Shown one piece after another: positions 1 to 64,000 of a DNA stretch of 64,000 nt. The notes under the pieces are model-generated. The model was not told where the DNA came from, ran no database searches, and saw only the letters and a list, made by a program, of their open reading frames with translations. The translations under genes were made by a program, and so were the position numbers. This DNA comes from an uncultured delta proteobacterium (lineage in GTDB: Bacteria > Myxococcota_A > Polyangia > Polyangiales > Polyangiaceae), in the NCBI GenBank assembly GCA_963696385.1, contig CAVOKF010000007.1, positions 1 through 64,000 of the forward strand, given 5' to 3'. How positions within the stretch are numbered: the stretch's first letter is position 1; every line of letters starts with the position of its first letter.

Positions 1-916
1 AAGCAATTGAAGCAGATGTGGCGCATGCGGACTCGCCGGGTGCGCCGTTAGAAACCGCCGACCGAGCATTGCGGCAGTCGTGCGGTCGCCGTGAGCCATG
101 AGTGCATCGATACGCAGCACCGTCGCCTCGTCGGCGAGAGCGGATCCGGGAGAGGCGTGATCGTAGGCATCGAGTTCCTTCAAGGCGCGTACCGCGTCCC
201 GCGTCGCCAAGGACGCCCGCACACGGTCAAGCATCGCCACCTCGGCATCGAGCGACGAAGGCAATCGAATCGGGATTGGCAGGGTCGACGGCGCAGAAGG
301 GGGTGCGGCCACCGGCGCGGGGTTCGGGGCGGGCAAGAACCTCGAGGCCGGGAAATTTGAGGAGCGGCTGGCGCGACGCTAGAGCCGAGAGACCATAGAG
401 AGTGGCCGGCGGGGTGCTCCGGACGGTCGTCGGGTACAAGGGTCCACCGGCGTTGACGCGCGGAGTGGGCGCGGCCGAGGTCAGAGCCGGTGGCGGGGAG
501 ACCGTGAAGGCTGCGGTTTGGGGCGATGCGAGCACCGGCGCCCCGGCGCTGCGGGGCGTGGCGGACTGAGCCTCCGCCGGCGGGGGAACAGTCAGGGCGG
601 TGGGCGCTGAGGGTGGGTGAAAAAACGAGGCACCCGATAGTGCCGCGCCGCCGCCCACAACGACAGCGACCACGACCCACTTCGCGAAGGCCCCCACGCC
701 CGCGCTGGCCAGCAGCGCCGTGCCCCCGGGGGCTACCGGACCACTGGCCACAACGCCCGCGGCCGCCGTCGAAGCGGGCGCCGTGGCCGCACCGACACCG
801 ATTGCCGCGAGCGTGCGCTTGAGCCCATCGTGGCAGCCCACGTCGCGCCGCGCGGACGCGAGCAGGGATCGCTCGAACTCGGTTCCCGAGTCAGCCAGTC
901 GCGGCGGCGGCGTCAT
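1..916 (-). pseudogene. Myxobacterial anti-sigma-like membrane protein, frameshifted, running off the left edge
   Basis: ORF 227..916 gives the N-terminus and a TM segment and is ATGA-coupled to the upstream ECF sigma. The typical C-terminal helical domain (SLDAEVAMLDRVRASL...EATVLRIDAL...RRFLTAHPASPHA) lies in another frame from about 335 to 1. Confidence 0.7.
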
Positions 917-1503
917 CGGCTTACCCTCCGGTCCAGCTGCCCGCGTAGAGGCTCCGAGGCGCTCCGGAACGTCTCTCGCGCCCGCCTCAATCGCGAGGCC
1001 ACCATGCCAACGGGAATATCGAGCATCGACGCGATCTGCGGCGAATCAATGCCCTCGATCTCATAAAGAACGAAGACCGTGCGCAGGTCCATGGGAAGTG
1101 CGTCGAGCAGCTTATCGAGATGTTTGCGGCGCTGCGCTGCCTCGGTCGTTGCGTCCGGGAGCGGCGCCGGGTCAACGATGGCGTCGAGGTCGTTGCCTAC
1201 CATCGCTTCGCGTCGTTGGGCGTAGGTGCGGCGGATCGACATCGCGATCCGCACGGCCGTCTGAAAGAGAAATGCGCGCTCGCTGCCGAGTGCGATACTC
1301 GCAATCTTCTCGGTTGCGAGCACGAACACCTGTTGAGCCGCGTCGTCGACCCCTTGCTCGGCGACGCCCAACCGCCGCAGCGATCGCCAGATGAACTGAT
1401 AGTGTTGCGCCGCCATGTTGGCCTGGCGTGTTGCATTAGAATGCCTGGCTCTCGGCGGATCGGCGCTCAAGGTCGCGAGCAGCCCCGAACGCGCCTCAAT
1501 CAT
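913..1503 (-). CDS. ECF RNA polymerase sigma-70 factor
   Basis: Region 2 (FIWRSLRRLGV...DDAAQQVF) and region 4 (LPMDLRTVFVLYEIEG...IASMLDIPVGMVASRLRRAR). Start placed at ATG 1503. Confidence 0.9.
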   Translation of the reverse strand: MIEARSGLLATLSADPPRARHSNATRQANMAAQHYQFIWRSLRRLGVAEQGVDDAAQQVFVLATEKIASIALGSERAFLFQTAVRIAMSIRRTYAQRREAMVGNDLDAIVDPAPLPDATTEAAQRRKHLDKLLDALPMDLRTVFVLYEIEGIDSPQIASMLDIPVGMVASRLRRARETFRSASEPLRGQLDRRVSR

Positions 1504-1534
1504 GACCGAGTATTCCGCGGGACAGCGCAATCGA

Positions 1535-2586
1535 TCACCAAAAACGCACCCCCACACTGAATTCCCCAAGCGCCGACCAGGCCGCGAGGCGGTACGCGGT
1601 CGTATCCGGGGAGGCGAAATAGAAACGATATCGTGCGAGTGGCACCGATGCACCCACTAAAAGTCCCAGCGTGATCTGGTCGCGAACGACCCAGGTCGGC
1701 CGGAGCCCGAGTCCGAGCCCCAGCAGGGCGCGACTCTCGCTGCGCGCATGGCTCGTGTTCGTCCCCGTCCCGCTGAGCACGGCACCTTCGACGAGGCCGC
1801 AAGCGGGGACGCGCCATGCTGCCGGTGACCACGGGTTCAAGCAAGGCTCAAACCGGAAGTCCGTGAGCGTAATCTCCGCGTTGCCGGTGGCGGTGTGGGC
1901 CGTCTGGGTGTAACCGCGACCCAACGATACCCGCAAGCTGGCGGATGCCAGCGGCGCCGGAAGTCCAGGTCGGCGAAGGCTCGCGGGACGACTGTCGCAT
2001 CCGGGCCAAGCCCCGCGACGGCCTCCAGGGCCGCGCCGAGCGACAGGCGGGCGGCGCCCGAGGACCTCGCGGGAGGAAGGGGCTCTTGCCGAGGAGGCGC
2101 CGCAGGAGCCGGCTCTTGCCGAGGCGGCGCCGTGCACGTAGGGATCGGAGCCGGAACCGGGCAGGGAGCGGGGACTGGTTCGACCACCGCCGCAGCATCG
2201 GTAGCCGTAGGGTCGAGGATGACGGCGGCCACGAGGGCCAAACTCGCCGCCACCGAGTCGCAGTCTGTGCCCTGCACCTCGCGGCGCAGATCCTCCCCGT
2301 CGAGCGGCCCGTCGAGTGGATGGAACGTCAGTTGGCCGAAGACCTGCCCGTCGTCGGCCCGAAGTTCGACTCGCATGGACGGGGCACGTTCGTCCGCTTG
2401 GGGCTCTCGAATGCGCACGCCGCGCGCCTCCAGACGGCCGAGGAAGGCCTCTCGACCCGGGCAATTGGGCGCTGCCTTGACGGTGAGACGGACGGGATTA
2501 CTAGGTCAATCGCCGGACGCCCCGGCCGCCGCGACCGGCGCGTAGACGAGGAGGATTGCGAGCACTGCGATGGGTCGAGCGGACAT
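1535..2586 (-). pseudogene. Secreted/outer-membrane protein of the kind found beside myxobacterial ECF loci, disrupted
   Basis: Signal peptide from ATG 2586 (MSARPIAVLAILLVYAPVAAAG), then an in-frame TGA at 2506-2508, the CDSVAASLALVAAVILDP motif, a frameshift near 1950 and a beta-rich C-terminus ending VGVRFW. Confidence 0.65.
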
Positions 2587-2939
2587 GGTGGCGCAAGAAC
2601 GAATGATTCCGCGGAGGGGCTTGATCGATCACGGATTCGGAACTTCTCCCTCCCTTCGGCCTAAGAGCACCCCATCTGGAGGAACGCTGAACGCGACAAA
2701 TTGGTAGAAGCTCTTGCGATCGCCGCTCAGGTGGAGACGTGACTGTACTTCGTGCGAAAAATTGCGTCTCGTTCCACCGCTTCGAATCTCAACCTACGTC
2801 TCGGGGCCTTGCACGCGAACTTCGCTGCCCGATGCTCCGGCGCCCTCAAGCGCCGAGAAGGGATACGTCCATTGCATTCCAAGAACCCAGCCCACTCGGA
2901 AACGAAGAAAAGAAAACTCTCTGCGCGAAACCTCTTGCC

Positions 2940-3143
<204 letters not shown>

Positions 3144-3191
3144 TCACGTTAGCAGGCGCTACGGCGGCCGCCGGGCCGCCCGCCGAACGGG

Positions 3192-3500
3192 TTATATGTG
3201 ACCGCCGCGGTTTCCGCGGCTCTTCGTTGATCGATACGCTTTCGACCGGCTACTCGCCGACGTCGTCTCGATCGCCGAGCCCGTCGACGCTTGGCTCATC
3301 CGGTCCTTCAGCCCTTGGTAATTCAAACGCGTCGCCCGCGACGTCGCCCACACCCCTTCGCGGCGAGCCACCTCGATCGCCGCGTTCCATAGCTCCTGCG
3401 GCACCCTCGACCGCTTGCCTCCGCATCCGGCTCGCCACCGCTCCATCCGCCCGCGCAGACTTTCTAGAGCGCCCGTTGCCCCGATACTCGTTCGGTTCAT
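3192..3500 (-). mobile_element. IS66 accessory (TnpA-like) gene remnant
   Basis: RMERWRAG...RSRVPQELWNAAIEVARREGVWATSRATRLNYQGLK resembles IS66 orfA HTH proteins. No tnpB/tnpC follows. Confidence 0.55.
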
Positions 3501-4069
3501 CAGGTCTTCCTCCTGACCGCGACGCTGCCCGAGTCACGCGTCGACTTCACGCATTGTTGCCGAATGCCACCGCCGCCCGCCGCGACCTGCCCCTCTCGCA
3601 CGCCCCCCCGCCAGACCCCCCTCGTACTCCCCGCCCCGCAGCCGTGCCGCTAAAGGCGGCCGTGCCTTCCCATAAGTGCCTTCTGCTGCTCGCGGATGGA
3701 TTTGGCCGAAGTGGCCCATGCCGCGGCTCCGCACTTTTGAGCAAGCAACGTGCGTTTGACGACGGAGCTACTCCGCCAAATCGAGCGCAATGGCGAGGAG
3801 GGACGCGTGATGCTGGTGGCCAGCCTGGCGGGCATCACGCCGCTCGGCATGCCGCAGCAGCTTGGGTAGCTCACGCGCCGGGAGCTTCATTCCACGCGTC
3901 CACCGCACGAGCATCAGCTGGTACGGGTCGGCAGTGCTGCAGGGCGAACGGATCTGACTCACGGCTCCTTCTAGATTCCCCATCTCCAGAGAATTACTCA
4001 GCTCCGAGGCCGGGCCACGCCCTCCTTGACCGCACCCCCCGGCAGAGCGCACAGTTTTGCTACGGCGAT

Positions 4070-4876
4070 ATGGAACCCTATGTCATCAAGCAAGGCGACC
4101 ATCTTGCTCTTCTTGCTTACAAGTTCGGTTTCGATGCCGATGCCGTCTGGAACGACCCCGCCAACGACGCCCTTCGCAAGGTTCGGCCCAAACCGAACAT
4201 TTTGCTGCCCGGTGACCAACTGTACATCCCCGACCGGGTCGACAAGAAGCCGGTGACACTCGTCACGGGAGAGCTGAATACCTTCGTCTCTCCCGATCCA
4301 CCGACGGTGACAATAACCCACCAGTTCGTCGGCAACGACGTCTCTGCTTACGCAACGAAGGCGTACTTGGTCCGGGAGATTGAGCAGCTGACCGGGCTCC
4401 AGACCGATGCCGACGGCGTGGTGAAGTTCGAGGCTCCCGTGACGCTCGACACCGCTACTGTCGTCTTCACCGATACGGGCGAGTCGTGGGCGCTGGCTAT
4501 TGGCAATCTGGACCCGATCGATACACCCGTCGGCGTCTTCTAGCGACTCCAAAATCTCGGCCACATCGATAGCACCGCCCAATACGATTTTTGGTGCTTG
4601 GCAAACAACCTCGACGTGATGCGCAGCGGTCTTCGCTCACTCAAGGGAGCCCAACCCGGCAGCAACCAGGCTGCTCCAGAGCCGGCGCCATCCGAGAGCG
4701 GTCCCCCGTCCTCGGTTCCGCCGAGTGGCTCGGGCTCGGCGTCCTCTTCGGGTCCACCGCTCTTGACCCAGGCCGGCAGCCTGGATCCGATGGACAGCGA
4801 CATCTGTGGCCTGGCTGACGATGGCTCCCTCGACGCCGAGACCGCTGGTCTGCTGCTTCAGGTCTACGGTCACTGA
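4070..4876 (+). pseudogene. LysM-like/peptidoglycan-binding protein with an internal amber stop
   Basis: MEPYVIKQGDHLALLAYKFGFDADAVWNDPAN...NILLPGDQLYIP, then GNLDPIDTPVGVF*RLQNLG with TAG at 4541-4543 where Gln (CAG) is expected. The frame stays open to 4876. Confidence 0.75.
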
Positions 4877-4960
4877 TGTTGAAAACCGATCCTTTGTGCG
4901 AAGCGATGCCTCACGGCTGAACCGATGAGCACCTGCTGAGTAGAGCGCGTGAGTACAGCA

Positions 4961-5620
4961 ATGGCTGGACCTAACGATCCCCGCAAGGCAGGCGCGTCCC
5001 CTGCTCCGGCCCCATCCGGTTCGGGCTCCTCCGTTCCTGCCGGTACCCCTGCTCCCACGATCGTACCGGTTGCGCCTGGCGAGAACGGTCATAGCGTGGC
5101 TCTGGCCGGTCCTGGCATCATCTACGCCAACCTGCGGGCACGGCCTGTCGACGGCGTTCCCCTCGCTTACCACCTTTATATCGAGTACGTAAACACGAGC
5201 ACGAACGAGCGGCTCATCTTCGAGGCGATGCCCGACTACACGAAGGGAGTCTTCGTGGACGGACGCGAACAGCTTTACGGGTACCTGCACGGTATGGCCC
5301 CACGTCCCTGGGGGGTGCCTCGGGCAGATCCCGAAGCGACTGAATCCTTGCCGAGCGCACATGAAGCCGAGGACAATGCCTACTCGCGCATGACCGGCGT
5401 GAATGGCCGCACGAAGTATCTCCTGGAATTTTGGCGGCGAATCTACAACACGCGCCATATTGTGTACGACGCGACCGGCAACAATAGCAACGTCTGGGCG
5501 GTCACCGTGGCGACGGGGAGCGGCCTCGAATGGCCGGATGGATTGCCCGTTTGGCGCGGCGAGTTGCCGGGGATTCCTTGGGCGCATACTTTCCGTGCAA
5601 ATGACGAGGGTATGTTGTAG
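4961..5620 (+). CDS. Hypothetical protein, candidate permuted papain-like toxin/effector
   Basis: Low-complexity N-terminus followed by YHLYIEY and YDATGNNSNVW motifs. Confidence 0.55.
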   Translation: MAGPNDPRKAGASPAPAPSGSGSSVPAGTPAPTIVPVAPGENGHSVALAGPGIIYANLRARPVDGVPLAYHLYIEYVNTSTNERLIFEAMPDYTKGVFVDGREQLYGYLHGMAPRPWGVPRADPEATESLPSAHEAEDNAYSRMTGVNGRTKYLLEFWRRIYNTRHIVYDATGNNSNVWAVTVATGSGLEWPDGLPVWRGELPGIPWAHTFRANDEGML

Positions 5621-5695
5621 TGAGGGCGGATCTCCTCGGCGGCGCCGCCGGCCGCGAGGCGACGTCGTGGATTCGCATGCCGGGAGCTTTTTGAT

Positions 5696-6004
5696 ATGGT
5701 CACCGACATCTTTTGGGTGCGTATTTTGAAAGGTCGTTTCGCTTTATTTGTCGCAGTGGTGGCGTGCCTCGTCGCTTTCATTGGGATTCGTTGCGCTGTT
5801 CGCATTCAGATCGACAGAGCGTTGTATCGGACGTATCCAATGCGCGACCCTGTCGAGCAAGCCGCTCGCGCGCACTTCACTCAAGCGAAGGAAATCAGGG
5901 AGGCGGAGGCGTCGCTCGGATTGCTGGCGGCTGTCGTCGCCATTCCTGTTGGCGTCCTGCTTGCGCGGCGCGAGTTGCGACGGTCTCGGAATGACGCGCC
6001 CTGA
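5696..6004 (+). CDS. Small two-TM membrane protein, candidate immunity protein
   Basis: Two hydrophobic segments (FALFVAVVACLVAFIGI; LGLLAAVVAIPVGVLLA), directly downstream of the candidate toxin. Confidence 0.5.
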   Translation: MVTDIFWVRILKGRFALFVAVVACLVAFIGIRCAVRIQIDRALYRTYPMRDPVEQAARAHFTQAKEIREAEASLGLLAAVVAIPVGVLLARRELRRSRNDAP

Positions 6005-6648
6005 ATGACCGAAAGCCCTCACCGAGGATGCGCGGGACACATGGTGTTTCGCGAGTTCGCTTTCGATGAGGCTGTTCGACCTGTCGTCGTGCGTCATTCC
6101 CGACACGGCGACGCCCCCTACGAGCGTCATTCCGATCATTCGGTAACCCGCCACTTGCGACGGATGAAATCGCGCCCAGGTATCTCGCGTGTGGGCGAGT
6201 AGTAAGCCCAAAGTGCGTCGGTCGACGAAGAGCCCGGGGAGGCGGGCGCGGAAACATATCGCGTCTTAGGGGCGTTCGTTATCGCTGAATCGGCGAACCG
6301 ATTTGAGAGGACTACAGGTCACTGATCCAGCCGGCCGCCGCAGCACGCCGTCACCGCCCCCGGAGAGGACGTCCCGATGCATACCGCAGATATCTACATA
6401 TGCCAGCAGTGTGCGCTACCGATCCGCAATGCAGCCTCATAGGTAGGATCTTTATTTCTCGAGTGATCTCGATCACTTACGTGCATAGTGCACGAATTGG
6501 ATAGTCAAAGGCATCGGGGATTCTCTAGACGCTGTTGTGAGACAACGCGAAAGGAGACCCCCGATGCACGGATTAAACGTATCCCATCCCCGACTGACGT
6601 GGTTTCGAGCCCGGCCAGGGTCGTGTACGCGCGATACCGGAGGTCGCG

Positions 6649-6972
6649 ATGGACCGACGGCTGCGAAGTGGCGGGCAACAGTGGACGGAGCGGGAGGCGC
6701 GGGACGCTTTGGCGGAGCTGCAGGACCGCGGCGAGAGCGTGGCGGCCTTCGCGCAGCGACGGGGGATGTCCGTGCAGCGGGTTTACTACTGGCGAAGGCG
6801 CCTGAGGGAGACGGCTGCGCCGGCGTTCGTGGCGATGCCGCTGACGGCGGTGGCGAGCGATCAGATCGAGATCTGCTCGGAGGGCATCACAGTGCGCGTT
6901 CGCGAGGGCATTGCGGCCGAGCATCTGGCCAACGTCGTAGAGGCGCTGACGCAGCGTGGGCGCCGATGCTGA
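6649..6972 (+). CDS. tnpA: IS66 accessory protein TnpA
   Basis: [44 protein letters not shown]; overlaps tnpB. Confidence 0.85.
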
Positions 6973-7328
6973 CGCTGCCTCCCGGTGTCCGGGTGTTCGT
7001 GGCGACCGCGCGAGTCGATGGTCGCAAGGGCATTGACGGTTTATCCACGCTGGTGCGATCGCAATTCGCCGAGGATCCGCTGTCGGGTTCGATGTACGTG
7101 TTTTTCTCGCGGCGCGCCGATCGTGTTCGAGTTCTCTATTTTGACCGCGACGGATACGTGCTGATCACAAAGCGATTGGAGCGCGGCACATTTCGCCTTC
7201 CCTGGCCCGCGGAGCGGGGACGCATCGTCCTGGAGGCCGCCGAGCTGCTGCTCGTGCTCGAGGGAATCGAGTTGCGGGGCGCGCGACGTCGACCGCGGTG
7301 GTCACCCCCATCGCGTGCCGCGTTGTAA
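6966..7328 (+). CDS. tnpB: IS66 accessory protein TnpB (Orf2)
   Basis: [11 protein letters not shown]...[33 protein letters not shown]. Confidence 0.92.
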
Positions 7329-7426
7329 CGGACACAGCGCAGGACCCGCTCGACGGCTTGCGTGTGCGGGTGCGGCGCACTTTGCGAGATCGATCGACAA
7401 GCCACAATCGAATTGCCTTTCCATAA

Positions 7427-9058
7427 TTGCGCGACTGCGGCAAAGCAGATCTCGTGTCCACGCCGCGAGAGCCGCCGGTGACCAACGTGATCGATCCCGA
7501 CCTCGACATGGTTCGCCGCTTCATCCTGGACATGCTGTCGCGTGGCGCCATCGCGGAGCTGATCGCCGCAATCCTCGGTCTGCTGACGCGCATGCGCGAC
7601 CTCAACACGGAGCTGATGAGGAAGCTGTCGAGTCAGTCGCGCAAGCGTCCACCGAATGAGACGATGCGGCGGCTGCAGCTCGAGCTGCCGCTGCTGTGGA
7701 CGCCAGCGGCCAACGACGGTGCGAAGCCGGCGGGCCCACCGGCGGGCGACAAGCCCAAGAGCAAGCGGGGGCCCAAGAAGCGTCACGCGCATGGGCGACC
7801 GCAACTGCCTGCACATCTGCCGCGAGTCCCGCAGAAACACGAAGTGCCGGAGGCTCAGCGCATCTGTCCGCACTGCGGCGTGGAGCTCAAGTCCTTGGGC
7901 TTCAAGACCACCGCCGAGAAGCTCGATATCCGGCCCGCCGAATACATCGCCGTGCAGACCCAAGTCGAGACCTGCGCGTGCCCCAAATGCCGACATCATA
8001 TTTGCACCGCACCCAAGCCCGACGAGGTGGTCGACCGCGGCATTGTCGGCAACGAGTTGCTCGTGCAGGCGATGGTCGACCATTACGAAGACGCGGTTCC
8101 GTTCGAGCGCATGGAGCGCCATGCCAGGCAGCAGGGGGTTCCTCTCGCCGCCAACACGCTCGCGTCGAGCGTCGGACGCCTCATCGACCTGTTCGATCCG
8201 GTCGTCCAACACATCCGTGCGGCGTGCCTGACATCGGCCTATACGGCGCTGGACGCGACGCGCATGCCGGTGCTCGACTCGCTGCACCCGCTCGGGATCA
8301 AGAGCGGCGCGTTGTGGCTGATCGAAGGCGACCATCGCTATGCGTGCTTCGTGTATGCGCCGACGGGCCACGACGATTACATCGAGGACCTGTTGTTCGG
8401 GCACACGCTTGGCAGCGTGATGTGCGACGGCTCGCCCACTAACAATTGCGTTGAGCGCGCGGGCGGACGGCGAGGCGGCTGCAACGCGCACGGCCGCCGC
8501 AGGCTCGTGGCCGCCCTGCGTGCAGGCGATACGCGCGCCGCCGATGGCCTGAAGCTCTACGGCATGCTCTTTCACATCGAGGCGGAGTCCAAGCGCATCG
8601 GTGAGAGTATCGAGCAGCGCTTCGCCCGCCGGTGCAACGACAGCGTGCCGCTAGTCGGCGCGCTTCGCGCGTGGATCGATGAGCTTCGCCCGCAGGTCGA
8701 GCCCAAGAGCCAGCTGGGCCAGGCACTCGGTTATTTGCACAGGCAGTGGGAGCGTCTGACCGCCTTTTTGCGCGACCCGCTCATGGAGATGACCAATAAC
8801 GAGGTCGAGGGGGACCTGCGCACCTGGATCCTCAATCGAAAAACGTGGCTATTCGTGGGCCACGACGAAAGCGCGGGCCGCGCCGCCGCCGCCCTCACTC
8901 TGATCGTCACCTGCAAGAAGCTCGGCATCCAGCCGCGCCGCTACCTGCGCGAAACCCTCGCGAAGATCCTCGGCGGCGAAAAGGATCTCACCGCACTCTT
9001 GCCCGAGACGTATGCCGCCTTGCAGGCCGAGCGTGCCGCTCCGGCCGCTGCGGCGTAG
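7427..9058 (+). CDS. tnpC: IS66 DDE transposase TnpC
   Basis: HGRPQLPAHLPR, CPHCG/CPKC zinc finger, LDAT, CDG, CNAHGRR, MTNNEVE and LLP C-terminus. The true start may be 7478. Confidence 0.93.
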   Translation: MRDCGKADLVSTPREPPVTNVIDPDLDMVRRFILDMLSRGAIAELIAAILGLLTRMRDLNTELMRKLSSQSRKRPPNETMRRLQLELPLLWTPAANDGAKPAGPPAGDKPKSKRGPKKRHAHGRPQLPAHLPRVPQKHEVPEAQRICPHCGVELKSLGFKTTAEKLDIRPAEYIAVQTQVETCACPKCRHHICTAPKPDEVVDRGIVGNELLVQAMVDHYEDAVPFERMERHARQQGVPLAANTLASSVGRLIDLFDPVVQHIRAACLTSAYTALDATRMPVLDSLHPLGIKSGALWLIEGDHRYACFVYAPTGHDDYIEDLLFGHTLGSVMCDGSPTNNCVERAGGRRGGCNAHGRRRLVAALRAGDTRAADGLKLYGMLFHIEAESKRIGESIEQRFARRCNDSVPLVGALRAWIDELRPQVEPKSQLGQALGYLHRQWERLTAFLRDPLMEMTNNEVEGDLRTWILNRKTWLFVGHDESAGRAAAALTLIVTCKKLGIQPRRYLRETLAKILGGEKDLTALLPETYAALQAERAAPAAAA

Positions 9059-9122
9059 TCCGACGCTCGCGGCTTCTCGCTCGGACTTGACGCTCACGGC
9101 CGACCCATTCACCGTCGCCGGG

Positions 9123-9988
9123 ATGACGACCGACTCGACGGCCCGAGTGCTCGACGCCGGCGGCCCATTGTTCCTGCACGAGCGCCCGCCCTACGAGCCG
9201 ATGCCGGCTTGCGGCCGGGGCGTGTGCGTTGAAATGGCCGCCGACGTGGCTACGGCCGGCGATTCGATCCTCGTATCGCTCCGTCCTATGGAGCGGCACG
9301 ACGGGGGACCGGCCGTGGTGGATCTCCAACGCGTTCACGCGGCCGTGTCGCTCACGACCGGTCAGTGCGCCCCACGCGACGCGACCGCCGAGCGCTACCT
9401 CGCCGAGCATCCGTGGATCGTCGCCGCCCTGGCATCTCAGCTCGACCTGTTTCGGCGACGCCGCTGCACTGGGCCGCACAACGCGATCGCAGCTCGTACC
9501 GAGCCGCGCTCAACCGCGTTCAACCCGGTGCGATGATCCAGCACGACCGGCTGTTTCCCCACGATTGGGATCTGATTGTCGGGCATCACGGACGCATGTA
9601 TTGGGCAACCGATCAGCACTGCCCCAACGCGGCGTGCTCCTGCCGTGAGATCGTCGTTCAGCTCCACGACCTCAACGCCGCCTCTACCCGACCGGTGGGC
9701 CAGCTACGGATCGACCTGCAATCCGGCAAGCCTCATTCGAAGGCATCGTCGCCGTTGGCCGCGCAATTGTTCGATCCCCTCTGGGCTCAATACAGTGTTG
9801 AGCTGACCCGGCGTCACGACGAAGTCCGGCGGGTCGTTGTCGCGCATGCGGCTTCCCGCGGTGAAACTCGAGCGACCACCCCGGGCCGCAACGCGCCCTG
9901 CCCATGCGGCTCAGGCAACAAGTTCAAACGGTGTTGCGCGCTCGACGAACGCGCCGGCAGCCACCACTCTCCCAGCACCCAACGCTAG
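9123..9988 (+). pseudogene. IS-borne SEC-C motif protein, frameshifted near 9460
   Basis: Two overlapping ORFs (9012..9536 and 9365..9988). The second has DQHCPNAACSC and GRNAPCPCGSGNKFKRCC. Confidence 0.7.
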
Positions 9989-10183
9989 CCGGCGCCTGCC
10001 AGAAAATTCGCACCCCTTCAAGCACGGCAACCGCCGAGGGGATACGATTTACGCGTCCGTCTACATTCAGGCGATCCCTGCGCCCGAGGTCGGCGATGGC
10101 GATGTTTTGCGGGCCGTTGGTTCGCGGTCGTTCGTTCGCTTCCAACCGAAGCTCGTACTTGCCGAAGGTGAGATTTAGTGGAG

Positions 10184-12649
10184 TTACAGCTCAACTAGGG
10201 TAATGTTCGAGAAGCGGACCACCCCACCGGAGACGTTGAAGCTGAACGCGCCAGTCGAGAAGCTCGTGTCGGAAACCGCGTCGAGTTGCTGGCCATTAAT
10301 GAAGACGACGTAATGATGCCCTTTGACCTCGATACGGACATGGTTTCCTCCTCTCGCGATGAGCGCCGATGGCTTCCATTCCAGGCTCGGCCATCCGGGC
10401 GTGATTCTGAAGTGTCGTTGTCTTGGTGGATCCACACTATTGTCCAAAAAGTTCTTGCCTATGTAGTATCCCAGCCTGGACACATCCATGGCATAGCCGG
10501 CGAAAATGCCCGGGTGCAAAGGCACCTGTACGCGCCAGCCGAAGCCGCAAGTCGGATTACCACTGACGACGCTCGCGTCGACGTCGAGCGTTGCGTTCGG
10601 GCTCGGTCCGGGCATCGATAGCGCGAACGTTGCCCACCAGCCCTCCGGGGTCCCTGGGCCCCCATAAAGAGCCCCGTCCTTCTCCCACCAGGACCCCCAC
10701 TGGACCGTGCCCCAGAGGGATGTTTCTCCTGAGCCCTTCTCGGCCATCCCCTCCGACAATCGCGGCTCCTTAGGCTCAAGCGTGATGGTGAACCTCTTTT
10801 CGGCCTGGCCATCGTCAAAGCTGATTGCTTGATGATAGTCCTTGTATCCGGGCCGAGTGGCCTCGAGCGACCACTCTTTCGTCGTGTCGATGTCGACCGA
10901 GATGGGGAGCATCGGCAGGTCCCGACGATCGGAGCCGCTGACGATGGAGGCCCTTGCCCCCGGAGTAGCAAGGGTGATCGTGGCCTTTCCGTGCAGGACT
11001 CTGAGAGTCAAGTTGCCGAGGTCGACAATTTGGTCCTTGTCGACGACGACATGCTTCTCGAGCGGCTCGTATCGCTCCGAGCCGGCCACTCGAACGAAGT
11101 GGTCTCCGGGTGTGAGGTCGTAGACCTCCTGCGGCAACGGCCCGATTTCCTTGCCTTCTACATAGAGCTTCACGCCGGGTTGACTGCCGGACGCCTTGAG
11201 TCCGGCCCTGCGGGGCGAGCGGAGTGTAAAGGCGGCCAGGGTCTGCTTTTGTCTTTCGACCAATACGTTCTCAACGGCCGGGGCATCGAACCCGTCGGCC
11301 CTCACTTTCACCTCGTGCGATCCATGGGCCAACTCTCCGATGACACATGGGGTGTCGCACTGCTTGCGCCCGTCCACGAAAATGGCGACGCGGTTCACTG
11401 TGAGCCCGTCGACGTCCTTGACGTCGACCGCAATCCGACCCGTCTTCTCGGCTGAAGACAGCAAAAGCACCCCTGCTCTGCCGGCGCAAATGACCAAGAC
11501 CAGCAGCGCCACCCACCGCACCAAACTAAGCCGCGCCTTCGACCCTAGTCCTGGCACGGGCGTGGTGGGCCGCCGAACGGCTATGGTCGTGGCAGGCGTC
11601 GAACCCACAACAAGCGTCGGCAGTTCGACTCTTCGCTCTTCGACCGCGCCCGGGACTTGTTTCGCCGAAACGGCTGATTCGGGGGCTTTAGGGACGTTAA
11701 CCGAGGATCGGGAATCGCCTTTGGGATGTCCGCTGCCGTTGATGAATCGAGTGAGCTCAATCTGCAGCTCCCGGGCGTCCTGAAAACGATCTTCGCTGCG
11801 AAGTGCGATCGCCTTGGTCACAAGCTGTTCAAACTCATCCGATACGGAGGCGCCACGCAGGCGTGGTGTCGGCCGGCGTTCGGCCAGACCCGCTTGCATG
11901 AGCTCGACCAATTCGTCGCCCTCCAGTGGCATGCGCCCGGTTACCGCGAATACCGAGACCAGCCCTAGGGCATGCACATCGGTCCATCGACCGGTCGCCC
12001 CATAGCCTTTTCCGTAAAGCTGTTCGGGAGCGGCCCAATTCGGAGAAAAGGCCACAAACGTCGTCTGCGCTGTCTTGCGCGCCTCCGTGTCGCCGTCCTG
12101 CAGTACCTTGGCAATGCCGAAGTCGAGCACCTTGATCAACGGTCGATTGTTCGCACTCTGCGCAACAAATAAGTTCTCCGGCTTTATATCGCGGTGAATG
12201 ACTCCTTGTTCGTGCGCAAATGCAAGAGCGTCGATGGCCGGGAGCAGCAATGTGGCGATTTCCAGTTCGGTGCACGGGCGCCGCTCGCGTGCGATCGTTT
12301 CTTCTACAAATTTATCTAACGACCGTCCATTGAGCCACTCGAGAATCAGGTATGGCAGCTGATGCCCCCGTGCCGACGTGGTCACACCACAATCAAATAC
12401 GCGGACGATCGATGGATGCTCCGAAAGGCTGAACAACGTACGCCCTTCGCCATCGAATTTGTCTAAAAACACCTTTTTGGCAGCTTCGGCGAAGTGCGGC
12501 GGGACTTTCAAGAATTTGATTGCGATATGGCGACGAAACTGGACGTGCCAGCCCTTGTAGACAATGCCAAACCCGCCTTGGCCAACGGGTTCGTCCACAC
12601 GATATTTGCGGTCGATTGTCGACCCCACCAGAGAAAAGGGATCCTCCAC
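10184..12649 (-). CDS. Membrane Ser/Thr kinase with PEGA repeats and a C-terminal DUF1080/lectin-like beta domain
   Basis: GQGGFGIVY, AIK, HRDIKPEN, DFG, WAAPEQ; TM segment; PEGA-like repeats; NHVRIEVKG...VFINGQ...VRFSNITL C-terminus. Start set at the GTG shared with its paralogues. Confidence 0.9.
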   Translation of the reverse strand: MEDPFSLVGSTIDRKYRVDEPVGQGGFGIVYKGWHVQFRRHIAIKFLKVPPHFAEAAKKVFLDKFDGEGRTLFSLSEHPSIVRVFDCGVTTSARGHQLPYLILEWLNGRSLDKFVEETIARERRPCTELEIATLLLPAIDALAFAHEQGVIHRDIKPENLFVAQSANNRPLIKVLDFGIAKVLQDGDTEARKTAQTTFVAFSPNWAAPEQLYGKGYGATGRWTDVHALGLVSVFAVTGRMPLEGDELVELMQAGLAERRPTPRLRGASVSDEFEQLVTKAIALRSEDRFQDARELQIELTRFINGSGHPKGDSRSSVNVPKAPESAVSAKQVPGAVEERRVELPTLVVGSTPATTIAVRRPTTPVPGLGSKARLSLVRWVALLVLVICAGRAGVLLLSSAEKTGRIAVDVKDVDGLTVNRVAIFVDGRKQCDTPCVIGELAHGSHEVKVRADGFDAPAVENVLVERQKQTLAAFTLRSPRRAGLKASGSQPGVKLYVEGKEIGPLPQEVYDLTPGDHFVRVAGSERYEPLEKHVVVDKDQIVDLGNLTLRVLHGKATITLATPGARASIVSGSDRRDLPMLPISVDIDTTKEWSLEATRPGYKDYHQAISFDDGQAEKRFTITLEPKEPRLSEGMAEKGSGETSLWGTVQWGSWWEKDGALYGGPGTPEGWWATFALSMPGPSPNATLDVDASVVSGNPTCGFGWRVQVPLHPGIFAGYAMDVSRLGYYIGKNFLDNSVDPPRQRHFRITPGWPSLEWKPSALIARGGNHVRIEVKGHHYVVFINGQQLDAVSDTSFSTGAFSFNVSGGVVRFSNITLVEL

Positions 12650-12859
12650 GGTGAGCAGATAACCGTGCCTTCCCGCAGTCGTCAATAAGCCGCCCAAGGC
12701 TGCACGGGGCGCGTCTCTCCCCGGACAACCCGTTCCGCGGCCGAGTCGGTACGCGGCACGCCTGTCGTGGACGAGCAAAAAAACAAGGGGCCGACGGCGG
12801 CCCGCCGGGCTTTCTACGAGCAGCTGGGAAAAAGCCTCGTCATGCCCGGAGCCCGCGTC

Positions 12860-13292
12860 GAGCTCTCTGCGGAGGCCCTTGGAAGGGATGCACGAACGGC
12901 TGAGTGCCGGGTGTTCATGGTCGGCCGAGCAACCGTTCCGGTGAAATCGCCGTGCTCCTACCCGCGGGCAAGCCGCAGGTCCTCGGCTGCGGGGAGGGCG
13001 AGACCGACGAGCTGCGTACGCACTTTTGCCGCCAACGACCGGGTGCGCTTGAATACGGTCCGTCGCTTGCCGGCGCGGGCTGTCGCGACGCCAGCTCGTG
13101 CTCACACCGCATGACGACGGTGTGACCGTCGAGAGCGTGGGCCGACGCGACCTTCGGGTGAACGGAGTTCGGTGCGACCGAGCGGTCGTTCGTCACACGA
13201 TCTACCTGAGCGGCCAGATCCTGCTGCTCTGTACGCGGCGAGTCCCGTTGATGCCCCAAAGTCAGTATTTCCGAGCGGCTCCTGCTGCATGA
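12860..13292 (+). pseudogene. Fragment of the FHA-like N-terminus of a myxobacterial sigma-54 activator
   Basis: Pieces in different frames: GEIAVLL...VLG...FCRQRPG and VESVGRRDLRVNG...QILLLCTRR. No AAA domain follows. Confidence 0.5.
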
Positions 13293-13328
13293 CCACCGAG
13301 GTTGAACCCCGATTGAACACGACAACTG

Positions 13329-14708
13329 CTATGCCAGGAGCACGAAGGCCGTTCCCGCTAGCACTAAAGCTGCGGCGATGACGATGACGATGGCGACCCA
13401 GAAAGGCACGTGCTTTCTTGGAATATCCACGGACCGCGCGCTCCGCTCCGCCTCGCCGGAGAACCCGCGCCCATCTTGTGGCGGCAGCGTTCTCTCGCGC
13501 CTTTTCGGAAGATTCCATTTCGCGTGGGCTCGCTTCTGTGCGGCGGGCTGTTCAGCCGGCGACCGCTCTGAAGTCGGCCTTGGTGGTGCCGACAAGTGGC
13601 CGACCGATACGACAGCCGTTGGCCTAGCTGCCACAACAGGTGTCGACGCCTCCATTATCGAATTCTCGCTCGCGACCGGATTTGTCGAGACGGAAATTGA
13701 TTGTCCCGATTCGTCCGACTCGGCAGCTTGAGGAAACGTGGCAAAGATCGCTACTTTGACTGGTGGGTGTACAACGCCCTCGCGAGGCACGTTCGCATCA
13801 ATGAAGCGCTTCAATTCAATCAACAGCTCTCCGGCGTTCTGAAAGCGATCCTCGCGACGAAGCGCGATCGCTTTTGCCACCAGTTGTTCAAACGCATCCG
13901 ATACCCAAGCGCCGCGCGACCGCGGTGTCGGCCGGCGCTCGGCCAGAGCCGACCGCATAAGTTCGATCAATTCGTCCCCTTCCAAAGGTGAACGGCCCGT
14001 GACCGCAAAGACGAATATCAGTCCGAAAGCGTGCACATCCGTCCAGCGGCCAGTCGTCCCGTACCTTTTTGCGTAGAACTGTTCGGGCGCGGCCCAGCTT
14101 GGCGAAAACGCGACGAAAGTCGAATGAGCCAATTTTCGCGACTCCGTCTCGCCGTCCTCCACCACTTTTGCGATGCCGAAATCTAGGACCTTCACGCTCG
14201 GCTGCTTGCGGGCTCCTCGCACCACAAAAAGGTTTTCGGGTTTGATGTCTCTGTGAACGATCCCGCGTTTGTGCGCAAAGGCAAGGCCCTCGATAGCGGG
14301 TAGCATCAATTCAGCGACCTCCAGTTCGGTATACGGGCGGCCTTCGCGCAGCATTTTTTCCGCGATCACAGTATCTAGCGATTGTCCCTCGAGCCATTCG
14401 AGAATAAGGTACGGTACCTCGTGGCCTTGGACCGTAGTCGTGATTCCACAATCGAAGACACGAACGATATGTGGATGTTCTGAAAGACGAAATAAAGTCC
14501 GGCCTTCTTCGTTGAACCTATCCAAGAATACGCGCTTCGCTGGCGCCGCGAAGTGCGCGGGGATCTTCAGGCACTTGATCGCGATGGAGCGGCGAAACTT
14601 CTGGTGCCACCCCTTGTAGACGATGCCGAACCCTCCCTCGCCGATCGGCGCGTCGACGCGATACTTCCCGTCTATCGTCGCCCCGATCAGCGAGAAAGGA
14701 TCTTCCAC
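13329..14708 (-). CDS. Ser/Thr kinase ending in a C-terminal TM helix
   Basis: GEGGFGIVY, HRDIKPEN, DFG, WAAPEQ; ends FWVAIVIVIAAALVLAGTAFVLLA*. Confidence 0.9.
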   Translation of the reverse strand: MEDPFSLIGATIDGKYRVDAPIGEGGFGIVYKGWHQKFRRSIAIKCLKIPAHFAAPAKRVFLDRFNEEGRTLFRLSEHPHIVRVFDCGITTTVQGHEVPYLILEWLEGQSLDTVIAEKMLREGRPYTELEVAELMLPAIEGLAFAHKRGIVHRDIKPENLFVVRGARKQPSVKVLDFGIAKVVEDGETESRKLAHSTFVAFSPSWAAPEQFYAKRYGTTGRWTDVHAFGLIFVFAVTGRSPLEGDELIELMRSALAERRPTPRSRGAWVSDAFEQLVAKAIALRREDRFQNAGELLIELKRFIDANVPREGVVHPPVKVAIFATFPQAAESDESGQSISVSTNPVASENSIMEASTPVVAARPTAVVSVGHLSAPPRPTSERSPAEQPAAQKRAHAKWNLPKRRERTLPPQDGRGFSGEAERSARSVDIPRKHVPFWVAIVIVIAAALVLAGTAFVLLA

Positions 14709-14859
14709 CTCCGCGAGATAATCGCGCCTTCGGTCGGTCGTCAAAGGCATTCTCCACGTCCAGGTGCCCGTAGTGTCCGCGCTCGCGAAGAAGCGGCGGA
14801 ACATGAACGAATTGCCGGCCAGTGCGGTCCGGTTGGAGATCGGGTAGGAGCACCGGGCG

Positions 14860-15384
14860 ATGGCCAAGGTCGGACGCAACGATCCGTGCCCGTGCGGCAG
14901 CGGCAAGAAGTTCAAGCGATGCTGTCTCGAACGAGTGGAGGCTGAGGAGCGGGCAGAACGGCTAAGAGCGGAGAGCGAGCGACAGGCTGCGGAAGTGGAC
15001 GGAGGGCCCACGGTCGCCGCGGCGGTGCTGGAGCGGGCGCGGGAGGTTTTGCAGGAGTCGCGGGCGTTGGATGAAGTCGACGGGCTCGCCGAGCGGGTGC
15101 TCGAACAGATCGACGCCGGGCAGTACGGCGAGGCCGAGGCGACAGCTCGCCAGCTCGAGTCGGAATATCCCCACGAGCCTCTGGCAATCGAGCGGCTCGG
15201 TCAGGTGCACGAGGCGAGAGGTTCGGGCGACGTCGCGGCAGAACAGTACCGCCGGGCGGTGATGCTGATGGACGAGCTAGGCGAGGGCCACTACTGCGAC
15301 TGTTGCCGCGCGCGCCTGGTCAAGGCGATCCGTCGGCTCGATCCGGATCGGCCGGCGCCCGCACTGCTTCGCGATCCGCAGTAA
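14860..15384 (+). CDS. SEC-C motif plus TPR-like protein
   Basis: [22 protein letters not shown], a TPR-like helical region and YCDCCR. Confidence 0.85.
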
Positions 15385-15490
15385 CGATCTCAAATCGAGC
15401 TCGTTCTTCAACGCTCGCCAGAAGTGACCCGGGTGTGCTCGCGAGAAAAGGTCCGCCTCGGGAAGCGAGGGCGGGGAGCGATGCTCGGGG

Positions 15491-16378
15491 GTGTGCCGGC
15501 CGCGTCCTTGTACGATCTGTCGTCGATGGTTCCGTCCTGATCCTCGCGTAGGCGAGCGAGCGGCACCGATGCGCTCGGGCGCTTTCGCGTCCACGCCCGG
15601 CCCGGTGCTCGTCTACGGCGCCGAGGATGCACCCGTGGCCCTCCGGGATCGAATCGAAACGATCGCGCGCGCACGTGGCCTCGCTCTGGCCGAGCTCGAC
15701 CTGGCGCTGATCGTCGTCGAGAGCCTTCGCCTGGACGCGGCCCGCGACCGCGCTCGTCTGCGCGCCACCCTTCAGCAGCGCGCCCCGCGTTTGCTCATTC
15801 TCGATCCGCTGGTGCGATTGCATCGGATCGACGAGAACTCGGCGGGCGAGATGAGCGCGCTGCTCGGCGAATTGCGGGCGCTGCAGCGCGAGCACCACGT
15901 CGCCATCGCCCTGGTCCACCACGTGCGCAAGAACGGCTCGCCGCGGGGACAGGACGGTCAGTCGCTGCGGGGCTCCGGCGATCTGCACGCTTGGGGAGAC
16001 AGCAACCTTTACCTGCGCCGACGCGAGGGCCAGATCGCGCTCGCCATCGAACATCGATCCGCGCCGGCCCCGCCGCCGTGCATGCTCGAACTCGCGGACG
16101 GCGCCGACGTGCATCTGCGCGTCGTCGACGGCGGCCCCGTCGAGCGCGACCTGGCGGTCGATACGGCCTACAAGATCGTCGCGCTGCTGTCGGCCGGCCC
16201 CATGAGCCGCGAGGCACTCCGCCAAGCCCTTCACGCTCGCAATGCCACGGTCGGCGAGGCACTGGTCCGACTACGTGCCGAGGGGCGCGTCGTGCGCGCC
16301 GACGGCGGCTTCCGTCTCGCCGCGGGCGTTCCGGTACCCACCCCTATGGGCGAGCGGGAACGGAACGGCCATCTCTGA
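15491..16378 (+). pseudogene. Deletion fusion of a zinc-finger N-terminus to a RecA-like AAA_25 ATPase lacking Walker A
   Basis: CRPRPCTICRRWFRPDPRVGER joined to VLVYGAED...LLILDPLVRLHRIDEN...LVHHVRK...LRGSGDLHAWGD. No GxxxxGKS/T. Confidence 0.7.
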
Positions 16379-17002
16379 ACCGTGCGACACGCAGCGCGGG
16401 GTAGCGCGCCCCAACCCGACCTCGTGCCTCTCCACGACCCCTCGGCGCGCTGCCTCGCGTGAAGGGGCGCCACGCGCGGACCCATGCCCCTCTCGCGGAG
16501 CACCGGCGCTTCCCCCGCGCGTAACGGCAACCGCCGGTCGGCGCAGCGTCCGAAAATCGTCGCATCGTCGTGAGCGCCAACAGCCCGTATACGATGCATC
16601 CGGACACGCTTTGATGACCACGAGGCGATTCAGCGAATCCTGGCCGTTTTCACCGATGCGCAAACTCTTCCTGCTCGGGGCGCTTTCTCTCAGCCGAACA
16701 CTTGGCGACCAGGAGCGCGCCGGGGCTACCGACGGTGGCAACCTTCCACTCAGCGACGATGCGGGTTCGAGAGTTTTCGCTCGGCCGAACCCGGGGCGCG
16801 CGAACGTCGTCTGCCCAACCGACAATGAGTAAGATGGCGTCGACCGTTATGCACGTGTTGAGAAAAAGAACTGCCCACGTCCATCGACAAAGGCGCGAAG
16901 AAATCGTGCGCCTGATTCCACTGTGCAGGCCGCAGCAGAGCGTCGCCACAGCTTCAAAGTCTGTCATTGACGCTCGCGCGGCGGCGCGCTTATCTGCCGG
17001 AG

Positions 17003-18748
17003 GTGGAAGATCCTTTTTCGCTGATTGGGTCAACGATTGACGGGAAGTACCGCGTCGACGCGGCGATTGGCGAGGGAGGGTTCGGCATCGTCTACAGGGG
17101 CTGGCACGAAAAGTTTCGTCATCCGATCGCGATTAAGTGCCTGAAGGTCCCCGCCCACTTCGCGGCGCCGGCAAAGCAAGTATTCTTGGACCGGTTCAAC
17201 GAAGAAGGCAGGACGCTCTTTCGTCTGTCAGAGCATCCAAATATCGTTCGTGTCTTCGATTGTGGAGTCACCGCATCCCTTCACGGCCACGAGCTTCCTT
17301 ATCTGATTCTCGAGTGGCTTGACGGGCAATCGTTAGACGCGTTTACCGCAGAAAAAGTGTGCCGCGAAGGGCGCCCCCATACCGAGCTGGAGATCGTCGA
17401 GTTGATGCGGCCCGCCATCGAGGCTCTTGCCTTCGCGCATGAGCAGGGAGTAATCCACCGAGACATCAAGCCCGACAATTTATTTGTCGTGCAGAGCGCG
17501 GACAATCCGCTGCTGGTGAAGGTCCTTGATTTCGGTATCGCTAAAGTGGTGGAGGATGGCGATACAGAGGCGAGAAAAACGGCCCATTCGACCTTTGTCG
17601 CGTTTTCTCCGAGCTGGGCGGCTCCGGAGCAATTTTACGCGAAGGGCTATGGAGCTACCGGTCGATGGACCGATGTCCATGCCCTTGGGCTGGTATTCGT
17701 ATTTGCGGTCACGGGCCGTTCACCTTTGGAAGGGGACGAATTGATCGAACTCATGCGGTCGGCTCTGGCCGAGCGCCGGCCGACACCGCGGTCGCGCGGC
17801 GCTTGGGTATCGGATGCCTTTGAGCAGCTCGTGGCCAATGCCATCGCTCTTCGCAGCGCAGATCGTTTTCAGGATGCACGTGCATTGTTGAGTGCATTGG
17901 TCGAGTTTAGAGACGCGAACGCTGGCGACTTCGATGCGCGAGTAGCGGGGATCGTCCCCAACGCCCAGGTCAAAAAGCGCGAACCGACCACTCTCTTGCA
18001 ACCTTCCATGCCTACGGTAAATGTGGAGGCTGCGTTGCCGTTGCGGATGGCACAGCCGCTTCAAGGTCAGAGGTTGTCGGCGCCGCTTCGTAGGCGATTT
18101 TGGCGTTGGGACTTTCTCCTAGGGTTGGCAGCGCGAAGTCAAGTCGCCCCGACGACCCGGAACCGACGCTCCGTTTTTGTTGCATGCGGCGTCGCGTTGG
18201 CAGGGATCCTCGTGAGCGCGGGCGTGTTGCTGGGATCCCGCCTCGCAAGGCTTCCACTCGCGGAGCCGACGCCTACGGCGCAGACGGCGGCGGTGGAAGC
18301 GGAACGCCACCCGATCCCAACGCCGCAGCCCGCGGTCGTTGCGACTGTGAACGTGAAGGACCTACCCGGCGCGTCGCAACAAGGCGTTAGATCTCCGGTC
18401 CTCGTTCCCCCAAATTTGAACGACCTGTCGCGGGCTCCGAAGCCGTCCAGCCCCCTCGCGCCGCTCGCCGGTCAGTGTATGACACAGGGTCAGCTGCTTC
18501 AGGTCATCGGTCAGCATAAGGTGGCGATACGACGGCTGTGCTGGGATGGCCATCGAACGGCTCGGCCTGCAGTCGGTATCGCAGTTTCGATGACCGTGGC
18601 TCCGGACGGCACCGCACAAAGCGTGTCCGCGTCTGGCGATGACCCCGAGGTCGCCAAGTGCATCGAGAACGACATACGAAACAACTGGGACTTCGGCAAC
18701 GTCGGCTGCTCACAAAAGGTTAGCATCCCGTTTAGGTTCGTTCGCTAG
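17003..18748 (+). CDS. Membrane Ser/Thr kinase with an AgmX/PglI (TonB-C-like) C-terminal domain
   Basis: Kinase motifs as in the paralogues, TM segment, and VIGQHKVAIRRLCW...TVAPDG...VAKCIE...WDF...VSIPFRF. Confidence 0.9.
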   Translation: MEDPFSLIGSTIDGKYRVDAAIGEGGFGIVYRGWHEKFRHPIAIKCLKVPAHFAAPAKQVFLDRFNEEGRTLFRLSEHPNIVRVFDCGVTASLHGHELPYLILEWLDGQSLDAFTAEKVCREGRPHTELEIVELMRPAIEALAFAHEQGVIHRDIKPDNLFVVQSADNPLLVKVLDFGIAKVVEDGDTEARKTAHSTFVAFSPSWAAPEQFYAKGYGATGRWTDVHALGLVFVFAVTGRSPLEGDELIELMRSALAERRPTPRSRGAWVSDAFEQLVANAIALRSADRFQDARALLSALVEFRDANAGDFDARVAGIVPNAQVKKREPTTLLQPSMPTVNVEAALPLRMAQPLQGQRLSAPLRRRFWRWDFLLGLAARSQVAPTTRNRRSVFVACGVALAGILVSAGVLLGSRLARLPLAEPTPTAQTAAVEAERHPIPTPQPAVVATVNVKDLPGASQQGVRSPVLVPPNLNDLSRAPKPSSPLAPLAGQCMTQGQLLQVIGQHKVAIRRLCWDGHRTARPAVGIAVSMTVAPDGTAQSVSASGDDPEVAKCIENDIRNNWDFGNVGCSQKVSIPFRFVR

Positions 18749-19208
18749 CGACCTTCGGACGTTGCGTCTACGAATGCGCTCAAAAGCGCGCGTGCTGTCG
18801 GTGGAGAGCGCGTGATGTCCGAAAAGCCGTCGGCGCTCTTCACGCAGCCTCGCGACGGTAGAAATTGAGGAGTCCGCCGAGACGCGATCGACACCCGATC
18901 GCGCCAAGCGACGCGTTGTCGTTGCTCGGCGACGGCGTCGGCGAGTAGTAGGCGTCGGTCGACGAAGAGCCGCGGAAGCGGGCGCGGAAACATATCGCGT
19001 CTTCGCTCGTACACGCGTTTTTGCACCTGAAGACCCTGACCTGTAGACGGACTCGGAGTACGGGCACATCAGCGGGTTACACTTCGACCCCGCGGTCCTC
19101 TCCGCTGAAGCCGTCCGGGCGCATTCGTTTCGCGTTTACTGCGTCTCGCCTCTGGTGAACGCGGACAATTCGAGGCTTCGCGCGCTCGCGCTCGGAATGG
19201 CCGCTCGC

Positions 19209-22200
19209 TCACTTCTCGACGACGCGAACCTCACGAGTGAAAAACGAGCGGCTCACGCCCAAGGCTCGCAGGAGCGGTGTGACGTTGAATGCTTGGAAGG
19301 TGATGGTGGACGAGCTTTGGGGCATAACTTTAATGGGCGTGCTCACGCTCATCATGACTATTTCATCCGCTCCCCCCCCAATCACAAGCGTGAGCTCCTC
19401 GCATGAGATCACCTGGCTCACGAGCACCCAATCGGCCTCCCATTTCCTGGCTTCCGCCAGAGCTTTGAGCCGTGCGGCTGCCAGCGCAACGTCGAACGAA
19501 TGCGCGGAGGAGCCGCGCATGTTCAGGAATACAGAGCCGGCTCGAGGGAGCGTCAACTGATTCATTCCAAACGCGATCACGTTGGTACCCTGGCTCCGGA
19601 TGTCGATGTCCGCTGCGCGGGCCACGCTCGTGCCGAGATCGTCGGGCACGCCAAGCTCGGCGAGGCTCGTCAGCTTGAAGAAGATCCCGCCGTCGAGCCT
19701 GCCTACGTCTCCGAGCCGAATCGGAACATTGGGGGGCCACGTCAGCCGGAGCCTGAGCTTGTCATGAATCTCCCGGCCGGCGCGCTGCAGGGCGCGGCTC
19801 GCCGAGCCGGTCCGCCGAACCTGTGGCTTGTCGGCCGTTGCGCGGTTGGGCTTGGGCGCAGCGGAGGGGGAAGGTTTCGGGCTGCTCGGCTGAGGTGTGG
19901 CCCCGGTGCTCGCCGACGTCCTCGAACGGTCGGTGCTCGAGGGCGTGGCGAACGACAGCATGGCATCAGGGCGGGCGAAGGCCACGTAGGAGAGCAACGC
20001 GACTGCGCTCCCGGCTCCCAAATCGTCGCTTGTAGCCCGGCGACGCACCTCGACCACCGCCTCGCCCACGGTGCGGCCCGCCCCGATCGCGTCATAGAAT
20101 GCGCGTGCCGCTGCGACGGCCGCTCGGTCGGTTACGGGCATCGAAGGGGCCACGCCGCCCGGACACCCACGCCCTATCAGCGAGAGAAGCATGCGAGGTC
20201 CCCATATACCGCCCGCGTTGAGGAAGAAGAACGGTGGCTTCTGCGTCGACCCCCACAGGTCCTGCAGGTCCGTGGCGCTCATGACCCCGTCCGCAAAAAG
20301 CACGCCCTCATCATCCGAAGCGTGACCCGCAAAGTGGATGAGCCCCGGCACGTCCTCCCGCAAGAGAGCGCTCAGTTCTGCGCGCGTCGTTACTTGAACG
20401 AACGGCACGTTGGGAAAGCGAGCGCGCACTTCGTCCTCCTCGGTCGCGGCAAGCGGGACGCCGTGTTCACCTCTCGGGCGGACGAACGCTATGCGATCGA
20501 CCGTCAGTCGACTGGAAAAGGCAGCGAGCGCAGGTTCGGGGATCCAGCGCAGGACCGGACGAGCGACTCCCAAGAACTCGCGGTTTTTGTCTAGGTGCCG
20601 GATTCGGAGAAGCTCGAACGGGGCGACAATCTCACTGCCCATAACGGTCAGCGGCTTCCCGCCGGCCGACTCGTTCAACACCGAAATAATGCGCTCCGGC
20701 ATCAACGAAGCGAGGATGTCGCCCCGCCGTTCGACCTCGGAGACGCGCTCCAGATCCTTCTCCGCCGCGAGGAGCTCCTCCAGGAGTAGCCAGGACGCCT
20801 CGATGACGAGGTCCCCTCGCTGGAATCGGAGCCGGAACCCGTCCCTCTGTCGGACCACGACCAGCGCGTCCCCCAGGGCGGGAGCGGAAGGCACGGGACC
20901 CGGAAGAGGCGCGCTGCCCTCGTCCTGGGCGCGTGGCTCCACCGGCGCGGTCGCTACGGCGCTCGCCTCCAGAGGCTCGACGAGCCGACGGTAGTCCCCG
21001 CCGCTCCGCAAGAAGACCTGCGCGGCGACTCGCTCGAGCGGCGGCCCACTTCGTCGCACCGTCCCTGCCCCCCCCGGTATGTCGCCGAGCACAACGCGTA
21101 GCGTCTGGCCGCCCACCGCGTCGTGCGCCGCCATTTTCTTGATCACCTCAATGGCGTCGTAGGTCGACACGCCGTTCAGCAGAAGCGCGCGCAGGTCGTC
21201 GCGTTCCTGTTCGGTGTCGCCGGCGAGATCGAGCTCCGCGTCGCCGGAGTCGTCTTCGCATCGGACGACTTGCAGAAGTCCGCTCATCAGCACCTCAGCT
21301 TCGTGGACGACGCCTGCTTCGGGCAGCATCGCCTGGCGTATCATCCGAATCGCCCATAAGGTCAGCGGCGCCGCCGCCGCCAGCAACGCCCCGAGCTGCC
21401 GAGCGGTCGGCGATACAGTCTCGCGAAACTGCTGGAGACGCTCCGCCGCGCCATGTGGCGGCGCCGATTCATCGACGTCAGCGCTCCGGAACGACTCACT
21501 CGTCCACATAACCCCGGGCACCGATTCGCGGCCGATACCGCCGAGCAGGTGCGCGAACCGAGCCATCGCGCGCGCGTCGAGGGCAAGTACTGGGAAGCGC
21601 ACCCCGACGGGGGCGGTCGAGCCGCGATGCATGGCCGGAAGCGGAGGCTCGTGCGACCACGCGAACCCCGAATTTCCGGTGAATAGCGGCCCCGCCCTCA
21701 GCCTCACGTCTTCCGCACGGCCTAGCGCCGTTCTCCACCACATCGTCCTCGGCAGGGCCTGCACGAGCGCCACCGGGGTCCAGCGGGCCCAGTCGGTGAG
21801 CGTCCTGACGAAGTGGCCCTCGCGCCACCCACGCGCCGTGCAGTCGCTCAGAACGAGCACTAAGCGCCGGCCCGTCGGATTGGAGACGGCCCGGTGCGGC
21901 GCGCGGATCGCGGCACGGTTGCGGGGAGCGAGGCCGGGGCGGAGCGTCGTCTCGCGCTCGGCGCGGAACGACCATGTGCGTACGTCGCGGAACGCCCCGG
22001 ACTGGCGCAGCACCCGCTCCACATCCGCGACCAGACCGCGCCACGGGAGCATCGAAACCCCATCGTCCACGAGCAGCGCGACATCGAGCTGCCGGCGCCA
22101 CGCGCGCAGGGGCACCGGCTCCACGACGTTCTCGCAGGCAATCCGCTCGGCGGTGGCCTCCTCGTCGATCTGCTCCGGGTCCTCGACGGCCACGCGGGGC

Positions 22201-22553
22201 AGCGACCTCTTAAGGGCCGATGTGAGGGCCGCTCGCGCCGGCAGCGGCCGCTCCGCAACGACCGGCACGTCGACCCGGGCCGCGTCCTGGCGGGGACGCC
22301 ACTTCGGCGGCGCTGGCGAGCCGGCAGGCGGAGCTTGGACATCCGCCTCGGGCGGCCGGCTCGAAGGTGGCATCTCCTCGCTCGGCTCGGGCACCGGCTC
22401 GGGGGCCGGAGGAGGAGCTGCATCACTGGACCGCGCGACGCCGGAGATGCGGCTCGCCAGCCAGAGAGCATCGGCGATCTCCTCGGGCGACAGATCGCGC
22501 GTGACCCGGACACGCTCGAGCGCCGAGAGCAGCCGCTCGACCGGTCGGCTCAT
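19209..22553 (-). CDS. SAV_2336-type vWA protein fused to an inactive CHAT domain and a C-terminal gasdermin-like domain
   Basis: EEIADALWLA, IDEEATAERIA, LLVDDGVSMLPW, LVLVLSDC (vWA); IHFAGH...FLNAG (CHAT lacking Cys); C-terminal TWPPNVPIRLGDVG...WVLVSQV...TPLL. The vWA and CHAT calls are firm; the gasdermin call is inference. Confidence 0.8.
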   Translation of the reverse strand: MSRPVERLLSALERVRVTRDLSPEEIADALWLASRISGVARSSDAAPPPAPEPVPEPSEEMPPSSRPPEADVQAPPAGSPAPPKWRPRQDAARVDVPVVAERPLPARAALTSALKRSLPRVAVEDPEQIDEEATAERIACENVVEPVPLRAWRRQLDVALLVDDGVSMLPWRGLVADVERVLRQSGAFRDVRTWSFRAERETTLRPGLAPRNRAAIRAPHRAVSNPTGRRLVLVLSDCTARGWREGHFVRTLTDWARWTPVALVQALPRTMWWRTALGRAEDVRLRAGPLFTGNSGFAWSHEPPLPAMHRGSTAPVGVRFPVLALDARAMARFAHLLGGIGRESVPGVMWTSESFRSADVDESAPPHGAAERLQQFRETVSPTARQLGALLAAAAPLTLWAIRMIRQAMLPEAGVVHEAEVLMSGLLQVVRCEDDSGDAELDLAGDTEQERDDLRALLLNGVSTYDAIEVIKKMAAHDAVGGQTLRVVLGDIPGGAGTVRRSGPPLERVAAQVFLRSGGDYRRLVEPLEASAVATAPVEPRAQDEGSAPLPGPVPSAPALGDALVVVRQRDGFRLRFQRGDLVIEASWLLLEELLAAEKDLERVSEVERRGDILASLMPERIISVLNESAGGKPLTVMGSEIVAPFELLRIRHLDKNREFLGVARPVLRWIPEPALAAFSSRLTVDRIAFVRPRGEHGVPLAATEEDEVRARFPNVPFVQVTTRAELSALLREDVPGLIHFAGHASDDEGVLFADGVMSATDLQDLWGSTQKPPFFFLNAGGIWGPRMLLSLIGRGCPGGVAPSMPVTDRAAVAAARAFYDAIGAGRTVGEAVVEVRRRATSDDLGAGSAVALLSYVAFARPDAMLSFATPSSTDRSRTSASTGATPQPSSPKPSPSAAPKPNRATADKPQVRRTGSASRALQRAGREIHDKLRLRLTWPPNVPIRLGDVGRLDGGIFFKLTSLAELGVPDDLGTSVARAADIDIRSQGTNVIAFGMNQLTLPRAGSVFLNMRGSSAHSFDVALAAARLKALAEARKWEADWVLVSQVISCEELTLVIGGGADEIVMMSVSTPIKVMPQSSSTITFQAFNVTPLLRALGVSRSFFTREVRVVEK

Positions 22554-23569
22554 TGTCCCTTGCCAATCTCCCGGAGCAACTCTCGGACGATGCTCTTCCG
22601 TTCCTCCCCGACGGGTGCACGCTCGCCGCGGATGATGTGGATGGCGCTCAGTAGCTGGTCGGTCGCGACGACCCTCTCGGGGTCCTTGTTGAGGTCTGCG
22701 ATCTGCGCGACGAGCGCGTCGATCTCGTCGGCGAGAGGCTGGCTGACGACCTCGGGAAAGTGGGCTTTGATGATGTCGCGCAGTTGAGTCTCGTCCGGCG
22801 GGTCGATACGGAGTCGCAGGCAGCGGCGCAGGAACGCCGCCGGCAGGTCACGCTCACCGTTGCTTGTGAGCACGACGAACGGGAACACGGTGCACTGGAC
22901 CTGCCCGTTCTTGATCGGCTCGAGATCGTCGCTCCCGCCCTCGACGCCGCTCCTGCGCACGCGCACGGTCTCGTACCGGGCTCGGATCCGGCGCGCTTCG
23001 GAGATCTCGAAGGAACCTTCCTCGAACACGTGGAGCAAATCGTTCGGGAAGTCCACGTCCGCCTTATCAATTTCATCGATGAGGAGCGCCCGCGGTTTGT
23101 CGCTCGGGAGCAGCGCGGTACCGAGCGGGCCCAGGCTCAGGTACTGGGAGAGGATCGTGTCCTCAGGCTCGCTGTGGGCTCCCGCTTCCGCGCCCGCTTC
23201 GTTCGCGGCGTCGGCCTCGCGTCCGGCGCTGGGTGCACGCAGCCGGCCAATCGCGTCGTACTCGTAGAGGCCGGCCCGCACGGTGGAGCGCGACGTGATT
23301 GGCCAGACCAAGACCGGGCCGAGACCGAGCTGCTTGGCGACGGCGTAGATCAGCGACGACTTGCCCGTCCCCGGCTTCCCGGTGACGAGCAGCGGGCGAC
23401 GCAAGTAGAGCGCCGCGTTGACCATCTCGATCTCGTGCGTCGTCGGTCGGAACGTGTCGGCCCGGTGGTCGCGCTGGGCGAAGTTCCGCCAGGGCGGCGG
23501 CGCGGGGAACGGCGGCGGCGTGGCGCTTTCTTCGCCAGGTGCACGGAACAGCTTCCACTCGGTGCTCAT
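22550..23569 (-). CDS. MoxR-family AAA+ ATPase
   Basis: VNAALYLRRPLLVTGKPGTGKSS (Walker A), LLIDEIDKAD (Walker B), TSNGERDLPAAFLRRC. ATGA overlaps on both sides. Confidence 0.95.
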   Translation of the reverse strand: MSTEWKLFRAPGEESATPPPFPAPPPWRNFAQRDHRADTFRPTTHEIEMVNAALYLRRPLLVTGKPGTGKSSLIYAVAKQLGLGPVLVWPITSRSTVRAGLYEYDAIGRLRAPSAGREADAANEAGAEAGAHSEPEDTILSQYLSLGPLGTALLPSDKPRALLIDEIDKADVDFPNDLLHVFEEGSFEISEARRIRARYETVRVRRSGVEGGSDDLEPIKNGQVQCTVFPFVVLTSNGERDLPAAFLRRCLRLRIDPPDETQLRDIIKAHFPEVVSQPLADEIDALVAQIADLNKDPERVVATDQLLSAIHIIRGERAPVGEERKSIVRELLREIGKGQ

Positions 23570-25440
23570 CTTCCTCCTCCGGTGCCCGCGCCCGCGTAGG
23601 GTCCTCCGCTCAGCGCATCGAGCGGATTGTCCCAGAGCAGGGTCAGATGTTTTCCGAGCTCTTCCGGCTTTCTTCGGATCAGGCGGACCCGTTCCGGCAG
23701 GTCTTTGAGGGGACCCTCATTCACCAACTCGCGGACCCGCGCCAGGTCGGTCGGAGGGCACGTCGAACGCACCCAAAGGACGACCGAGACGGTCGCGTCG
23801 AGCAGCGGCCTCAGGATGTCCTCGACCGCGTCCGGGCGCCCGAGCACCGCACACGCGAGGCGCGATTGATCGAGTTCTTCTTCGAACGCCTCTGGGTCGC
23901 CGTTTCTTGCAGAGAACCAGCTTACCTCGCCGGCCGGTAGAGCTCCCTCCCGGTACTCGGAAATGGGGACAGGGTGCAGCTTGCTCACACGGCAGAATTC
24001 GTTCCAGCGCTCCCTCCATTGCTTGTCGAAACGCTTCCTCGTTCGTGAGCGTACGGCGTCGCGCACGAGGACCCGGCCCGCCTTGCCCAGGGGCATGTCG
24101 GTTCTCTTGGTTGGGTGGCGGTACGGCCAGCGATCCACGTCCCAGTCGAGCAGCTCTCGATCGAGGAAGATTTCGATGTGGAGATACGCCTCCTCAGTAT
24201 CCGCCGCCGCCTTCGTGATCTGCTCTCCCACGAGCCGCTCTACGGTTGTTCGGTCGACGTTCTGCCGCACCACCTGCTCCACTCGATCGCGGTAGGCCGC
24301 GAGCCGGAAAGCATCCCCGTCGTCCTCCCTCTCGATGCAGATGTGAACGTGGACGTCCGGGTATCGCCAGATCACGTCATCGAGCTGGCGAACAAGGGCC
24401 GGCTCGTCGCCGAGCTCGGCCCTGACCAACGTGAGGATACCTGTCTCGAGCACCCACCTCTTGAGCCGGTCGCGAGTGGCGTCAGGGACGGAGGGCTGGG
24501 GCTGGTCGTCGATGAGCGAAAGCAGCCAGACGAACTTGACGAGCGGCGGCAACCCGAGCTCGCCCGGATTGGCGGCTTGCGCAGGCACCGGCGCGCGCTC
24601 CAGCGCGCGTGCGACCGAGACGGCCTCGCTCTCAAGCGAGGACAGCGCGGGGTACGTCCAGTCGTCCGGTGCCGATCGGCTGAAGGCGGCGGTGAGGACG
24701 GGCCCACACCCGGGAGGAACCTCCTTGAGGCACTCGACAAGCAGACCGTCGACCGGAAGCGGCAAGGGGGCGGCCGGACGAACGACGGGGTCGACAATCC
24801 GTAGCTTCGTCCCATCGACATCCGCCTTGTACCTGGGCGCTACCACGTCACCGGCGCCGGCGCCCATCGCGCTTATCTGGGCGCGCCCCGCTCCGACTGC
24901 ATCGGCAATGTTCTCTCCGGACGCGACGGCAACGTAGAAGCCTCGGGCAAACGCGATCGCGGCCGCGTCGGTGATGGCTCGGGTCGTTCCGACCGCGGTC
25001 TCGATCGTGTCGACGATCTTGTCTGCGATCTGGTCGGAGTAACACGCGCTCAGCACGACGCAGCGAAGGCTTCCTTTGTTGTGGTCGAGGATGTCATGGA
25101 GCAGCCAATCCGGTAGGTCGAACGCGCTGCCCCTGTCGTCGAGGAGTCGGATGGCCGCGCCTGCCGGTTGCCACACTCCCACCGCCGCGGCCCCCTGATG
25201 TGCGGCCCGCCTCCCGCCGCGCGAGCCATGCGCGGCCAGGTGCAGGATCACGGGCTCATGCTCGCGGAGCAGCTCCTGTATCCTTCCCGCCTGGACCTGA
25301 AAGACGGGCACCAGATCCAAGTCTCGGCGATGCCCCTGCGTGATTGCCTCGCGAATGCCCAGTGCTTCGTTCGTGAAGTCGAGCTCCGGTGAGCCGGACG
25401 GACACGCGGCCAGATAAAGGATGTTAATCGGCTTACCCAC
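23566..25440 (-). CDS. CHAT protease fused to a vWA-MoxR-associated protein (VMAP-C)
   Basis: ILHLAAHG and VVLSACYS dyad; C-terminal IEIFLDRELLDWDVDRW, VLVRD, WRERW, VVLWVR, LPERVRLIR, HLTLLWDNP. Confidence 0.88.
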   Translation of the reverse strand: MGKPINILYLAACPSGSPELDFTNEALGIREAITQGHRRDLDLVPVFQVQAGRIQELLREHEPVILHLAAHGSRGGRRAAHQGAAAVGVWQPAGAAIRLLDDRGSAFDLPDWLLHDILDHNKGSLRCVVLSACYSDQIADKIVDTIETAVGTTRAITDAAAIAFARGFYVAVASGENIADAVGAGRAQISAMGAGAGDVVAPRYKADVDGTKLRIVDPVVRPAAPLPLPVDGLLVECLKEVPPGCGPVLTAAFSRSAPDDWTYPALSSLESEAVSVARALERAPVPAQAANPGELGLPPLVKFVWLLSLIDDQPQPSVPDATRDRLKRWVLETGILTLVRAELGDEPALVRQLDDVIWRYPDVHVHICIEREDDGDAFRLAAYRDRVEQVVRQNVDRTTVERLVGEQITKAAADTEEAYLHIEIFLDRELLDWDVDRWPYRHPTKRTDMPLGKAGRVLVRDAVRSRTRKRFDKQWRERWNEFCRVSKLHPVPISEYREGALPAGEVSWFSARNGDPEAFEEELDQSRLACAVLGRPDAVEDILRPLLDATVSVVLWVRSTCPPTDLARVRELVNEGPLKDLPERVRLIRRKPEELGKHLTLLWDNPLDALSGGPYAGAGTGGGR

Positions 25441-25450
25441 GGCGCTCCCT

Positions 25451-26863
25451 TCAGAGACGTATCGGCCCGTCCTCGATGAACATGTCCTTCAGCGCGGCGC
25501 CCGGCTTGAAACGGTGCACGTCGGCCTGCACCACCGTCCCGTCGTCGGCGAGCACGGCGCGCGCGAACGTCGGCATCTGGCGCCGCCAGTGTGCGGCCTT
25601 CGCTGGGTCAGTAAGATCGGACGCGAACGCGTCCAGCTCAGCGATCGCCTGGTCGTCTTGCGTCTCCGGGCTCAGGATGCGGGTGGGGACGCGCATGATG
25701 TCGGCCCAGGTTCCGGTGTTGAGGTATCTGGCGCCTCCGCCGAGGTCGACGCGCTTGACGAGGTGCGTGTGCCCGTACACCACCGTCGTGCACCCGCGCT
25801 GCGCGCTCTCGCGGGCGGCATCGCAGTACTGCGGAAGCTCCAGATTGAGGTCGAACGCTTCGGCGGCTTCGCCCCAGCGGGCGCGTAGCACCGTGAGCAG
25901 CTTGTCCAGATACACCGCGCGTTGCTCGGGCACGCGCTTGGAACGCAACAGCATGGAGAGCAGATCCAAGCTCGGACCTCGTGAGGCTTCGCGCGCCCGC
26001 CAGGCGCTCGCGTCGCGGACGACCGATTCCGCCAACGCGAGCTGATCGGCGAGCTCCACCTCCGACGGCGACGACTCAATCTCGGCCGCCAGGTCGCGCG
26101 CCGGGACGTTCCATGGAGCCCACGCGCGGAGCCGAGCGGTCACGGCGTCCTTCAGGACCTGAACCATGTCGCGGGAGTTCGGGATCACGCCGGGCCGCAA
26201 CAGAGCCAGGAAAGGCACCACGGTGGCGTCCTCCGGCTTGAGCAGATCCACGAAAGAGAAGTCTCTCTTGAGCGGGTTCATCACATCGATCACCAAACGG
26301 CTCCCCGGCATCGGCGTGAACGCGCCCGCCGGCAAATCCTTGCCACGTGACAGATCGCGCCGCGCGCGCCGGAGTTCCTCGTGGTTGACCCAGTTCCAGT
26401 CGTCGTACCGGTTGCCATGCTCGACGAGGAGCCCGCCGATGCGCAGTGCCTCGTCGTCATAGAGCATCTCGACGCGGCCTGCGCCGAGGCGGTCCAAGAG
26501 AGCATGACGAGGGGCGGGCAGCGACATTTCGACGTCGTGGTTGCCGAGCAGCACCGTCAGCCGAGCTCCGGCGCGAACGTGGGCGGCGAGCGCCGACCAG
26601 ATCGGAGCGGTGCGTGCGAAGATCTGCTCGAGCTTGCGGGCTGCTTCGCGCTCGTCTCGCGTGAAGGCGGTCGCCGGCGTCTCGGCCAGGAAGTCGACCA
26701 CGTCGCCCGCGAGCACGAGGTGCGCGCCGAGAGCGGACCGATGCTGCGCCGTGACCCACGCGATGAACTCGGCGAGGAGCGCCTGCCCCTGGGGGCCGCA
26801 CATCTGGAAGCCGTCGGCGCCGCCAAGGTGGAGGTCGGAGATGACGAAGACCTGCTGCACCAT
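25451..26863 (-). CDS. Calcineurin-like metallophosphoesterase
   Basis: SDLH, GDVVDF, GNHD, EHG, GHTH and YLNTGTW motifs. Confidence 0.92.
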   Translation of the reverse strand: MVQQVFVISDLHLGGADGFQMCGPQGQALLAEFIAWVTAQHRSALGAHLVLAGDVVDFLAETPATAFTRDEREAARKLEQIFARTAPIWSALAAHVRAGARLTVLLGNHDVEMSLPAPRHALLDRLGAGRVEMLYDDEALRIGGLLVEHGNRYDDWNWVNHEELRRARRDLSRGKDLPAGAFTPMPGSRLVIDVMNPLKRDFSFVDLLKPEDATVVPFLALLRPGVIPNSRDMVQVLKDAVTARLRAWAPWNVPARDLAAEIESSPSEVELADQLALAESVVRDASAWRAREASRGPSLDLLSMLLRSKRVPEQRAVYLDKLLTVLRARWGEAAEAFDLNLELPQYCDAARESAQRGCTTVVYGHTHLVKRVDLGGGARYLNTGTWADIMRVPTRILSPETQDDQAIAELDAFASDLTDPAKAAHWRRQMPTFARAVLADDGTVVQADVHRFKPGAALKDMFIEDGPIRL

Positions 26864-26884
26864 GGGACCCCCTCGGTCTGCCCT

Positions 26885-29125
26885 TCACTGGTCGTTGCAT
26901 CGTACATCGATGCGCAGGGTCCACGCATACCACGCCGCCTTCTCGGCAGGGTTGATCCATCGCCGAATGCCACCCCCGCGCCTCTTCGGCGGTGCGATGC
27001 TCGCCGAGATCACGTCCTGTACGGCCGGCTGCTCGAGGCTCCGGAAGTTGATGGGATCCGCGCCCGGCGGCGTGGTGCACGCCACGAGTTTGAGCAGCCA
27101 CCGGCTCACGTCCTGATCGCTGCGCGGAGAGAACTGCAGCGGCGTGAAGCGGTCTAGACCGAGCTGGAGTACATCGCCGGGAGCCAACGTCGGCTCCATG
27201 CCCTCCGGCGGCCACAGGGACACGATGCTGCCCCCGTCCGAGAAGGCGACGAGCCCGATGTGAAGCGGGAGCGAGGTCCACATGAGCACCTTCACCTCCA
27301 CGAGGACCCACTGGCTCGGCGTGACGGTGTAGACGCCGTCGACCGGCGCGAGGGCGGTGATCCCATCGGCTTCGCCCTGGCTCCGGGGTGCCTCACCGTC
27401 GCCGGCGCGAAGCTTCACGGCCAGCGTCGTGCTCAGGGTGTCGTCCTGGCTGCGGCGGTCGCGCGCGCTCAGGTAACGGGACCAGGTCGCGAGCCCGCGG
27501 CCTAGCGCTTGCCCGAGGGTGTGCTCCCTTTCCTCGAGGCCCTCGATGAGCGGCCCGGCGCCTGGCAGGTACGCGATGATTTCGCGGGCGCTGTCGGGGG
27601 AGCGCACCGAGGGCGCGCCGAACAGGTCCATGGCGAGAAGTACCCAGCCATCACGCGCTTCTTTCCAGGATTCCGCGACCTCGCCCGGCCAGACGACGGG
27701 TGGGACCTCCCCCTTCCACGAGCGCACCTCGACGTGGGCGGGCTCTGCCTTCGCGGCCTCACGCACGTTCGTCAGCGTGAAGAACCGGCTCTCGTCGGGT
27801 ACCGCGGCCGCGGCCGCCGACACTCCGTCCGGTACGTCCACGAGGCGGACCGAAATGGGCCTCTCAGAGGTGCTCGGACGCAGGAGGCGCGCGCGAGAAC
27901 GGTCGGCCACAGGCTGCGTCGAGTCCGTGCGACGAGCCGTGCTGGACGTAGCCGTTGCCGAGTCGACCATCGCCTCAACCCAAGGCGCGTCGGCCGTATG
28001 AAAGTCGACCGTCTCCGGCGCGTGCACCGCGATGACGGCTCCCGGTTCGAGGCCGTTGAGCGTCCCCCCATCCACAATCAGCACGCCTGCCGCGCCGACC
28101 CGCACCGAGAACCCAGGTGCGAACGGCCGCCAACCGCCGCCGAAGACCGTCTGCTCCCCTCGGCCTTCGAGCACCGGAAGCTGGGGGGAAAGCCTAAGCT
28201 CCGCGATGCGGGCGACGACGGCGTCGCGAAGTCGCTCGAAGAAGTCCATCCACCGGAGCGTCGCAATTCGCTCGGCCGGGACGCGCTCCAGCTCCTTGAG
28301 CAGGTGAAGAGTCAGCACGCCGTGCGGGACGGTGCGCTGCGAACCGTCCGTGGCCAGGATCACCTGATCGTCTTCCTTCGCCGTCTCGGAGTCCCGACAG
28401 GCAGCCAGCAGCACGAAGTCCCCGCCCGGGTACTGACCCAGGCGGCCGATTCCGGCTCCAACGTGCCGCGTACCGGCGGTCGCCTGCGCGAACGCAGGAT
28501 GGCTCCCCGCGAACGCGTTCCACGTCGACGCCTCGAGCGGTGGCATGGCGACGAATCGCTCCCGAGGCGACCGGTCGGCGTCGCGCGTAACTCCGCCGGA
28601 GTGACAGGTATCGGCGATCACGGTGACCTTGGCCCCCTTGCTCTCCAGCGCACGCAGCAGATCGTGGATCTCCCGATCGAGGATCAGGTTGGCGAGCTCA
28701 CCCGCCATCCGGCCGACGTCCTCCGGCGCGAGCCCGTAGTAACGCTCGGCCCCGCCCGGACCGGTCCGCGTGAGTCGAACGCCGTGGCCGGCGTAAAAGA
28801 TGACGACGTTGTCGCCGGCGAGGACGCGGCCGTCCTTCGCGAGATCGGCGAATGCCGAGCGGACGCTGGCCGCCCTGGCCGGAGCGTAGGCCCCATCCTC
28901 CTTGCGCGAGATCAGGCACGCGACCTGGCCTTCCGGCACCCCGACGCGCTCGACGAGGAATCGGCGGAAAGCTTCCGCGTCGTTCCCACATCCCGCAAGC
29001 TGCTCATCGGGTCTCAACAGCGGGTAGCAGTCGACTCCGATGACGAGCGCATGCCACCGGGCGTTGCGAATCGGGCTTTCGGTCTCGGTGCCGGGCACGA
29101 GCACAACGTATCGGCATCGGACCAC
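26885..29125 (-). CDS. Caspase-family (peptidase C14, meta/orthocaspase-like) protease with a DUF4384-like C-terminus
   Basis: HALVIGVDCYP, LAGCGNDA, FYAGHG, ADTCHSGG, LLAACRDSETAKE, HGVLT; C-terminal GGSIVSLWP...LKLVA. Confidence 0.92.
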   Translation of the reverse strand: MVRCRYVVLVPGTETESPIRNARWHALVIGVDCYPLLRPDEQLAGCGNDAEAFRRFLVERVGVPEGQVACLISRKEDGAYAPARAASVRSAFADLAKDGRVLAGDNVVIFYAGHGVRLTRTGPGGAERYYGLAPEDVGRMAGELANLILDREIHDLLRALESKGAKVTVIADTCHSGGVTRDADRSPRERFVAMPPLEASTWNAFAGSHPAFAQATAGTRHVGAGIGRLGQYPGGDFVLLAACRDSETAKEDDQVILATDGSQRTVPHGVLTLHLLKELERVPAERIATLRWMDFFERLRDAVVARIAELRLSPQLPVLEGRGEQTVFGGGWRPFAPGFSVRVGAAGVLIVDGGTLNGLEPGAVIAVHAPETVDFHTADAPWVEAMVDSATATSSTARRTDSTQPVADRSRARLLRPSTSERPISVRLVDVPDGVSAAAAAVPDESRFFTLTNVREAAKAEPAHVEVRSWKGEVPPVVWPGEVAESWKEARDGWVLLAMDLFGAPSVRSPDSAREIIAYLPGAGPLIEGLEEREHTLGQALGRGLATWSRYLSARDRRSQDDTLSTTLAVKLRAGDGEAPRSQGEADGITALAPVDGVYTVTPSQWVLVEVKVLMWTSLPLHIGLVAFSDGGSIVSLWPPEGMEPTLAPGDVLQLGLDRFTPLQFSPRSDQDVSRWLLKLVACTTPPGADPINFRSLEQPAVQDVISASIAPPKRRGGGIRRWINPAEKAAWYAWTLRIDVRCNDQ

Positions 29126-29202
29126 GACGAATAGTCCCTGTGCCGCACCACGTTGACCGTTTCAACGCCCGCGCGACAGTCGTAAACTGCGGGGGCTCAG
29201 AA

Positions 29203-29565
29203 TCAGAACCATCGGGTGAGGAACGTCCGCCCGATACGCCGAGGTTCAGTGGCGTCTAGCCCTCCTCGCTCCCTGGCTCCAGGAGGCGGCGTCCCGCTGA
29301 TCGCGTTGGCGCCTATGGCGGTGGAGTAAACCAGGAAGCCGTTGAGGATGGCGACGAAGAATCCGGCAACACTCGGATGCGTGATGGCTACGGCCAGGAT
29401 CGACACCGCCTGAGCGACGGCCAGCGCCAACCACTTCGGGTTGTAGTCGAATGCACGCTGGATTCCGCTGCATATCACGTACGTCGCGGTGGTGGCGCCG
29501 CCCAACGTCAGGACACCTTGTATCGTGATCAGATCGTTCGGCGGCCCGCTCATGGCGTCGGTCAT
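29203..29565 (-). CDS. Small multi-pass membrane protein at the head of the caspase cluster
   Basis: About three hydrophobic segments and a basic tail ending RTFLTRWF. Same strand as, and 77 bp upstream of, the caspase ORF. Confidence 0.7.
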   Translation of the reverse strand: MTDAMSGPPNDLITIQGVLTLGGATTATYVICSGIQRAFDYNPKWLALAVAQAVSILAVAITHPSVAGFFVAILNGFLVYSTAIGANAISGTPPPGARERGGLDATEPRRIGRTFLTRWF

Positions 29566-29825
29566 CGGGGCGATTCCTATTCGGGTGCGGGTCCTACACG
29601 TGAGCGGGCCCGAGGCGCCCGGATCGTAGCGCACCGCGCTGAGAATCAACCTAGAAAAGCGCTCTTGCGCGGAGCCAGCGGCGGTGTACCGCTAAGCTCG
29701 CAGCGACCGGCGGTACGCCTTGACCTGCCGCGGCCAAGGCTAAGCTAAGGGAGGCAAAGAATCTCGGAACCGGACAACGCCGGAGGCCGCAGGGCTCCCG
29801 CCTTTGCGTCGCACGTGGCCTCTGG

Positions 29826-29910
29826 TGTAGACAGCCAGAGATTTCCGAGGGAATGTGGCCAGTAAGATCCGAGGCATTTTGGCCAGCAGTTTCCGAGGAA
29901 AGATGGCCAC
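29826..29910 (+). repeat. Probable transposon end: TGT followed by three 24-bp-spaced repeats
   Basis: TGTAGACAG then CCAG-N5-TCCGAGG-N5-TGG starting at 29835, 29859 and 29883. Confidence 0.5.
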
Positions 29911-29939
29911 GGAGAGCGAGCGCTTTGACTGTCGATGCG

Positions 29940-30283
29940 ATCAGTCGTCGCGAGCGAAGAGCTGCGGCAGCGTCGGCGAGGGCGTTGAGATCGGGACCGT
30001 CGCCGAGGACGTACGCGTCCGGTGGGGCACCGTGTTCGAGCGAGCGCGACCACTCGCGGTGAAGAGTACGCACGCGGTGTGGCGGGACGCGCGCCTGGAT
30101 CACGATTTGTCGCAAACTCATACCTTGCTCGAGCAGCCGAAACACGTGAAGCGGCTTCCTGCCCTTCGGTGCGGCGAAAGGCGGCGGCGGTTTTTGCCGG
30201 CGTGGCGAGTTTTCTGGGCCCGGCAAGCCAGGGCGCGGGACGGCGGCCGGGTCGACCGAGGGCGTCGACCTCGGCGAGGGCAA
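29940..30283 (-). pseudogene. Hypothetical HTH-like mobile-element protein, probably degraded
   Basis: VFRLLEQGMSLRQIVIQARVPPHRVRTLHREW within ORF 29651..30283. The ends look out of frame. Confidence 0.4.
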
Positions 30284-30553
30284 AGAGGCTCACGCCAGTT
30301 TGATTCTTGGCCTACGCCCTGACTCGCAGACGGTCGTCAGCGGACCGTGACCCGACCAGCACGCCCTGGGTGGTCATTTTTGCTCGGATCTCGTTGGCCA
30401 ATAACACTCTGGCGACATCGTGACGGCGAACATGGGCGCCACTTCGAGCAGACGCGCTTCGGAAGGCTCTGCGGACACGCACCCGAGCATCGGCGGCGCG
30501 CTCGCTACCATGATGGCGGACGGCGGCGGGCCGCTCAATCGACTCCCCCCGGG

Positions 30554-32433
30554 TCAGTCCCCGATCCCTCGGTCGAGATCCGGACGTACGACAAGTCGGC
30601 CTTTTGGATCGCGGGAGACCACGACCGACTTGCCCCGCATGGTACGTAGCGTGGTCGTGGTCTCGAGCACGCCGAAGCGCGAACCGTCCGAGATCACGGC
30701 GTACGAGGAGCCGCCGGGCGCCGCGTGGATTTGAACACGCCCGCGGAAGCGCTCCGGCAGCCGTCCGACCAAGGTCTGCCCCAAGCGCGCCGCCATTTGC
30801 TCTCCCACCGCCCGCCGCTCTCGTTCGCGTAGCGCGACAAGCCGACTCGGACCGTCCGGCGCGATGCCGAGCTGCCGCAACGTCTCGGCGCGTTCTTGCA
30901 CGGCGTGCCGCAGTTCCGCGCCGAAGCCGTAGGGCGCCAAGGCTGCCCCCTCGACACGATCCAACCACACCGGGCCGAGGTAACGAATCTGGTCGGCGAG
31001 CGACAGCGGCTCCTTGCGAATGAACAGACGATGTTTCGGAGGTGTCGCCCGGTGCCGCGCTTGCAGCTGTTCGAGGAGGTCTGGCGGCAGCGTCCAACCG
31101 CCCGGACCCGCCGGTGTCGCCAGTCCAAGACGCTCGAGTTCGCGCAGACGCCAACGGGCGGCGCGCTCCGTGGCGTCAACGGCTTCGAAATCGTGCGCGT
31201 AGACGCCGCCGCGCGCGCGGGCCACATGGGCGATGTGCCGGTCGACCGGCCGGATGGCACGCTCCGGTTGACTCGTCACGGACACGATGTCGCCAGGACG
31301 GAGGTCCTCGGCGGACCGCGGGTCGAGCTGGACATGGACCGCGTGGCCCGTTGGCGTCTCAATGACGGCGTACAGTCGACCCTTGAGCTCGTCGGACAAA
31401 CCTTTGCGCGCGACACGCCCCGTCACGACGCCGGCGTCCCCGGCGAGGCCAGGCTCGAGCCCCTCCCCTTCGCCCACGATCCGGTATCGGGCCGGGTCGC
31501 CGCGCACGGCGGCGTGAATCGGCTTGCCATCCGGGCTGGAGCGACCACGTGGAAGGCGACACGCGCTCGGCGAGCCGCATCGCCTCGAGGTGTTCCAGCC
31601 GCGCGACCAGGGTCGAGTCGTCGAACCGCCCAGGCCGCTGCCGAGACCGGACCTCGACCCGGTTGTCGACCGCGCGCCGTTCCAACTCGCGATCGAGCGA
31701 CGTGAAGCGCTCTTGGCTGATCTCCCGCGCATAGGCCCGCTGGATATCGAGGTCATGCCGTGGCCCGAGCTCCTCGGTCGCGATCTCCTGTGCGGTCCGG
31801 CGCAAAGCCGTTCGAGATGTACCCGCGGTCGAGCCGGAGCTCGCGACCGCTTCGGTCGACGCCCCGGATCACGAGATGCGCGTGGGGATGATCGGTATCG
31901 AAATGGTTGACGGCCAACCACTCGAGCTTGCGATCGAGATCGCGCTCGATCCGATCCATGAAGCGCCGGACGTACGCGGTGAGATCCAGTTCCGCCGCGT
32001 CTTCCGGGGACAGGATGAACCGAAATTGGTGCCGCTCCCCGGCACGTGGCTGCTCGAAGGTCTCGACCCGAGCCGGCTCGTCGGCCGTGTACGCCACGCC
32101 CTTGGAGCCGTCCTTTTCAACACCGTCACGCTCGATGTACCGCAGATGCAACGCCGCCGCCTTCGCGCCGCCGGCCCCCAGGCGCGCGACGTGCACCTTG
32201 ACGACCGCCCGGCGCGCACTCGCATCCGGTCGCGCCACGGCGACGCGCGAGCGCGCGACTCGCCGCTGCGCCGTGCGGGCGCTCCGCGCCATCTTCGACA
32301 AAAGTGCGCCGCGAAACGAGCTTCTTTCGCCGCGAGGCGCCCGTTTTGGCCCTCGCCCCATCCGAGGCCTGAAAATAGGGAGATCGTCGCGGTCGATCAC
32401 GAATAGCTCCACCTTTTCATGATGGCTTTCCAC
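30554..32433 (-). pseudogene. VirD2-like/DUF3363 (RlxS-type MOBP) relaxase with two frame breaks
   Basis: RRAVVK, HLRYIERDGV, HQFRFILSPED and NHFDTDHPHAHLVIRG (3H motif) in 31753..32433; QEIATEELGPR/ERFTSLDR in 31359..31805; GRVARKGLSDEL and VWLDR...PYGFGAE in 30554..31520. Confidence 0.9.
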
Positions 32434-32439
32434 ACGTTA

Positions 32440-32545
32440 TCGAAGTCGTGGAGCTACGGCATAGGCCCATAGCTCTATACTTTCCTAAGTAATTCTGAAA
32501 ACTTAAGACACGCGTAGCTCTAATCCTTTATCTTGCCCTTCGCTT
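32440..32545 (+). promoter_or_regulatory. Putative oriT with a MOBP-type nic site
   Basis: AT-rich tract upstream of the relaxase containing CTTTATCTTG/CCC (TATCTTG at 32529-32535), matching the YATCYTG/Y nic consensus of RP4/T-DNA-type relaxases. Confidence 0.7.
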
Positions 32546-32570
32546 CGCTCCGGGTTTGCCCCTCTCGACA

Positions 32571-32960
32571 GACACCACGGCAGACACTTTTCCGACTGTT
32601 GTTCCGTCACTCGAACGACACCACGGCAGACACTTCTCCGACTGTTGTTCCGTCACTCGAACGACACCACGGCAGACACTTCTCCGACTGTTGTTCCGTC
32701 ACTCGAACGACACCACGGCAGACACTTCTCCGACTGTTGTTCCGTCACTCGAACCACACGACGGCAGACACTTTTCCGACTGTTGTTCCGTCACTCGAAC
32801 CACACGACGGCAGACACTTTTCCGGCTGTTGTTCCGTCACTCGAACGACACGACGGCGGACACGTTGCGGACTGTGTTGCGTCACCCGACGGACACCATG
32901 GCGGACACGTTGCCGACCGTTGTTGCGTCACTCGAACGACACGACGGCGGACACGTTGCG
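32571..32960. repeat. 46-bp tandem array, about 8.5 copies, degenerating rightwards
   Basis: Unit GACACCACGGCAGACACTT(T/C)TCCGACTGTTGTTCCGTCACTCGAAC at 32571, 32617, 32663, 32709, 32755, 32801, 32847 and onward, with no spacers. Confidence 0.95.
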
Positions 32961-33258
32961 GGCCCTGCGCCGCATCCAACGGTATCGGCTACGCACGCGG
33001 CAGGTTAACGCACCGACGTGCGCACGGGCAGGTGCAGCGCAGCCCTTACCGCCACCGCGTTTGCGGGCAGCGTTTGCCGCGACTTCCCTGCCCGGTGTCC
33101 AACCAGACCGCAGCGGTCTTTTCGTCATGGCTGCGCGCTCGCTGGCCTTCTCGCAGAGGTGTTGTCTGTGCACCAGTCGATCCCGTTCTTCGGCGACAGC
33201 CGGATGCCGTATGCTCAGGGTGGTTCATCGCGGAGCCTTGGATCCCGGGACCGCCCCC

Positions 33259-33543
33259 ATGTCGATCGGTTCCTCCAAGCCCCGTTTCACGGACAAGCAG
33301 GGCCAGTATCCCGCGTTCATTCATACGTACGTCCTGGTGCGCCGTCGACCTCCCGCCGAGGCCGACATGCAGCGCTACTTCGGCGTCACCCCCCCTTCCG
33401 TTCATCGCATGGTCGTGGAACTGGAACCACGCGGACTGATTCGCCGTCTTCACAGACAGCCCAGAAGCATCGCCCTTCTCATTCACGCTGGGGAGATCCC
33501 TTCCCTACGGCCGCACACGATCGAAACGGGTGGGCGCGGATGA
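33259..33543 (+). CDS. Small LexA-N/MarR-like winged-helix regulator
   Basis: FTDKQGQY.AFIHTY...PPAEADMQRYFGVTPPSVHRMVVELE..GLI...PRSI. Confidence 0.8.
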   Translation: MSIGSSKPRFTDKQGQYPAFIHTYVLVRRRPPAEADMQRYFGVTPPSVHRMVVELEPRGLIRRLHRQPRSIALLIHAGEIPSLRPHTIETGGRG

Positions 33544-35219
33544 AGCATCAGCAGGTACCCTCGCTGCACGTCGCGGTGCGCGCCGGCGCGTCGGTGCATG
33601 AGGCGCTGAAGACGGCGCAGCTGTGGGAGCTGCGCGAGGCGCTCGAGGTCGCGGTCGAGCGTGACGATCACGAGACCGCTCGGATCCTGCTCGCGCACGG
33701 CGCGTGGGTGGATCATGCCGGCCGGCGATGGGGCCGGCGCGGCGGCGCGATGCACGCGGCACTGTTGCTCGGGCGCAGCGTGCCCATGCTCGAGGTACTG
33801 CTCGACGGCGGCGCGTCGATCGCCACGCGCGACATCGAGGGGCACACGCCGCTCGCGATCGCGGTGCGCGTTGCCCGCGACGATGCCGCGGCGCTGTTCC
33901 GCAGCCGCGGCGCACATGACACCGAGGCAAGCGACGCGGATCGCCGGATCGGCGCGTGCGTGCGGGGTGAGCGCCCGACCGGCACGGCGCGCTGGCGCCG
34001 CGGCGACCACCAGCACCTATGCTGGGCGGTGCGGACCCACCACATCGCCGCGATCCCGGCGCTGCTCGCGATCGGGCTCAACCCCGATGTGCCCGACGAC
34101 GACGGAGAGACCGCGCTGCACCTCGCCGTGTCGGCCGGATCGATCGAGGCGGTCGACGCCCTGCTCGACGGCAACCCGCGTGTCGACGCGGTCGACTTCC
34201 GTAGCGAGACGCCGCTGACACGGGCGGTTCGCGACGGTCACGACGCGATCGCCGACCGGTTGCGGCGCGCCGGCGCGGTACCGCAGCAGCCGGTCAATCT
34301 GGCGGAGGCGTTCGAGGAGGCGGCCGATGCCGTGGTCAACGGCGATGTGACGCGGCTGACCGCGCTGCTCGATGGCGAGCCGCGGCTCGTCCACGCACGG
34401 TCGCTGCGCGAGCATCGCTGCACGCTCCTTCATTATGTGGGTGCGAACGGCGTCGAGCCGGAGCGCCAGCGCTCTCCGCCCAACGCACCGGCCGTGGCGG
34501 AGCTTCTCCTGGCGCGGGGCGCCAATCCCGACGCGCCGGCGATCCTGTACGGCGGCGGGGACACGACACTTGCCCTCGCAATCACCAGCGCGTTTCCCGA
34601 CCAGGCCGGCGTCATGGCGGACCTCGTGCGCGTGCTGGCCCGCGGCGGCGCGAGCGTCAACGGCCCCGACGGCGACGCCACGCCGATCCGCTACGCGCTG
34701 CCGTCCGCGTGGGCGGCGCTCGTCGAGTGCGGCGCGCTCGTCGATCTGTGTGCGGCCGCGTCGCTCGGCCTGTTGGATCGCGTCCGGCAATTCGTGGCGC
34801 CCGACGGTGGTGTGCAGGAGGGGGCTCGACTCGGGCCGCCGCGGCCGGCTCAGGAGGTCAAGGACGAGGCGTTCTTGGCCGCGTGCAAGGCGGGCCAACC
34901 GGCGATCGCGGCGTACCTCGTCGACGCCGGTGCGCGCATCGGCGTCCAAGGCAACCAGGGCATGACCGGCTTGCACGAGGCGGTGTGGCGCTGCAATCAT
35001 CCGACGGTGCGGATGCTGCTCGAACGCGGCGCGCCGCTCGAGGTCCGCAACGACTACGGCGGCACCGTCCTCGACTTCACGGTGTGGGTCATTGGCCATC
35101 AGTCGGGCAAGGGCCGCGACTGGCGCAGCCTCGTCGACATGCTGATCGCGGCCGGCGCCGACGTCGGAGCCGCGGGCGGTCGCGCCGCTATCGAATCGGC
35201 GCTGCATTCGGCGGATTAA
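33540..35219 (+). CDS. Ankyrin-repeat protein
   Basis: GHTPLAIAV, GETALHLAV, ETPLTRAV, TLLHYV and GMTGLHEAV repeats; ATGA-coupled to the regulator. Confidence 0.9.
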   Translation: MKHQQVPSLHVAVRAGASVHEALKTAQLWELREALEVAVERDDHETARILLAHGAWVDHAGRRWGRRGGAMHAALLLGRSVPMLEVLLDGGASIATRDIEGHTPLAIAVRVARDDAAALFRSRGAHDTEASDADRRIGACVRGERPTGTARWRRGDHQHLCWAVRTHHIAAIPALLAIGLNPDVPDDDGETALHLAVSAGSIEAVDALLDGNPRVDAVDFRSETPLTRAVRDGHDAIADRLRRAGAVPQQPVNLAEAFEEAADAVVNGDVTRLTALLDGEPRLVHARSLREHRCTLLHYVGANGVEPERQRSPPNAPAVAELLLARGANPDAPAILYGGGDTTLALAITSAFPDQAGVMADLVRVLARGGASVNGPDGDATPIRYALPSAWAALVECGALVDLCAAASLGLLDRVRQFVAPDGGVQEGARLGPPRPAQEVKDEAFLAACKAGQPAIAAYLVDAGARIGVQGNQGMTGLHEAVWRCNHPTVRMLLERGAPLEVRNDYGGTVLDFTVWVIGHQSGKGRDWRSLVDMLIAAGADVGAAGGRAAIESALHSAD

Positions 35220-36038
35220 CGTGGGTCCTTCGCCAATAGGCATTCGAGTTTGTGAGCGAGGTTTTTTGAGCGGCGGTGGCGATCGATGTTGCCATCGTGG
35301 CACTCGGCAGTTCCCGCGCGTCGCCGTGCGGCACGATGGCCCGCAAGCGCTCCGTCTCGGTGCGGCGAGCTCCCCCCGCGGGGCCGAGACGTCAATCGGT
35401 CGTGTCCGCGAGGAAGCGTCTCGGATGCCTTCGACTCTCTCAGCGGACCCCCCCTAAAACCAAGAACGGGGAGCAGGATGAAGCCCAACCCTCCCCCGTT
35501 CGGCGCGCCCAGCGCGAGACCACAGCCGTAACGAGTCGCCACAGCGTCGGCCAAGATCGGATCATCGTTCGGGTTCTGTCCGTCCGAAAGGTCCGAAATA
35601 AGTGTCGGCTACTGCGCCTTGATGGAGTCGATGGCTTTGCAGGCGGTCCCCGCTGCCTGAAGCGGCACCGCTCCGTTCGCCTGCATCAGACCGCCAAAAT
35701 CTGTCAATGATCGAGCTGCTCGGATTCATTCGTCACGTCAGCCTGCGCTGGCTGCAAGCGTCTTTCTTCTTGCCGAGCGAATGAACGCTGCGCCCCTCGT
35801 GCATGCGAGAGTCGAGACGACGGGGGCTCATGGCGGCGGTGGCCAAATACTCGTTCGGCAGTCACGCAGCTCTCGAGTGCCGGTGGTGGAGTCACCCGCG
35901 GCGCGGAAGGGCGACGACCTTGCCGCCGCTGGGCAGCTGGACGGCGCGCGATAGCGGCGCATCGCGACCGAACGGGGATCATCGTGGGTCGCAAACCTTC
36001 GAGCTAAGGCTTTCTCATCCTCTCCTTCCTGCCGCTTT

Positions 36039-37178
36039 TCACGGCGGTCTGACGCAACGGAAGCCGAGGATGTAGGCGTCGCGGTTGTCGGGGAAGTCGT
36101 TGTTGCGGTACGGGGGAAGCAAGTGCGTCGCGGGGCCGTCGAAGCCGCCGCCCCGGACCACCCGGGTGGAAGCTGTCGTGAGATAGGCACAATTTGTGCA
36201 CGGATCGACGTACGTGGCATACCAATCCAGGTTCCACTCCTTGACGTCCCCCGCCATATCCAGCTGACCCCAGTAACCAGCTCCCAGCGGCGCCGTGCCC
36301 ACCGGCGCGATGCTGTTCAACGCGTTCGTACAGGCCCCGTAGTCGCAGTTGTAAATCGCGTACTGGTTCGCCGTCCCCGGATCCGTCGAACCCCACGGGT
36401 ACTCAAGCTGCTGGCTACCCCCCGCCGCTACGTACTCCCACTCCGCTTCGCTCGGCAAAAAGCCCCCATCCCAAATACAAAACGCGTACGCCTCGTACCA
36501 GTCCACGCAGCGGATCGGCAGATTCTCTTGGCTGCCCGCCGCGCTCGTCCACGTCGGGTAGTTTCCAAGGCAGCTTAGGTTCGTGTTCCAGGTGACCGCC
36601 GCGCCAGCCCCCGTGGCGATGTACGTGTTCCAGTCGGTCGCGTCCCAGCCCGTCTCGTACGTCCCCGCGCTCCCGCTATTGGCCAGGCCCTGCCCCTCGT
36701 TCAAGTACGTGTGAATGCCGCTGCCGTTGGCGGGTGGGGCGCCGGTGTTGCTCGTCACGTAGTTCACGTATTGCCGGAACCGCCCCACCGTCACCACATA
36801 CTTGTCCATCCGGAATCCGCTCACCGTCGCTGGATCCGCCAAGTCGGGCCAGCCGCCGTCCGGAGGTCCGCTGGTTGACAATTGCGTATTGTATGTCCGG
36901 TCGTACGTTCCCCCCGGCACCTCCAAGCTCGTGCAACAGCTCTCGCTCCCGCTTCCCCCGGGGCCGCAGTTCGTCATTCCCGGGCCGCCGGGCTGGCAGC
37001 TAGGTGGGATAATTACTGGGCCGGAAGAGCTGCTCGTGGAGACGCTCACACCGCTCGAACCGGCCGCAGCGGACATGCCGGCAAGCTCGGTCCTTGCGCC
37101 GCATCCATTCGGAACGGCAACGACCAAGATCGCCGCCGTCATCGCGCGCATCAGCGTTTGGAATCCAACGGCGCTCAT
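36039..37178 (-). CDS. FGE-sulfatase (SUMF1/EgtB-like) domain lipoprotein
   Basis: Lipobox-like VPNGC; MDKYVVTVGRFR, VDWYEAYAFCIWDGGFLPSEAEWEY, DMAGDVKEW, RVVRGG and GFRCVR. Start is approximate. Confidence 0.88.
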   Translation of the reverse strand: MSAVGFQTLMRAMTAAILVVAVPNGCGARTELAGMSAAAGSSGVSVSTSSSSGPVIIPPSCQPGGPGMTNCGPGGSGSESCCTSLEVPGGTYDRTYNTQLSTSGPPDGGWPDLADPATVSGFRMDKYVVTVGRFRQYVNYVTSNTGAPPANGSGIHTYLNEGQGLANSGSAGTYETGWDATDWNTYIATGAGAAVTWNTNLSCLGNYPTWTSAAGSQENLPIRCVDWYEAYAFCIWDGGFLPSEAEWEYVAAGGSQQLEYPWGSTDPGTANQYAIYNCDYGACTNALNSIAPVGTAPLGAGYWGQLDMAGDVKEWNLDWYATYVDPCTNCAYLTTASTRVVRGGGFDGPATHLLPPYRNNDFPDNRDAYILGFRCVRPP

Positions 37179-37801
37179 TCCGCTCCAGAGCAATATCCGG
37201 TGAGTCGACCGCAAGCGCAAGGACCGCTGCGCGAAGCTCGACGACAGGGGCATTTGAATTTGGGGGACATTGCGGCCGCGCTCTCGCTCGGAGTGGTGAT
37301 GTTGCGTCCTTGACGGCGACGATCGGCGTGTCGGCTTGCACGCCGTGGAAGCGCTCATCTTTGGACGGTCGAGGATGGACCTCCTTCCCAAGTGATATCG
37401 ATTCGTAATGGCAACGATCCATTCGATGGATTGGAGAGCCGTTCGACGGGACGACGGTCCGTCGTAGGGGCCGTGAGCCATCTCGACCGCCCCTTGGTCG
37501 TCCACCCGTTGCCGCCTCGGCACGCCTGACCATCACACCAATGATTATGAGCACTTAGTTCGGACATTCCTTTGGCGATTGCGCTGGCCCGAGAATTGCT
37601 GTACGCGTGGTTCGTGCACCTTCGTCTGCGCGTGTAGAGCGCCTTTCGGTCAAAGCTACTGAGCAGCGCTGGGCCTAAACGGCTAATGCGCTTTCGGTCG
37701 GGCCTTTGAGAGTACGCGCCGCACTCGGCACGATGGGTGTCGTACGCCCGAAGACTCGCTTTCTTCAAGGGTTTTTGCAATCCGCGATCGGGGTGGGCGT
37801 G

Positions 37802-38053
37802 ATGGACAGCCACAATGACATTCTAGCGATGCTCGCCGAAGCGGCGGGGGTTGCGGTCGAGGGCGACGTGCTGACGGTGGAGGAGCTTGCCGCGCAGCTG
37901 CGGGTCAAGCCCAAGACCGTCTACGCGGCCATTCGACGCAAGCAAATCCCCGGCATCCTGCGCGTGGGAAGACTCATCCGCATCTCGCGATCGAGCGTGC
38001 TAGCTTGGCTTGCCGGCCAAGATCGCGAAGCTCGCTCACGGAGCCAACGATGA
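37802..38053 (+). CDS. Excisionase-like HTH_17 protein
   Basis: VLTVEELAAQLRVKPKTVYAAIRRKQIPGILRVGRLIRI; ATGA-coupled to the integrase. Confidence 0.88.
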   Translation: MDSHNDILAMLAEAAGVAVEGDVLTVEELAAQLRVKPKTVYAAIRRKQIPGILRVGRLIRISRSSVLAWLAGQDREARSRSQR

Positions 38054-39183
38054 GCGTGCGCAGCGAACGGCGCCGAGACAAGGTCTCGGGCAAAGTACGG
38101 GAATATTGGATGGTCCATGTCGTAATCCAACTGCCGGATGGACGGCTCGTGCAAGCGCGCAAGGCACTTTCGAAAACGAAGGTGAACAAGCGCGAGGCCG
38201 AGGCGTACGAACGGCGACTGCGGGCGGAGATGCTCAATCCGACCGCGGTGAAGCCAAAGGAGGTCCCCACACTCAAACAGTTCTGGCCGACGTTTCTCGC
38301 ATGGGCGAAGGGCGAGCGGCACAAGGCGAGCGGAATCCACTCGAAGGAGTCGATCTACCGGGTGCACCTGGCGCCCGCGTTCGACTCCAAGCGGCTCGAT
38401 CAGATCGATGACGCGGCCATCACGCGCATCAAGTGCAAGCTCGCTACCGCCGGCCGCAGCCGCAAGACCGCGAACAACATTCTGGGCGTGCTGTCGAAAG
38501 CCCTGCGGCTCGCGGTCAAGTGGAAGGTGCTCTCGCAGATGCCCTGCGAATTCAACCTGAAACCAGTCAAGAACATCCGCATCGACTTCTACGAGTTCGC
38601 CGACTACGACCGGCTCGTCGACGCCGCCGGAAAGGTCGGAAGCCGCTACGCGGTTCTCGTGCTTCTCGGCGGCGACGCGGGGCTACGACGCAGCGAGATC
38701 ATCGGGCTTCGATGGTGCGACGTGGACTTTGCAAGAGGTCAGCTTCGCATCGTGCAAGCGCAGTGGAAGGACACGGTCGACACCCCCAAGAGCGACAAGC
38801 CGCGCATCGTTCCGATGACCGACGCGCTGACCGATGCGCTCAAGAGGCACCGGCATCTTCGCAGCGAGCGGGTTCTATGCTTGGACGACGGCAAGCCGGC
38901 GCCCGGGCATGTGCTTCGCGACTGGCTGGAAGCGGTGCAGCGCCGGGGCGGGCTCGAGGTACGGGGGAGCCTTCATAAGCTCCGCCATACGTTTTGCTCG
39001 CACCTGGCGATGCGTGGCGCGCCCGCGAAGGCCATTCAGGAGCTGGCCGGGCACGCCGATCTGGCGACCACGATGCGGTACATGCACTTGTCGCCGACGG
39101 CGCGTGACAGCGCCATCGCGCTGCTCAACGTGCGCAACCACAGCAACATAGCAGCAACGATCGGTAGCGAAATTCGTAACTAG
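38050..39183 (+). CDS. Tyrosine recombinase/integrase
   Basis: GLRRSEIIGLRW, TPKS, HKLRHTF and LAGHADLATTMRY (R-K-H-R-H-Y intact). Ends 23 bp from the tRNA 3' end. Confidence 0.95.
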   Translation: MSVRSERRRDKVSGKVREYWMVHVVIQLPDGRLVQARKALSKTKVNKREAEAYERRLRAEMLNPTAVKPKEVPTLKQFWPTFLAWAKGERHKASGIHSKESIYRVHLAPAFDSKRLDQIDDAAITRIKCKLATAGRSRKTANNILGVLSKALRLAVKWKVLSQMPCEFNLKPVKNIRIDFYEFADYDRLVDAAGKVGSRYAVLVLLGGDAGLRRSEIIGLRWCDVDFARGQLRIVQAQWKDTVDTPKSDKPRIVPMTDALTDALKRHRHLRSERVLCLDDGKPAPGHVLRDWLEAVQRRGGLEVRGSLHKLRHTFCSHLAMRGAPAKAIQELAGHADLATTMRYMHLSPTARDSAIALLNVRNHSNIAATIGSEIRN

Positions 39184-39206
39184 CTGAATTGCTTATGGAA
39201 AGAGAG

Positions 39207-39279
<73 letters not shown>

Positions 39280-39396
39280 GAACCGTACGCGATGGGAAGT
39301 GGGACGGATGAATTTCGAGAAAAGACCCGCTCGTGTCTACTTAAAGTAAGGGTTGGCCGCAACCTGAATGGTCCGCATTCGAAGGCTTTGCACGGT

Positions 39397-42300
39397 TCAA
39401 CCTATGCTGACGGGTACTTTGACGCCGAGACGCTTGACCATTTTTTGCAGTCCGAAGCGTGAAAGTCCGAGCAGTTGGGCGGCGCGGGTCTGATTGCCGC
39501 GCGTCTTGGTGAGGGCTTCGAGGAGCAGTTCGGTCTCGAGCGCGTCGACTCTCAAGCGGAGATCGAGTCCAGCCCCCCGTGCGGCGCTCGTACGGCTGTC
39601 AAGGACCTCCGCAGAGAGGTCGCCGAGGTCGATGGCGCCGTCGCCAAGGACAAGCGATTCTGCGCACTTCGTTCTCGAGCTGCCGGACGTTGCCGGGCCA
39701 TGGAAACCCTATGAGCTTCGCCATGGCCGCCCGAGTTACCCTCACCTCTCGACCGGGAGCGTGCTTGCGTACGAAGTGTGCCACGAGCAGCGGAATATCC
39801 TCGGTCCGTTCGCGGAGTGCCGGAACGCGCACGGTGATCACATTCAAGCGATAGAAGAGGTCCTCGCGAAAGTCGCCTGAGGCGACCATGGCTGCCAGAT
39901 CGCGATGGGTCGCTCCGATGACGCGGACATCCACTTTGCGCATCCGCTCACTACCGACGGCACGCACCTCGCCTCCCTGAAGGACGCGGAGGAGCTTGGC
40001 CTGCATCGCAAGCGACATTTCGCCGATTTCGTCCAGTAGGAGTGTGCCGCCATCGGCCACGTCGAAGAGACCGGCACGGGTGGACGATGCCCCCGTAAAG
40101 GCGCCACGCACATGTCCGAATAGAGTCGATTCGAGGAGAGTCTCCGGGACGCTCGCGCAATTCTCGCTCACAAACGGGCGGCGCGAACGCGAACCATTGC
40201 TATGGATGGCGCGAGCGACGAGCTCTTTGCCTGTGCCGCTTTCGCCAACGATGAGGACCGGAACGTCACTCGCCGTCACGCGATCTACAATCCTCAAGAG
40301 ATCGCGCATCGGCGCGCTGCGCCCGGAGATCTCATCGTAGCAATACCGGGTCTCGCGCCCGTCGCGGACCAACTCGAGCTGGTTGCGGGTCAGGTCGAGC
40401 TCTGCTTCACGCGCTTGCAACAGCGCTTCGATCTGAACGCGCGCCCGTTCGGCGCGGCGTACCGCCCGTCGCAGGAGGACCGCATCACGTGCATCCGCGA
40501 TGGCCATGGCCGCCTGGGAGGCAACTACACGCACCCATGCGAGCTCGCCAGGGCCGAATGCTCCTTTGCGCACACGGTCGTCCAGGTACACGACGCCGAG
40601 CGTTTCTCCGCGTGCAAGCAAAGGGACGGCGAGGACGCTGCGTAACCGGAGCGCGTGCACGCTGGCGTGGACGTCTCCCAAGGTCGAGAGCGCGTCGGTC
40701 GCGACGACGGCATCGCCGGTTTCAACGGCGCGACGCGCGATGGTCTGGGAAAGCGCAAGCTGGTCGCCGGTGATATCGCGTCGCGCCAAGTTCCGCGCGG
40801 CACGTGGCACTAGGCGACCGTCGGGGGCGCGCAGGAGTAGCAGGCCTCGTTCCACCCCTGTCCAAAGGACCATCGTGTCGAGTACTTGCTCGAGCAATGG
40901 GCGGAGCCGGTCGCGAACCGATAGGGCTCGCACGATAGCCTCGAGTTGTGCAACTTGCGCGGGTGCGAAGGAGATGTCGGCGTTCGGGCTCACAGCTCCC
41001 GAGGAGCCGGCCGTCCAGGGGACGGATGCGAGCGCCGAACGAAAATGCGGTGGCGTTCTATCGCGTAAAGTTCGCGCCGCAACGCCGCGGGCAAGATCGA
41101 AACGGCGCGCCGCATCGCCGTCCCCGCAACGAGTGGCGAGGCGCACGGCAGCGTCGAGCGCAGGCCCGCGCGAACCGAGGGGTGCCGGAACGTCGACCAG
41201 AGCCGACAGAGCTCCGAGCACGGTCGCCTCGCTGCCCAGCGCGCCACCGCCGATCAGAGCTTGTGCCCGGGCGCCCCACCACTCCCACTGTGCGGCAGAG
41301 CCGACTTCCCCAACGGCCTGGTCGCCCGCGACAAGGTCGTCCGGTTGGACGGTATCGCGCGCCCAAAGCAGGCACCTGGCGGCAGATTGGACGCCGTCCT
41401 CGACCCCGCCGCCAAGCAACCGTTCGGCGGCCTCGATGGCCCAAGCACGCGCGCTGGGGTCACCCGGCGGGCGGACTTCGACCTGCGCCCAGCGCGCATA
41501 CGCTACGACGCGACCGTCGCCGGCCTCTAGCGCGCGAGCCCGCGCCTCTTCGGCCGCTTCATCCGTCGCGTGCAGCGCGCCGATGGTCGCAAGAACGGCC
41601 GCGCGAGCCAGCCAGGCACGCGCAGCTCGCTCGGGTCGACCGAGACGCTCCCAAAGAAGGGCGGCGCGCGTCGCGCTCCCAAGCGCCAGCGCGACATCCC
41701 CGCCGTCCGCCGCCGCCGCCGCCTCGCTGGTCAAATACGTCGCTTCCTCGACCACCGAACCAGCGCGCGTCGCCAACTCGACCGCGCGACCGAACGCCGA
41801 CAGGGCTGCCGATGAGCCTCCGCGACCGAGCTCCAGCATGCCGCGGACCCCTTCCAAGCGCGCCACTGCGTCGGCATCTACGGCTTCCGCAAGCGCCTGT
41901 TCGACGCCACGAAGCCCAGCGTCGTATTGCCCGCGACTCCATGCGACCAGCGCCCGCACTTCGGCGGCCGCCGCTCCATGAGCTTCGCGCAGATGCTTCT
42001 CGGCCTCATCCAGATCACCTGCGTCCCAGGCGAGGCGGGCAAGCGTGGCATGACCGCTCGAGCCCGGCCCATCGGCGGCGGCGGCGATCGCGTGCTGCGC
42101 GGCGGCTCGAGCCTCGGTCGAATCCCCGCGCCTTCGCGCGACCTCGGCGCGAAGGGCGCAGGCCTCGGATCCGGTCGCGCCCGCAAGCGCCGCCCAAGCC
42201 CGCCCCGTTTCTCCGGCTCGCAAGAGGGCCGAAGCGAGCTGCACGACGAGCGTCGGAGGTGCGAGCCCAGCAGCAACGTCGTCCTCAGCCCCTGAAAAGG

Positions 42301-43549
42301 CCGAGGGACTCGGTACCGCACGTCCGAGCTCGCGAACCAGGCGGGCGCTACGCTCGCCAGGAGTCTCTACGCTCTCCTGTCGAATCGGCGGCCGAGCCAC
42401 TCCGCGTCCAGCAACGTCCTCAAACGTCCACGATCCGGGGGCTCTCATGCGGGCCAGATCCACGAGACGCGGCGCCAACCGGTCCTCGATGAAGTCGTCC
42501 GACCCGACGGGCCAGGCAGCCGCACTCGGGCCGACGAGCCCCACGAGCCAGCGGGCGCGTCGAACGGCCGCGAGCGGCTCTATGGCGCTTGCAGAGGCTA
42601 CGCTTCCTGAGATTTTCTCGGTCCAAGCGATCGCTTCTTCCAGCCACGTGCCGGCGGGCTGCCCCACTTGACGCGACACGATTGCACCCGCGGCGATATC
42701 GCGTGCGCGCTCCTTCAAGTACGCCCGCCGAACGCGCTCCACCCGTGCACGGGCGGCTTCTTCCTCATCCGCAACGAGACCGAGCCAACGAGCGGCCCTC
42801 GCCGCCAGCCAGGAAGCATCTGGGCGGCCTCCCGGCGCGGGGGCGACGAGGGTTTTCACCCACTGCGCCGGTTCACCACCGCCGGACGCGTCCCATGCGT
42901 CGAGTGCGTCGCAGGGGTCAGGCGCCTGCCGAATCCTTGGGTCGAGAATTTCGGCGAGAAGCACGCCCAACGCCCACAAATCCGCTGCAGGACCCGCCTC
43001 GCCTCGAGCGCGCAGCTCCGGCGAGGCATATCGAGGGGTGCCGCCACGAGCATCCGATCCGGCCTCCGTCGCGAGACCGAGGTCGATGAGCGTCGCCCCT
43101 CGATCGGCCGCGGTGTCCCGGCGGGAGGGGCGATTCGCGAGCAGGATGTTGGCCGGCTTGACGTCGCCGTGACGGATCCCTGCTTCATGAAGTTCCTCGA
43201 GCGCTCGCGCAACCGCATGGGCTACGACAGCGGCCAACAGATCGCTTTCCGCTCGATTGCCCTGCCCGTGGTCGATCGGCTGGCCATCGACCCACTCGGT
43301 AGCGATGAAGCCCGGCCCGACGTCAACGAGCGCCGGACCCCACCGGCGGTTCACACGCGCGATGAAAGCGGCCTCCCGCGCAAGCGCGATGGCTCCAGCC
43401 CCAGGCGAGTCTTTCGCAACTTTCAGCGCAACCCACTGCCCGGTCTCGCGTCGCCGGGCGCGCCAGACGACTGAGGTCGCTCCCTCCCCGACCCGTTCTA
43501 GCTCGAGCCACTCCGAGGCGGCCCCCGTTACTGCCAACTGATGTGACAC
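39397..43549 (-). CDS. Ser/Thr kinase-TPR-GAF-sigma54 enhancer-binding protein; Fis HTH out of frame as sequenced
   Basis: HGDVKPAN/DLG kinase, GAF, GESGTGKE, GAFTGA and WPGNVRQLEN. After one extra base near 39658 the other frame gives LVLGDG...GNQTRAAQLLGLSRFGLQKMVKRLG*. Confidence 0.88.
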
Positions 43550-43800
43550 CCAACCATCCTTATCCTTTCCACGTCAGCGAAGCTTCGAACCGAAGGTTCG
43601 TCAACTCCGGTTACTGGCGCCTTCAGAAACTGACCGTCGTCGCCCATCCCCGTCATAGCTGCCGTAATTTTGAAGCATTTCACTATTAAGAACGGGCACC
43701 TGCGCGATCCGACGCTCTCTCGCACGCCACGGACTCGCGCCGAAGACCGCAGATTTTTTCACGCAGGAGAGACGGTTGCCGCTCCAGCGTGCGAGCCCAA

Positions 43801-43972
43801 CGCGAAGGCGGTTCGTGGCTCTCGGGCCGCGAGTGGCAGACTTCCGACGCGAAGCCGCATTGCGAAGGCGGTTCTTGGCTCTCGGACTGCGAGTGGCGAA
43901 CTTCCGCCGCGGAGCCGCATTGCGCAAGCCGGTTCGTGGCTCTCGGGTCGCGAGTGGCGAACTTCCGCCGAA
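43801..43972. repeat. About 60-bp intergenic tandem repeat, about 3 copies
   Basis: GGTTCGTGGCTCTCGG...GCGAGTGGCGAACTTCCGCCGCG recurs. Confidence 0.85.
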
Positions 43973-44365
43973 ACGGTTGCCCGCAGCGGGCGTAACGCGA
44001 TCACGGTGGGCTCCGTCCACCCATCACGCGTACGGTCGCGGAGCAAGTGGGGGCCAGCGTGCTCGCAGCCCCATTGAGAAACATCCATGAGATTTCGTAG
44101 GACCCCGGGGCGCCTATTCTCAGCAGGATGGGGCCCGTTCATCCCGCGGGCCACGCACGACGCGTTCGCGGGGCGACATCGCTTTGGCCAAGGACGAGAC
44201 TCGATGAGATGAGACTTGGTGCGGCTCCCTCCAGCACACCCGGATCGGCATCCCGTTCGTCCGTAATTCACCTTTTTCCCCTACGGTCGGGTCGTCCCGG
44301 TTTAGGCCCAGGTGCCGCGCTCGCAAGAGATCGCTTGTCCGTGCTCGCCGTGCCGCGCGCCAAGC

Positions 44366-44557
44366 CTAAAATCGGATCCCGTTTTGAGCTCGGTGCTTCC
44401 ACCAGCGCCATCCCAACAGCGCGGTCGGCACAGCCGCAATGACTGCCACAGGCAGGCCGACTGTCGCGCCGAGCACCACGGTCGCCGCAGCCGCCGATCC
44501 GGCCGCGAGTCCCTTACGGCGTGACTCAACCAGTATTTCGCTCCGAGATTTCGTCAT
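44366..44557 (-). CDS. Small membrane protein
   Basis: MTKSRSEILVESRRKG, a hydrophobic stretch, then WRWWKHRAQNGIRF. Confidence 0.6.
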   Translation of the reverse strand: MTKSRSEILVESRRKGLAAGSAAAATVVLGATVGLPVAVIAAVPTALLGWRWWKHRAQNGIRF

Positions 44558-44675
44558 AGATCCATCGTGTGGCTGAGCGAGGTCCGAAGCAACCGTCAAA
44601 GGAGCGGCTCAATTCCATTCGCAGGTTGCGTCTCACGACCTCCTCGTGAGGCCGCTCGCCGTCTGCGGCAACCTG

Positions 44676-46463
44676 TCAGGGGAGCGGCCCAATTCCGCGC
44701 GCGTGCGCGCGCGTCCAGCGCGAGACCAGGTCGACGTCGGCCGGCGAGAGATCGCGGTCGAACCGAGGCATGTGCTTCTTCATAGCCGGATCGAGCGCCC
44801 TGTCCCGATACGTCTGCGGCGTCGCCGGGTTGGCAACCTGCGCGATCGTCCATGCGATTGATCCGTAGCGCGAAAGCTCGGGCGCAAACCCCGATCCTTC
44901 AAGGTCACCGTCGCCCTTGTAGGGATGGCACGAAGAGCAGCGCGATCGAACGACTTTCTCCCCTAGGACTCGCTGCCAGTGCTCACCCTGACGCGGACCG
45001 TCCTCCGGCTCGTTGCCTTCGTTCGCCAGGAACACCGCGACGGCGTGCCGCTCGATGTCGCCCTTGACCATCGCCGTCCAGGTCAGCGCGATAAAGGAAT
45101 CGGTTGGACGCACGTCGACGCTCGGCATCTTCTGAGCATAGGGTCCGTTTCCAAAAAAATGGCGGGCGTCCGGCTCATGCATCATGGCTTCGATCCATTC
45201 TGCCGTGCCCCAGCCGTCGAGCTTGGCCGCCGTCGCTTTGGCCGGATCGCCGAGGCCGTCGAGGACGTGACAGCTCGCGCATTGCGCTTCGAAGAGGTCA
45301 TGGCCCCGTAGCTCCGGATCGTTTCGCACCATGTCGAGCGCACCGGCCGGCGGGACGCCCCTCATCGCGATCTTCACCGCCGCCACGGCTCGCGCCTGCG
45401 CGTTTCCACGCATCTTCGCGTAGATCGGATCTCGCGCGTCGTGTCGATACGCTGCGATCCCGAGAAGCACCGCCGCCCCTAAACAGATCATGACCGGAGC
45501 GAGGACGATGATGTGCGCACGGGGCGGACGGTCCAGCCACGGCAAAGCGACCAAATATCCAACAACCGCGCCGGGGATGAGGGTGAGCGCCCAAAACTCA
45601 GCGGCACCGTGGAAGAACTTGCGAAGCTCGTACAGTGAAAGAAGAAACCACTCAGGTCGCGCGAGATAGTCGCTCGTCGGATCGGCCGGCGCGTCGAGAG
45701 GAGCTCCGCGCGTCCCTGCGGTCACCGCGAATATTGCGAACGTGGTCGTAACGGCGACGGCGACGGCTGGGCCAAGCTGCTCGACGCGCGACGTGACTCC
45801 GGAAGTTGGCGCGGCGCGCAGGCGGCCATACCGAAGCGCAAGCGCATGACGCGCCCAGAGCACGGTCGCCAACAGCAAGGGAAGTGCCAGCACGTGAGCC
45901 GCGTACGCACGGGCCAACCCAAGGGCCCCCAGCTCGACGCCGCCACATACCATCCGCTGCGCCCACGCTCCCAAAACGGGGGTGAGTCCCAGAATGTTTG
46001 CTTCGATCGTTCGCGCCCACCACCCGCGTTGGTCCCAAGGCAACAGACCGCCGCTGATGCTCTGGCCGACGGAAAGCCCTGCAACGAGGAGGGTGAGCCA
46101 CCACACGAGCTCGCGCCGGGGGCGATAGGCGGCGGTGACCGCACCATACAAAATGTGCATGAAGGAGGCGACGAGAAGCACCTGTGCGGCCCAGTAGTGA
46201 ATTCCCCGGACAATCCAGCCGTGGGGCTCGATGAATTGGAGATAATGCACGCTCGCCCATGCCGATTGGGGCGATGCGCCGTAGTTGGACATCAACACGA
46301 TGCCCGTCAACACGAGAACGCCGAAGCATGCCGCGATCACCGCTCCGAGCAGCTGCGAGCCGACGTCCATCGCTACCGCCGGGGCGTCGACCCAAGCCCT
46401 TACCGCCGCGCGCAGCCCCGTGCGCTCGTTGACCCAATCGCCCAGAGCGCGAAGTGTTCGCAT
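44676..46463 (-). CDS. Cytochrome b (b6 plus subunit IV) fused to a diheme cytochrome c
   Basis: GWIVRGIHYWAA...MH, LLPWDQ, RPEWF, and two CxxCH motifs (CASCH, CSSCH). Confidence 0.92.
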   Translation of the reverse strand: MRTLRALGDWVNERTGLRAAVRAWVDAPAVAMDVGSQLLGAVIAACFGVLVLTGIVLMSNYGASPQSAWASVHYLQFIEPHGWIVRGIHYWAAQVLLVASFMHILYGAVTAAYRPRRELVWWLTLLVAGLSVGQSISGGLLPWDQRGWWARTIEANILGLTPVLGAWAQRMVCGGVELGALGLARAYAAHVLALPLLLATVLWARHALALRYGRLRAAPTSGVTSRVEQLGPAVAVAVTTTFAIFAVTAGTRGAPLDAPADPTSDYLARPEWFLLSLYELRKFFHGAAEFWALTLIPGAVVGYLVALPWLDRPPRAHIIVLAPVMICLGAAVLLGIAAYRHDARDPIYAKMRGNAQARAVAAVKIAMRGVPPAGALDMVRNDPELRGHDLFEAQCASCHVLDGLGDPAKATAAKLDGWGTAEWIEAMMHEPDARHFFGNGPYAQKMPSVDVRPTDSFIALTWTAMVKGDIERHAVAVFLANEGNEPEDGPRQGEHWQRVLGEKVVRSRCSSCHPYKGDGDLEGSGFAPELSRYGSIAWTIAQVANPATPQTYRDRALDPAMKKHMPRFDRDLSPADVDLVSRWTRAHARGIGPLP

Positions 46464-46468
46464 ACCGC

Positions 46469-46987
46469 TCAGCCGACCGGTTCCTTTTGAGGCACTCCCT
46501 GACGGAAACGCCGAAAATCGACCAGAACGAAGCGCTCCGCGACGCGCGTATCGAGAGCGTCCAAATCTCTCGGAGAAGGTCCGTTCAGACGACGCCCCAT
46601 CGCGTCGAATGACGAGTCGTGGCACGGGCAATTGAACCCCCGGCCATTGACGGACCGACCGACGGCGCAACCGAGATGCGGGCAAACGGCGCTCCACGCC
46701 CGCACGCTCTCGCCACGGCGCACGAGCCACGCCGCGCCAAGCGGGACGTTTTTCTCGATGACCCAAGCGTCGTGATGATCGGCGATCATCGGTACACGGG
46801 TCGGCTCGCCCTCGGGGAGTGCTTCCATCGGTACGGTCTTGATCCAACGACCCGACGAGCTGCCCGCGCGCGCCGGAGCGAGGAGCAGCCGCACAGCCGG
46901 AAGGCCAATCGCCACGCATCCAACGCCACCGCCAAGGGCAATCGCACCCAACGCGTGGCGTCTGCTGGTTGCCGCATCGTCGGTCAC
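46469..46987 (-). CDS. Rieske iron-sulfur protein
   Basis: Tat-like SRRHAL, CPHLGC, CPCHDS and GPSPRDL. Confidence 0.93.
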   Translation of the reverse strand: MTDDAATSRRHALGAIALGGGVGCVAIGLPAVRLLLAPARAGSSSGRWIKTVPMEALPEGEPTRVPMIADHHDAWVIEKNVPLGAAWLVRRGESVRAWSAVCPHLGCAVGRSVNGRGFNCPCHDSSFDAMGRRLNGPSPRDLDALDTRVAERFVLVDFRRFRQGVPQKEPVG

Positions 46988-47172
46988 GCGCCCAATCTTA
47001 GCCGGATCGGAAGCGAAACCAAACGATGCGCACACGAAGGGTGCGCTGGGCATTGGGGACCACGGCACCCCCGGAGACGCCGCGCACCTGAAACCAAGCG
47101 ACGCAAGCAGGCCGCGCGGCGCAAAGCGGCTGGCTCATCTCATCTCATCTCAGAAGGGCCAGCCCCGGTCGA

Positions 47173-47338
47173 ATGGGCATGACCGTGGGCCGCGCGTGGA
47201 TACCTCAACGCCGCGCAGAACTCCGGCGAACGGAGGCGCCATGGCCATGACCGTGCGCCGCGCATCGATACCTCAACGCCGCGGAGAACTCCGGCGAACG
47301 AAGGCGCCATGGGCATGACCGTGGGCCGCGCGTGGATA
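47173..47338. repeat. 68-bp tandem repeat, about 2.4 copies
   Basis: ATGG(G/C)CATGACCGTG...GATACCTCAACGCCGCG...GGCGCC at 47173, 47241 and 47309. Confidence 0.85.
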
Positions 47339-47394
47339 AGGAAATGCCAGGCGGACACGGAAGGCGACACGACGCGGTGCTAACAGAAGGCACC

Positions 47395-48099
47395 ATGCGC
47401 GTGCTCGTTGGAACAAGCGGTTATTCGTACAAGGAGTGGAAAGGTGGATTCTATCCGGATAAAATGCCCGCAACCGGGTTCTTGCGGTTCTACTCGGAGC
47501 AATTTTCGACCGTCGAAGTGAACAACACGTTTTACCGGATGCCTACGGTCAAGCTCATTTCGTCTTGGGCGAGCGAGGTTCCGGAGCACTTTTCGTTCGC
47601 CATCAAGGCGCCGCAGCGCATCACGCACGTGGCTAAACTCAGGGACGCATCCGATGCCCTCAAGGCGTTCGTCCTTGCTGTGCGCGAGCTCGGAAGTCGC
47701 TTGGGCCCCCTGCTGTTTCAGCTCCCTCCCTTTCTTCGCAAGGACGTGCCGCGGTTGACAGAATTTCTCAACCAAGTTCCAACCGACCTCCGCATCGCGT
47801 TCGAATTCCGCCACCCCTCGTGGTTCGACGACGACGTGATGACGGCCCTTCGCATGCACGGGGCCGCGCTGTGTGTGGCGGAGGGCGAAGCGCTGGAATC
47901 TCCCCTCGAGGCAACCGCTCGGTGGGGCTATGTGCGACTCCGGCGAGACGACTATCCGGACGCCCTGCTCGCCGAGTGGGCCGCGCGCATTCGCGCCCAA
48001 CCGTGGGAGGACGCGTTCGTCTACCTCAAGCACGATGGAGGAAACGCGCCTTTATTCGCAAAGCGGCTCATCGATAATTTTTCCACCGTTGGGGGCTGA
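47395..48099 (+). CDS. DUF72 family protein
   Basis: VGTSGYSYKEWKGGFYP, VEVNNTFYRMP, LFQLPP, EFRHPSW and YVRLR. Confidence 0.93.
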   Translation: MRVLVGTSGYSYKEWKGGFYPDKMPATGFLRFYSEQFSTVEVNNTFYRMPTVKLISSWASEVPEHFSFAIKAPQRITHVAKLRDASDALKAFVLAVRELGSRLGPLLFQLPPFLRKDVPRLTEFLNQVPTDLRIAFEFRHPSWFDDDVMTALRMHGAALCVAEGEALESPLEATARWGYVRLRRDDYPDALLAEWAARIRAQPWEDAFVYLKHDGGNAPLFAKRLIDNFSTVGG

Positions 48100-48133
48100 G
48101 GCGCGCCAGTTCGCGGTACGGTTGGAGAAACCG

Positions 48134-49606
48134 GTGACCATTCCCCTTCGTCAGTTCGGCGCGCAGCGTTCGTTATGGCCGCACGCCGTGCGCCTTGCGT
48201 ACGCTTTGTTCTTCTTCGCTTTCGCGATCCCGGCAGCCTGCACGACCGACCGGGCTGTCGGCGGCGCAGGGATGACGGACGCGACGGCGGCCGGCGCAAC
48301 GTCCGTCGACGCGGCCGAACCCCCCGCCGCGTACGTTGAAGCCGCGGCCAACGCTTCGCTAGCGGATCCCTGCAGCCTTCCTGGATCCATCCAATTCACG
48401 GCATCCGGGACGGTCACGGTGGTCGGAGGCCCGGCTGGCACCGACTCGTTGAGCTTTCTCCACTTGCCCGCGGGCTTTTGCGCCCATTACTTCGCGTTCG
48501 TCGGCAATACCAACGGGGGCGACGTGCGGCAGATGCGATTCGCGCCCGGCGGCGAGCTGTTCGTTTCATCGCCGCAAACTCCGACGACGGGCGGAAACGG
48601 CAACGGCGGGCTCGGGGCCATCGTGGTCCTACCGGACGACAATGGCGACGGAACGGCGGACACGCAGATTACCTTCCTCTCGAACTTGCCATCCACTCAG
48701 GGTCTGCTGTTCGCCAACGATCAGCTCTACTACCAGGATGGAACGAGCATCATGAGCGTTCCGTATAGGACGGGCGACCGGGCGCCGAGCGGCCAGGCGA
48801 CGCAGGTGGCGGACATTACCATCTACGAGTCGGCTCTCCATTGGCCCAAGACACTCGACATCGCCGACGACGGCACGATCTATGTGGGCAACGGCGGCGA
48901 TCAGGACGAAGCCTGCGATCCCTCGCGCCCCTTTCACGGCGGCATCCTCAAGCTCGACGGATCGCCGGATGGATCGGCGGGTGGGACGCCGGTGGCGAAG
49001 GGGCTGCGAAACCCAATTGCCGTACGCTGCGCACGCGGTCATGACCAGTGTTTTGCGCTCGAACTGGGCAAGGATTATTCGAATTCGGAGGGGGGCCATG
49101 AAAAGCTCGTTCCGATTCACGACGGCGATGATTGGGGCTTCCCATGTTGCGCAACGCGCGACGTTCCCTTCTCGGACGTCATGCCCGTGCCCGACTGCTC
49201 CGCCATGACGGCGGATACGAATGCGTTCGTGATTGGCGATACGCCGTTCGGACTGGACTTCGAGTCGGGCCGGTGGCCAGCGCCGTGGACAGGTGACGTC
49301 TTCATCGTCACGCACGGCGTCTGCTGCGGATCATGGGTCGGCGCTCGCATTGTGGCCGTCGGAATGGATCCGAACACCGGTCTGCCGCTCGCCAGCACCG
49401 ATGTGGCCGTCGACGGCGGCTTTGGGCCTGACGAGGGCGCTATGACGAATTTCGCCACCGGATGGGACGACGGAACGGTCGCCCACGGCCGGCCCGCCGC
49501 GGTGACGTTCTCGAGCGACGGGCGCCTCTTCGTAGCGAACGACGTCAACGGGATCATTTTTTGGATCGCGCCCATGAATCTGAGTCCGCTTGGATCGGAC
49601 CCGTAA
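48134..49606 (+). CDS. Glucose/sorbosone dehydrogenase-like beta-propeller lipoprotein
   Basis: LHLPAGFCAHYF, RQMRFAPGGELFV, AKGLRNP, DWGFPCC and GRPAAVTFSSDGRLFVAND. Start is approximate. Confidence 0.85.
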   Translation: MTIPLRQFGAQRSLWPHAVRLAYALFFFAFAIPAACTTDRAVGGAGMTDATAAGATSVDAAEPPAAYVEAAANASLADPCSLPGSIQFTASGTVTVVGGPAGTDSLSFLHLPAGFCAHYFAFVGNTNGGDVRQMRFAPGGELFVSSPQTPTTGGNGNGGLGAIVVLPDDNGDGTADTQITFLSNLPSTQGLLFANDQLYYQDGTSIMSVPYRTGDRAPSGQATQVADITIYESALHWPKTLDIADDGTIYVGNGGDQDEACDPSRPFHGGILKLDGSPDGSAGGTPVAKGLRNPIAVRCARGHDQCFALELGKDYSNSEGGHEKLVPIHDGDDWGFPCCATRDVPFSDVMPVPDCSAMTADTNAFVIGDTPFGLDFESGRWPAPWTGDVFIVTHGVCCGSWVGARIVAVGMDPNTGLPLASTDVAVDGGFGPDEGAMTNFATGWDDGTVAHGRPAAVTFSSDGRLFVANDVNGIIFWIAPMNLSPLGSDP

Positions 49607-49689
49607 GGCGCCGTCCATGTATTACGGACCTGTAATCGCGCTCTCCCACATCGAGGAACAGTCCGTCGGCGCGCGCCAATCTGCTCCGT

Positions 49690-49910
49690 TATTTGCCTCC
49701 TGCTGACCGCATCCGATCGATCTCGTCGAGCGCAATCCGCCACTTCGGGCGATCGTCGTCGGTAGTTTCGCCCGCTCGCTGCGGGCCGGATCGTTCGTCC
49801 ACACCTTTGGAAGATAGAGACGCAAACCGACCGGCACGAATATGTCGCGCGAGCGTCAGTGAAACGAGGCATGGACAGTTCGTCTGCTTGTTGAGCGCGC
49901 CGCAGTACTG
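49690..49910 (-). pseudogene. IS701-family transposase fragment
   Basis: QYCGALNKQTNC..LVSLTLA, PVGLRLYLPKVWTNDPAR and PKWRIALDEIDR spread over shifted frames. Confidence 0.8.
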
Positions 49911-49920
49911 AAGTGCCACG

Positions 49921-50140
49921 AGCCGGGCGTTGTACTCAATCGCCGGGAGCCGATTGGGGGTTGGCCAGTGCAAGGGAATCAGCCGGGCGGTGTACTCAAT
50001 CGCCGGGAGCCGATTGGAATTGGCCAGTGCAAGGGAATCAGCCGGGCGTTGTACTCAATCGCCGGGAGCCGATGGGGGTTGGCCCGTGCAAGGGAATCAG
50101 CCGGGCGGTGTACTCAATCGCCGAGAGCCGATTGGGGGTT
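49921..50140. repeat. About 60-bp tandem repeat, about 3.7 copies
   Basis: AGCCGGGCG(T/G)TGTACTCAATCGCCGGGAGCCGATTGG...TGCAAGGGAATC recurs. Confidence 0.9.
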
Positions 50141-50211
50141 GGAGTTGCAGAGGGTACGGACACGCTCCCGCTGGGTCCGTCGATCGTGCCTCAGGCCGGG
50201 CGGGCACTCGC

Positions 50212-50913
50212 TCACGCTTCGACTTTGAAGCGGTAACCCACCCCCGGCTCGGTCAGCAGGTACCTGGGTCGAGCCGGATTCTCCTCGAGCTTCTGTCTCA
50301 ACTGCGCCATGTAGACGCGCAGATACTGCATCTGGTGAGCATGCCCGGGACCCCAAACCGGGTCGAGGAGCTGCTTGTGTGTCAGCACCTTACCGGCGTG
50401 CCTCAACAGTACGGTCAAGAGCTTGTATTCGATCGGCGTGAGGTGAACCTCGGCGCCGTCGACAAATACGAGGCGCTTGCCCAAGTCGATGCGCAGCTTG
50501 CCCACCGTCACGACCGATGCGGCAGGATCGTGGGGCGAGCGAGCTGCGTGTCGCAGAGCGACGCGAATGCGCGCGAGGAGCTCTTCGGAGCCGAAGGGTT
50601 TCGTCAGATAGTCGTCCGCCCCAGCGTCGAGCGCTTCGACCTTCTGCGCCTCCTGACCCCGAGCAGAAAGAATGAGGATAGGGACGAAGCTCCATTCTCG
50701 AATCTGACGTGTGAAATCCAGCCCGTCCATGTCAGGCAGGCCCAGATCGAGCAAGACGATGTCGGGCGTGTGGGCGACCGCCTGCTGCATCCCTTCGCGC
50801 GCTGTCTCGGCTTCGATAACGCGGTACCCGTGCGCCACGAGCGCGAGGCGAATGAACTTGCGCATCGGCGCATCGTCCTCGACGAGCAGAACCTGGGCCT
50901 TTGCTTCGCTCAT
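50212..50913 (-). CDS. kdpE: Response regulator KdpE
   Basis: LLDLGLPDMDG, KVEALDAGADDYLTKPF, YLRVYMAQLRQKLEENPARPRYLLTEPGVGYR. Confidence 0.95.
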   Translation of the reverse strand: MSEAKAQVLLVEDDAPMRKFIRLALVAHGYRVIEAETAREGMQQAVAHTPDIVLLDLGLPDMDGLDFTRQIREWSFVPILILSARGQEAQKVEALDAGADDYLTKPFGSEELLARIRVALRHAARSPHDPAASVVTVGKLRIDLGKRLVFVDGAEVHLTPIEYKLLTVLLRHAGKVLTHKQLLDPVWGPGHAHQMQYLRVYMAQLRQKLEENPARPRYLLTEPGVGYRFKVEA

Positions 50914-51056
50914 GTCGACAAAGAGGCGGCCGCCTCCTCCACCCCGCGAGAGCCGCACTTGCGCATCGGCGCATCGTCCTCGACGAGCAGAACCTGGGCC
51001 TTTGCTTCGCTCATGTCGACAAAGAGGCGGCCGCCTCTCCCACCCCGCGGGAGCCG
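50857..51056. repeat. 101-bp tandem duplication of the kdpD/kdpE junction
   Basis: ACTTGCGCATCGG...CATGTCGACAAAGAGGCGGCCGCCTC...GAGCCG occurs twice with a few substitutions. Confidence 0.9.
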
Positions 51057-53719
51057 GGTATACCGAGCGGCAGCGTAAAGCGAAACGATGCCCCCCCGCC
51101 CGGTCGATCTTCGACCCACATTCGACCGCCGTGAGCGGCGATGATCCCACGGCAAATCGTCAGCCCGAGGCCGACCCCGCCGCCCTCGGCTTGCTTCGCA
51201 CGATAGAACTTGTCGAAGACACGCTCGACGTCGGCTTTCGGCACGCCCGAACCTCGGTCGTTGACCTCTACCGTGACCTCGCTGCCCGCGGCTCGGGCTG
51301 CGATTTCGAGCGGGCTGCCTCCCGGGGTGTACTTCGTCGCGTTTTCCAGCAGGTTGATGAGAACCTGCTCAATGAATACAGGGTCCAGCGGAACGAGCGG
51401 CAGGTCGGCCGGAAGGTCGGTACGGATCTCGCGACCTCGCAGACGATCTTCCATGCGATTCAGCGCCGCTCCAACGACCTCCTCGAGGGGCTGAGCTTCC
51501 TTGTGCACCTTGAGCGCTCCTGCCTCGAGCCGCGTCATGTCGAGAAGGTTGGCCACGAGACGATTGAGCCGGAGCGCTTCGCCGTGAGCGGTGCGCAAGA
51601 GCTCCCGCCGGGTGGCTTCGTCGGTCGGAGCACCCGGTTCGAGCAACGCGCTGGTCGCTCCGGTCACCACTCCGAGCGGTGTGCGCAAATCGTGCGAGAC
51701 GGAGCTGAGGAGCGCGTTTCTCAATTGCTCGGTCTCGATCTTCAACGCGGCCCGCCGCGCTTCCTCGGCGAGCTGGGTGCGTTCGAGGGCGGATCCGACC
51801 AGACCTGCGATAGTCGCGAGCAGTTGCCGCTCGTCCGGATCGTCGAGACGCGAATCGGCGGCGGCAAAGAGCGCGAGAACACCCACGCGACCGCGAGAAC
51901 CGTGAAGCGGCACAAAGAGGCCCCGAGCGAGCGGCAACGTATCGGTGCCCGAGCCGGCGGGCTTCTGGTGTGTCCAAACCCAGTCGGCGACGCCTCGATC
52001 GTTGTCCCCCTCGCCGAGGGTGCCTTCGTCCGCGAGAACGATCTCGAGCGGCCCGTCGTGTCCAGGGAGCAGAAGCGCGACTTTGGCCCCGAACACTTCG
52101 CGAACGTGGCGGGCCGCGATTTCGAGCAGCATCTCGCGCGACGCGGCCACTCCCAGCTCGCGACTGACCGCGTAGAGACTCGCGGTGCGACGTTCGCCGC
52201 GGCGCGCGCTGTCGGCTTGATCGCGAATTCGTTTGGTGAGGCCGCTGATGACGATCGCGACGAAGAACATGACACCGAACGTCACGATGTGGCTGAAATC
52301 CGTGACCGCAAAGCTCATGTACGGCGGAACAAAGAAGAAATCGAATGCGAGAACGCTCAGCACCGCCGCGAGCAGCGACGCGCCGTACCCAAACCGCATG
52401 GAGACGATGACGACGCCGAGCAGGAACGTCATCACGACGTCCGCGATTTGCGACCGTCCGAAGAGGCCCCAAGCAACGAGGGCACACGTAATCACGACGG
52501 TCACTCCCGCCGAGTAGCCCGCAAGGTCGAAGGCTCCACGGACCACTTTGTCCGGCGGCGCCGGAAGCCTGGCGCCCAGAAAGCCGGAAATGACATAGAC
52601 GTCGATCTCGCGACTCTGCCGAACCAGGTCGTCCAAAAACGACTGCTTGATCAGGTCCCGCCAGCGCGGATGCGTGGGCTTGCCGACGACGATCTTGGTC
52701 ACGTTGCGCTTGCGCGCGTAGCGCACCGTTTCGATCGCGGCGTCTTCTCCGCGCAGGGTTACGGGCTCCCCGCCCAAGGATTCGACCAGGCGCATCGTCT
52801 GCGCGAGGCGATCGCGATCGGCAGGCGACATGCGGATGGACGCAGCCGTCTCGACGTAGACGGCAACGAGCTCCGCGTGGAGGCTCGTCGCCATTCGACG
52901 CGCCGCTCGAACGAGGTGAGCCGAGTGCGGACTGGCGGACACGCAGACCAGCACGCGTTCGCCGGTGTGCCACGTCTCCTCGATGCCGTGCGCGGCCTTG
53001 TAGCCGCGCATCTTGGCCTCGACCCGCTCTGCGGTGCGCCGCAGGGCGAGCTCGCGGAGCGCGATGAGGTTGCCTTCTTTGAAGAAATTATCGACCGCTC
53101 TCGAAGCTTGGTGGGCTACATAGACCTTGCCTTCGGCCAATCGTTCGAGCAGCTGGTCGACGGGCAGGTCCACGACCCGAACTTCGTAGGCCTTGTCGAA
53201 GACCGAGTCGGGCACAGTCTCGCGCACGAAGACCCCGGTGATCTGCGCGACGACGTCGTTCAGGCTCTCGAGATGTTGAACGTTGAGCGTCGTAAAGACG
53301 TCGATGCCTGCTTCGAGGATCTCTTCGACGTCTTGCCAACGCTTGACATGACGAGAGCTCGGCGCGTTGGTGTGCGCCAGCTCGTCGACGAGAAGCAGCT
53401 GCGGTCGGCGCCGGAGCGCGCCGTCGAGGTCGAATTCCTCGAGTTTGATTCCACGGTGCTCGATGACGCGCCGGGGCAACAGTTCGAGACCGATGAGCAG
53501 GGAACCGGTGTCGTAGCGACCGTGGGTCTCGGCGATTCCTACGGCGACGTCGCGCTTTTGATCCTCGGCCTCGATCCGGGCGGCCTCGAGCATCGTGTAC
53601 GTCTTTCCGACGCCTGGCGCCGACCCGAAAAAGATCGTCAGCTTGCCGCGGGCGGATTGAGCTTCGTCCTCTCGCACGCGCGCGAGAAGCGCGTCCGGAT
53701 CCGGGCGGTGTTCGGACAT
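51011..53719 (-). CDS. kdpD: Sensor histidine kinase KdpD
   Basis: RPDPDALL, GSAPGVGKTYTML, VDELAHTN, Usp domain, four TMs, GAF, SHDLRTPL and HATPase. Confidence 0.97.
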   Translation of the reverse strand: MSEHRPDPDALLARVREDEAQSARGKLTIFFGSAPGVGKTYTMLEAARIEAEDQKRDVAVGIAETHGRYDTGSLLIGLELLPRRVIEHRGIKLEEFDLDGALRRRPQLLLVDELAHTNAPSSRHVKRWQDVEEILEAGIDVFTTLNVQHLESLNDVVAQITGVFVRETVPDSVFDKAYEVRVVDLPVDQLLERLAEGKVYVAHQASRAVDNFFKEGNLIALRELALRRTAERVEAKMRGYKAAHGIEETWHTGERVLVCVSASPHSAHLVRAARRMATSLHAELVAVYVETAASIRMSPADRDRLAQTMRLVESLGGEPVTLRGEDAAIETVRYARKRNVTKIVVGKPTHPRWRDLIKQSFLDDLVRQSREIDVYVISGFLGARLPAPPDKVVRGAFDLAGYSAGVTVVITCALVAWGLFGRSQIADVVMTFLLGVVIVSMRFGYGASLLAAVLSVLAFDFFFVPPYMSFAVTDFSHIVTFGVMFFVAIVISGLTKRIRDQADSARRGERRTASLYAVSRELGVAASREMLLEIAARHVREVFGAKVALLLPGHDGPLEIVLADEGTLGEGDNDRGVADWVWTHQKPAGSGTDTLPLARGLFVPLHGSRGRVGVLALFAAADSRLDDPDERQLLATIAGLVGSALERTQLAEEARRAALKIETEQLRNALLSSVSHDLRTPLGVVTGATSALLEPGAPTDEATRRELLRTAHGEALRLNRLVANLLDMTRLEAGALKVHKEAQPLEEVVGAALNRMEDRLRGREIRTDLPADLPLVPLDPVFIEQVLINLLENATKYTPGGSPLEIAARAAGSEVTVEVNDRGSGVPKADVERVFDKFYRAKQAEGGGVGLGLTICRGIIAAHGGRMWVEDRPGGGASFRFTLPLGIPGSRGVGEAAASLST

Positions 53720-53804
53720 ACGCTCAGCTTACTCGAGGCCCGAGGCGCCGTTCCGATTGAGCCTCACCGGAAACGCCCACCCTGCGGCCGCCGCGACGGC
53801 GCGG

Positions 53805-56135
53805 TCAATCGAGTGGAGCGAACAGCGCTTCGACCTCGACTTCGCTCAGTCCGCGGGGCGTCTGCGATTCGCCGAAGAGGGTGGTCGACAGCCAGCGCTT
53901 CTTCTGCTGAAGCTCGAGGACCCGCTCCTCGACGCTGCCTGCGACATAAAGGTTGTGGACGAACACCGGGCGCCGCTGACCGATCCGGTACGCGCGATCG
54001 GTTGCTTGCGCGTGGGCAGCGGGGTTCCACCAGGGCTCGTAGTGCACGACCGTATCGGCGCTCGTGAGGTTCAGGCCCGTCCCGCCGGCCTTCAGGCTCA
54101 CGAGGAATACGTCCGCGCGCCCTGCCTCGAAAGCATCCACGACTCGCTGGCGGTCTCTCGTTGCCCCCGTGAGAATCAAGTACTGCGTACCGGCCGACGA
54201 CAGCGCTTCGCCGACAAGAGCCAGCATGCTCGCAAATTGCGAGAACACCAGAACGCGATGACCGCCCGAGAGCTGCTCGGCCAAAAGAACCATGAGCGCC
54301 TTCAGCTTGGCGGACTCTCGCACGCCTCGCGCTGCGTCCATATCGAGCAGCCGCGGATCGCAGCAGATCTGCCGAAGCTTCGTGAGCGCGCCGAGGATGG
54401 CGATGGTGGAGCCAGCGAGACCCTTGGCGCGGATCGCCCGCCGCACGTCGGCATGGGCCGCCACTCGAATCGCCTCGTACAAGTCGCGCTGGCCGCCGGC
54501 AATCTCGACGGGCGCGGCGAGCTCCGTCTTCGGAGGAAGCTCGCGCGCGACGTCTTTCTTCAGGCGGCGCAGGACCCGGGGGGCGATGATCTCTCGAAGC
54601 GCCGCGAAGCGCTCGCCATCACCACGCGCTTCGATGGGTTGCCGCCAGAATCGACGGAACGCGAGCTCGTCGCCGAGGAGGCCCGGAACGAGCCAATCGA
54701 AGATGGACCACAACTCGCCGAGGTGGTTTTCGACGGGCGTTCCGGTCAGGCAGAGACGGCTCCCGGCCCGTATGCGCTCGAGCGCCCGGCGGGCCAGACT
54801 GCGCGCATTCTTGATGGCTTGCGCCTCGTCGAGCACGACCAGATGAAAGCGCGTTTGCGCGAACCGATCCTCGTCGCGAACGAGCACCGAATACGTGGTG
54901 ACCACGACGTGTGCGCCGGCGACCGCCGACCAGCGCGCACGCCGGTCGGCACCGTGCAAAATGACGACGTCGAGATCGGGTGCGAACTTCGCGAGTTCAC
55001 GCGCCCAGTTGCCCATCAAGGTGGTCGGAGCAACGACGAGAACGGGGGCGTCGAGCCGTCCCCCTTCGCGCTCGAGGCACACGTGTGCGATAGTCTGTAG
55101 CGTCTTGCCGAGGCCCATTTCGTCGGCAAGGACGCCACCGGTCCGATCGTCTCGCAGACGCTGGAGGAAGGCCACGCCTTCCGCCTGATATGGCCGCAAT
55201 GTCGCCCGCAGCCCGATCGGGGCCGAGACGGGTGCGGGCGATACTCGGGGCGCGCGGATTCTCGACGTGACGCGGGCCGGACCGTCCCATTCGAGGCGCG
55301 TGTCATTCCGGAAGGCGTCGTCGAGGGCGAGCAGAGCGCCGATGCGCGCTTGGGGAAACGCGGAACCCCGACCGTGTTGACCTTGATAAAGCTCCGCCAC
55401 GACGCGCAGGAGGGCCCTCAGCCGATCCACCGGAACCGCCACGTGGTGGGTTTCGGTGGCACGAAGCGCCCACACGGGCCGGCACGACGCCCCCAGGGCG
55501 CCAAGGCCCCCCTCGGAATCGAGCCGATTGAGCAGGTCGAGAAGCAACGGCAGCAAATCGATCCGGGCCCCCTCGACTTCGACGCCGAGTTCGAGCCCGA
55601 ACCAATCCGTCGCGCCCTCGCACGGCTCGATCCGCGCGTACCACTCGGTCTCGGTCTCGACGACCCGGAAGGGATACAGCGGATCGACGTCGACCCGCCA
55701 ACCGAGAACCCGAAAGCGACCAAGCGCGCGTGACGTAAATGCGCAAAAGCAATGCTCATCGGCATCCGCGCGCACGACGTAATCCGCTTCGCATCCGGTC
55801 GGCGCCGCGATCGTGTCGACGCAGAGCAGCTCGACCGCGCCGAGGGACTCGAGCATACGCCTCGCCTCGCCCTCCGAGACCAGGTCCCGCTCGATGGTCT
55901 CGAGGGCCCCGGCGACTGCGCGGAATACCCTGGTTCGCTCGTCACCCGCCCGAACGCGTGTGCCGCCGTAATCGAAGGTCAACTCCACGAGGGGCACGAG
56001 CGGCTCGCTCACTTCGCACGCGAGCCCCCGGGTGCTCGTGACGACGACGTGATCGGCGAACAGTCGCACACAGGGTACGCACGCCGCGCGTCGCGGGGCG
56101 TATTGGAAGCTCGGCAAGGAAAGCGGCACGCTCAC
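53805..56135 (-). CDS. SNF2-family helicase/ATPase
   Basis: LRPYQ, LADEMGLGKT, LDEAQ, LTGTPVEN, KAGGTGLNL, WWNPA and DRAYRIGQ. Confidence 0.93.
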   Translation of the reverse strand: MSVPLSLPSFQYAPRRAACVPCVRLFADHVVVTSTRGLACEVSEPLVPLVELTFDYGGTRVRAGDERTRVFRAVAGALETIERDLVSEGEARRMLESLGAVELLCVDTIAAPTGCEADYVVRADADEHCFCAFTSRALGRFRVLGWRVDVDPLYPFRVVETETEWYARIEPCEGATDWFGLELGVEVEGARIDLLPLLLDLLNRLDSEGGLGALGASCRPVWALRATETHHVAVPVDRLRALLRVVAELYQGQHGRGSAFPQARIGALLALDDAFRNDTRLEWDGPARVTSRIRAPRVSPAPVSAPIGLRATLRPYQAEGVAFLQRLRDDRTGGVLADEMGLGKTLQTIAHVCLEREGGRLDAPVLVVAPTTLMGNWARELAKFAPDLDVVILHGADRRARWSAVAGAHVVVTTYSVLVRDEDRFAQTRFHLVVLDEAQAIKNARSLARRALERIRAGSRLCLTGTPVENHLGELWSIFDWLVPGLLGDELAFRRFWRQPIEARGDGERFAALREIIAPRVLRRLKKDVARELPPKTELAAPVEIAGGQRDLYEAIRVAAHADVRRAIRAKGLAGSTIAILGALTKLRQICCDPRLLDMDAARGVRESAKLKALMVLLAEQLSGGHRVLVFSQFASMLALVGEALSSAGTQYLILTGATRDRQRVVDAFEAGRADVFLVSLKAGGTGLNLTSADTVVHYEPWWNPAAHAQATDRAYRIGQRRPVFVHNLYVAGSVEERVLELQQKKRWLSTTLFGESQTPRGLSEVEVEALFAPLD

Positions 56136-56343
56136 CCTTTGATCACAATCGGCGGACGATGTCTAAGCTTTGGCGGCTGGTCGAACTCGATGGATCGACT
56201 TCGGCGGCTTCACGCGGCCGCAGCTCGTAGTTCCACGCCCCCGTACCGCGCGACCCGTCGACGACGGATGCCCTATCCAGGACGATGGCAAGACAAATTC
56301 GGACGTGGCCTTAGGAACCCGTAGCGCGACCGGGCGGGACTCG

Positions 56344-59043
56344 TCAGACGCGCGGCAACGCCTGCGTTCGCCTCAACGCGCCCGCAAACAGATCGCCCCG
56401 CTCGACGACTCGCGCCATCACCGAGCGGATGTCGAAGCGGGTGGGATCGAGCGCTTCGTCGAGCTCGTCCCATTCGATCGGCGTCGATACGATCGCGCCG
56501 TCGCGCGCGCGAATCGAGTACGGCGCGACCACCGTACGACCCTCGCCGTTCTGGCCGTAGTCGACGTAGAGCTTGCCTCGCCGTTTGACCTTCATCCGCT
56601 CGACCGTCGCGATCTTCGGTAGCACCTTCGACACGGCACGCGCTACCTGCTCCGCAAACCGGGTGGCCTGCGCGTGCGTCGGCCCCGGTGCGATGGGTAC
56701 GACGACGTGCACTCCACGCTTGCCGCTCGTCTTGACGTAGCTCTCGAGCTCGAGCGCCTCGAGCAAGGTCCGTAAGGCGCGCGCGACTTCGACCAGATGC
56801 GCCCACGGGCCGTCTCCCGGGTCGAGATCCAGCACGACGTAGTCCGGCTGCGCGAGGGCCCGATCGATCGCCGTGCGCGTCGTGGCGGCCGGCGGCACGT
56901 GGCTGCACCATTGGTGAATCGTCAGCGCGGCGAGATTCGCGAGCCACTGAAGCGTCTCGACGTTGTCGCAGACGATTCGCTTCTTGGCATCGTGGCGGGG
57001 GCCCACGTCGACGAGACGCACGAAGGCAGGAACCTTGTCCGGCACGTTCTGCTGGTACCATTCTGCGCCGTCGATCCCATTCGGATAACGCTGCAGCGTC
57101 AGCGGCCGACCCGCCAGGTGCGGAACCATGAACCGTGCGATCGTCGTGTAGTAGTCCCAGACGTCGCGCTTCGTGAGCCCGTCTCTCGGGAAAAGGACTT
57201 TGGTCGCATTCGCCAGCTTTGGCTCGTTTCCACGCGGAGCGAGTCCCGACCGCGCGCCATCGGCGGGTGCTTGCGACAGAGCATCGCGCACGACGGTGGC
57301 GGTAGGCTCCGATTCCGGGATCGGATCGGCGGCCTGAGACGCCGCCGACGACGACTCATCGGTGTTGCCGACCGATGGCCCTTCACGGACGCATTCGAAG
57401 GGAGTCTTGTCTTCCCGCACCCTGACAAAGCGCGGTTGCCGCATCGCGCCGTCGCGCGTCCACTCTGTGAACGCGCACTCGCAGACGAGCGTCGGTTCGA
57501 CCCAATGCGCTTGCTTGATCGCAGGAGCCCCCTCGACGGACGCGCCGTCTTTGCGCCGCTCGTCGAGGCGCCGAGCGAGGTCGCGTCGCGTTCGCTCATC
57601 GAAACCGGTGCCGACACGGCCCGCGAAGACCAGTTTGTCGCCTTCGGCGACCGCCAGCAGCAAGGCGCCGACCTCGTCGTTCGTGCCGGCCAGCGGGATG
57701 TATCCGCCGATGGCGCAATCTTGCCGTCGATCGAATCGGAGCTTGAGCCACGTGCCCGCTCGCCCGGGTGCATACGGAGAGCCCTTCTTCTTTGCGACGA
57801 GTCCCTCGAGACCCGCGCGGCGAGCGGCTTGCAACAGATCCGGCACGTTGCCTTCGACACTGCGAGAGAGCGTCAGCGGCAACGGTTGAGCCTCGACCAA
57901 CCGCGCGAGAAGCTCCCTGCGCGCCTCGATGGGATCGGACCGTCGATCTCGCCCGTCGAGCCACAGGAGGTCGAAGACCGCGTACACGATCGAGGCGCTT
58001 GCCGAGCGTCCAGCGAGCCACCCCTGGAGTCTCTCGAACGAGGGCCGCCCCTGGTCGTCGACGGCGCACGCCTCCCCGTCGATCACGCACTCGCGCACGG
58101 GGAGTTTGGCGACCGCTCGGGCGATGAGGGCAAAGCGGTCCGTCCAGTCGTGGCCGCGCCGCGTGTAGAGCCGAACTTCGCCGCCGGCTTTGCACGCCAG
58201 AAGCCGATAGCCGTCGTACTTGATCTCGAAGTGCCAATCCTCGGCGCTGGGAATCGACGCGACCGCCTTCGCCAACGCGACGCCGCCGACGGCGGTCCAC
58301 AGGGCGTGCGCGCTCTTGCCGATCTCCGACGCTCCGACGCGGTGCGGACCGCGCGTGGCGAGACGGCCGCTGACGACCGACTCCGGCCGTAGAGCCACGA
58401 TGTCGTAGTGGGGGTCGGCGGCCGCGTCGTTGGCCTTGAACCAAAGCCACTGCGCCTTGCCAGGACCGCCTTGACCGTCGTCGCCACCACGCCGGTCCGT
58501 TCGAACCAGGTGCCATTGTCCGACGAGTTTGTCTCCGAACAAGGTCACATGCAGATGCCCTTTGGTCAGCATCGCGCGCTCCGCTCCCGGGGGCACGGTC
58601 TCGTAGGTGCCTCGGTCCCAAATGAGAACGTCCCCAGCGCCGTATTCGCCGTCCGGGATTCGCCCCTCGAAAGCGTTGTAGGCCATCGGGTGATCCTCGG
58701 TCTGAACCGCGAGCCGACGAACCTTCGGGTCGAAGCTCGGCCCCTTGGGCACCGCCCAGCTGACCATGGCGCCGTCGATCTCCAAGCGCAGATCGTAGTG
58801 CAGGCGCCGCGCATCGTGCTTTTGGACGACGAACGCCAAACCCGTGGACGGTCGCGGCGACCCGCCGGGACGGTCGGACGACGTTTTCTTTTCCGACCTC
58901 CCGCGGCTCTGCGACGATCGGGGTCCGGGCTCGGGCGTGACGTCGAATCGCCTCTTGGCGCGATACGCGGCCAAGCGATCGCCCGGACTGCTCATGATTT
59001 CAGTGCCGGACTTGCGAATTGTGCGTTTGCTTGTCATCGCCAT
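56344..59043 (-). CDS. ligD: NHEJ DNA ligase D (phosphoesterase-ligase-polymerase)
   Basis: FVVQKHDARRLHYDLRLE, EIKYDGYR, EGLVAKK, DLDP, KTSGKRGVH and VAPYSIR. Start may be 58995. Confidence 0.96.
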   Translation of the reverse strand: MAMTSKRTIRKSGTEIMSSPGDRLAAYRAKRRFDVTPEPGPRSSQSRGRSEKKTSSDRPGGSPRPSTGLAFVVQKHDARRLHYDLRLEIDGAMVSWAVPKGPSFDPKVRRLAVQTEDHPMAYNAFEGRIPDGEYGAGDVLIWDRGTYETVPPGAERAMLTKGHLHVTLFGDKLVGQWHLVRTDRRGGDDGQGGPGKAQWLWFKANDAAADPHYDIVALRPESVVSGRLATRGPHRVGASEIGKSAHALWTAVGGVALAKAVASIPSAEDWHFEIKYDGYRLLACKAGGEVRLYTRRGHDWTDRFALIARAVAKLPVRECVIDGEACAVDDQGRPSFERLQGWLAGRSASASIVYAVFDLLWLDGRDRRSDPIEARRELLARLVEAQPLPLTLSRSVEGNVPDLLQAARRAGLEGLVAKKKGSPYAPGRAGTWLKLRFDRRQDCAIGGYIPLAGTNDEVGALLLAVAEGDKLVFAGRVGTGFDERTRRDLARRLDERRKDGASVEGAPAIKQAHWVEPTLVCECAFTEWTRDGAMRQPRFVRVREDKTPFECVREGPSVGNTDESSSAASQAADPIPESEPTATVVRDALSQAPADGARSGLAPRGNEPKLANATKVLFPRDGLTKRDVWDYYTTIARFMVPHLAGRPLTLQRYPNGIDGAEWYQQNVPDKVPAFVRLVDVGPRHDAKKRIVCDNVETLQWLANLAALTIHQWCSHVPPAATTRTAIDRALAQPDYVVLDLDPGDGPWAHLVEVARALRTLLEALELESYVKTSGKRGVHVVVPIAPGPTHAQATRFAEQVARAVSKVLPKIATVERMKVKRRGKLYVDYGQNGEGRTVVAPYSIRARDGAIVSTPIEWDELDEALDPTRFDIRSVMARVVERGDLFAGALRRTQALPRV

Positions 59044-59076
59044 ACGGTCAGGCTTGGCGCGAGGAGAGGTTCGCCG

Positions 59077-59949
59077 ATGCGATCATTCTGGTCTGGTGAA
59101 GTTACATTCGGGCTCGTCACGATTCCGGCCAAGCTCTACACGGCCACCAAGGACCTCACGCCGCAGTTTCACCAGCTGCACAAGGAATGCGGGACGCGCA
59201 TCACGATGGTGCGCCGCTGCCCCAAGTGCAACCGCGATCTCCCGTGGGACGAGATCGGCAAAGGATACGAAGTCTCCAAAGGCGAGTATGCGCTCTTCAG
59301 CCGCGAGGAGCTTGCCAAGCTGGACGGCGAGGATGGCGGCGGCGCGATCGAAATCGTCGAATTCGTCGACCCGCTCGAGGTGGACCTCGCCTACGTCGAA
59401 AAGAGCTACTGGGTCGGTCCCGGCAGCAAAAATGTGCGCGGCTTCGAGCTTTTGCGCGCGGTGCTCGAGGACACCAAGAAGGTAGCCCTATCGAAGGTGA
59501 AGCTACGGACGCGCACGCGCTTGGCGCTTCTCCGACCGCGTGGGCGCCTGTTTTCGCTCGACATGATGCGCTTCGCCGAGGAGCTCGTACCGGCCGACGA
59601 GATCGAGCCGGGCGAGAGCAAGCCGGCGACGCCGCGCGAGACCCAGCTCGCTCTTCACTTGGTCGAAGAGCTCTCCGGTCCTTTCGATCCGGCCAAACAC
59701 CCGGACGAGTATCGGAGCGCGGTGCTCGCAGCGGTCGACGAAAAGGTCGAGGCGGGCGAAGTCGCGCGCGACACGGCCACCGAAGCGCCGGCGGCCGGAG
59801 GCGTCGCGACCGGAGCGCAAGTCATCGACCTGGCGGAGCTTCTCACGAAGTCGATCCAAGTGGCCAACAAGCCCGGACCTGCGAAGGCGCAAACGGCTCA
59901 TGCCGACAAGTCGAAGGCCGCCCCCAAGAAGAGGCGCGCGACCGGCTAA
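59077..59949 (+). CDS. ku: NHEJ Ku protein
   Basis: MRSFWSGEVTFGLVTIPAKLYTA, KGYEV, FDPAKHPDEY and VIDL; divergent from ligD. Confidence 0.96.
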   Translation: MRSFWSGEVTFGLVTIPAKLYTATKDLTPQFHQLHKECGTRITMVRRCPKCNRDLPWDEIGKGYEVSKGEYALFSREELAKLDGEDGGGAIEIVEFVDPLEVDLAYVEKSYWVGPGSKNVRGFELLRAVLEDTKKVALSKVKLRTRTRLALLRPRGRLFSLDMMRFAEELVPADEIEPGESKPATPRETQLALHLVEELSGPFDPAKHPDEYRSAVLAAVDEKVEAGEVARDTATEAPAAGGVATGAQVIDLAELLTKSIQVANKPGPAKAQTAHADKSKAAPKKRRATG

Positions 59950-59964
59950 GCCGATACGGCAAGA

Positions 59965-60654
59965 CTACTCTTCCGGCGTCGCGTTCTCGCTGAATCGGTA
60001 GCCCACGCCGCGAACTGTCTCGATGAAGCGACCCGCAGTACCGAGCTTGTCGCGCAAACGCTTCACGTGCGTGTCCACTGTGCGCGACGCGATGTCGGAA
60101 TGGAGCGCCCAGACATCGCTCAGAAGGGTTCCGCGAGCTTGAACGCGATCGCGCCGGTCCGTGAGCGTCACGAGGAGCTTGAACTCGAGTGCCGTGAGCT
60201 GCACCTCTTCGCCGTTGACGGAGACGCGATGCGCGTCGCGTTCGACTCGAAGCTCGCCGACCTCGATGACTCGCTGCTCCGGGGCGCGTCCTCGGCGCAA
60301 AACGGCATCGACGCGCAGCATGAGTTCGCGCACGCTAAACGGCTTGACGACATAGTCGTCGGCGCCGAGCTCGAAGCCGACGATGCGATCGATTTCCTGT
60401 GCTTTGGCCGTCACCATGATGATCGGCACGAGTTGCGTCTCCGGCTCACGGCGGAGCGCCTTCGCGACATTCGTTCCGGACACGTCGGGGAGCATCAAAT
60501 CGAGCAACACGACTTCGGGACGTATTTCCTGAGCCAACTTCAGACCGGCCTCGCCGGTGGCAGCGGCGAATGGACGGTGGCCGGCTTGCGCGAGATTGTA
60601 CTCGAGGATTTCTCGCAGATCGGCTTCGTCTTCGATGAGGAGCACGCGCGCCAC
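59965..60654 (-). CDS. OmpR/PhoB-family response regulator
   Basis: LLDLMLPD, GFELGADDYVVKPFSVREL, RTVDTHVKRLRDKLG and IETVRGVGYRF. Start GTG 60654 or 60699. Confidence 0.93.
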   Translation of the reverse strand: MARVLLIEDEADLREILEYNLAQAGHRPFAAATGEAGLKLAQEIRPEVVLLDLMLPDVSGTNVAKALRREPETQLVPIIMVTAKAQEIDRIVGFELGADDYVVKPFSVRELMLRVDAVLRRGRAPEQRVIEVGELRVERDAHRVSVNGEEVQLTALEFKLLVTLTDRRDRVQARGTLLSDVWALHSDIASRTVDTHVKRLRDKLGTAGRFIETVRGVGYRFSENATPEE

Positions 60655-60699
60655 GCCCGGCAGCGTCGGCGGCGCGTGCGAAGCCCGTGCGCCGACCAC

Positions 60700-60787
60700 G
60701 TGACGTTTCCGTCACGCGGTACGCTACCGTCGCCTGGGACTGTCCCTCCGACACGGCGCCGCCCGACTACGTGACGTTTCCGTCACG
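60700..60787. promoter_or_regulatory. Two identical GTGACGTTTCCGTCACG boxes upstream of the response regulator
   Basis: Copies at 60700-60716 and 60771-60787. Each is palindromic and also a GT(G/C)ACG direct repeat with 11-bp spacing. Confidence 0.5.
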
Positions 60788-60910
60788 CCGTACGCGCGCC
60801 GCGCCGCGCCGCCGTCTTGGGCGCGAACCTTCGGGCGGCACGGGCCCCACGACGCCGTACGACTGCGGGCCGCGCCCGCGATCGAACTCGAGGCACTTGA
60901 TGGCGGATCG

Positions 60911-61102
60911 ACCCCGCGTTCTTGAGCTCGATGCGCTGGGATCGGGCGTGATGAGGTGCTCCGGTGCGGTTCAACCCCGCGTTCTTGAGCTCGATGCGCC
61001 GGGATCGGGCGTGATGAGGGCTCCGGTGCGGTTCAACCCCGCGTTCTTGAGCTCGATGCGCTGGGATCGGGCGTGATGAGGCGCTCCGGTGCGGTTCAAC
61101 CC
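60911..61102. repeat. About 63-bp tandem repeat, 3 copies
   Basis: ACCCCGCGTTCTTGAGCTCGATGCGC(T/C)GGGATCGGGCGTGATGAGG..CTCCGGTGCGGTTCA. Confidence 0.9.
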
Positions 61103-61242
61103 GCGATCGAGTTCGATCCCTGCTTGAGCTCGGACTCCGTTTCTACGCGACGGTCCTGAAAACTTTTGGTGACATTGCGTTGACTCGCCCGGGCCGATGG
61201 GTGGAGCCGTGCCATCCTGTTCTGCATCGACGGAGGAAGCCC

Positions 61243-61428
61243 ATGAAGATCAAGGGAAAACAGACGCGATCGGCGCGACCGGCAAAGGCGGAGCCGCGGG
61301 AATCGGGCGTGTTCGTCGTCCCCAGCCACGGCCGACTGGCGCGCCGAGGTTCGACTGAAATCATCGTCGAAGAGGAGGAGCAGGAGACACCGCGCGGTCT
61401 TCGCGATCTGCAGAGCCACGTCTCCTAG
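61243..61428 (+). CDS. Small hypothetical protein
   Basis: ATG preceded by GGAGG; 61 aa with an acidic stretch. Confidence 0.4.
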   Translation: MKIKGKQTRSARPAKAEPRESGVFVVPSHGRLARRGSTEIIVEEEEQETPRGLRDLQSHVS

Positions 61429-61543
61429 ACCTGGAGCCTCGTCTCCTAGAGCCTCGTCTCCTAGAGCCTCGTCTCCTAGAGCCTCGTCTCCTAGAGCCTC
61501 GTCTCCTAGAGCCTCGTCTCCTAGAGCCTCGTCTCGTCTCCTA
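61420..61543. repeat. 15-bp minisatellite (GAGCCTCGTCTCCTA), about 7 copies
   Basis: Read directly from the sequence between convergent genes. Confidence 0.95.
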
Positions 61544-61572
61544 GTCCCGGGAGCTGCGCCACCCGTTCGAGG

Positions 61573-62661
61573 TCACCCGGTGCCTTGAGGGACCGGACTG
61601 CGAACGGCCGGCGCACTTTCGCCGCCGCCGGCGGGATCGGAAGCCGCGGATGCGGTTCGTCGGCGCCTTAGAAGGGCGAGAAGAGCGTACCCGGTCGCAA
61701 TCCAGAGGAGCTCCTTGGCGCGCTTGATGACGACGAAGGCAGCCGCACCCTCGGGGCTTAATCCCATCGCTCGAAAGACGGTGACGTAGCCCGCGTCCTG
61801 CATCCCGAGCCCGGCCGGCGCGACGTTTCCGACCGACCGGATCATCGAAATGCCCACTTCGGCAGCCACTGCGCACGACCAATCGAGCGGGCCGCCGACG
61901 AGTCGGAGCACGATGGCAGTGTCCACGGACTCCAGGATCCAACAACCGAAGAAGGCCGCCGCCGCAAGGGCGGTGGCTCGGCGCGCGGCGCCGATTCGGG
62001 CCAGTCGAGCGTCGAGGGTTGCCGCCCCGTCGCGCCAGCGGACGGCTCGATCGCGCAGCCATGCCCATCGAGTCTTCGCGACGGCGGACTGGATGCGAGC
62101 GAGCGCCGGACGATCGCGGAACCCCAAGCCCATGGCGGTCGACATCATGAGCGGAGCCAGCGCCGACACGCCGACCGCCCACGGAAGCCACGGGCCGCCG
62201 CAGTAGCGACGGGACACAGCCGCGAGCGCGGCTCCCCCCAGCGCGACGCCCATGACGATGTAAAGGAAGTGCCCTCGCATGACGAGCCACTTGCGCGCGA
62301 CGACCAGGATCAACCCCTCCGGCAGGGGTACTCCGCAACGCGTGTCGAGCAGCGACGCCGTGACCGAGTCGGCCACGAGAAACCCCGCCGGGGACGTGAC
62401 ATGGATCGCTTCGGTGCCCACTCGAATCGGCAGCAAGCGAGTCAGGGAAACGGACCGACCGAGCGCCGCGAGCAATATCTGAAGGCCCCACGCGTCGAGC
62501 ACCATCGCGCCGAGAAAGGGCACGAACGCGATGGAAACCACGGGACCGATGGCCTGAATGGCGCGCACGGTAATCCGCCAGTCGACCCCCCCGAATGTCT
62601 GCGCGAGCAGTGCTCCGGCCGCCAGGACGACGAGGGCCGCGACGGTCCACCGCAACGTCAT
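61573..62661 (-). CDS. Lysylphosphatidylglycerol-synthase TM (flippase-like) family membrane protein
   Basis: Multiple TMs, VAPAGLGMQDAGYV and FVVIKRAKELLW. Confidence 0.8.
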   Translation of the reverse strand: MTLRWTVAALVVLAAGALLAQTFGGVDWRITVRAIQAIGPVVSIAFVPFLGAMVLDAWGLQILLAALGRSVSLTRLLPIRVGTEAIHVTSPAGFLVADSVTASLLDTRCGVPLPEGLILVVARKWLVMRGHFLYIVMGVALGGAALAAVSRRYCGGPWLPWAVGVSALAPLMMSTAMGLGFRDRPALARIQSAVAKTRWAWLRDRAVRWRDGAATLDARLARIGAARRATALAAAAFFGCWILESVDTAIVLRLVGGPLDWSCAVAAEVGISMIRSVGNVAPAGLGMQDAGYVTVFRAMGLSPEGAAAFVVIKRAKELLWIATGYALLALLRRRRTASAASDPAGGGESAPAVRSPVPQGTG

Positions 62662-62873
62662 CCGCCCATCGACCCCCGGGAGCGGTCGTGGGGGCGGTGC
62701 TCCGGCTCGTGGGACGACGAGGGCCTCGACGGTCCGTCGTGTCGCGCGGGAGCCCGGTTGCACAGGGGAAATGGTGGCCACACGCGAATGGCGATCCGGC
62801 AACACCTGAGCAAGTGTGCCGTGAATTGGGATCGATGGCGCGGGTCTGGGTCCGCGGATCGGCTTAGCCTTAG

Positions 62874-63050
62874 CCTTCGGATGACAGGGCCGCCGATTCC
62901 CCGCCCCTTCGGATGACAGGGCCGCCGATTCCCCGCCCCTTCCGATGATACGGCCGCCGATTCCCCGGCCCTTCCGATGATACGGCCGCCGATTCGCCCG
63001 TCATCCGATTGCAGGGCCGCCGATTCGCCTGACCTTTCGATGGCAGGACC
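62874..63050. repeat. About 32-bp degenerate tandem repeat, about 5 copies
   Basis: CCTTC(G/C)GATGA(C/T)A(G/C)GGCCGCCGATTCCCCG recurs. Confidence 0.8.
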
Positions 63051-63163
63051 GCGGATCGGCCTGGCCTTCGGGTGGACAGGGTCGCCGATCGGGCGCGGGC
63101 CGGCCTCGAAGAGGCAAGGGTAATCCTTTACATGGGGCATCGTCGGGCGCGAATATTCCGATC

Positions 63164-64000
63164 ATGCGAGTGCCGGGTTTCGCGGCTTGGCTGGGAGCCG
63201 CCGTCGCTCTGTCGTGGGCGCGACCTGCCGGCGCCCAGAAGGTCACCGAGGGCGGCGCGGCGGGGGGGGCCTCAACGGCCTCTGCCCCCGTGGCACAGCC
63301 GACCGACTGGTCGAGGCGTCTGGCGAGCGGCGACAACCGCCAGATCAAGACTGCGCTCGACGACCTGCGCCTGGAAGGACGCGGCGGAGCCGTCGCGATC
63401 CCCGCGATCGTCGATTTGTTGCGCCGAGGTCTGCCGCCGGCACTCACCAAAGCCGCGATCGAGACTCTCGGAGACACCGAGAGCGACACGGCGAGCGACA
63501 CGATCGCGTGGTATACGCGCCACCGCAACGCCGTCGTGCGGCGGGCCGCGGTGGAGGCACTCGCGAAAACTCGGGGCCCAGGGGCTGCGAAAACGCTCGA
63601 AGCGGCGCTTTCGGATTCGGACGAAACGGTTCGCGGGCTCGCGGCGACGGGACTCGGAACCATGAGGGTGCGCGACGCGGTCGCGCCACTGTTCACGGCG
63701 CTCGATCACAAGGTGTTCGAGGCGTCCTCGTCGATCGGCGCCGTGTGCGCCGGGGCCGACTGCGAGCGCCTCGCGGGCAAACTCGGCAGTCTGCCGTTCA
63801 ACGTCGTGACCGGCGGCCTGAACGAAGTCCTGATCCGTCCGCCCGCCGAAGTGAGCGACGACTTGAAGCTCAAGATCGTCGGACGCGTCCGCGAACTCGG
63901 CACCGGCGAAGCCAATCAATTCCTGCAGGGGATTCAAGCGGCTTGGCCGAAGGCCGGATCGCGCCGTGTCAAACGGGCGATCGATCAGGCCGTCCTCGCC
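63164..64000 (+). CDS. Secreted HEAT-repeat protein, partial (runs off the right edge; absent from the ORF track)
   Basis: Own translation: MRVPGFAAWLGAAVALSWARPAGAQ...VRRAAVEALAKT...ALSDSDETVRGLAATGLG, open to the window end. Confidence 0.85.
   Translation, partial: MRVPGFAAWLGAAVALSWARPAGAQKVTEGGAAGGASTASAPVAQPTDWSRRLASGDNRQIKTALDDLRLEGRGGAVAIPAIVDLLRRGLPPALTKAAIETLGDTESDTASDTIAWYTRHRNAVVRRAAVEALAKTRGPGAAKTLEAALSDSDETVRGLAATGLGTMRVRDAVAPLFTALDHKVFEASSSIGAVCAGADCERLAGKLGSLPFNVVTGGLNEVLIRPPAEVSDDLKLKIVGRVRELGTGEANQFLQGIQAAWPKAGSRRVKRAIDQAVLA

Follow-up and report, generated by a model that had tools for sequence, protein, structure and literature searches.

A gasdermin-like domain ends the vWA protein of a predicted VMAP-type MoxR-vWA operon in an uncultured soil bacterium

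The stretch of DNA analyzed here (the window, 64,000 nucleotides from an uncultured member of the Polyangiaceae) carries a VMAP-type MoxR-vWA ternary system whose vWA protein is predicted, from profile comparisons and structural modeling, to end in a gasdermin-like domain. Taken as a whole, the locus is best explained as a gasdermin-armed system of this type in which a protease would release a pore-former, a reading to which we assign a probability of roughly 0.6.

ORF calling on the window identified six co-oriented ORFs on the minus strand. In order of transcription, these encode a small membrane protein (29203-29649, with the open frame starting at TTG 29649; 29203..29565 and 120 aa from ATG 29565), a C14 protease (26885-29125, 746 aa), a metallophosphoesterase (25451-26863, 470 aa), a CHAT-VMAP protein (23566-25440, 624 aa), a MoxR ATPase (22550-23569, 339 aa) and a vWA protein (19209-22553, 1114 aa). 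The first four genes are separated by gaps of 77, 21 and 10 bp, and 4-bp ATGA overlaps join VMAP to MoxR (23566-23569) and MoxR to vWA (22550-22553). This arrangement, along with the Cys codons given below, agreed in every position with the initial annotation. GC3 was 0.77-0.86 in all six ORFs, above both GC1 and GC2 and of coding type, and no terminator-like signal above chance level was found between the six genes.

The last three genes form a canonical VMAP ternary system (CHAT-VMAP, MoxR and SAV_2336-type vWA, in canonical order), as had been proposed. The VMAP protein matched Pfam VMAP-C over residues 385-606 (23623..24288, minus strand) with E 1.1e-30 (107.7 bits; cut-off 27 bits), and the vWA module at residues 23-476 of the 1114-residue protein (21126..22487, minus strand) matched the ternary-system profile SAV_2336_NTERM (NCBIfam NF041121) with E 3.2e-87 (293 bits; cut-off 200 bits); relatives of the vWA protein match in this part only, at about 30% identity. 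The MoxR-type AAA+ ATPase, identified by Pfam AAA_5 and AAA, has Walker A (GKPGTGKS, residue 64) and Walker B (LLIDEID, residue 162) motifs, and its N-terminal motifs WKLFRAPG and PPWRNF were compared with those in section 9 of Kaur et al. 2020 (eLife; PMC7159879). Relatives bearing the name MoxR-like ATPase number at least 8000, the best at 65% identity. The VMAP protein's caspase-like CHAT domain (residues 1-215; 24796..25440, minus strand) scored 23.6 bits, just below the 24-bit Pfam cut-off, and is predicted to be active: alignment with three other CHAT domains showed an intact dyad of H71 and C133, the latter in LSACYS with its TGT codon at 25042-25044. Residues ~216-384 of the same protein constitute a variable middle region.

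As described by Kaur et al., vWA-MoxR subsystem 1 of the VMAP type has the gene order of the window, VMAP-C, the clade-specific N-terminal motif of MoxR, a SAV_2336-type vWA protein with variable C-terminal effector domains, and caspase-like domains on both the VMAP and vWA proteins, the vWA-borne one being predicted inactive in the window. A calcineurin-type phosphoesterase is among the accessory domains reported there. The window differs in that a C14 protease and a small membrane protein are additionally encoded upstream, and in its gasdermin-like terminal effector, the effector classes set out in section 10 being without pore-formers. Kaur et al. also describe caspase-VMAPs as "always" having an alpha/beta-hydrolase neighbor. 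No such neighbor was found at the window's locus, which counts against our preferred reading; the metallophosphoesterase gene stands where the hydrolase gene normally sits.

C-terminal to the vWA module, residues ~640-865 (19959..20636, minus strand) resemble a CHAT domain, with a Pfam CHAT score of 22.1 bits, below the Pfam cut-off, and a BLASTP match to the VMAP CHAT at E 1e-6. In a MAFFT alignment of five CHAT domains the His was present (H744 in FAGHA) and the catalytic Cys was absent, with FFFLNA-GGIW where active CHATs have VVLSA-C. Because the catalytic position lacks Cys, this domain is, judged by its sequence, a pseudo-protease. Section 10 of Kaur et al. puts about 70% of effector-position caspases as inactive, and the vWA-borne CHAT conforms. 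Of the caspase-clan proteases in the initial annotation, the C14 and VMAP CHAT proteins have intact His/Cys dyads; for the vWA-borne domain the reading needs correction. Between this domain and the gasdermin-like domain lies a linker rich in Ser, Ala, Pro, Thr and Arg (residues 866-917; 19803..19958, minus strand), by composition a candidate cleavage region; its residues 909-917 are the first nine of the AlphaFold2 (AF2) model and have low confidence. Per-run contigs from four soil-metagenome DNA runs of one study span the linker (19620-19971 in contig X1 record 2; 19760-20441 in contig X2 record 10). As these contigs bridge the linker, the fusion of the CHAT-like and gasdermin-like parts is no binning artefact; the four runs may be the assembly's own source and are therefore not independent support for it.

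Over its final ~195 residues (918-1114; 19212..19802, minus strand), the vWA protein has, on profile and model evidence, a gasdermin-like domain, predicted to be pore-forming. A profile built from 75 family members had as its best PDB match 7n50_A, annotated "Gasdermin" (a bacterial gasdermin, bGSDM), at E 9.4e-6. The AF2 model was high-confidence (pLDDT 89.7) and complete in fold, and gasdermins made up the whole set of 12 Foldseek matches with E <= 0.001. Sequence profile and Foldseek were concordant with an unbiased structural search and bore out what had been a guess in the initial annotation. The PADLOC bGSDM model did not match the vWA-gasdermin protein and matched only one of 38 relatives of the domain, and none of the 75 family members matched a Pfam family. 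The family thus appears to be a distant branch, with pore activity assumed. A second SAV_2336 vWA protein (P0096) also ends in this domain. Models of the fused domain and of a free-standing relative both had a pore or oligomer conformation as best match, and the model therefore gives no information on priming of the fused domain.

The fused domain stops a median of 25 residues short of the C-termini of 74 free-standing relatives. This tail was absent in 8 of 10 N-terminally fused family members versus 11 of 140 free ones, a statistic that treats related sequences as independent; among the ten, P0116 still has additional residues at its C-terminus, and the value for P0096 cannot be relied on. 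Modeling of a free-standing relative shows the tail as a low-confidence loop (residues 204-213) and then a short strand (220-224), in agreement with the cleavage loop and inhibitory peptide that Johnson et al. (preprint, 10.1101/2021.06.07.447441) describe for bGSDMs. We infer that regulation of the fused domain has moved to its N-terminal side, and count the tail loss in support. With the bGSDM-protease systems of that preprint (structures 7N50, 7N51, 7N52, 8SL0 and 9A84) the window shares the gasdermin N-terminal-domain fold and a caspase-like (C14 or CHAT) protease in cis; the free-standing relatives resemble them in their flexible loop, short C-terminal peptide and directly following CHAT gene. 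In contrast to those systems as described, the window's domain forms the C-terminal end of a protein of 1114 aa, lacks an inhibitory peptide as well as a free N-terminus or an N-terminal Cys that could be palmitoylated, and escapes the PADLOC model; any activating cut would fall N-terminal rather than C-terminal to it, and a MoxR-vWA chaperone pair takes the place of NACHT, TPR or WD40 sensors as partner of the protease.

Linkage of the gasdermin-like family to CHAT and MoxR genes recurs elsewhere in the phylum. In three of four loci fetched, each from a different genome (G162, G172 and G117), a free-standing gasdermin-like gene has a CHAT gene after it and a MoxR homolog alongside. The G117 MoxR is 44% identical to that of the window and adjoins a SAV_2336 vWA-FGS protein. 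No VMAP-C was detected in the CHAT protein of G162 or G172, and their large downstream protein is not detectably vWA; these two loci are therefore evidence for a gasdermin-CHAT-MoxR link, not specifically for VMAP.

From these observations we infer sensing, remodeling and proteolytic release within the operon. The variable middle region of VMAP would sense an invader, and the MoxR ATPase would remodel or assemble the vWA protein. The VMAP CHAT would be brought beside the vWA protein, possibly through pairing with the pseudo-CHAT, and would cut the Ser/Pro-rich linker. Released from its 900-residue N-terminal tether, the gasdermin-like domain would oligomerize in the inner membrane and cause cell death (abortive infection). 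In this scheme the metallophosphoesterase would probably act as another latent effector that the same CHAT cleaves; the two proteins encoded upstream, C14 protease and small membrane protein, may belong as accessories or form a protease module of their own.

Among 301 genomes of the phylum, 31 have homologs of the metallophosphoesterase, which is calcineurin-like and matches Pfam Metallophos at E 3.3e-6. A protease gene was directly adjacent on the same strand in 7 of 12 homolog loci (CHAT in five, trypsin in two), and one locus had the order metallophosphoesterase, trypsin, MoxR and then an FGS protein. Given this CHAT-type pairing elsewhere, its role in the initial annotation is corrected: it is better read as a candidate second protease-associated effector. 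Protease-activated latent effectors include MBL, alpha/beta-hydrolase and Pepco proteins as well as EACC1, and the introduction of PMC12642450 lists metallophosphoesterases among them as uncharacterized. As in the modules described there, the window's effector gene lies directly beside that of a caspase-like protease; it differs in that a VMAP protein carries the protease as its N-terminal domain, and activation of the metallophosphoesterase by cleavage is putative.

The two upstream genes fit less well, and the initial annotation's treatment of all six genes as one unit did not hold up: membership of the C14 and small membrane protein genes is not supported by conserved context. The C14 protein matched Pfam Peptidase_C14 (E 1.5e-13) and PADLOC "caspase" PDLC02987 (E 6e-22), with an intact dyad of H114 (YAGHG) and C174 (DTCHSG; TGT codon at 28604-28606). 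Its C-terminal region of ~430 aa has no assigned family; as a lead only, this part resembles a cluster with DUF4384 in 17% of members (score 0.95). The small protein has two strong hydrophobic windows within residues ~43-87, a weaker one preceding them, and a GC3 of 0.77. No relative of it was found; its language-model look-alikes, again a lead only, are small phage/holin-like membrane proteins (0.92 for unnamed clusters, 0.87-0.89 for holin families). It is a real, though less than even, possibility that the locus comprises two or three independent neighboring modules in the same island and orientation, with a core of metallophosphoesterase, CHAT-VMAP, MoxR and vWA-pseudoCHAT-gasdermin, and the membrane protein and C14 protease forming a separate, EACC1-caspase-like protease-effector pair. 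C14 homologs, in 14 of 301 genomes, have only the protease domain in common; six of their loci had no adjoining metallophosphoesterase or gasdermin-like gene, and a C14 of the window's type was absent from all 12 metallophosphoesterase loci. The largest gap (77 bp) separates the membrane protein and C14 genes, with 21 bp following C14, and a small membrane-active protein whose gene is upstream of that for a caspase-like protease is a module known from PMC12642450 (EACC1). Against such a division are the shared orientation, short gaps and lack of terminator-like signals above chance, and the small protein itself, which had no Pfam, NCBIfam or PADLOC match, to EACC1 or any other family. The PADLOC "caspase" accession also adjoins that of the bGSDM model, presumably an indirect hint that the C14 protein is of a gasdermin-associated protease type.

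The fused domain could instead act without cleavage, remaining attached while MoxR-driven vWA oligomerization clusters the domains for membrane insertion, and the proteases cutting other targets such as the metallophosphoesterase. The inhibitory tail is already gone and the vWA-borne CHAT is predicted inactive; gasdermins that act without cleavage are known (RCD-1 and Trichoplax gasdermin, cited in PMC13475620), and Kaur et al. stress multimeric assemblies for these systems. We nevertheless consider this unlikely, as a ring would need room for a 900-residue N-terminal load per protomer, a low-complexity linker of ~50 residues directly precedes the domain, two predicted-active caspase-like proteases lie in cis, and CHAT proteases are paired with the free-standing relatives.

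It is less likely again that the operon's role, in a social soil bacterium, is programmed cell death of a developmental or kin-directed kind and not anti-phage defense. VMAP systems are strongly tied to multicellular bacteria (Kaur et al., Table 1 of section 9), and Ser/Thr kinases and sigma-54 activators are abundant in the flanks. Against this, the cluster has an integrase gene, a tRNA and relaxase remnants beside it, and an initial strict search detected it in none of 60 related genomes, as expected of a mobile accessory defense island rather than a core developmental gene set. A tyrosine integrase gene (38005-39183, plus strand; Pfam Phage_integrase E 1.3e-27) abuts a tRNA-Ala (39206-39279, minus strand; ARAGORN), and the pair (38005..39279) is probably the boundary, on one side, of an integrated element with the cluster inside. 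No repeat of the tRNA region of at least 14 nt that would mark the other end was found elsewhere within the window. The decay of neighboring genes described in the initial annotation was checked in part, through profile matches: overlapping ORFs in different frames hold a relaxase domain (31753-32433) and DUF3363, the partner it usually has (30554-31921), and the AAA_25 match of ORF 15491-16378 is partial, covering profile positions 66-194 only.

Least probable is that the gasdermin-like domain is non-lytic (a decoy, membrane anchor or dominant-negative) and the metallophosphoesterase the real effector, for instance in nucleotide-signal or nucleic-acid hydrolysis: according to Kaur et al., inactive domains are widespread where vWA proteins carry their effectors, and hence this one could be inactive too, the family is too divergent for bGSDM HMMs and an N-terminal Cys is not conserved (within the first eight residues in 3 of 74 relatives), but the predicted fold is high-confidence and complete, free-standing genes are maintained beside proteases like true bGSDMs, and the same domain ends STAND, SLOG and trypsin proteins, a typical effector position.

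The word gasdermin is absent from the text of Kaur et al., and a literature search, the architecture tables of that study lying outside its scope, found no paper joining gasdermin with MoxR, vWA or VMAP systems.

In the metazoan inflammasome, a sensor controls a caspase that acts on gasdermin, and pseudo-caspases of the cFLIP type are known. By analogy only, the window would have in common with it a sensor-controlled caspase-family protease, a dead caspase homolog and a gasdermin executioner; it differs in that the parts lie in one operon, thresholding would be by a MoxR AAA+/vWA pair, and the pseudo-caspase scaffold carries the gasdermin as a fusion, with no sensor homology implied. The predicted immune or cell-death operon of this soil bacterium would thus join two systems earlier described apart, and a gasdermin-type domain at the end of a large adaptor protein makes the proposal of protease release testable.

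The six ORFs of the cluster follow one another on the minus strand and encode a small membrane protein (29203-29565/29649), a C14 protease (26885-29125; Peptidase_C14, E 1.5e-13), a metallophosphoesterase (25451-26863; Metallophos, E 3.3e-6), a CHAT-VMAP protein (23566-25440), a MoxR-like AAA+ protein identified by family scan (22550-23569), and the 1114-aa vWA protein P0001 (19209-22553; SAV_2336, E 3.2e-87, with a weak CHAT match of 22.1 bits). Both ATGA overlaps recorded in the initial annotation, and its gaps of 10, 21, and 77 bp, were reproduced in the window, and the two cysteine codons it had singled out were both TGT, corresponding to C174 in DTCHSG of the C14 protease and C133 in LSACYS of the VMAP CHAT domain. 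In all six ORFs GC3 was 0.77-0.86 and exceeded both GC1 and GC2. A scan for promoters and terminators returned counts equal to those expected by chance, and no RNA run carrying this DNA was listed among the public runs. The linker junction between the CHAT-like domain and the C-terminal part of P0001 was bridged by contigs that had been assembled separately for each of four DNA runs in a single soil-metagenome study.

Analysis of the last three genes identified the locus as a VMAP-type MoxR-vWA ternary system. The strict 5'-to-3' order VMAP, MoxR, vWA that defines these systems (Kaur 2020, section 9, PMC7159879) was found here, with 4-bp overlaps between the genes. The VMAP-C domain (Pfam PF20028) occupied the C-terminus of the VMAP protein (residues 385-606, E 1.1e-30; score 107.7 bits, cut-off 27 bits), and the CHAT score of the same protein, 23.6 bits, falls just below Pfam's cut-off; a word-based search with its middle and C-terminal parts found nothing. 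MoxR proteins of this clade carry the N-terminal motifs WxhapG and PsWRxa (Kaur 2020, section 9), of which the second is fitted exactly by PPWRNF in the window's MoxR and the first is matched by WKLFRAPG only if two extra residues are allowed. Both Walker A and Walker B motifs are present, consistent with an active AAA+ core. Relatives of this protein, named MoxR-like ATPase, number in the thousands (the closest 65% identical), and those in filamentous cyanobacteria and Archangium have about 47-50% identity. P0001 matched SAV_2336_NTERM (NCBIfam) above the cut-off at the E value of 3.2e-87, as a ternary-type vWA protein does, and its nearest relatives have only the vWA part in common with it, at about 30% identity, and bear other C-terminal domains. 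Caspase-VMAPs are reported always to be adjoined by an alpha/beta-hydrolase gene (Kaur 2020), a trait of that VMAP subtype and not of the whole class. A scan of the cluster and its flanking ORFs found no alpha/beta-hydrolase family; the metallophosphoesterase gene stands upstream, in the place of the hydrolase.

The initial annotation described P0001 as a vWA-CHAT-effector protein. A CHAT-like domain is indeed present, but alignment with the CHAT domain of the VMAP protein and with three more taken from elsewhere indicated that it has no catalytic cysteine: the histidine is kept (H744 in FAGHA), whereas the catalytic position reads FFFLNA-GGIW in place of the (V/L)V(L/F)(S/N/T)A-C of the other aligned domains. 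Judged by these residues, the CHAT domain on the vWA protein is a pseudo-protease. The caspase domain on a vWA protein is nearly always paired with a VMAP caspase (Kaur 2020, section 19), a statement which the pseudo-CHAT of P0001 and the CHAT of its VMAP partner fit.

The C-terminal domain of P0001 was refractory to single-sequence searches. Its last 189-206 residues matched no Pfam family and no PDB entry; a Pfam match at E 0.17 was dismissed as chance and the best PDB match had an E of 1.1. A phmmer search of 1.84 billion representatives returned 322 relatives at E <= 1e-3 (counted at 50% clustering), eight of them, including the query, at E <= 1e-10. These relatives are mostly free-standing proteins of 240-270 aa in which the match starts at about residue 10. 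When a family profile of 75 sequences was compared with the PDB, the top match was the bacterial gasdermin 7n50_A (E 9.4e-6), the other matches being leucine-rich-repeat proteins in which no stretch passed alone. AlphaFold2, run on the family alignment, gave a model of the P0001 domain with pLDDT 89.7 and pTM 0.84, and all 12 of its Foldseek matches at E <= 0.001 were gasdermins (bacterial, fungal RCD-1, Trichoplax, and mammalian), as expected of a gasdermin N-terminal-domain fold. On the evidence of the model, the C-terminal domain of P0001 is gasdermin-like and a predicted pore-former. Profile, model, and structural comparison together support the earlier proposal that this VMAP ternary system carries a gasdermin-like effector, with the corrections made here. 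The PADLOC model for bacterial gasdermins (bGSDMs) did not match P0001 and matched only one of 38 relatives, and none of 75 relatives matched a Pfam family; current HMMs overlook almost all of this family.

Two further characters of bGSDMs were considered. Predicted proteases, the CHAT of the VMAP protein and the C14 enzyme, are encoded in the same cluster as the gasdermin-like domain. An N-terminal cysteine, the site of palmitoylation, is conserved in most, not all, bGSDMs. The domain in P0001 is internal and therefore without a free N-terminus for such a residue, and a cysteine within the first eight residues was found in only 3/74 free-standing relatives.

The C-terminus of P0001 lies a median of 25 residues (range 6-64) short of the ends of the 74 free-standing relatives, and the short C-terminal autoinhibitory peptide and loop of bGSDMs were not found in it. 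In a free-standing relative from the genome G162 (model pLDDT 86.7), a low-confidence loop (204-213) is followed by a short strand (220-224), which corresponds to the arrangement of cleavage loop and inhibitory peptide described for bGSDMs in the Johnson preprint (10.1101/2021.06.07.447441). Among the matches listed, scored by the family HMM, 10 of 150 relatives were extended at the N-terminus by more than 60 residues. A tail shortfall of at least 16 model positions was seen in eight of these ten and in 11 of the 140 free-standing relatives (Fisher p 6e-7, a test that overstates the association because the sequences are akin). One of the ten, P0116, has kept extra C-terminal residues, and the tail value of another relative, P0096, is unreliable. 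In this gasdermin-like branch, N-terminal fusion appears from the sequences to go with loss of the C-terminal inhibitory tail, which suggests a second way of holding a gasdermin silent. The models of the P0001 domain and of the G162 relative both had the oligomer or pore conformation as their best match. We do not take this as a sign that the P0001 domain is pre-activated, as the free-standing relative was modelled in the identical conformation.

How far the link between gasdermin-like domains and these systems recurs was assessed in related genomes. No relative of P0001 was found over the genome contigs, and in a strict first look it was not found in 60 related genomes, the one other match there (G002) covering residues 14-96 only at E 5e-4; in its exact form the protein is a singleton. 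A gasdermin-like domain also ends a second SAV_2336 vWA protein, P0096, which is 1323 aa long and encoded on a 4-kb contig. Of 301 genomes sampled from the phylum, six had family matches, a count that includes the window's own genome and one marginal match. In three of the four loci fetched (from G162, G172, and G117, the first two of the same genus), a free-standing gasdermin-like gene is followed directly by a CHAT gene; the fourth, G203, yielded no protease with the queries used. Among 31 genomes of the order of G162 three matched, all of them known already, with no further gasdermin-like loci.

Downstream of the CHAT gene in G162 and G172 come genes for a MoxR homologue and for a large membrane protein without a named family. 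The four-gene sets (L010, G162:C1, 9726-17732; L011, G172:C15) encode a 234-aa gasdermin-like protein, a CHAT protein of 779 or 819 aa, a 300-aa MoxR-like ATPase, and a 1331-aa protein for which membrane segments were predicted and no family matched. No VMAP-C was detected in these CHAT proteins, and hhalign of the SAV_2336 vWA profile with the 1331-aa protein of G162 was not significant (E 0.14). These four genes may represent an undescribed MoxR-centred gasdermin system. In G117 (L012/L067, G117:C7) the gasdermin-like gene is followed by CHAT-EAD5 and then NACHT-FGS genes, and within 10 kb, converging on them, lie a MoxR gene, its product 44% identical to that of the window, and a SAV_2336 vWA-FGS gene. 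The ORF upstream of this MoxR gene has a sub-threshold EAD5 match (E 0.05), a hint that an adaptor may couple the protease and gasdermin of this locus to the ternary system. The gasdermin-like domain also ends other conflict-type proteins, with trypsin-AAA_35-SLOG, SLOG-GAF, nSTAND1, and Metallophos-STAND architectures. The last of these is P0116 (1183 aa, named AAA family ATPase in its source, a Polyangiaceae MAG), in which Metallophos, a STAND ATPase, and a C-terminal gasdermin-like domain place both effector types of the window within one polypeptide.

The metallophosphoesterase gene lies 10 bp upstream of that of CHAT-VMAP. Its homologues occurred in 31/301 genomes of the phylum, and seven of 12 loci examined had an adjacent protease gene on the same strand: CHAT in five (L039, L040, L042, L043, and L045), four of which had the metallophosphoesterase-CHAT order of the window, and trypsin in two (L037 and L038), one of which reads metallophosphoesterase, trypsin, MoxR, FGS protein. 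In a 2025 preprint (PMC12642450), metallophosphoesterases are named among protease-associated effectors, and alpha/beta-hydrolase, MBL, Pepco, and EACC1 partners are shown to be latent effectors activated through cleavage. The metallophosphoesterase is likely a second effector. The remaining two genes are less well anchored. Homologues of the C14 protein (14/301 genomes) have the protease domain alone in common, and neither partner gene was present at six such loci; no family was detected for the small membrane protein, and its look-alikes are holin-like, which provides a lead only. That the C14 and membrane-protein genes belong to the six-gene unit initially proposed is not established.

The surroundings of the cluster suggest that it sits on an integrated mobile element. 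An HTH gene (29651-30283) is followed by two ORFs that overlap in different frames, one for a DUF3363 partner (30554-31921) and one for a relaxase nuclease domain (31753-32433), probably a relaxase disrupted by a frameshift in a decayed mobilisable element. An integrase gene (38005-39183) adjoins tRNA-Ala (39206-39279). No repeat of at least 14 nt of the tRNA-Ala region was found elsewhere in the window, which leaves the ends of the island undefined. Between the cluster and the integrase are genes for an ankyrin-repeat protein (33018-35219) and a protein with an FGE-sulfatase (FGS-type) domain (36039-37523), FGS domains being typical variable modules in conflict systems (Kaur 2020).

Several other features were observed nearby. 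Three Ser/Thr kinase genes occupy 10184-18748 on one flank of the cluster, and a 1316-aa kinase-GAF-sigma54-activator fusion is encoded past the tRNA (39599-43549). Just downstream of the P0001 stop, 18900-19060 had a summed contig depth of 43-84, against about 4 over the genes (four runs), and many contigs end at 18942-19004; the segment resembles a short repeated or widely shared element. One contig of the metagenome run X1 (depth 2.1) connects 22513 with 19904 through 14 letters of other sequence, which would drop the vWA and CHAT-like parts; the join is out of frame by count, and the contig is thus probably an assembly chimera.

To our knowledge, VMAP ternary systems are known only through comparative genomics. 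In their proposed mechanism, proteolysis releases effectors from the vWA protein, and most of these effectors have no easy read-out. We tentatively propose, at a probability of roughly three in ten, that VMAP ternary systems can be self-contained bacterial "pyroptosomes". By this reading, a sensor-bearing caspase-like protease, gated by the MoxR AAA+ protein, would dock on the pseudo-caspase of the vWA protein, a pairing analogous to that of cFLIP, and would there free the N-terminally tethered gasdermin; we infer such protease release for the P0001 domain. In this branch of the gasdermin family an N-terminal tether would have taken over autoinhibition from the C-terminal peptide, a shift that would recur in the STAND, SLOG, and trypsin fusions, and the metallophosphoesterase would be freed in parallel as a second death effector.

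In the literature searched, gasdermin and MoxR were co-mentioned only where gasdermin stands in a reference list, and nothing relevant combined gasdermin with vWA, an effector-associated domain, or a ternary system and AAA+; "not described" here means not found by a search that reached neither the architecture tables of Kaur 2020 nor the bulk of the subscription literature. The word "gasdermin" does not occur in Kaur 2020 or Kaur 2021. In a 2026 paper (PMC13475620) the fusion partner of a bGSDM is a C-terminal LysM-like domain, an arrangement different from that of P0001. As a gasdermin-like effector offers a direct read-out, in membrane permeabilisation and a defined C-terminal fragment, the locus could serve to test the ternary model. 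More broadly, the 322 representatives point to a sizeable, mostly unannotated branch of bacterial gasdermin-like proteins, and a single bacterial operon that unites caspase-family proteases with a pseudo-caspase and a gasdermin is relevant to how pyroptosis-like pathways arose.

Follow-up and report, generated by a model that had tools for sequence, protein, structure and literature searches.

A probable compact gasdermin-fold effector at the C-terminal end of a vWA-MoxR conflict-system protein

In the 64,000-nucleotide stretch of DNA analysed here (the window), which comes from an uncultured member of the Polyangiaceae, the protein P0001 very probably ends in a gasdermin-fold effector (aa 916-1114). 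The gasdermin identity of this C-terminal domain is well supported, and, compared with all gasdermins studied so far (cell-death proteins that perforate membranes), the domain is attached to its partner by its other end and is therefore probably kept off in a different way. We infer that it is restrained by the N-terminal body of the protein, released by cleavage in trans within the preceding linker and then able to form pores; the whole chain, from a tethered, tail-less gasdermin cleaved in trans to a pore and cell death, has in our estimate a probability of about 0.5. The features on which the argument rests are the following:

19209..22553, minus strand: whole gene of P0001 (1114 aa), the effector-bearing vWA component
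21126..22487, minus strand: SAV_2336-type N-terminal vWA region, aa 23-476 of P0001 (NCBIfam NF041121, E 3.2e-87)
19956..20876, minus strand: CHAT-like module, aa 560-866 of P0001, predicted pseudoprotease (Pfam CHAT, E 1.2e-4)
19809..19955, minus strand: low-complexity P/S/T/A/R-rich linker, aa 867-915 of P0001, candidate protease-accessible tether
19212..19808, minus strand: compact, tail-less domain with probable gasdermin fold, aa 916-1114 of P0001
19209-19211, minus strand: stop codon of P0001
22550..23569, minus strand: P0002, MoxR-type AAA+ ATPase, 339 aa (Pfam AAA_5, 25.7 bits against a cut-off of 22; bpMoxR weak)
23566..25440, minus strand: P0003, VMAP with N-terminal CHAT and VMAP-C, 624 aa, candidate activating protease
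25451..26863, minus strand: P0004, calcineurin-like metallophosphoesterase, 470 aa (PF00149, E 3.3e-6)
26885..29125, minus strand: peptidase C14 caspase-like protein, 746 aa, second candidate protease (PF00656, E 1.5e-13)

The peptide strings quoted in the initial annotation all lie in frame at the C-terminus of the ORF 19209..22553 on the minus strand, and the vWA/CHAT part that it placed before the domain was found upstream in P0001 as an NF041121 vWA region (293 bits against a cut-off of 200) and the CHAT-like module. The Pro/Ser/Arg-rich linker noted there was borne out at 19809-19955; it is 49 residues long (aa 867-915), and the composition counted over aa 863-918 (56 residues) is 9 P, 11 S, 7 T, 9 A, 5 R and 3 K. 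The linker begins where the CHAT-module homologues P0155-P0158 end, and in the predicted model of the domain sequence, called P0005 and numbered on its own, residues 1-10 have a pLDDT of 58. Contigs from four soil-metagenome runs of one study, possibly of the source sample, run across domain, linker and CHAT module with 0 differing letters; thus, the fusion is not an assembly join. The sequencing runs listed as carrying the sequence include none of RNA. Searches of 15 same-genus and 10 same-order genomes, with a first look that was stricter, gave no homologue of P0001, and P0001 alone was returned when fused relatives of 612-1950 aa were sought with a word index.

The relationship to gasdermins is best seen in the family as a whole. 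A phmmer search against 1.84 billion representatives returned 324 proteins at E<=1e-3, 8 of them at E<=1e-10, so that the domain stands far beyond chance; these relatives are mostly standalone proteins of 240-270 aa. A profile of 64 relatives matches the Bradyrhizobium gasdermin structure 7N50 (E 6.7e-6), the PADLOC model PDLC02986 for bacterial gasdermins (bGSDMs) matches 9 of 64 relatives (best E 1.2e-6), and PF26164 (Bact_GSDM) occurs in 11% of the members of the nearest ESM Atlas cluster. P0005 alone was matched by neither the PADLOC bGSDM model nor Pfam, nor in a phmmer search against PDB sequences; the Pfam set was searched without PF26164, and its negative carries no weight for that family. 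At the level of sequence, the relationship to bGSDMs is detectable from the family and not from P0005 alone. Less informative were a cluster look-up, which gave no informative names, a profile search, in which none of the 7 close matches carried a precomputed Pfam domain, and a scan of 301 same-phylum and 14 control genomes with the PADLOC bGSDM model, whose 0 matches have no bearing on absence.

Structure prediction agrees with this assignment. The initial annotation had suggested modelling the domain, and the C-terminal domain of P0001 was predicted with high confidence to have the gasdermin N-domain fold, with moderate TM-scores of 0.35-0.51. The predicted order of elements in P0005 (helix 7-24, strands, helix 113-125, long strands 133-149 and 175-193, and a terminal strand) fits the bacterial-gasdermin layout described in the initial annotation. 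Nearly invariant residues of the family are kept (W30, P32, G39, G42, F49, F93, W129 and P184), and this is the only family member found in the genome (6.9 Mb, 96% complete).

The domain is also unusually compact. Compared with a 136-row family alignment, about 17 columns are missing after P0005 residue 88-89 and about 14 after residue 165, and both of these deletions of about 15 residues fall in proto-finger loops, which supports the impression of shortened insertion hairpins. Beyond profile position 227, P0001 has 3 residues compared with a median of 24.5 in 136 standalone relatives, so little room indeed remains for an inhibitory peptide, and the short C-terminal autoinhibitory peptide that follows a cleavage loop in bGSDMs is absent. 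In the standalone relatives, this tail of about 25 aa is acidic (23% D/E compared with 11% in the domain) and carries a recurring F-x-E-[VIL]-D-[YF]-x-D-[FL]-like motif; in the model of the standalone P0026, residues 227-243 of it form a loop of low confidence, and a short strand lies at 252-254. The remark that an N-terminal lipidated Cys is missing was correct, since the domain is internal to the protein and the linker and helix 1 are free of Cys, yet a Cys within the first 8 residues occurs in only 5 of 135 standalone relatives, and the Johnson et al. preprint names one bGSDM without it. The same compactness is seen in P0006, an independent fusion to a vWA protein, and this points to a functional variant that has been maintained.

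Loss of the tail goes together with fusion in the raw counts: among 145 scored relatives, 8 of the 9 N-terminally fused proteins have 12 or fewer residues past profile position 227, compared with 7 of the 136 standalone ones, although the supported branches of a poorly resolved tree require no more than 2 changes of the fused label and too few pairs were available for an independent-pairs test. P0006 and P0099 are two further vWA proteins with the same C-terminal domain, in both cases behind a similar S/P-rich segment that precedes helix 1. The domain also ends the STAND NTPases P0101 (nSTAND1) and P0116 (Metallophos and a STAND-like ATPase) and the SLOG-GAF protein P0032, and Pfam found no protease domain in these three. 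For four of the fused forms (P0007, P0010, P0082 and P0148), no N-terminal domain is recognised, and their starts could have been miscalled. Two ORFs in the genomes G106 and G116 were considered as N-terminally extended fusions that keep the tail and were rejected as standalone proteins of about 234 aa, because their mutual similarity begins about 20 residues before an internal Met.

The gene lies in a tightly packed operon of five genes. The ATG of P0001 overlaps the MoxR stop codon by 4 bases (ATGA), the MoxR start overlaps the VMAP stop by 4 bases, the P0004 gene lies 10 bases upstream of the VMAP gene, and a 21-base gap separates the C14 gene from its neighbour. The domains encoded make P0001 the vWA component in a ternary vWA-MoxR conflict system of the VMAP type, a kind of abortive defence. 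P0003 matches PF20028 VMAP-C (E 1.1e-30) and CHAT (E 4.2e-5), and its HLAAHGS and VLSACYS motifs align with the His/Cys dyad of other CHATs, the dyad being intact; the C14 protein likewise keeps its His and Cys motifs in the alignment (YAGHG and DTCHSGG). bGSDMs come with a dedicated, mostly caspase-like protease gene, and here the operon encodes two such proteases with intact motifs, the VMAP CHAT and C14. In three of four other same-phylum loci a CHAT gene adjoins a standalone family member; the G106 locus additionally has a MoxR-like AAA gene, and the CHAT encoded there next to the standalone member shares 29% identity with P0003 (E 4e-15). A 1331-aa protein at another locus (L009) was considered as a vWA homologue of P0001 and rejected, as BLASTP gave no similarity.

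The CHAT-like module of P0001 itself is predicted to be a pseudoprotease without the catalytic His-Cys dyad. Its Pfam match (22.1 bits) falls below the 24-bit cut-off; His744 is kept (codon 20322-20324), and the catalytic-Cys column holds Gly781 (codon GGC, 20211-20213), a codon covered by four contigs with 0 other letters. P0001 reads FFFLNAG where all four homologues (P0155-P0158) read FFFLNGC, and it has a 9-aa deletion relative to them. Pairwise BLAST alignments alone were ambiguous about this position, and Cys790 (GRGC), which MAFFT and BLAST against P0003 had aligned as the catalytic Cys, was overruled by the closer homologues. Without a catalytic Cys in this module, any cleavage must come in trans, from the VMAP CHAT or C14.

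Caging by the N-terminal part with release through linker cleavage, as the initial annotation had proposed, is plausible. When the C-terminal peptide is truncated, the bGSDMs of Runella, Bradyrhizobium and Vitiosangium are described as turning toxic (Johnson et al. preprint), and a tail-less copy therefore needs another restraint. At rest, the domain would be harmless as the tethered end of a vWA/pseudo-CHAT body of about 900 residues in a MoxR complex. Upon a trigger, the MoxR/vWA/VMAP machine would activate one of the operon's live caspase-like proteases, either the CHAT at the N-terminus of VMAP or the C14 peptidase upstream; this enzyme would cut the 49-residue P/S/T-rich linker, and the freed domain of about 200 residues would oligomerise in the inner membrane and kill the cell.

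A serious rival, although one that we regard as possible rather than likely, is activation while still tethered: oligomerisation or remodelling of the vWA-MoxR-VMAP complex upon a trigger would gather many C-terminal domains at the membrane and nucleate a pore without any cleavage. Effectors fused to NLR or STAND proteins act in this way, and the mode is similar to that of eukaryotic gasdermins, RCD-1 among them, that are activated without cleavage. The presence of the domain at the ends of P0101, P0116 and P0032, where no protease domain was found, fits activation by assembly rather than cutting, and the predicted inactivity of P0001's own CHAT points the same way. N-terminal GFP fusions of the Runella and Lysobacter gasdermins are described as active, and the tagged Lysobacter protein as still defending; thus, bulk fused to the N-terminus does not by itself inhibit, and the domain may not need to be released. 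However, a body of about 900 aa on each of tens of protomers is far larger than GFP, two caspase-like proteases with intact motifs are encoded in the same operon, CHAT genes adjoin standalone relatives, and in each of the three vWA fusions helix 1 follows a linker that is long and flexible and contains Arg/Lys.

Less probable still is a role other than pore formation, in which the shortened domain would serve as an adaptor, a decoy substrate or a regulatory module for caspase-like proteases. Both proto-finger segments fall about 15 residues short of those of relatives and may fail to span the membrane; the lipidated Cys is absent, and the pseudoenzyme nature of the fused CHAT means that catalytic function has already been lost in parts of P0001. 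Nevertheless, RCD-1 pores consist of chains that are about as long (8jyz models 214-234 residues), the confidently predicted fold retains the nearly invariant residues of the family, the independent vWA fusion P0006 is just as compact, and the genome offers no second family member to recruit or mimic. That an unrelated beta-rich domain merely looks like a gasdermin by chance is extremely improbable, even though the single sequence has no significant match in Pfam, PADLOC or PDB sequences and the TM-scores do not exceed 0.51.

In the sources available on gasdermin control, gasdermins are either C-terminally inhibited and freed by cleavage or small free proteins activated without it. A natural gasdermin domain that has lost the C-terminal peptide and forms the C-terminus of a sensor complex driven by an ATPase would be a third way of silencing the fold. 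The large, untested vWA-MoxR-VMAP systems of multicellular-type bacteria would then gain a concrete and easily assayed killing mechanism. The domain of P0001 also offers a minimal gasdermin (about 200 aa) for structural work, and the pair of a dead and a live CHAT echoes pseudo-caspase regulation in animals. More tentatively, and with some doubt, we speculate that there is a class of reversed-polarity, sensor-tethered bacterial gasdermins without a C-terminal peptide and under N-terminal control by a fused sensor machine, in which the dead CHAT would grip the domain and the paired VMAP CHAT would cut the linker. Such a class would span vWA-MoxR proteins (P0001, P0006 and P0099), STAND NTPases and SLOG-GAF proteins.

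The closest known gasdermins are the bGSDMs (Johnson et al. 2022) from Vitiosangium (7N51/8SL0/9A84), Runella (7N52) and Bradyrhizobium (7N50). These are free proteins of 240-270 aa, whereas the gasdermin of P0001 is the C-terminal domain of a 1114-aa vWA protein that lacks the C-terminal inhibitory peptide and the N-terminal Cys, has proto-finger segments about 15 residues shorter at two places and is not recognised by the PADLOC bGSDM model when taken alone; if P0001 is cleaved, its regulatory part would lie N-terminal to the pore-forming domain. No described fusion of a gasdermin to a vWA, MoxR or STAND protein was found in the literature searched, most subscription papers lying outside its scope. 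In vWA-MoxR systems, effectors are described at the C-terminus of the vWA component (PMC7159879; PMC8195603), and P0001 conforms with its CHAT-like module and gasdermin-like domain after the vWA region. As in the VMAP-type ternary systems described in PMC7159879, all three core genes are present in an overlapping operon with the effector C-terminal on vWA, and caspase-like domains occur on both the vWA and the VMAP component; according to that account, a caspase-like domain on the former is nearly always paired with one on the latter (Kaur, Burroughs, Iyer and Aravind 2020, eLife, PMC7159879). The word gasdermin does not occur in the main texts of PMC7159879 and its 2021 follow-up; the source-data tables of PMC7159879 may name the domain otherwise.

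RCD-1 of Neurospora and the Trichoplax gasdermin are small, cleavage-independent, eukaryotic and standalone, whereas the P0001 domain is tethered to an NTPase-driven machine. RCD-1 is triggered by the mixing of two antagonistic allelic variants that co-assemble. Such an arrangement of two allelic or paralogous partners does not match the single family copy in this 6.9-Mb genome, which is 96% complete. The polarity that we propose for P0001 is the one described for the EACC1 module (PMC12642450, preprint), in which an autoinhibitory fragment at the N-terminus is cut off by a caspase-like protease and the C-terminal fragment makes pores in the membrane, but EACC1 is small and unrelated (its fragments measure 5.7 and 7.1 kDa), with neither a gasdermin fold nor a vWA fusion. 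The pyroptolysins (bioRxiv 10.64898/2026.10.05.756811) are described as gasdermin-CDC chimeras and are, like P0001, natural fusions of the bacterial gasdermin fold; they lack some proto-finger helices, and one has a 21-residue N-terminal extension that is proposed to be autoinhibitory. However, their gasdermin is N-terminal with a CDC-like targeting domain at the C-terminus, and they are solitary genes predicted to encode toxins, whereas P0001 would, in the reading proposed here, be a sensor-tethered intracellular effector.

The C-terminal domain of P0001, a vWA protein, is solidly placed in the bacterial gasdermin superfamily by its predicted fold and family profile, and is predicted to work alike. 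The gene and its parts are arranged as follows:

19209..22553, minus strand: P0001, ORF of 3345 bases (1114 aa), gasdermin-like domain at the 3' end
aa 23-476 of P0001: SAV_2336-type vWA region at the start of the protein (NF041121, E 3.2e-87)
19809-19955, minus strand: low-complexity linker, aa 867-915
19212-19826, minus strand: P0005, the last 205 residues of P0001

The peptide strings quoted in the initial annotation all lie in frame within these 205 residues, and the Pro/Ser/Arg-rich linker that it described before the domain was recovered, with 9 Pro, 11 Ser, 7 Thr, 9 Ala, 5 Arg and 3 Lys among the 56 residues of aa 863-918. The region is covered without differing letters by contigs from four soil-metagenome runs, which belong to a single study, possibly the assembly source, and hence are not independent. 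Because three contigs span the domain, the linker and the CHAT module (X1, 19760-20441; X2, 19620-19971; X4, 19582-19881), the fusion is no assembly join. A terminator-like hairpin with a T-run (19245-19261, minus strand) lies within the last 50 bases of the coding region, not 3' of the stop, and is probably due to chance, since one such site was observed against 0.8 in shuffles.

The single domain sequence had no match in PADLOC, PDB sequences or Pfam (a copy searched without PF26164, the model of bacterial gasdermins), and the PADLOC bGSDM model did not match P0001's own domain. Scanned in full with HMMER, the 1.84 billion cluster representatives yielded 324 relatives at E<=1e-3, of which 8 reach E<=1e-10; most have 240-270 aa, the match beginning near their tenth residue. 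The profile of 64 relatives matches 7N50, a solved gasdermin from Bradyrhizobium (E 6.7e-6; profile 52-204 vs chain 57-209), the next matches being leucine-rich-repeat noise at E>=0.014, and the PADLOC model matches 9 of these 64 (best E 1.2e-6). Bact_GSDM is found in 11% of the members of the nearest ESM Atlas cluster, a lead only, at a score of 0.91 under the recognition level. The AlphaFold2 model of the domain, built on a 136-row alignment, is confident (pLDDT 89.3, pTM 0.84), and Foldseek against the PDB gave 14 matches at E<=1e-3, ranks 1-13 all being gasdermins (Vitiosangium, Runella, Bradyrhizobium, Trichoplax, GSDMA3, GSDME and RCD-1). The gasdermin identity read by the initial annotation was borne out by both the 7N50 match and the structural comparison that it had proposed.

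The domain is compact, lacking about 17 columns of the family alignment after residue 88-89 and about 14 after residue 165. In the model of the standalone relative P0026 (pLDDT 86.8), these segments are loops 80-96 and 171-190, the tips of two strand excursions. Such excursions of solved gasdermins are proto-fingers, which refold into membrane hairpins. The shorter hairpins suspected at first correspond to columns absent at the proto-finger loops. The term proto-finger is used in the available text of the Vitiosangium pore preprint. Little room for a C-terminal inhibitory peptide had also been noticed, and only 3 residues follow profile position 227, against a median of 24.5 in 136 standalone relatives (a count leaving out five partial-match rows, P0129, P0064, P0113, P0099 and P0085). 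Standalone tails are acidic: D/E makes up 23% of residues across 119 of them (15-60 aa long) and 11% of the domain. Many have an F-x-E-[VIL]-D-[YF]-x-D-[FL]-like motif. The model gives the P0026 tail a loop of low confidence and then a short strand (252-254), the pattern of cleavage loop and inhibitory peptide given for bGSDM in the accessible part of Johnson et al. As noted earlier for the lipidated residue, no Cys lies near the start of P0001's gasdermin-like domain. The whole family clade is a divergent branch of bacterial gasdermins, mostly non-lipidated, as just 5/135 standalone members have Cys in their first 8 residues.

Among the best 150 representatives and P0001, more than 60 residues stand ahead of the domain in 10 proteins, six with recognised N-terminal domains; the other four may be miscalled starts. 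The SAV_2336 vWA region occurs in P0001, P0006 and P0099, P0006 also having trypsin, AAA_35 and SLOG domains, while P0101 has nSTAND1, P0116 a metallophosphoesterase and STAND-like ATPase, and P0032 SLOG and GAF. Compactness is greatest in P0001 and P0006, both of which fall about 29 residues short of the profile span that they cover. Past profile position 227, eight of the nine scored fused forms have at most 12 residues (range -8 to 12) and one has 38; an equally short tail (<=12) is found in 7/136 standalone proteins. These raw counts are the strongest comparative sign, and hint that the N-terminal tether substitutes for the C-terminal peptide. In a FastTree of 145 domains, which is poorly resolved, fusion status changes seven times on the best tree, and supported branches force only two changes; an independent-pairs test of fusion against tail had too few pairs. 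In four of five fused forms inspected (P0001, aa ~905-925; P0006; P0099; P0032), a Ser-rich run after Arg or Gly (RRTGSASRA, ERASSSSSA, PRSSSAA, RQGAASSRA) lies about 25 residues ahead of a conserved W-P motif, before helix 1, and may be either a cleavage site common to these forms or just a helix cap.

Upstream of P0001 lie same-strand genes, overlapping by 4 bases, for a MoxR-type AAA+ ATPase and for a VMAP with N-terminal CHAT and VMAP-C (PF20028, E 1.1e-30). Farther upstream, they are followed after a 10-base gap by the gene of a calcineurin-like phosphoesterase and, 21 bases beyond it, by that of a 746-aa peptidase C14 protein. By the definition of Kaur et al. 2020, this operon belongs to the VMAP-type vWA-MoxR ternary conflict systems. 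The available text of that paper (PMC7159879) places their effectors at the C-terminal end of the vWA component and says that, if a caspase-like domain lies at that end, VMAP nearly always has one too; the word gasdermin is absent from its main text and that of the 2021 sequel. The metallophosphoesterase has a gene of its own in this operon (25451-26863, minus strand); in P0116 (Polyangiaceae MAG) it forms one protein together with a STAND-like ATPase and the gasdermin-like domain, and this pairing suggests that the two modules are functionally linked. Genes of three Ser/Thr protein kinases flank the operon (one kinase has PEGA domains and ends like a 3-keto-disaccharide hydrolase), and other genes lie near or farther away:

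10184-13105, minus strand: kinase
13329-15011, minus strand: kinase
15491-16378, plus strand: AAA_25 protein
16967-18748, plus strand: kinase
30554-31921, minus strand: DUF3363 protein
33018-35219, plus strand: ankyrin-repeat protein
36039-37523, minus strand: FGE-sulfatase-domain protein
39599-43549, minus strand: kinase-GAF-sigma54-activator fusion, 1316 aa, farther from the operon

The CHAT fused in P0001, a weak Pfam match (22.1 bits vs a cut-off of 24), is dead as judged from its residues. Its four homologues P0155-P0158 (E 5e-38 to 1e-12) all have PFFFLNGCRA where P0001 has PFFFLNAGGI, followed by a 9-residue deletion; His744 is retained and the catalytic-Cys column holds Gly781 (GGC, 20211-20213), a codon covered by four contigs with no other letters. 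The Cys of GRGC, aligned to the catalytic Cys by MAFFT with distant CHATs and by BLAST against the VMAP CHAT and elsewhere by BLAST against another CHAT, was rejected, as it falls in a non-conserved column against P0155-P0158. Self-cleavage is thus unlikely for a CHAT without its catalytic Cys. Both His and Cys are retained in the VMAP CHAT (HLAAHGS...VLSACYS) and the C14 protein (YAGHG...DTCHSGG), which are predicted to be live proteases of the operon and could act in trans.

According to the available text of the Johnson et al. preprint, three bGSDMs turn constitutively toxic once their C-terminal peptide is truncated, and a tail-less domain therefore needs another restraint. In the regulatory mechanism that we infer, the vWA/pseudo-CHAT body would sit within the MoxR complex with the resting domain tethered at its end; once activated, one of the operon's live caspase-like proteases would cut the flexible linker, and the freed domain would form pores. 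Going by metacaspases in general, DRSR, KPNR and QVRR of the linker could suit C14 enzymes with Arg/Lys specificity. The main rival is that induced proximity inside the assembled complex activates the domain with no release, which is favoured by the STAND and SLOG-GAF fusions without a protease domain, by the modelled likeness to RCD-1, and by the Runella and Lysobacter gasdermins, described as functional with N-terminal GFP fused. Restraint by the N-terminal tether followed by linker cleavage and pores is our preferred reading.

The domain has a rare and patchy distribution, with family-profile matches in 5/301 sampled genomes of the phylum, including the source genome with its single copy, and a search with a stricter first look found no P0001 homologue in 15 same-genus and 10 same-order genomes. 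A CHAT gene adjoins the gasdermin-like gene in three of the four other loci examined:

L009 (genome G106), plus strand: 8226-8930, family member; 8935-11274, adjoining CHAT protein; 11327-12229, MoxR-like AAA ATPase
L010 (G116), minus strand: 8140-8842, family member; 5796-8255, CHAT protein
L011 (G061:C7:61000-78000), plus strand: 8023-8910, standalone gasdermin-like gene; ~8910-9758, CHAT protease with EAD5 (Effector-associated domain 5); 9759-12740, NACHT NTPase ending with an FGE-sulfatase (formylglycine-generating-enzyme-like) domain

The trio of L011 is inflammasome-like. In L009, where the MoxR-like gene comes after the CHAT gene, the CHAT shares 29% identity with the window's VMAP CHAT (E 4e-15), and the next protein (1331 aa) has no Pfam match and no similarity to P0001. 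In L010, an unassigned ORF and a large FGE-sulfatase-domain protein come after the CHAT gene; FGE-sulfatase domains also occur in sensor proteins adjoining family members in G061 and G116. The longer N-termini that the ORFs of G106 and G116 seemed to have were rejected as longest-ORF artefacts, as their 82% mutual identity starts about 20 residues ahead of an internal Met; both members are standalone, of about 234 aa, with acidic tails of 24 residues.

In the part of the literature covered, no gasdermin domain is described as fused to a vWA-MoxR or STAND protein. The P0001-type architecture recurs, and its biology is readily testable. In the available text of one preprint (bioRxiv 10.64898/2026.10.05.756811), gasdermins are typically activated via loss of a C-terminal autoinhibitory domain, cleavage-independent gasdermins are known from animals and fungi, and a 21-residue N-terminal extension of one pyroptolysin is proposed to be autoinhibitory. 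Canonical bGSDMs are free small proteins with a C-terminal inhibitory peptide and an N-terminal Cys, whereas the P0001 domain has none of these features. The polarity proposed here is that described for the unrelated EACC1 pore-former (PMC12642450, as far as its text was available), in which the inhibitory part is N-terminal and the toxic part C-terminal.
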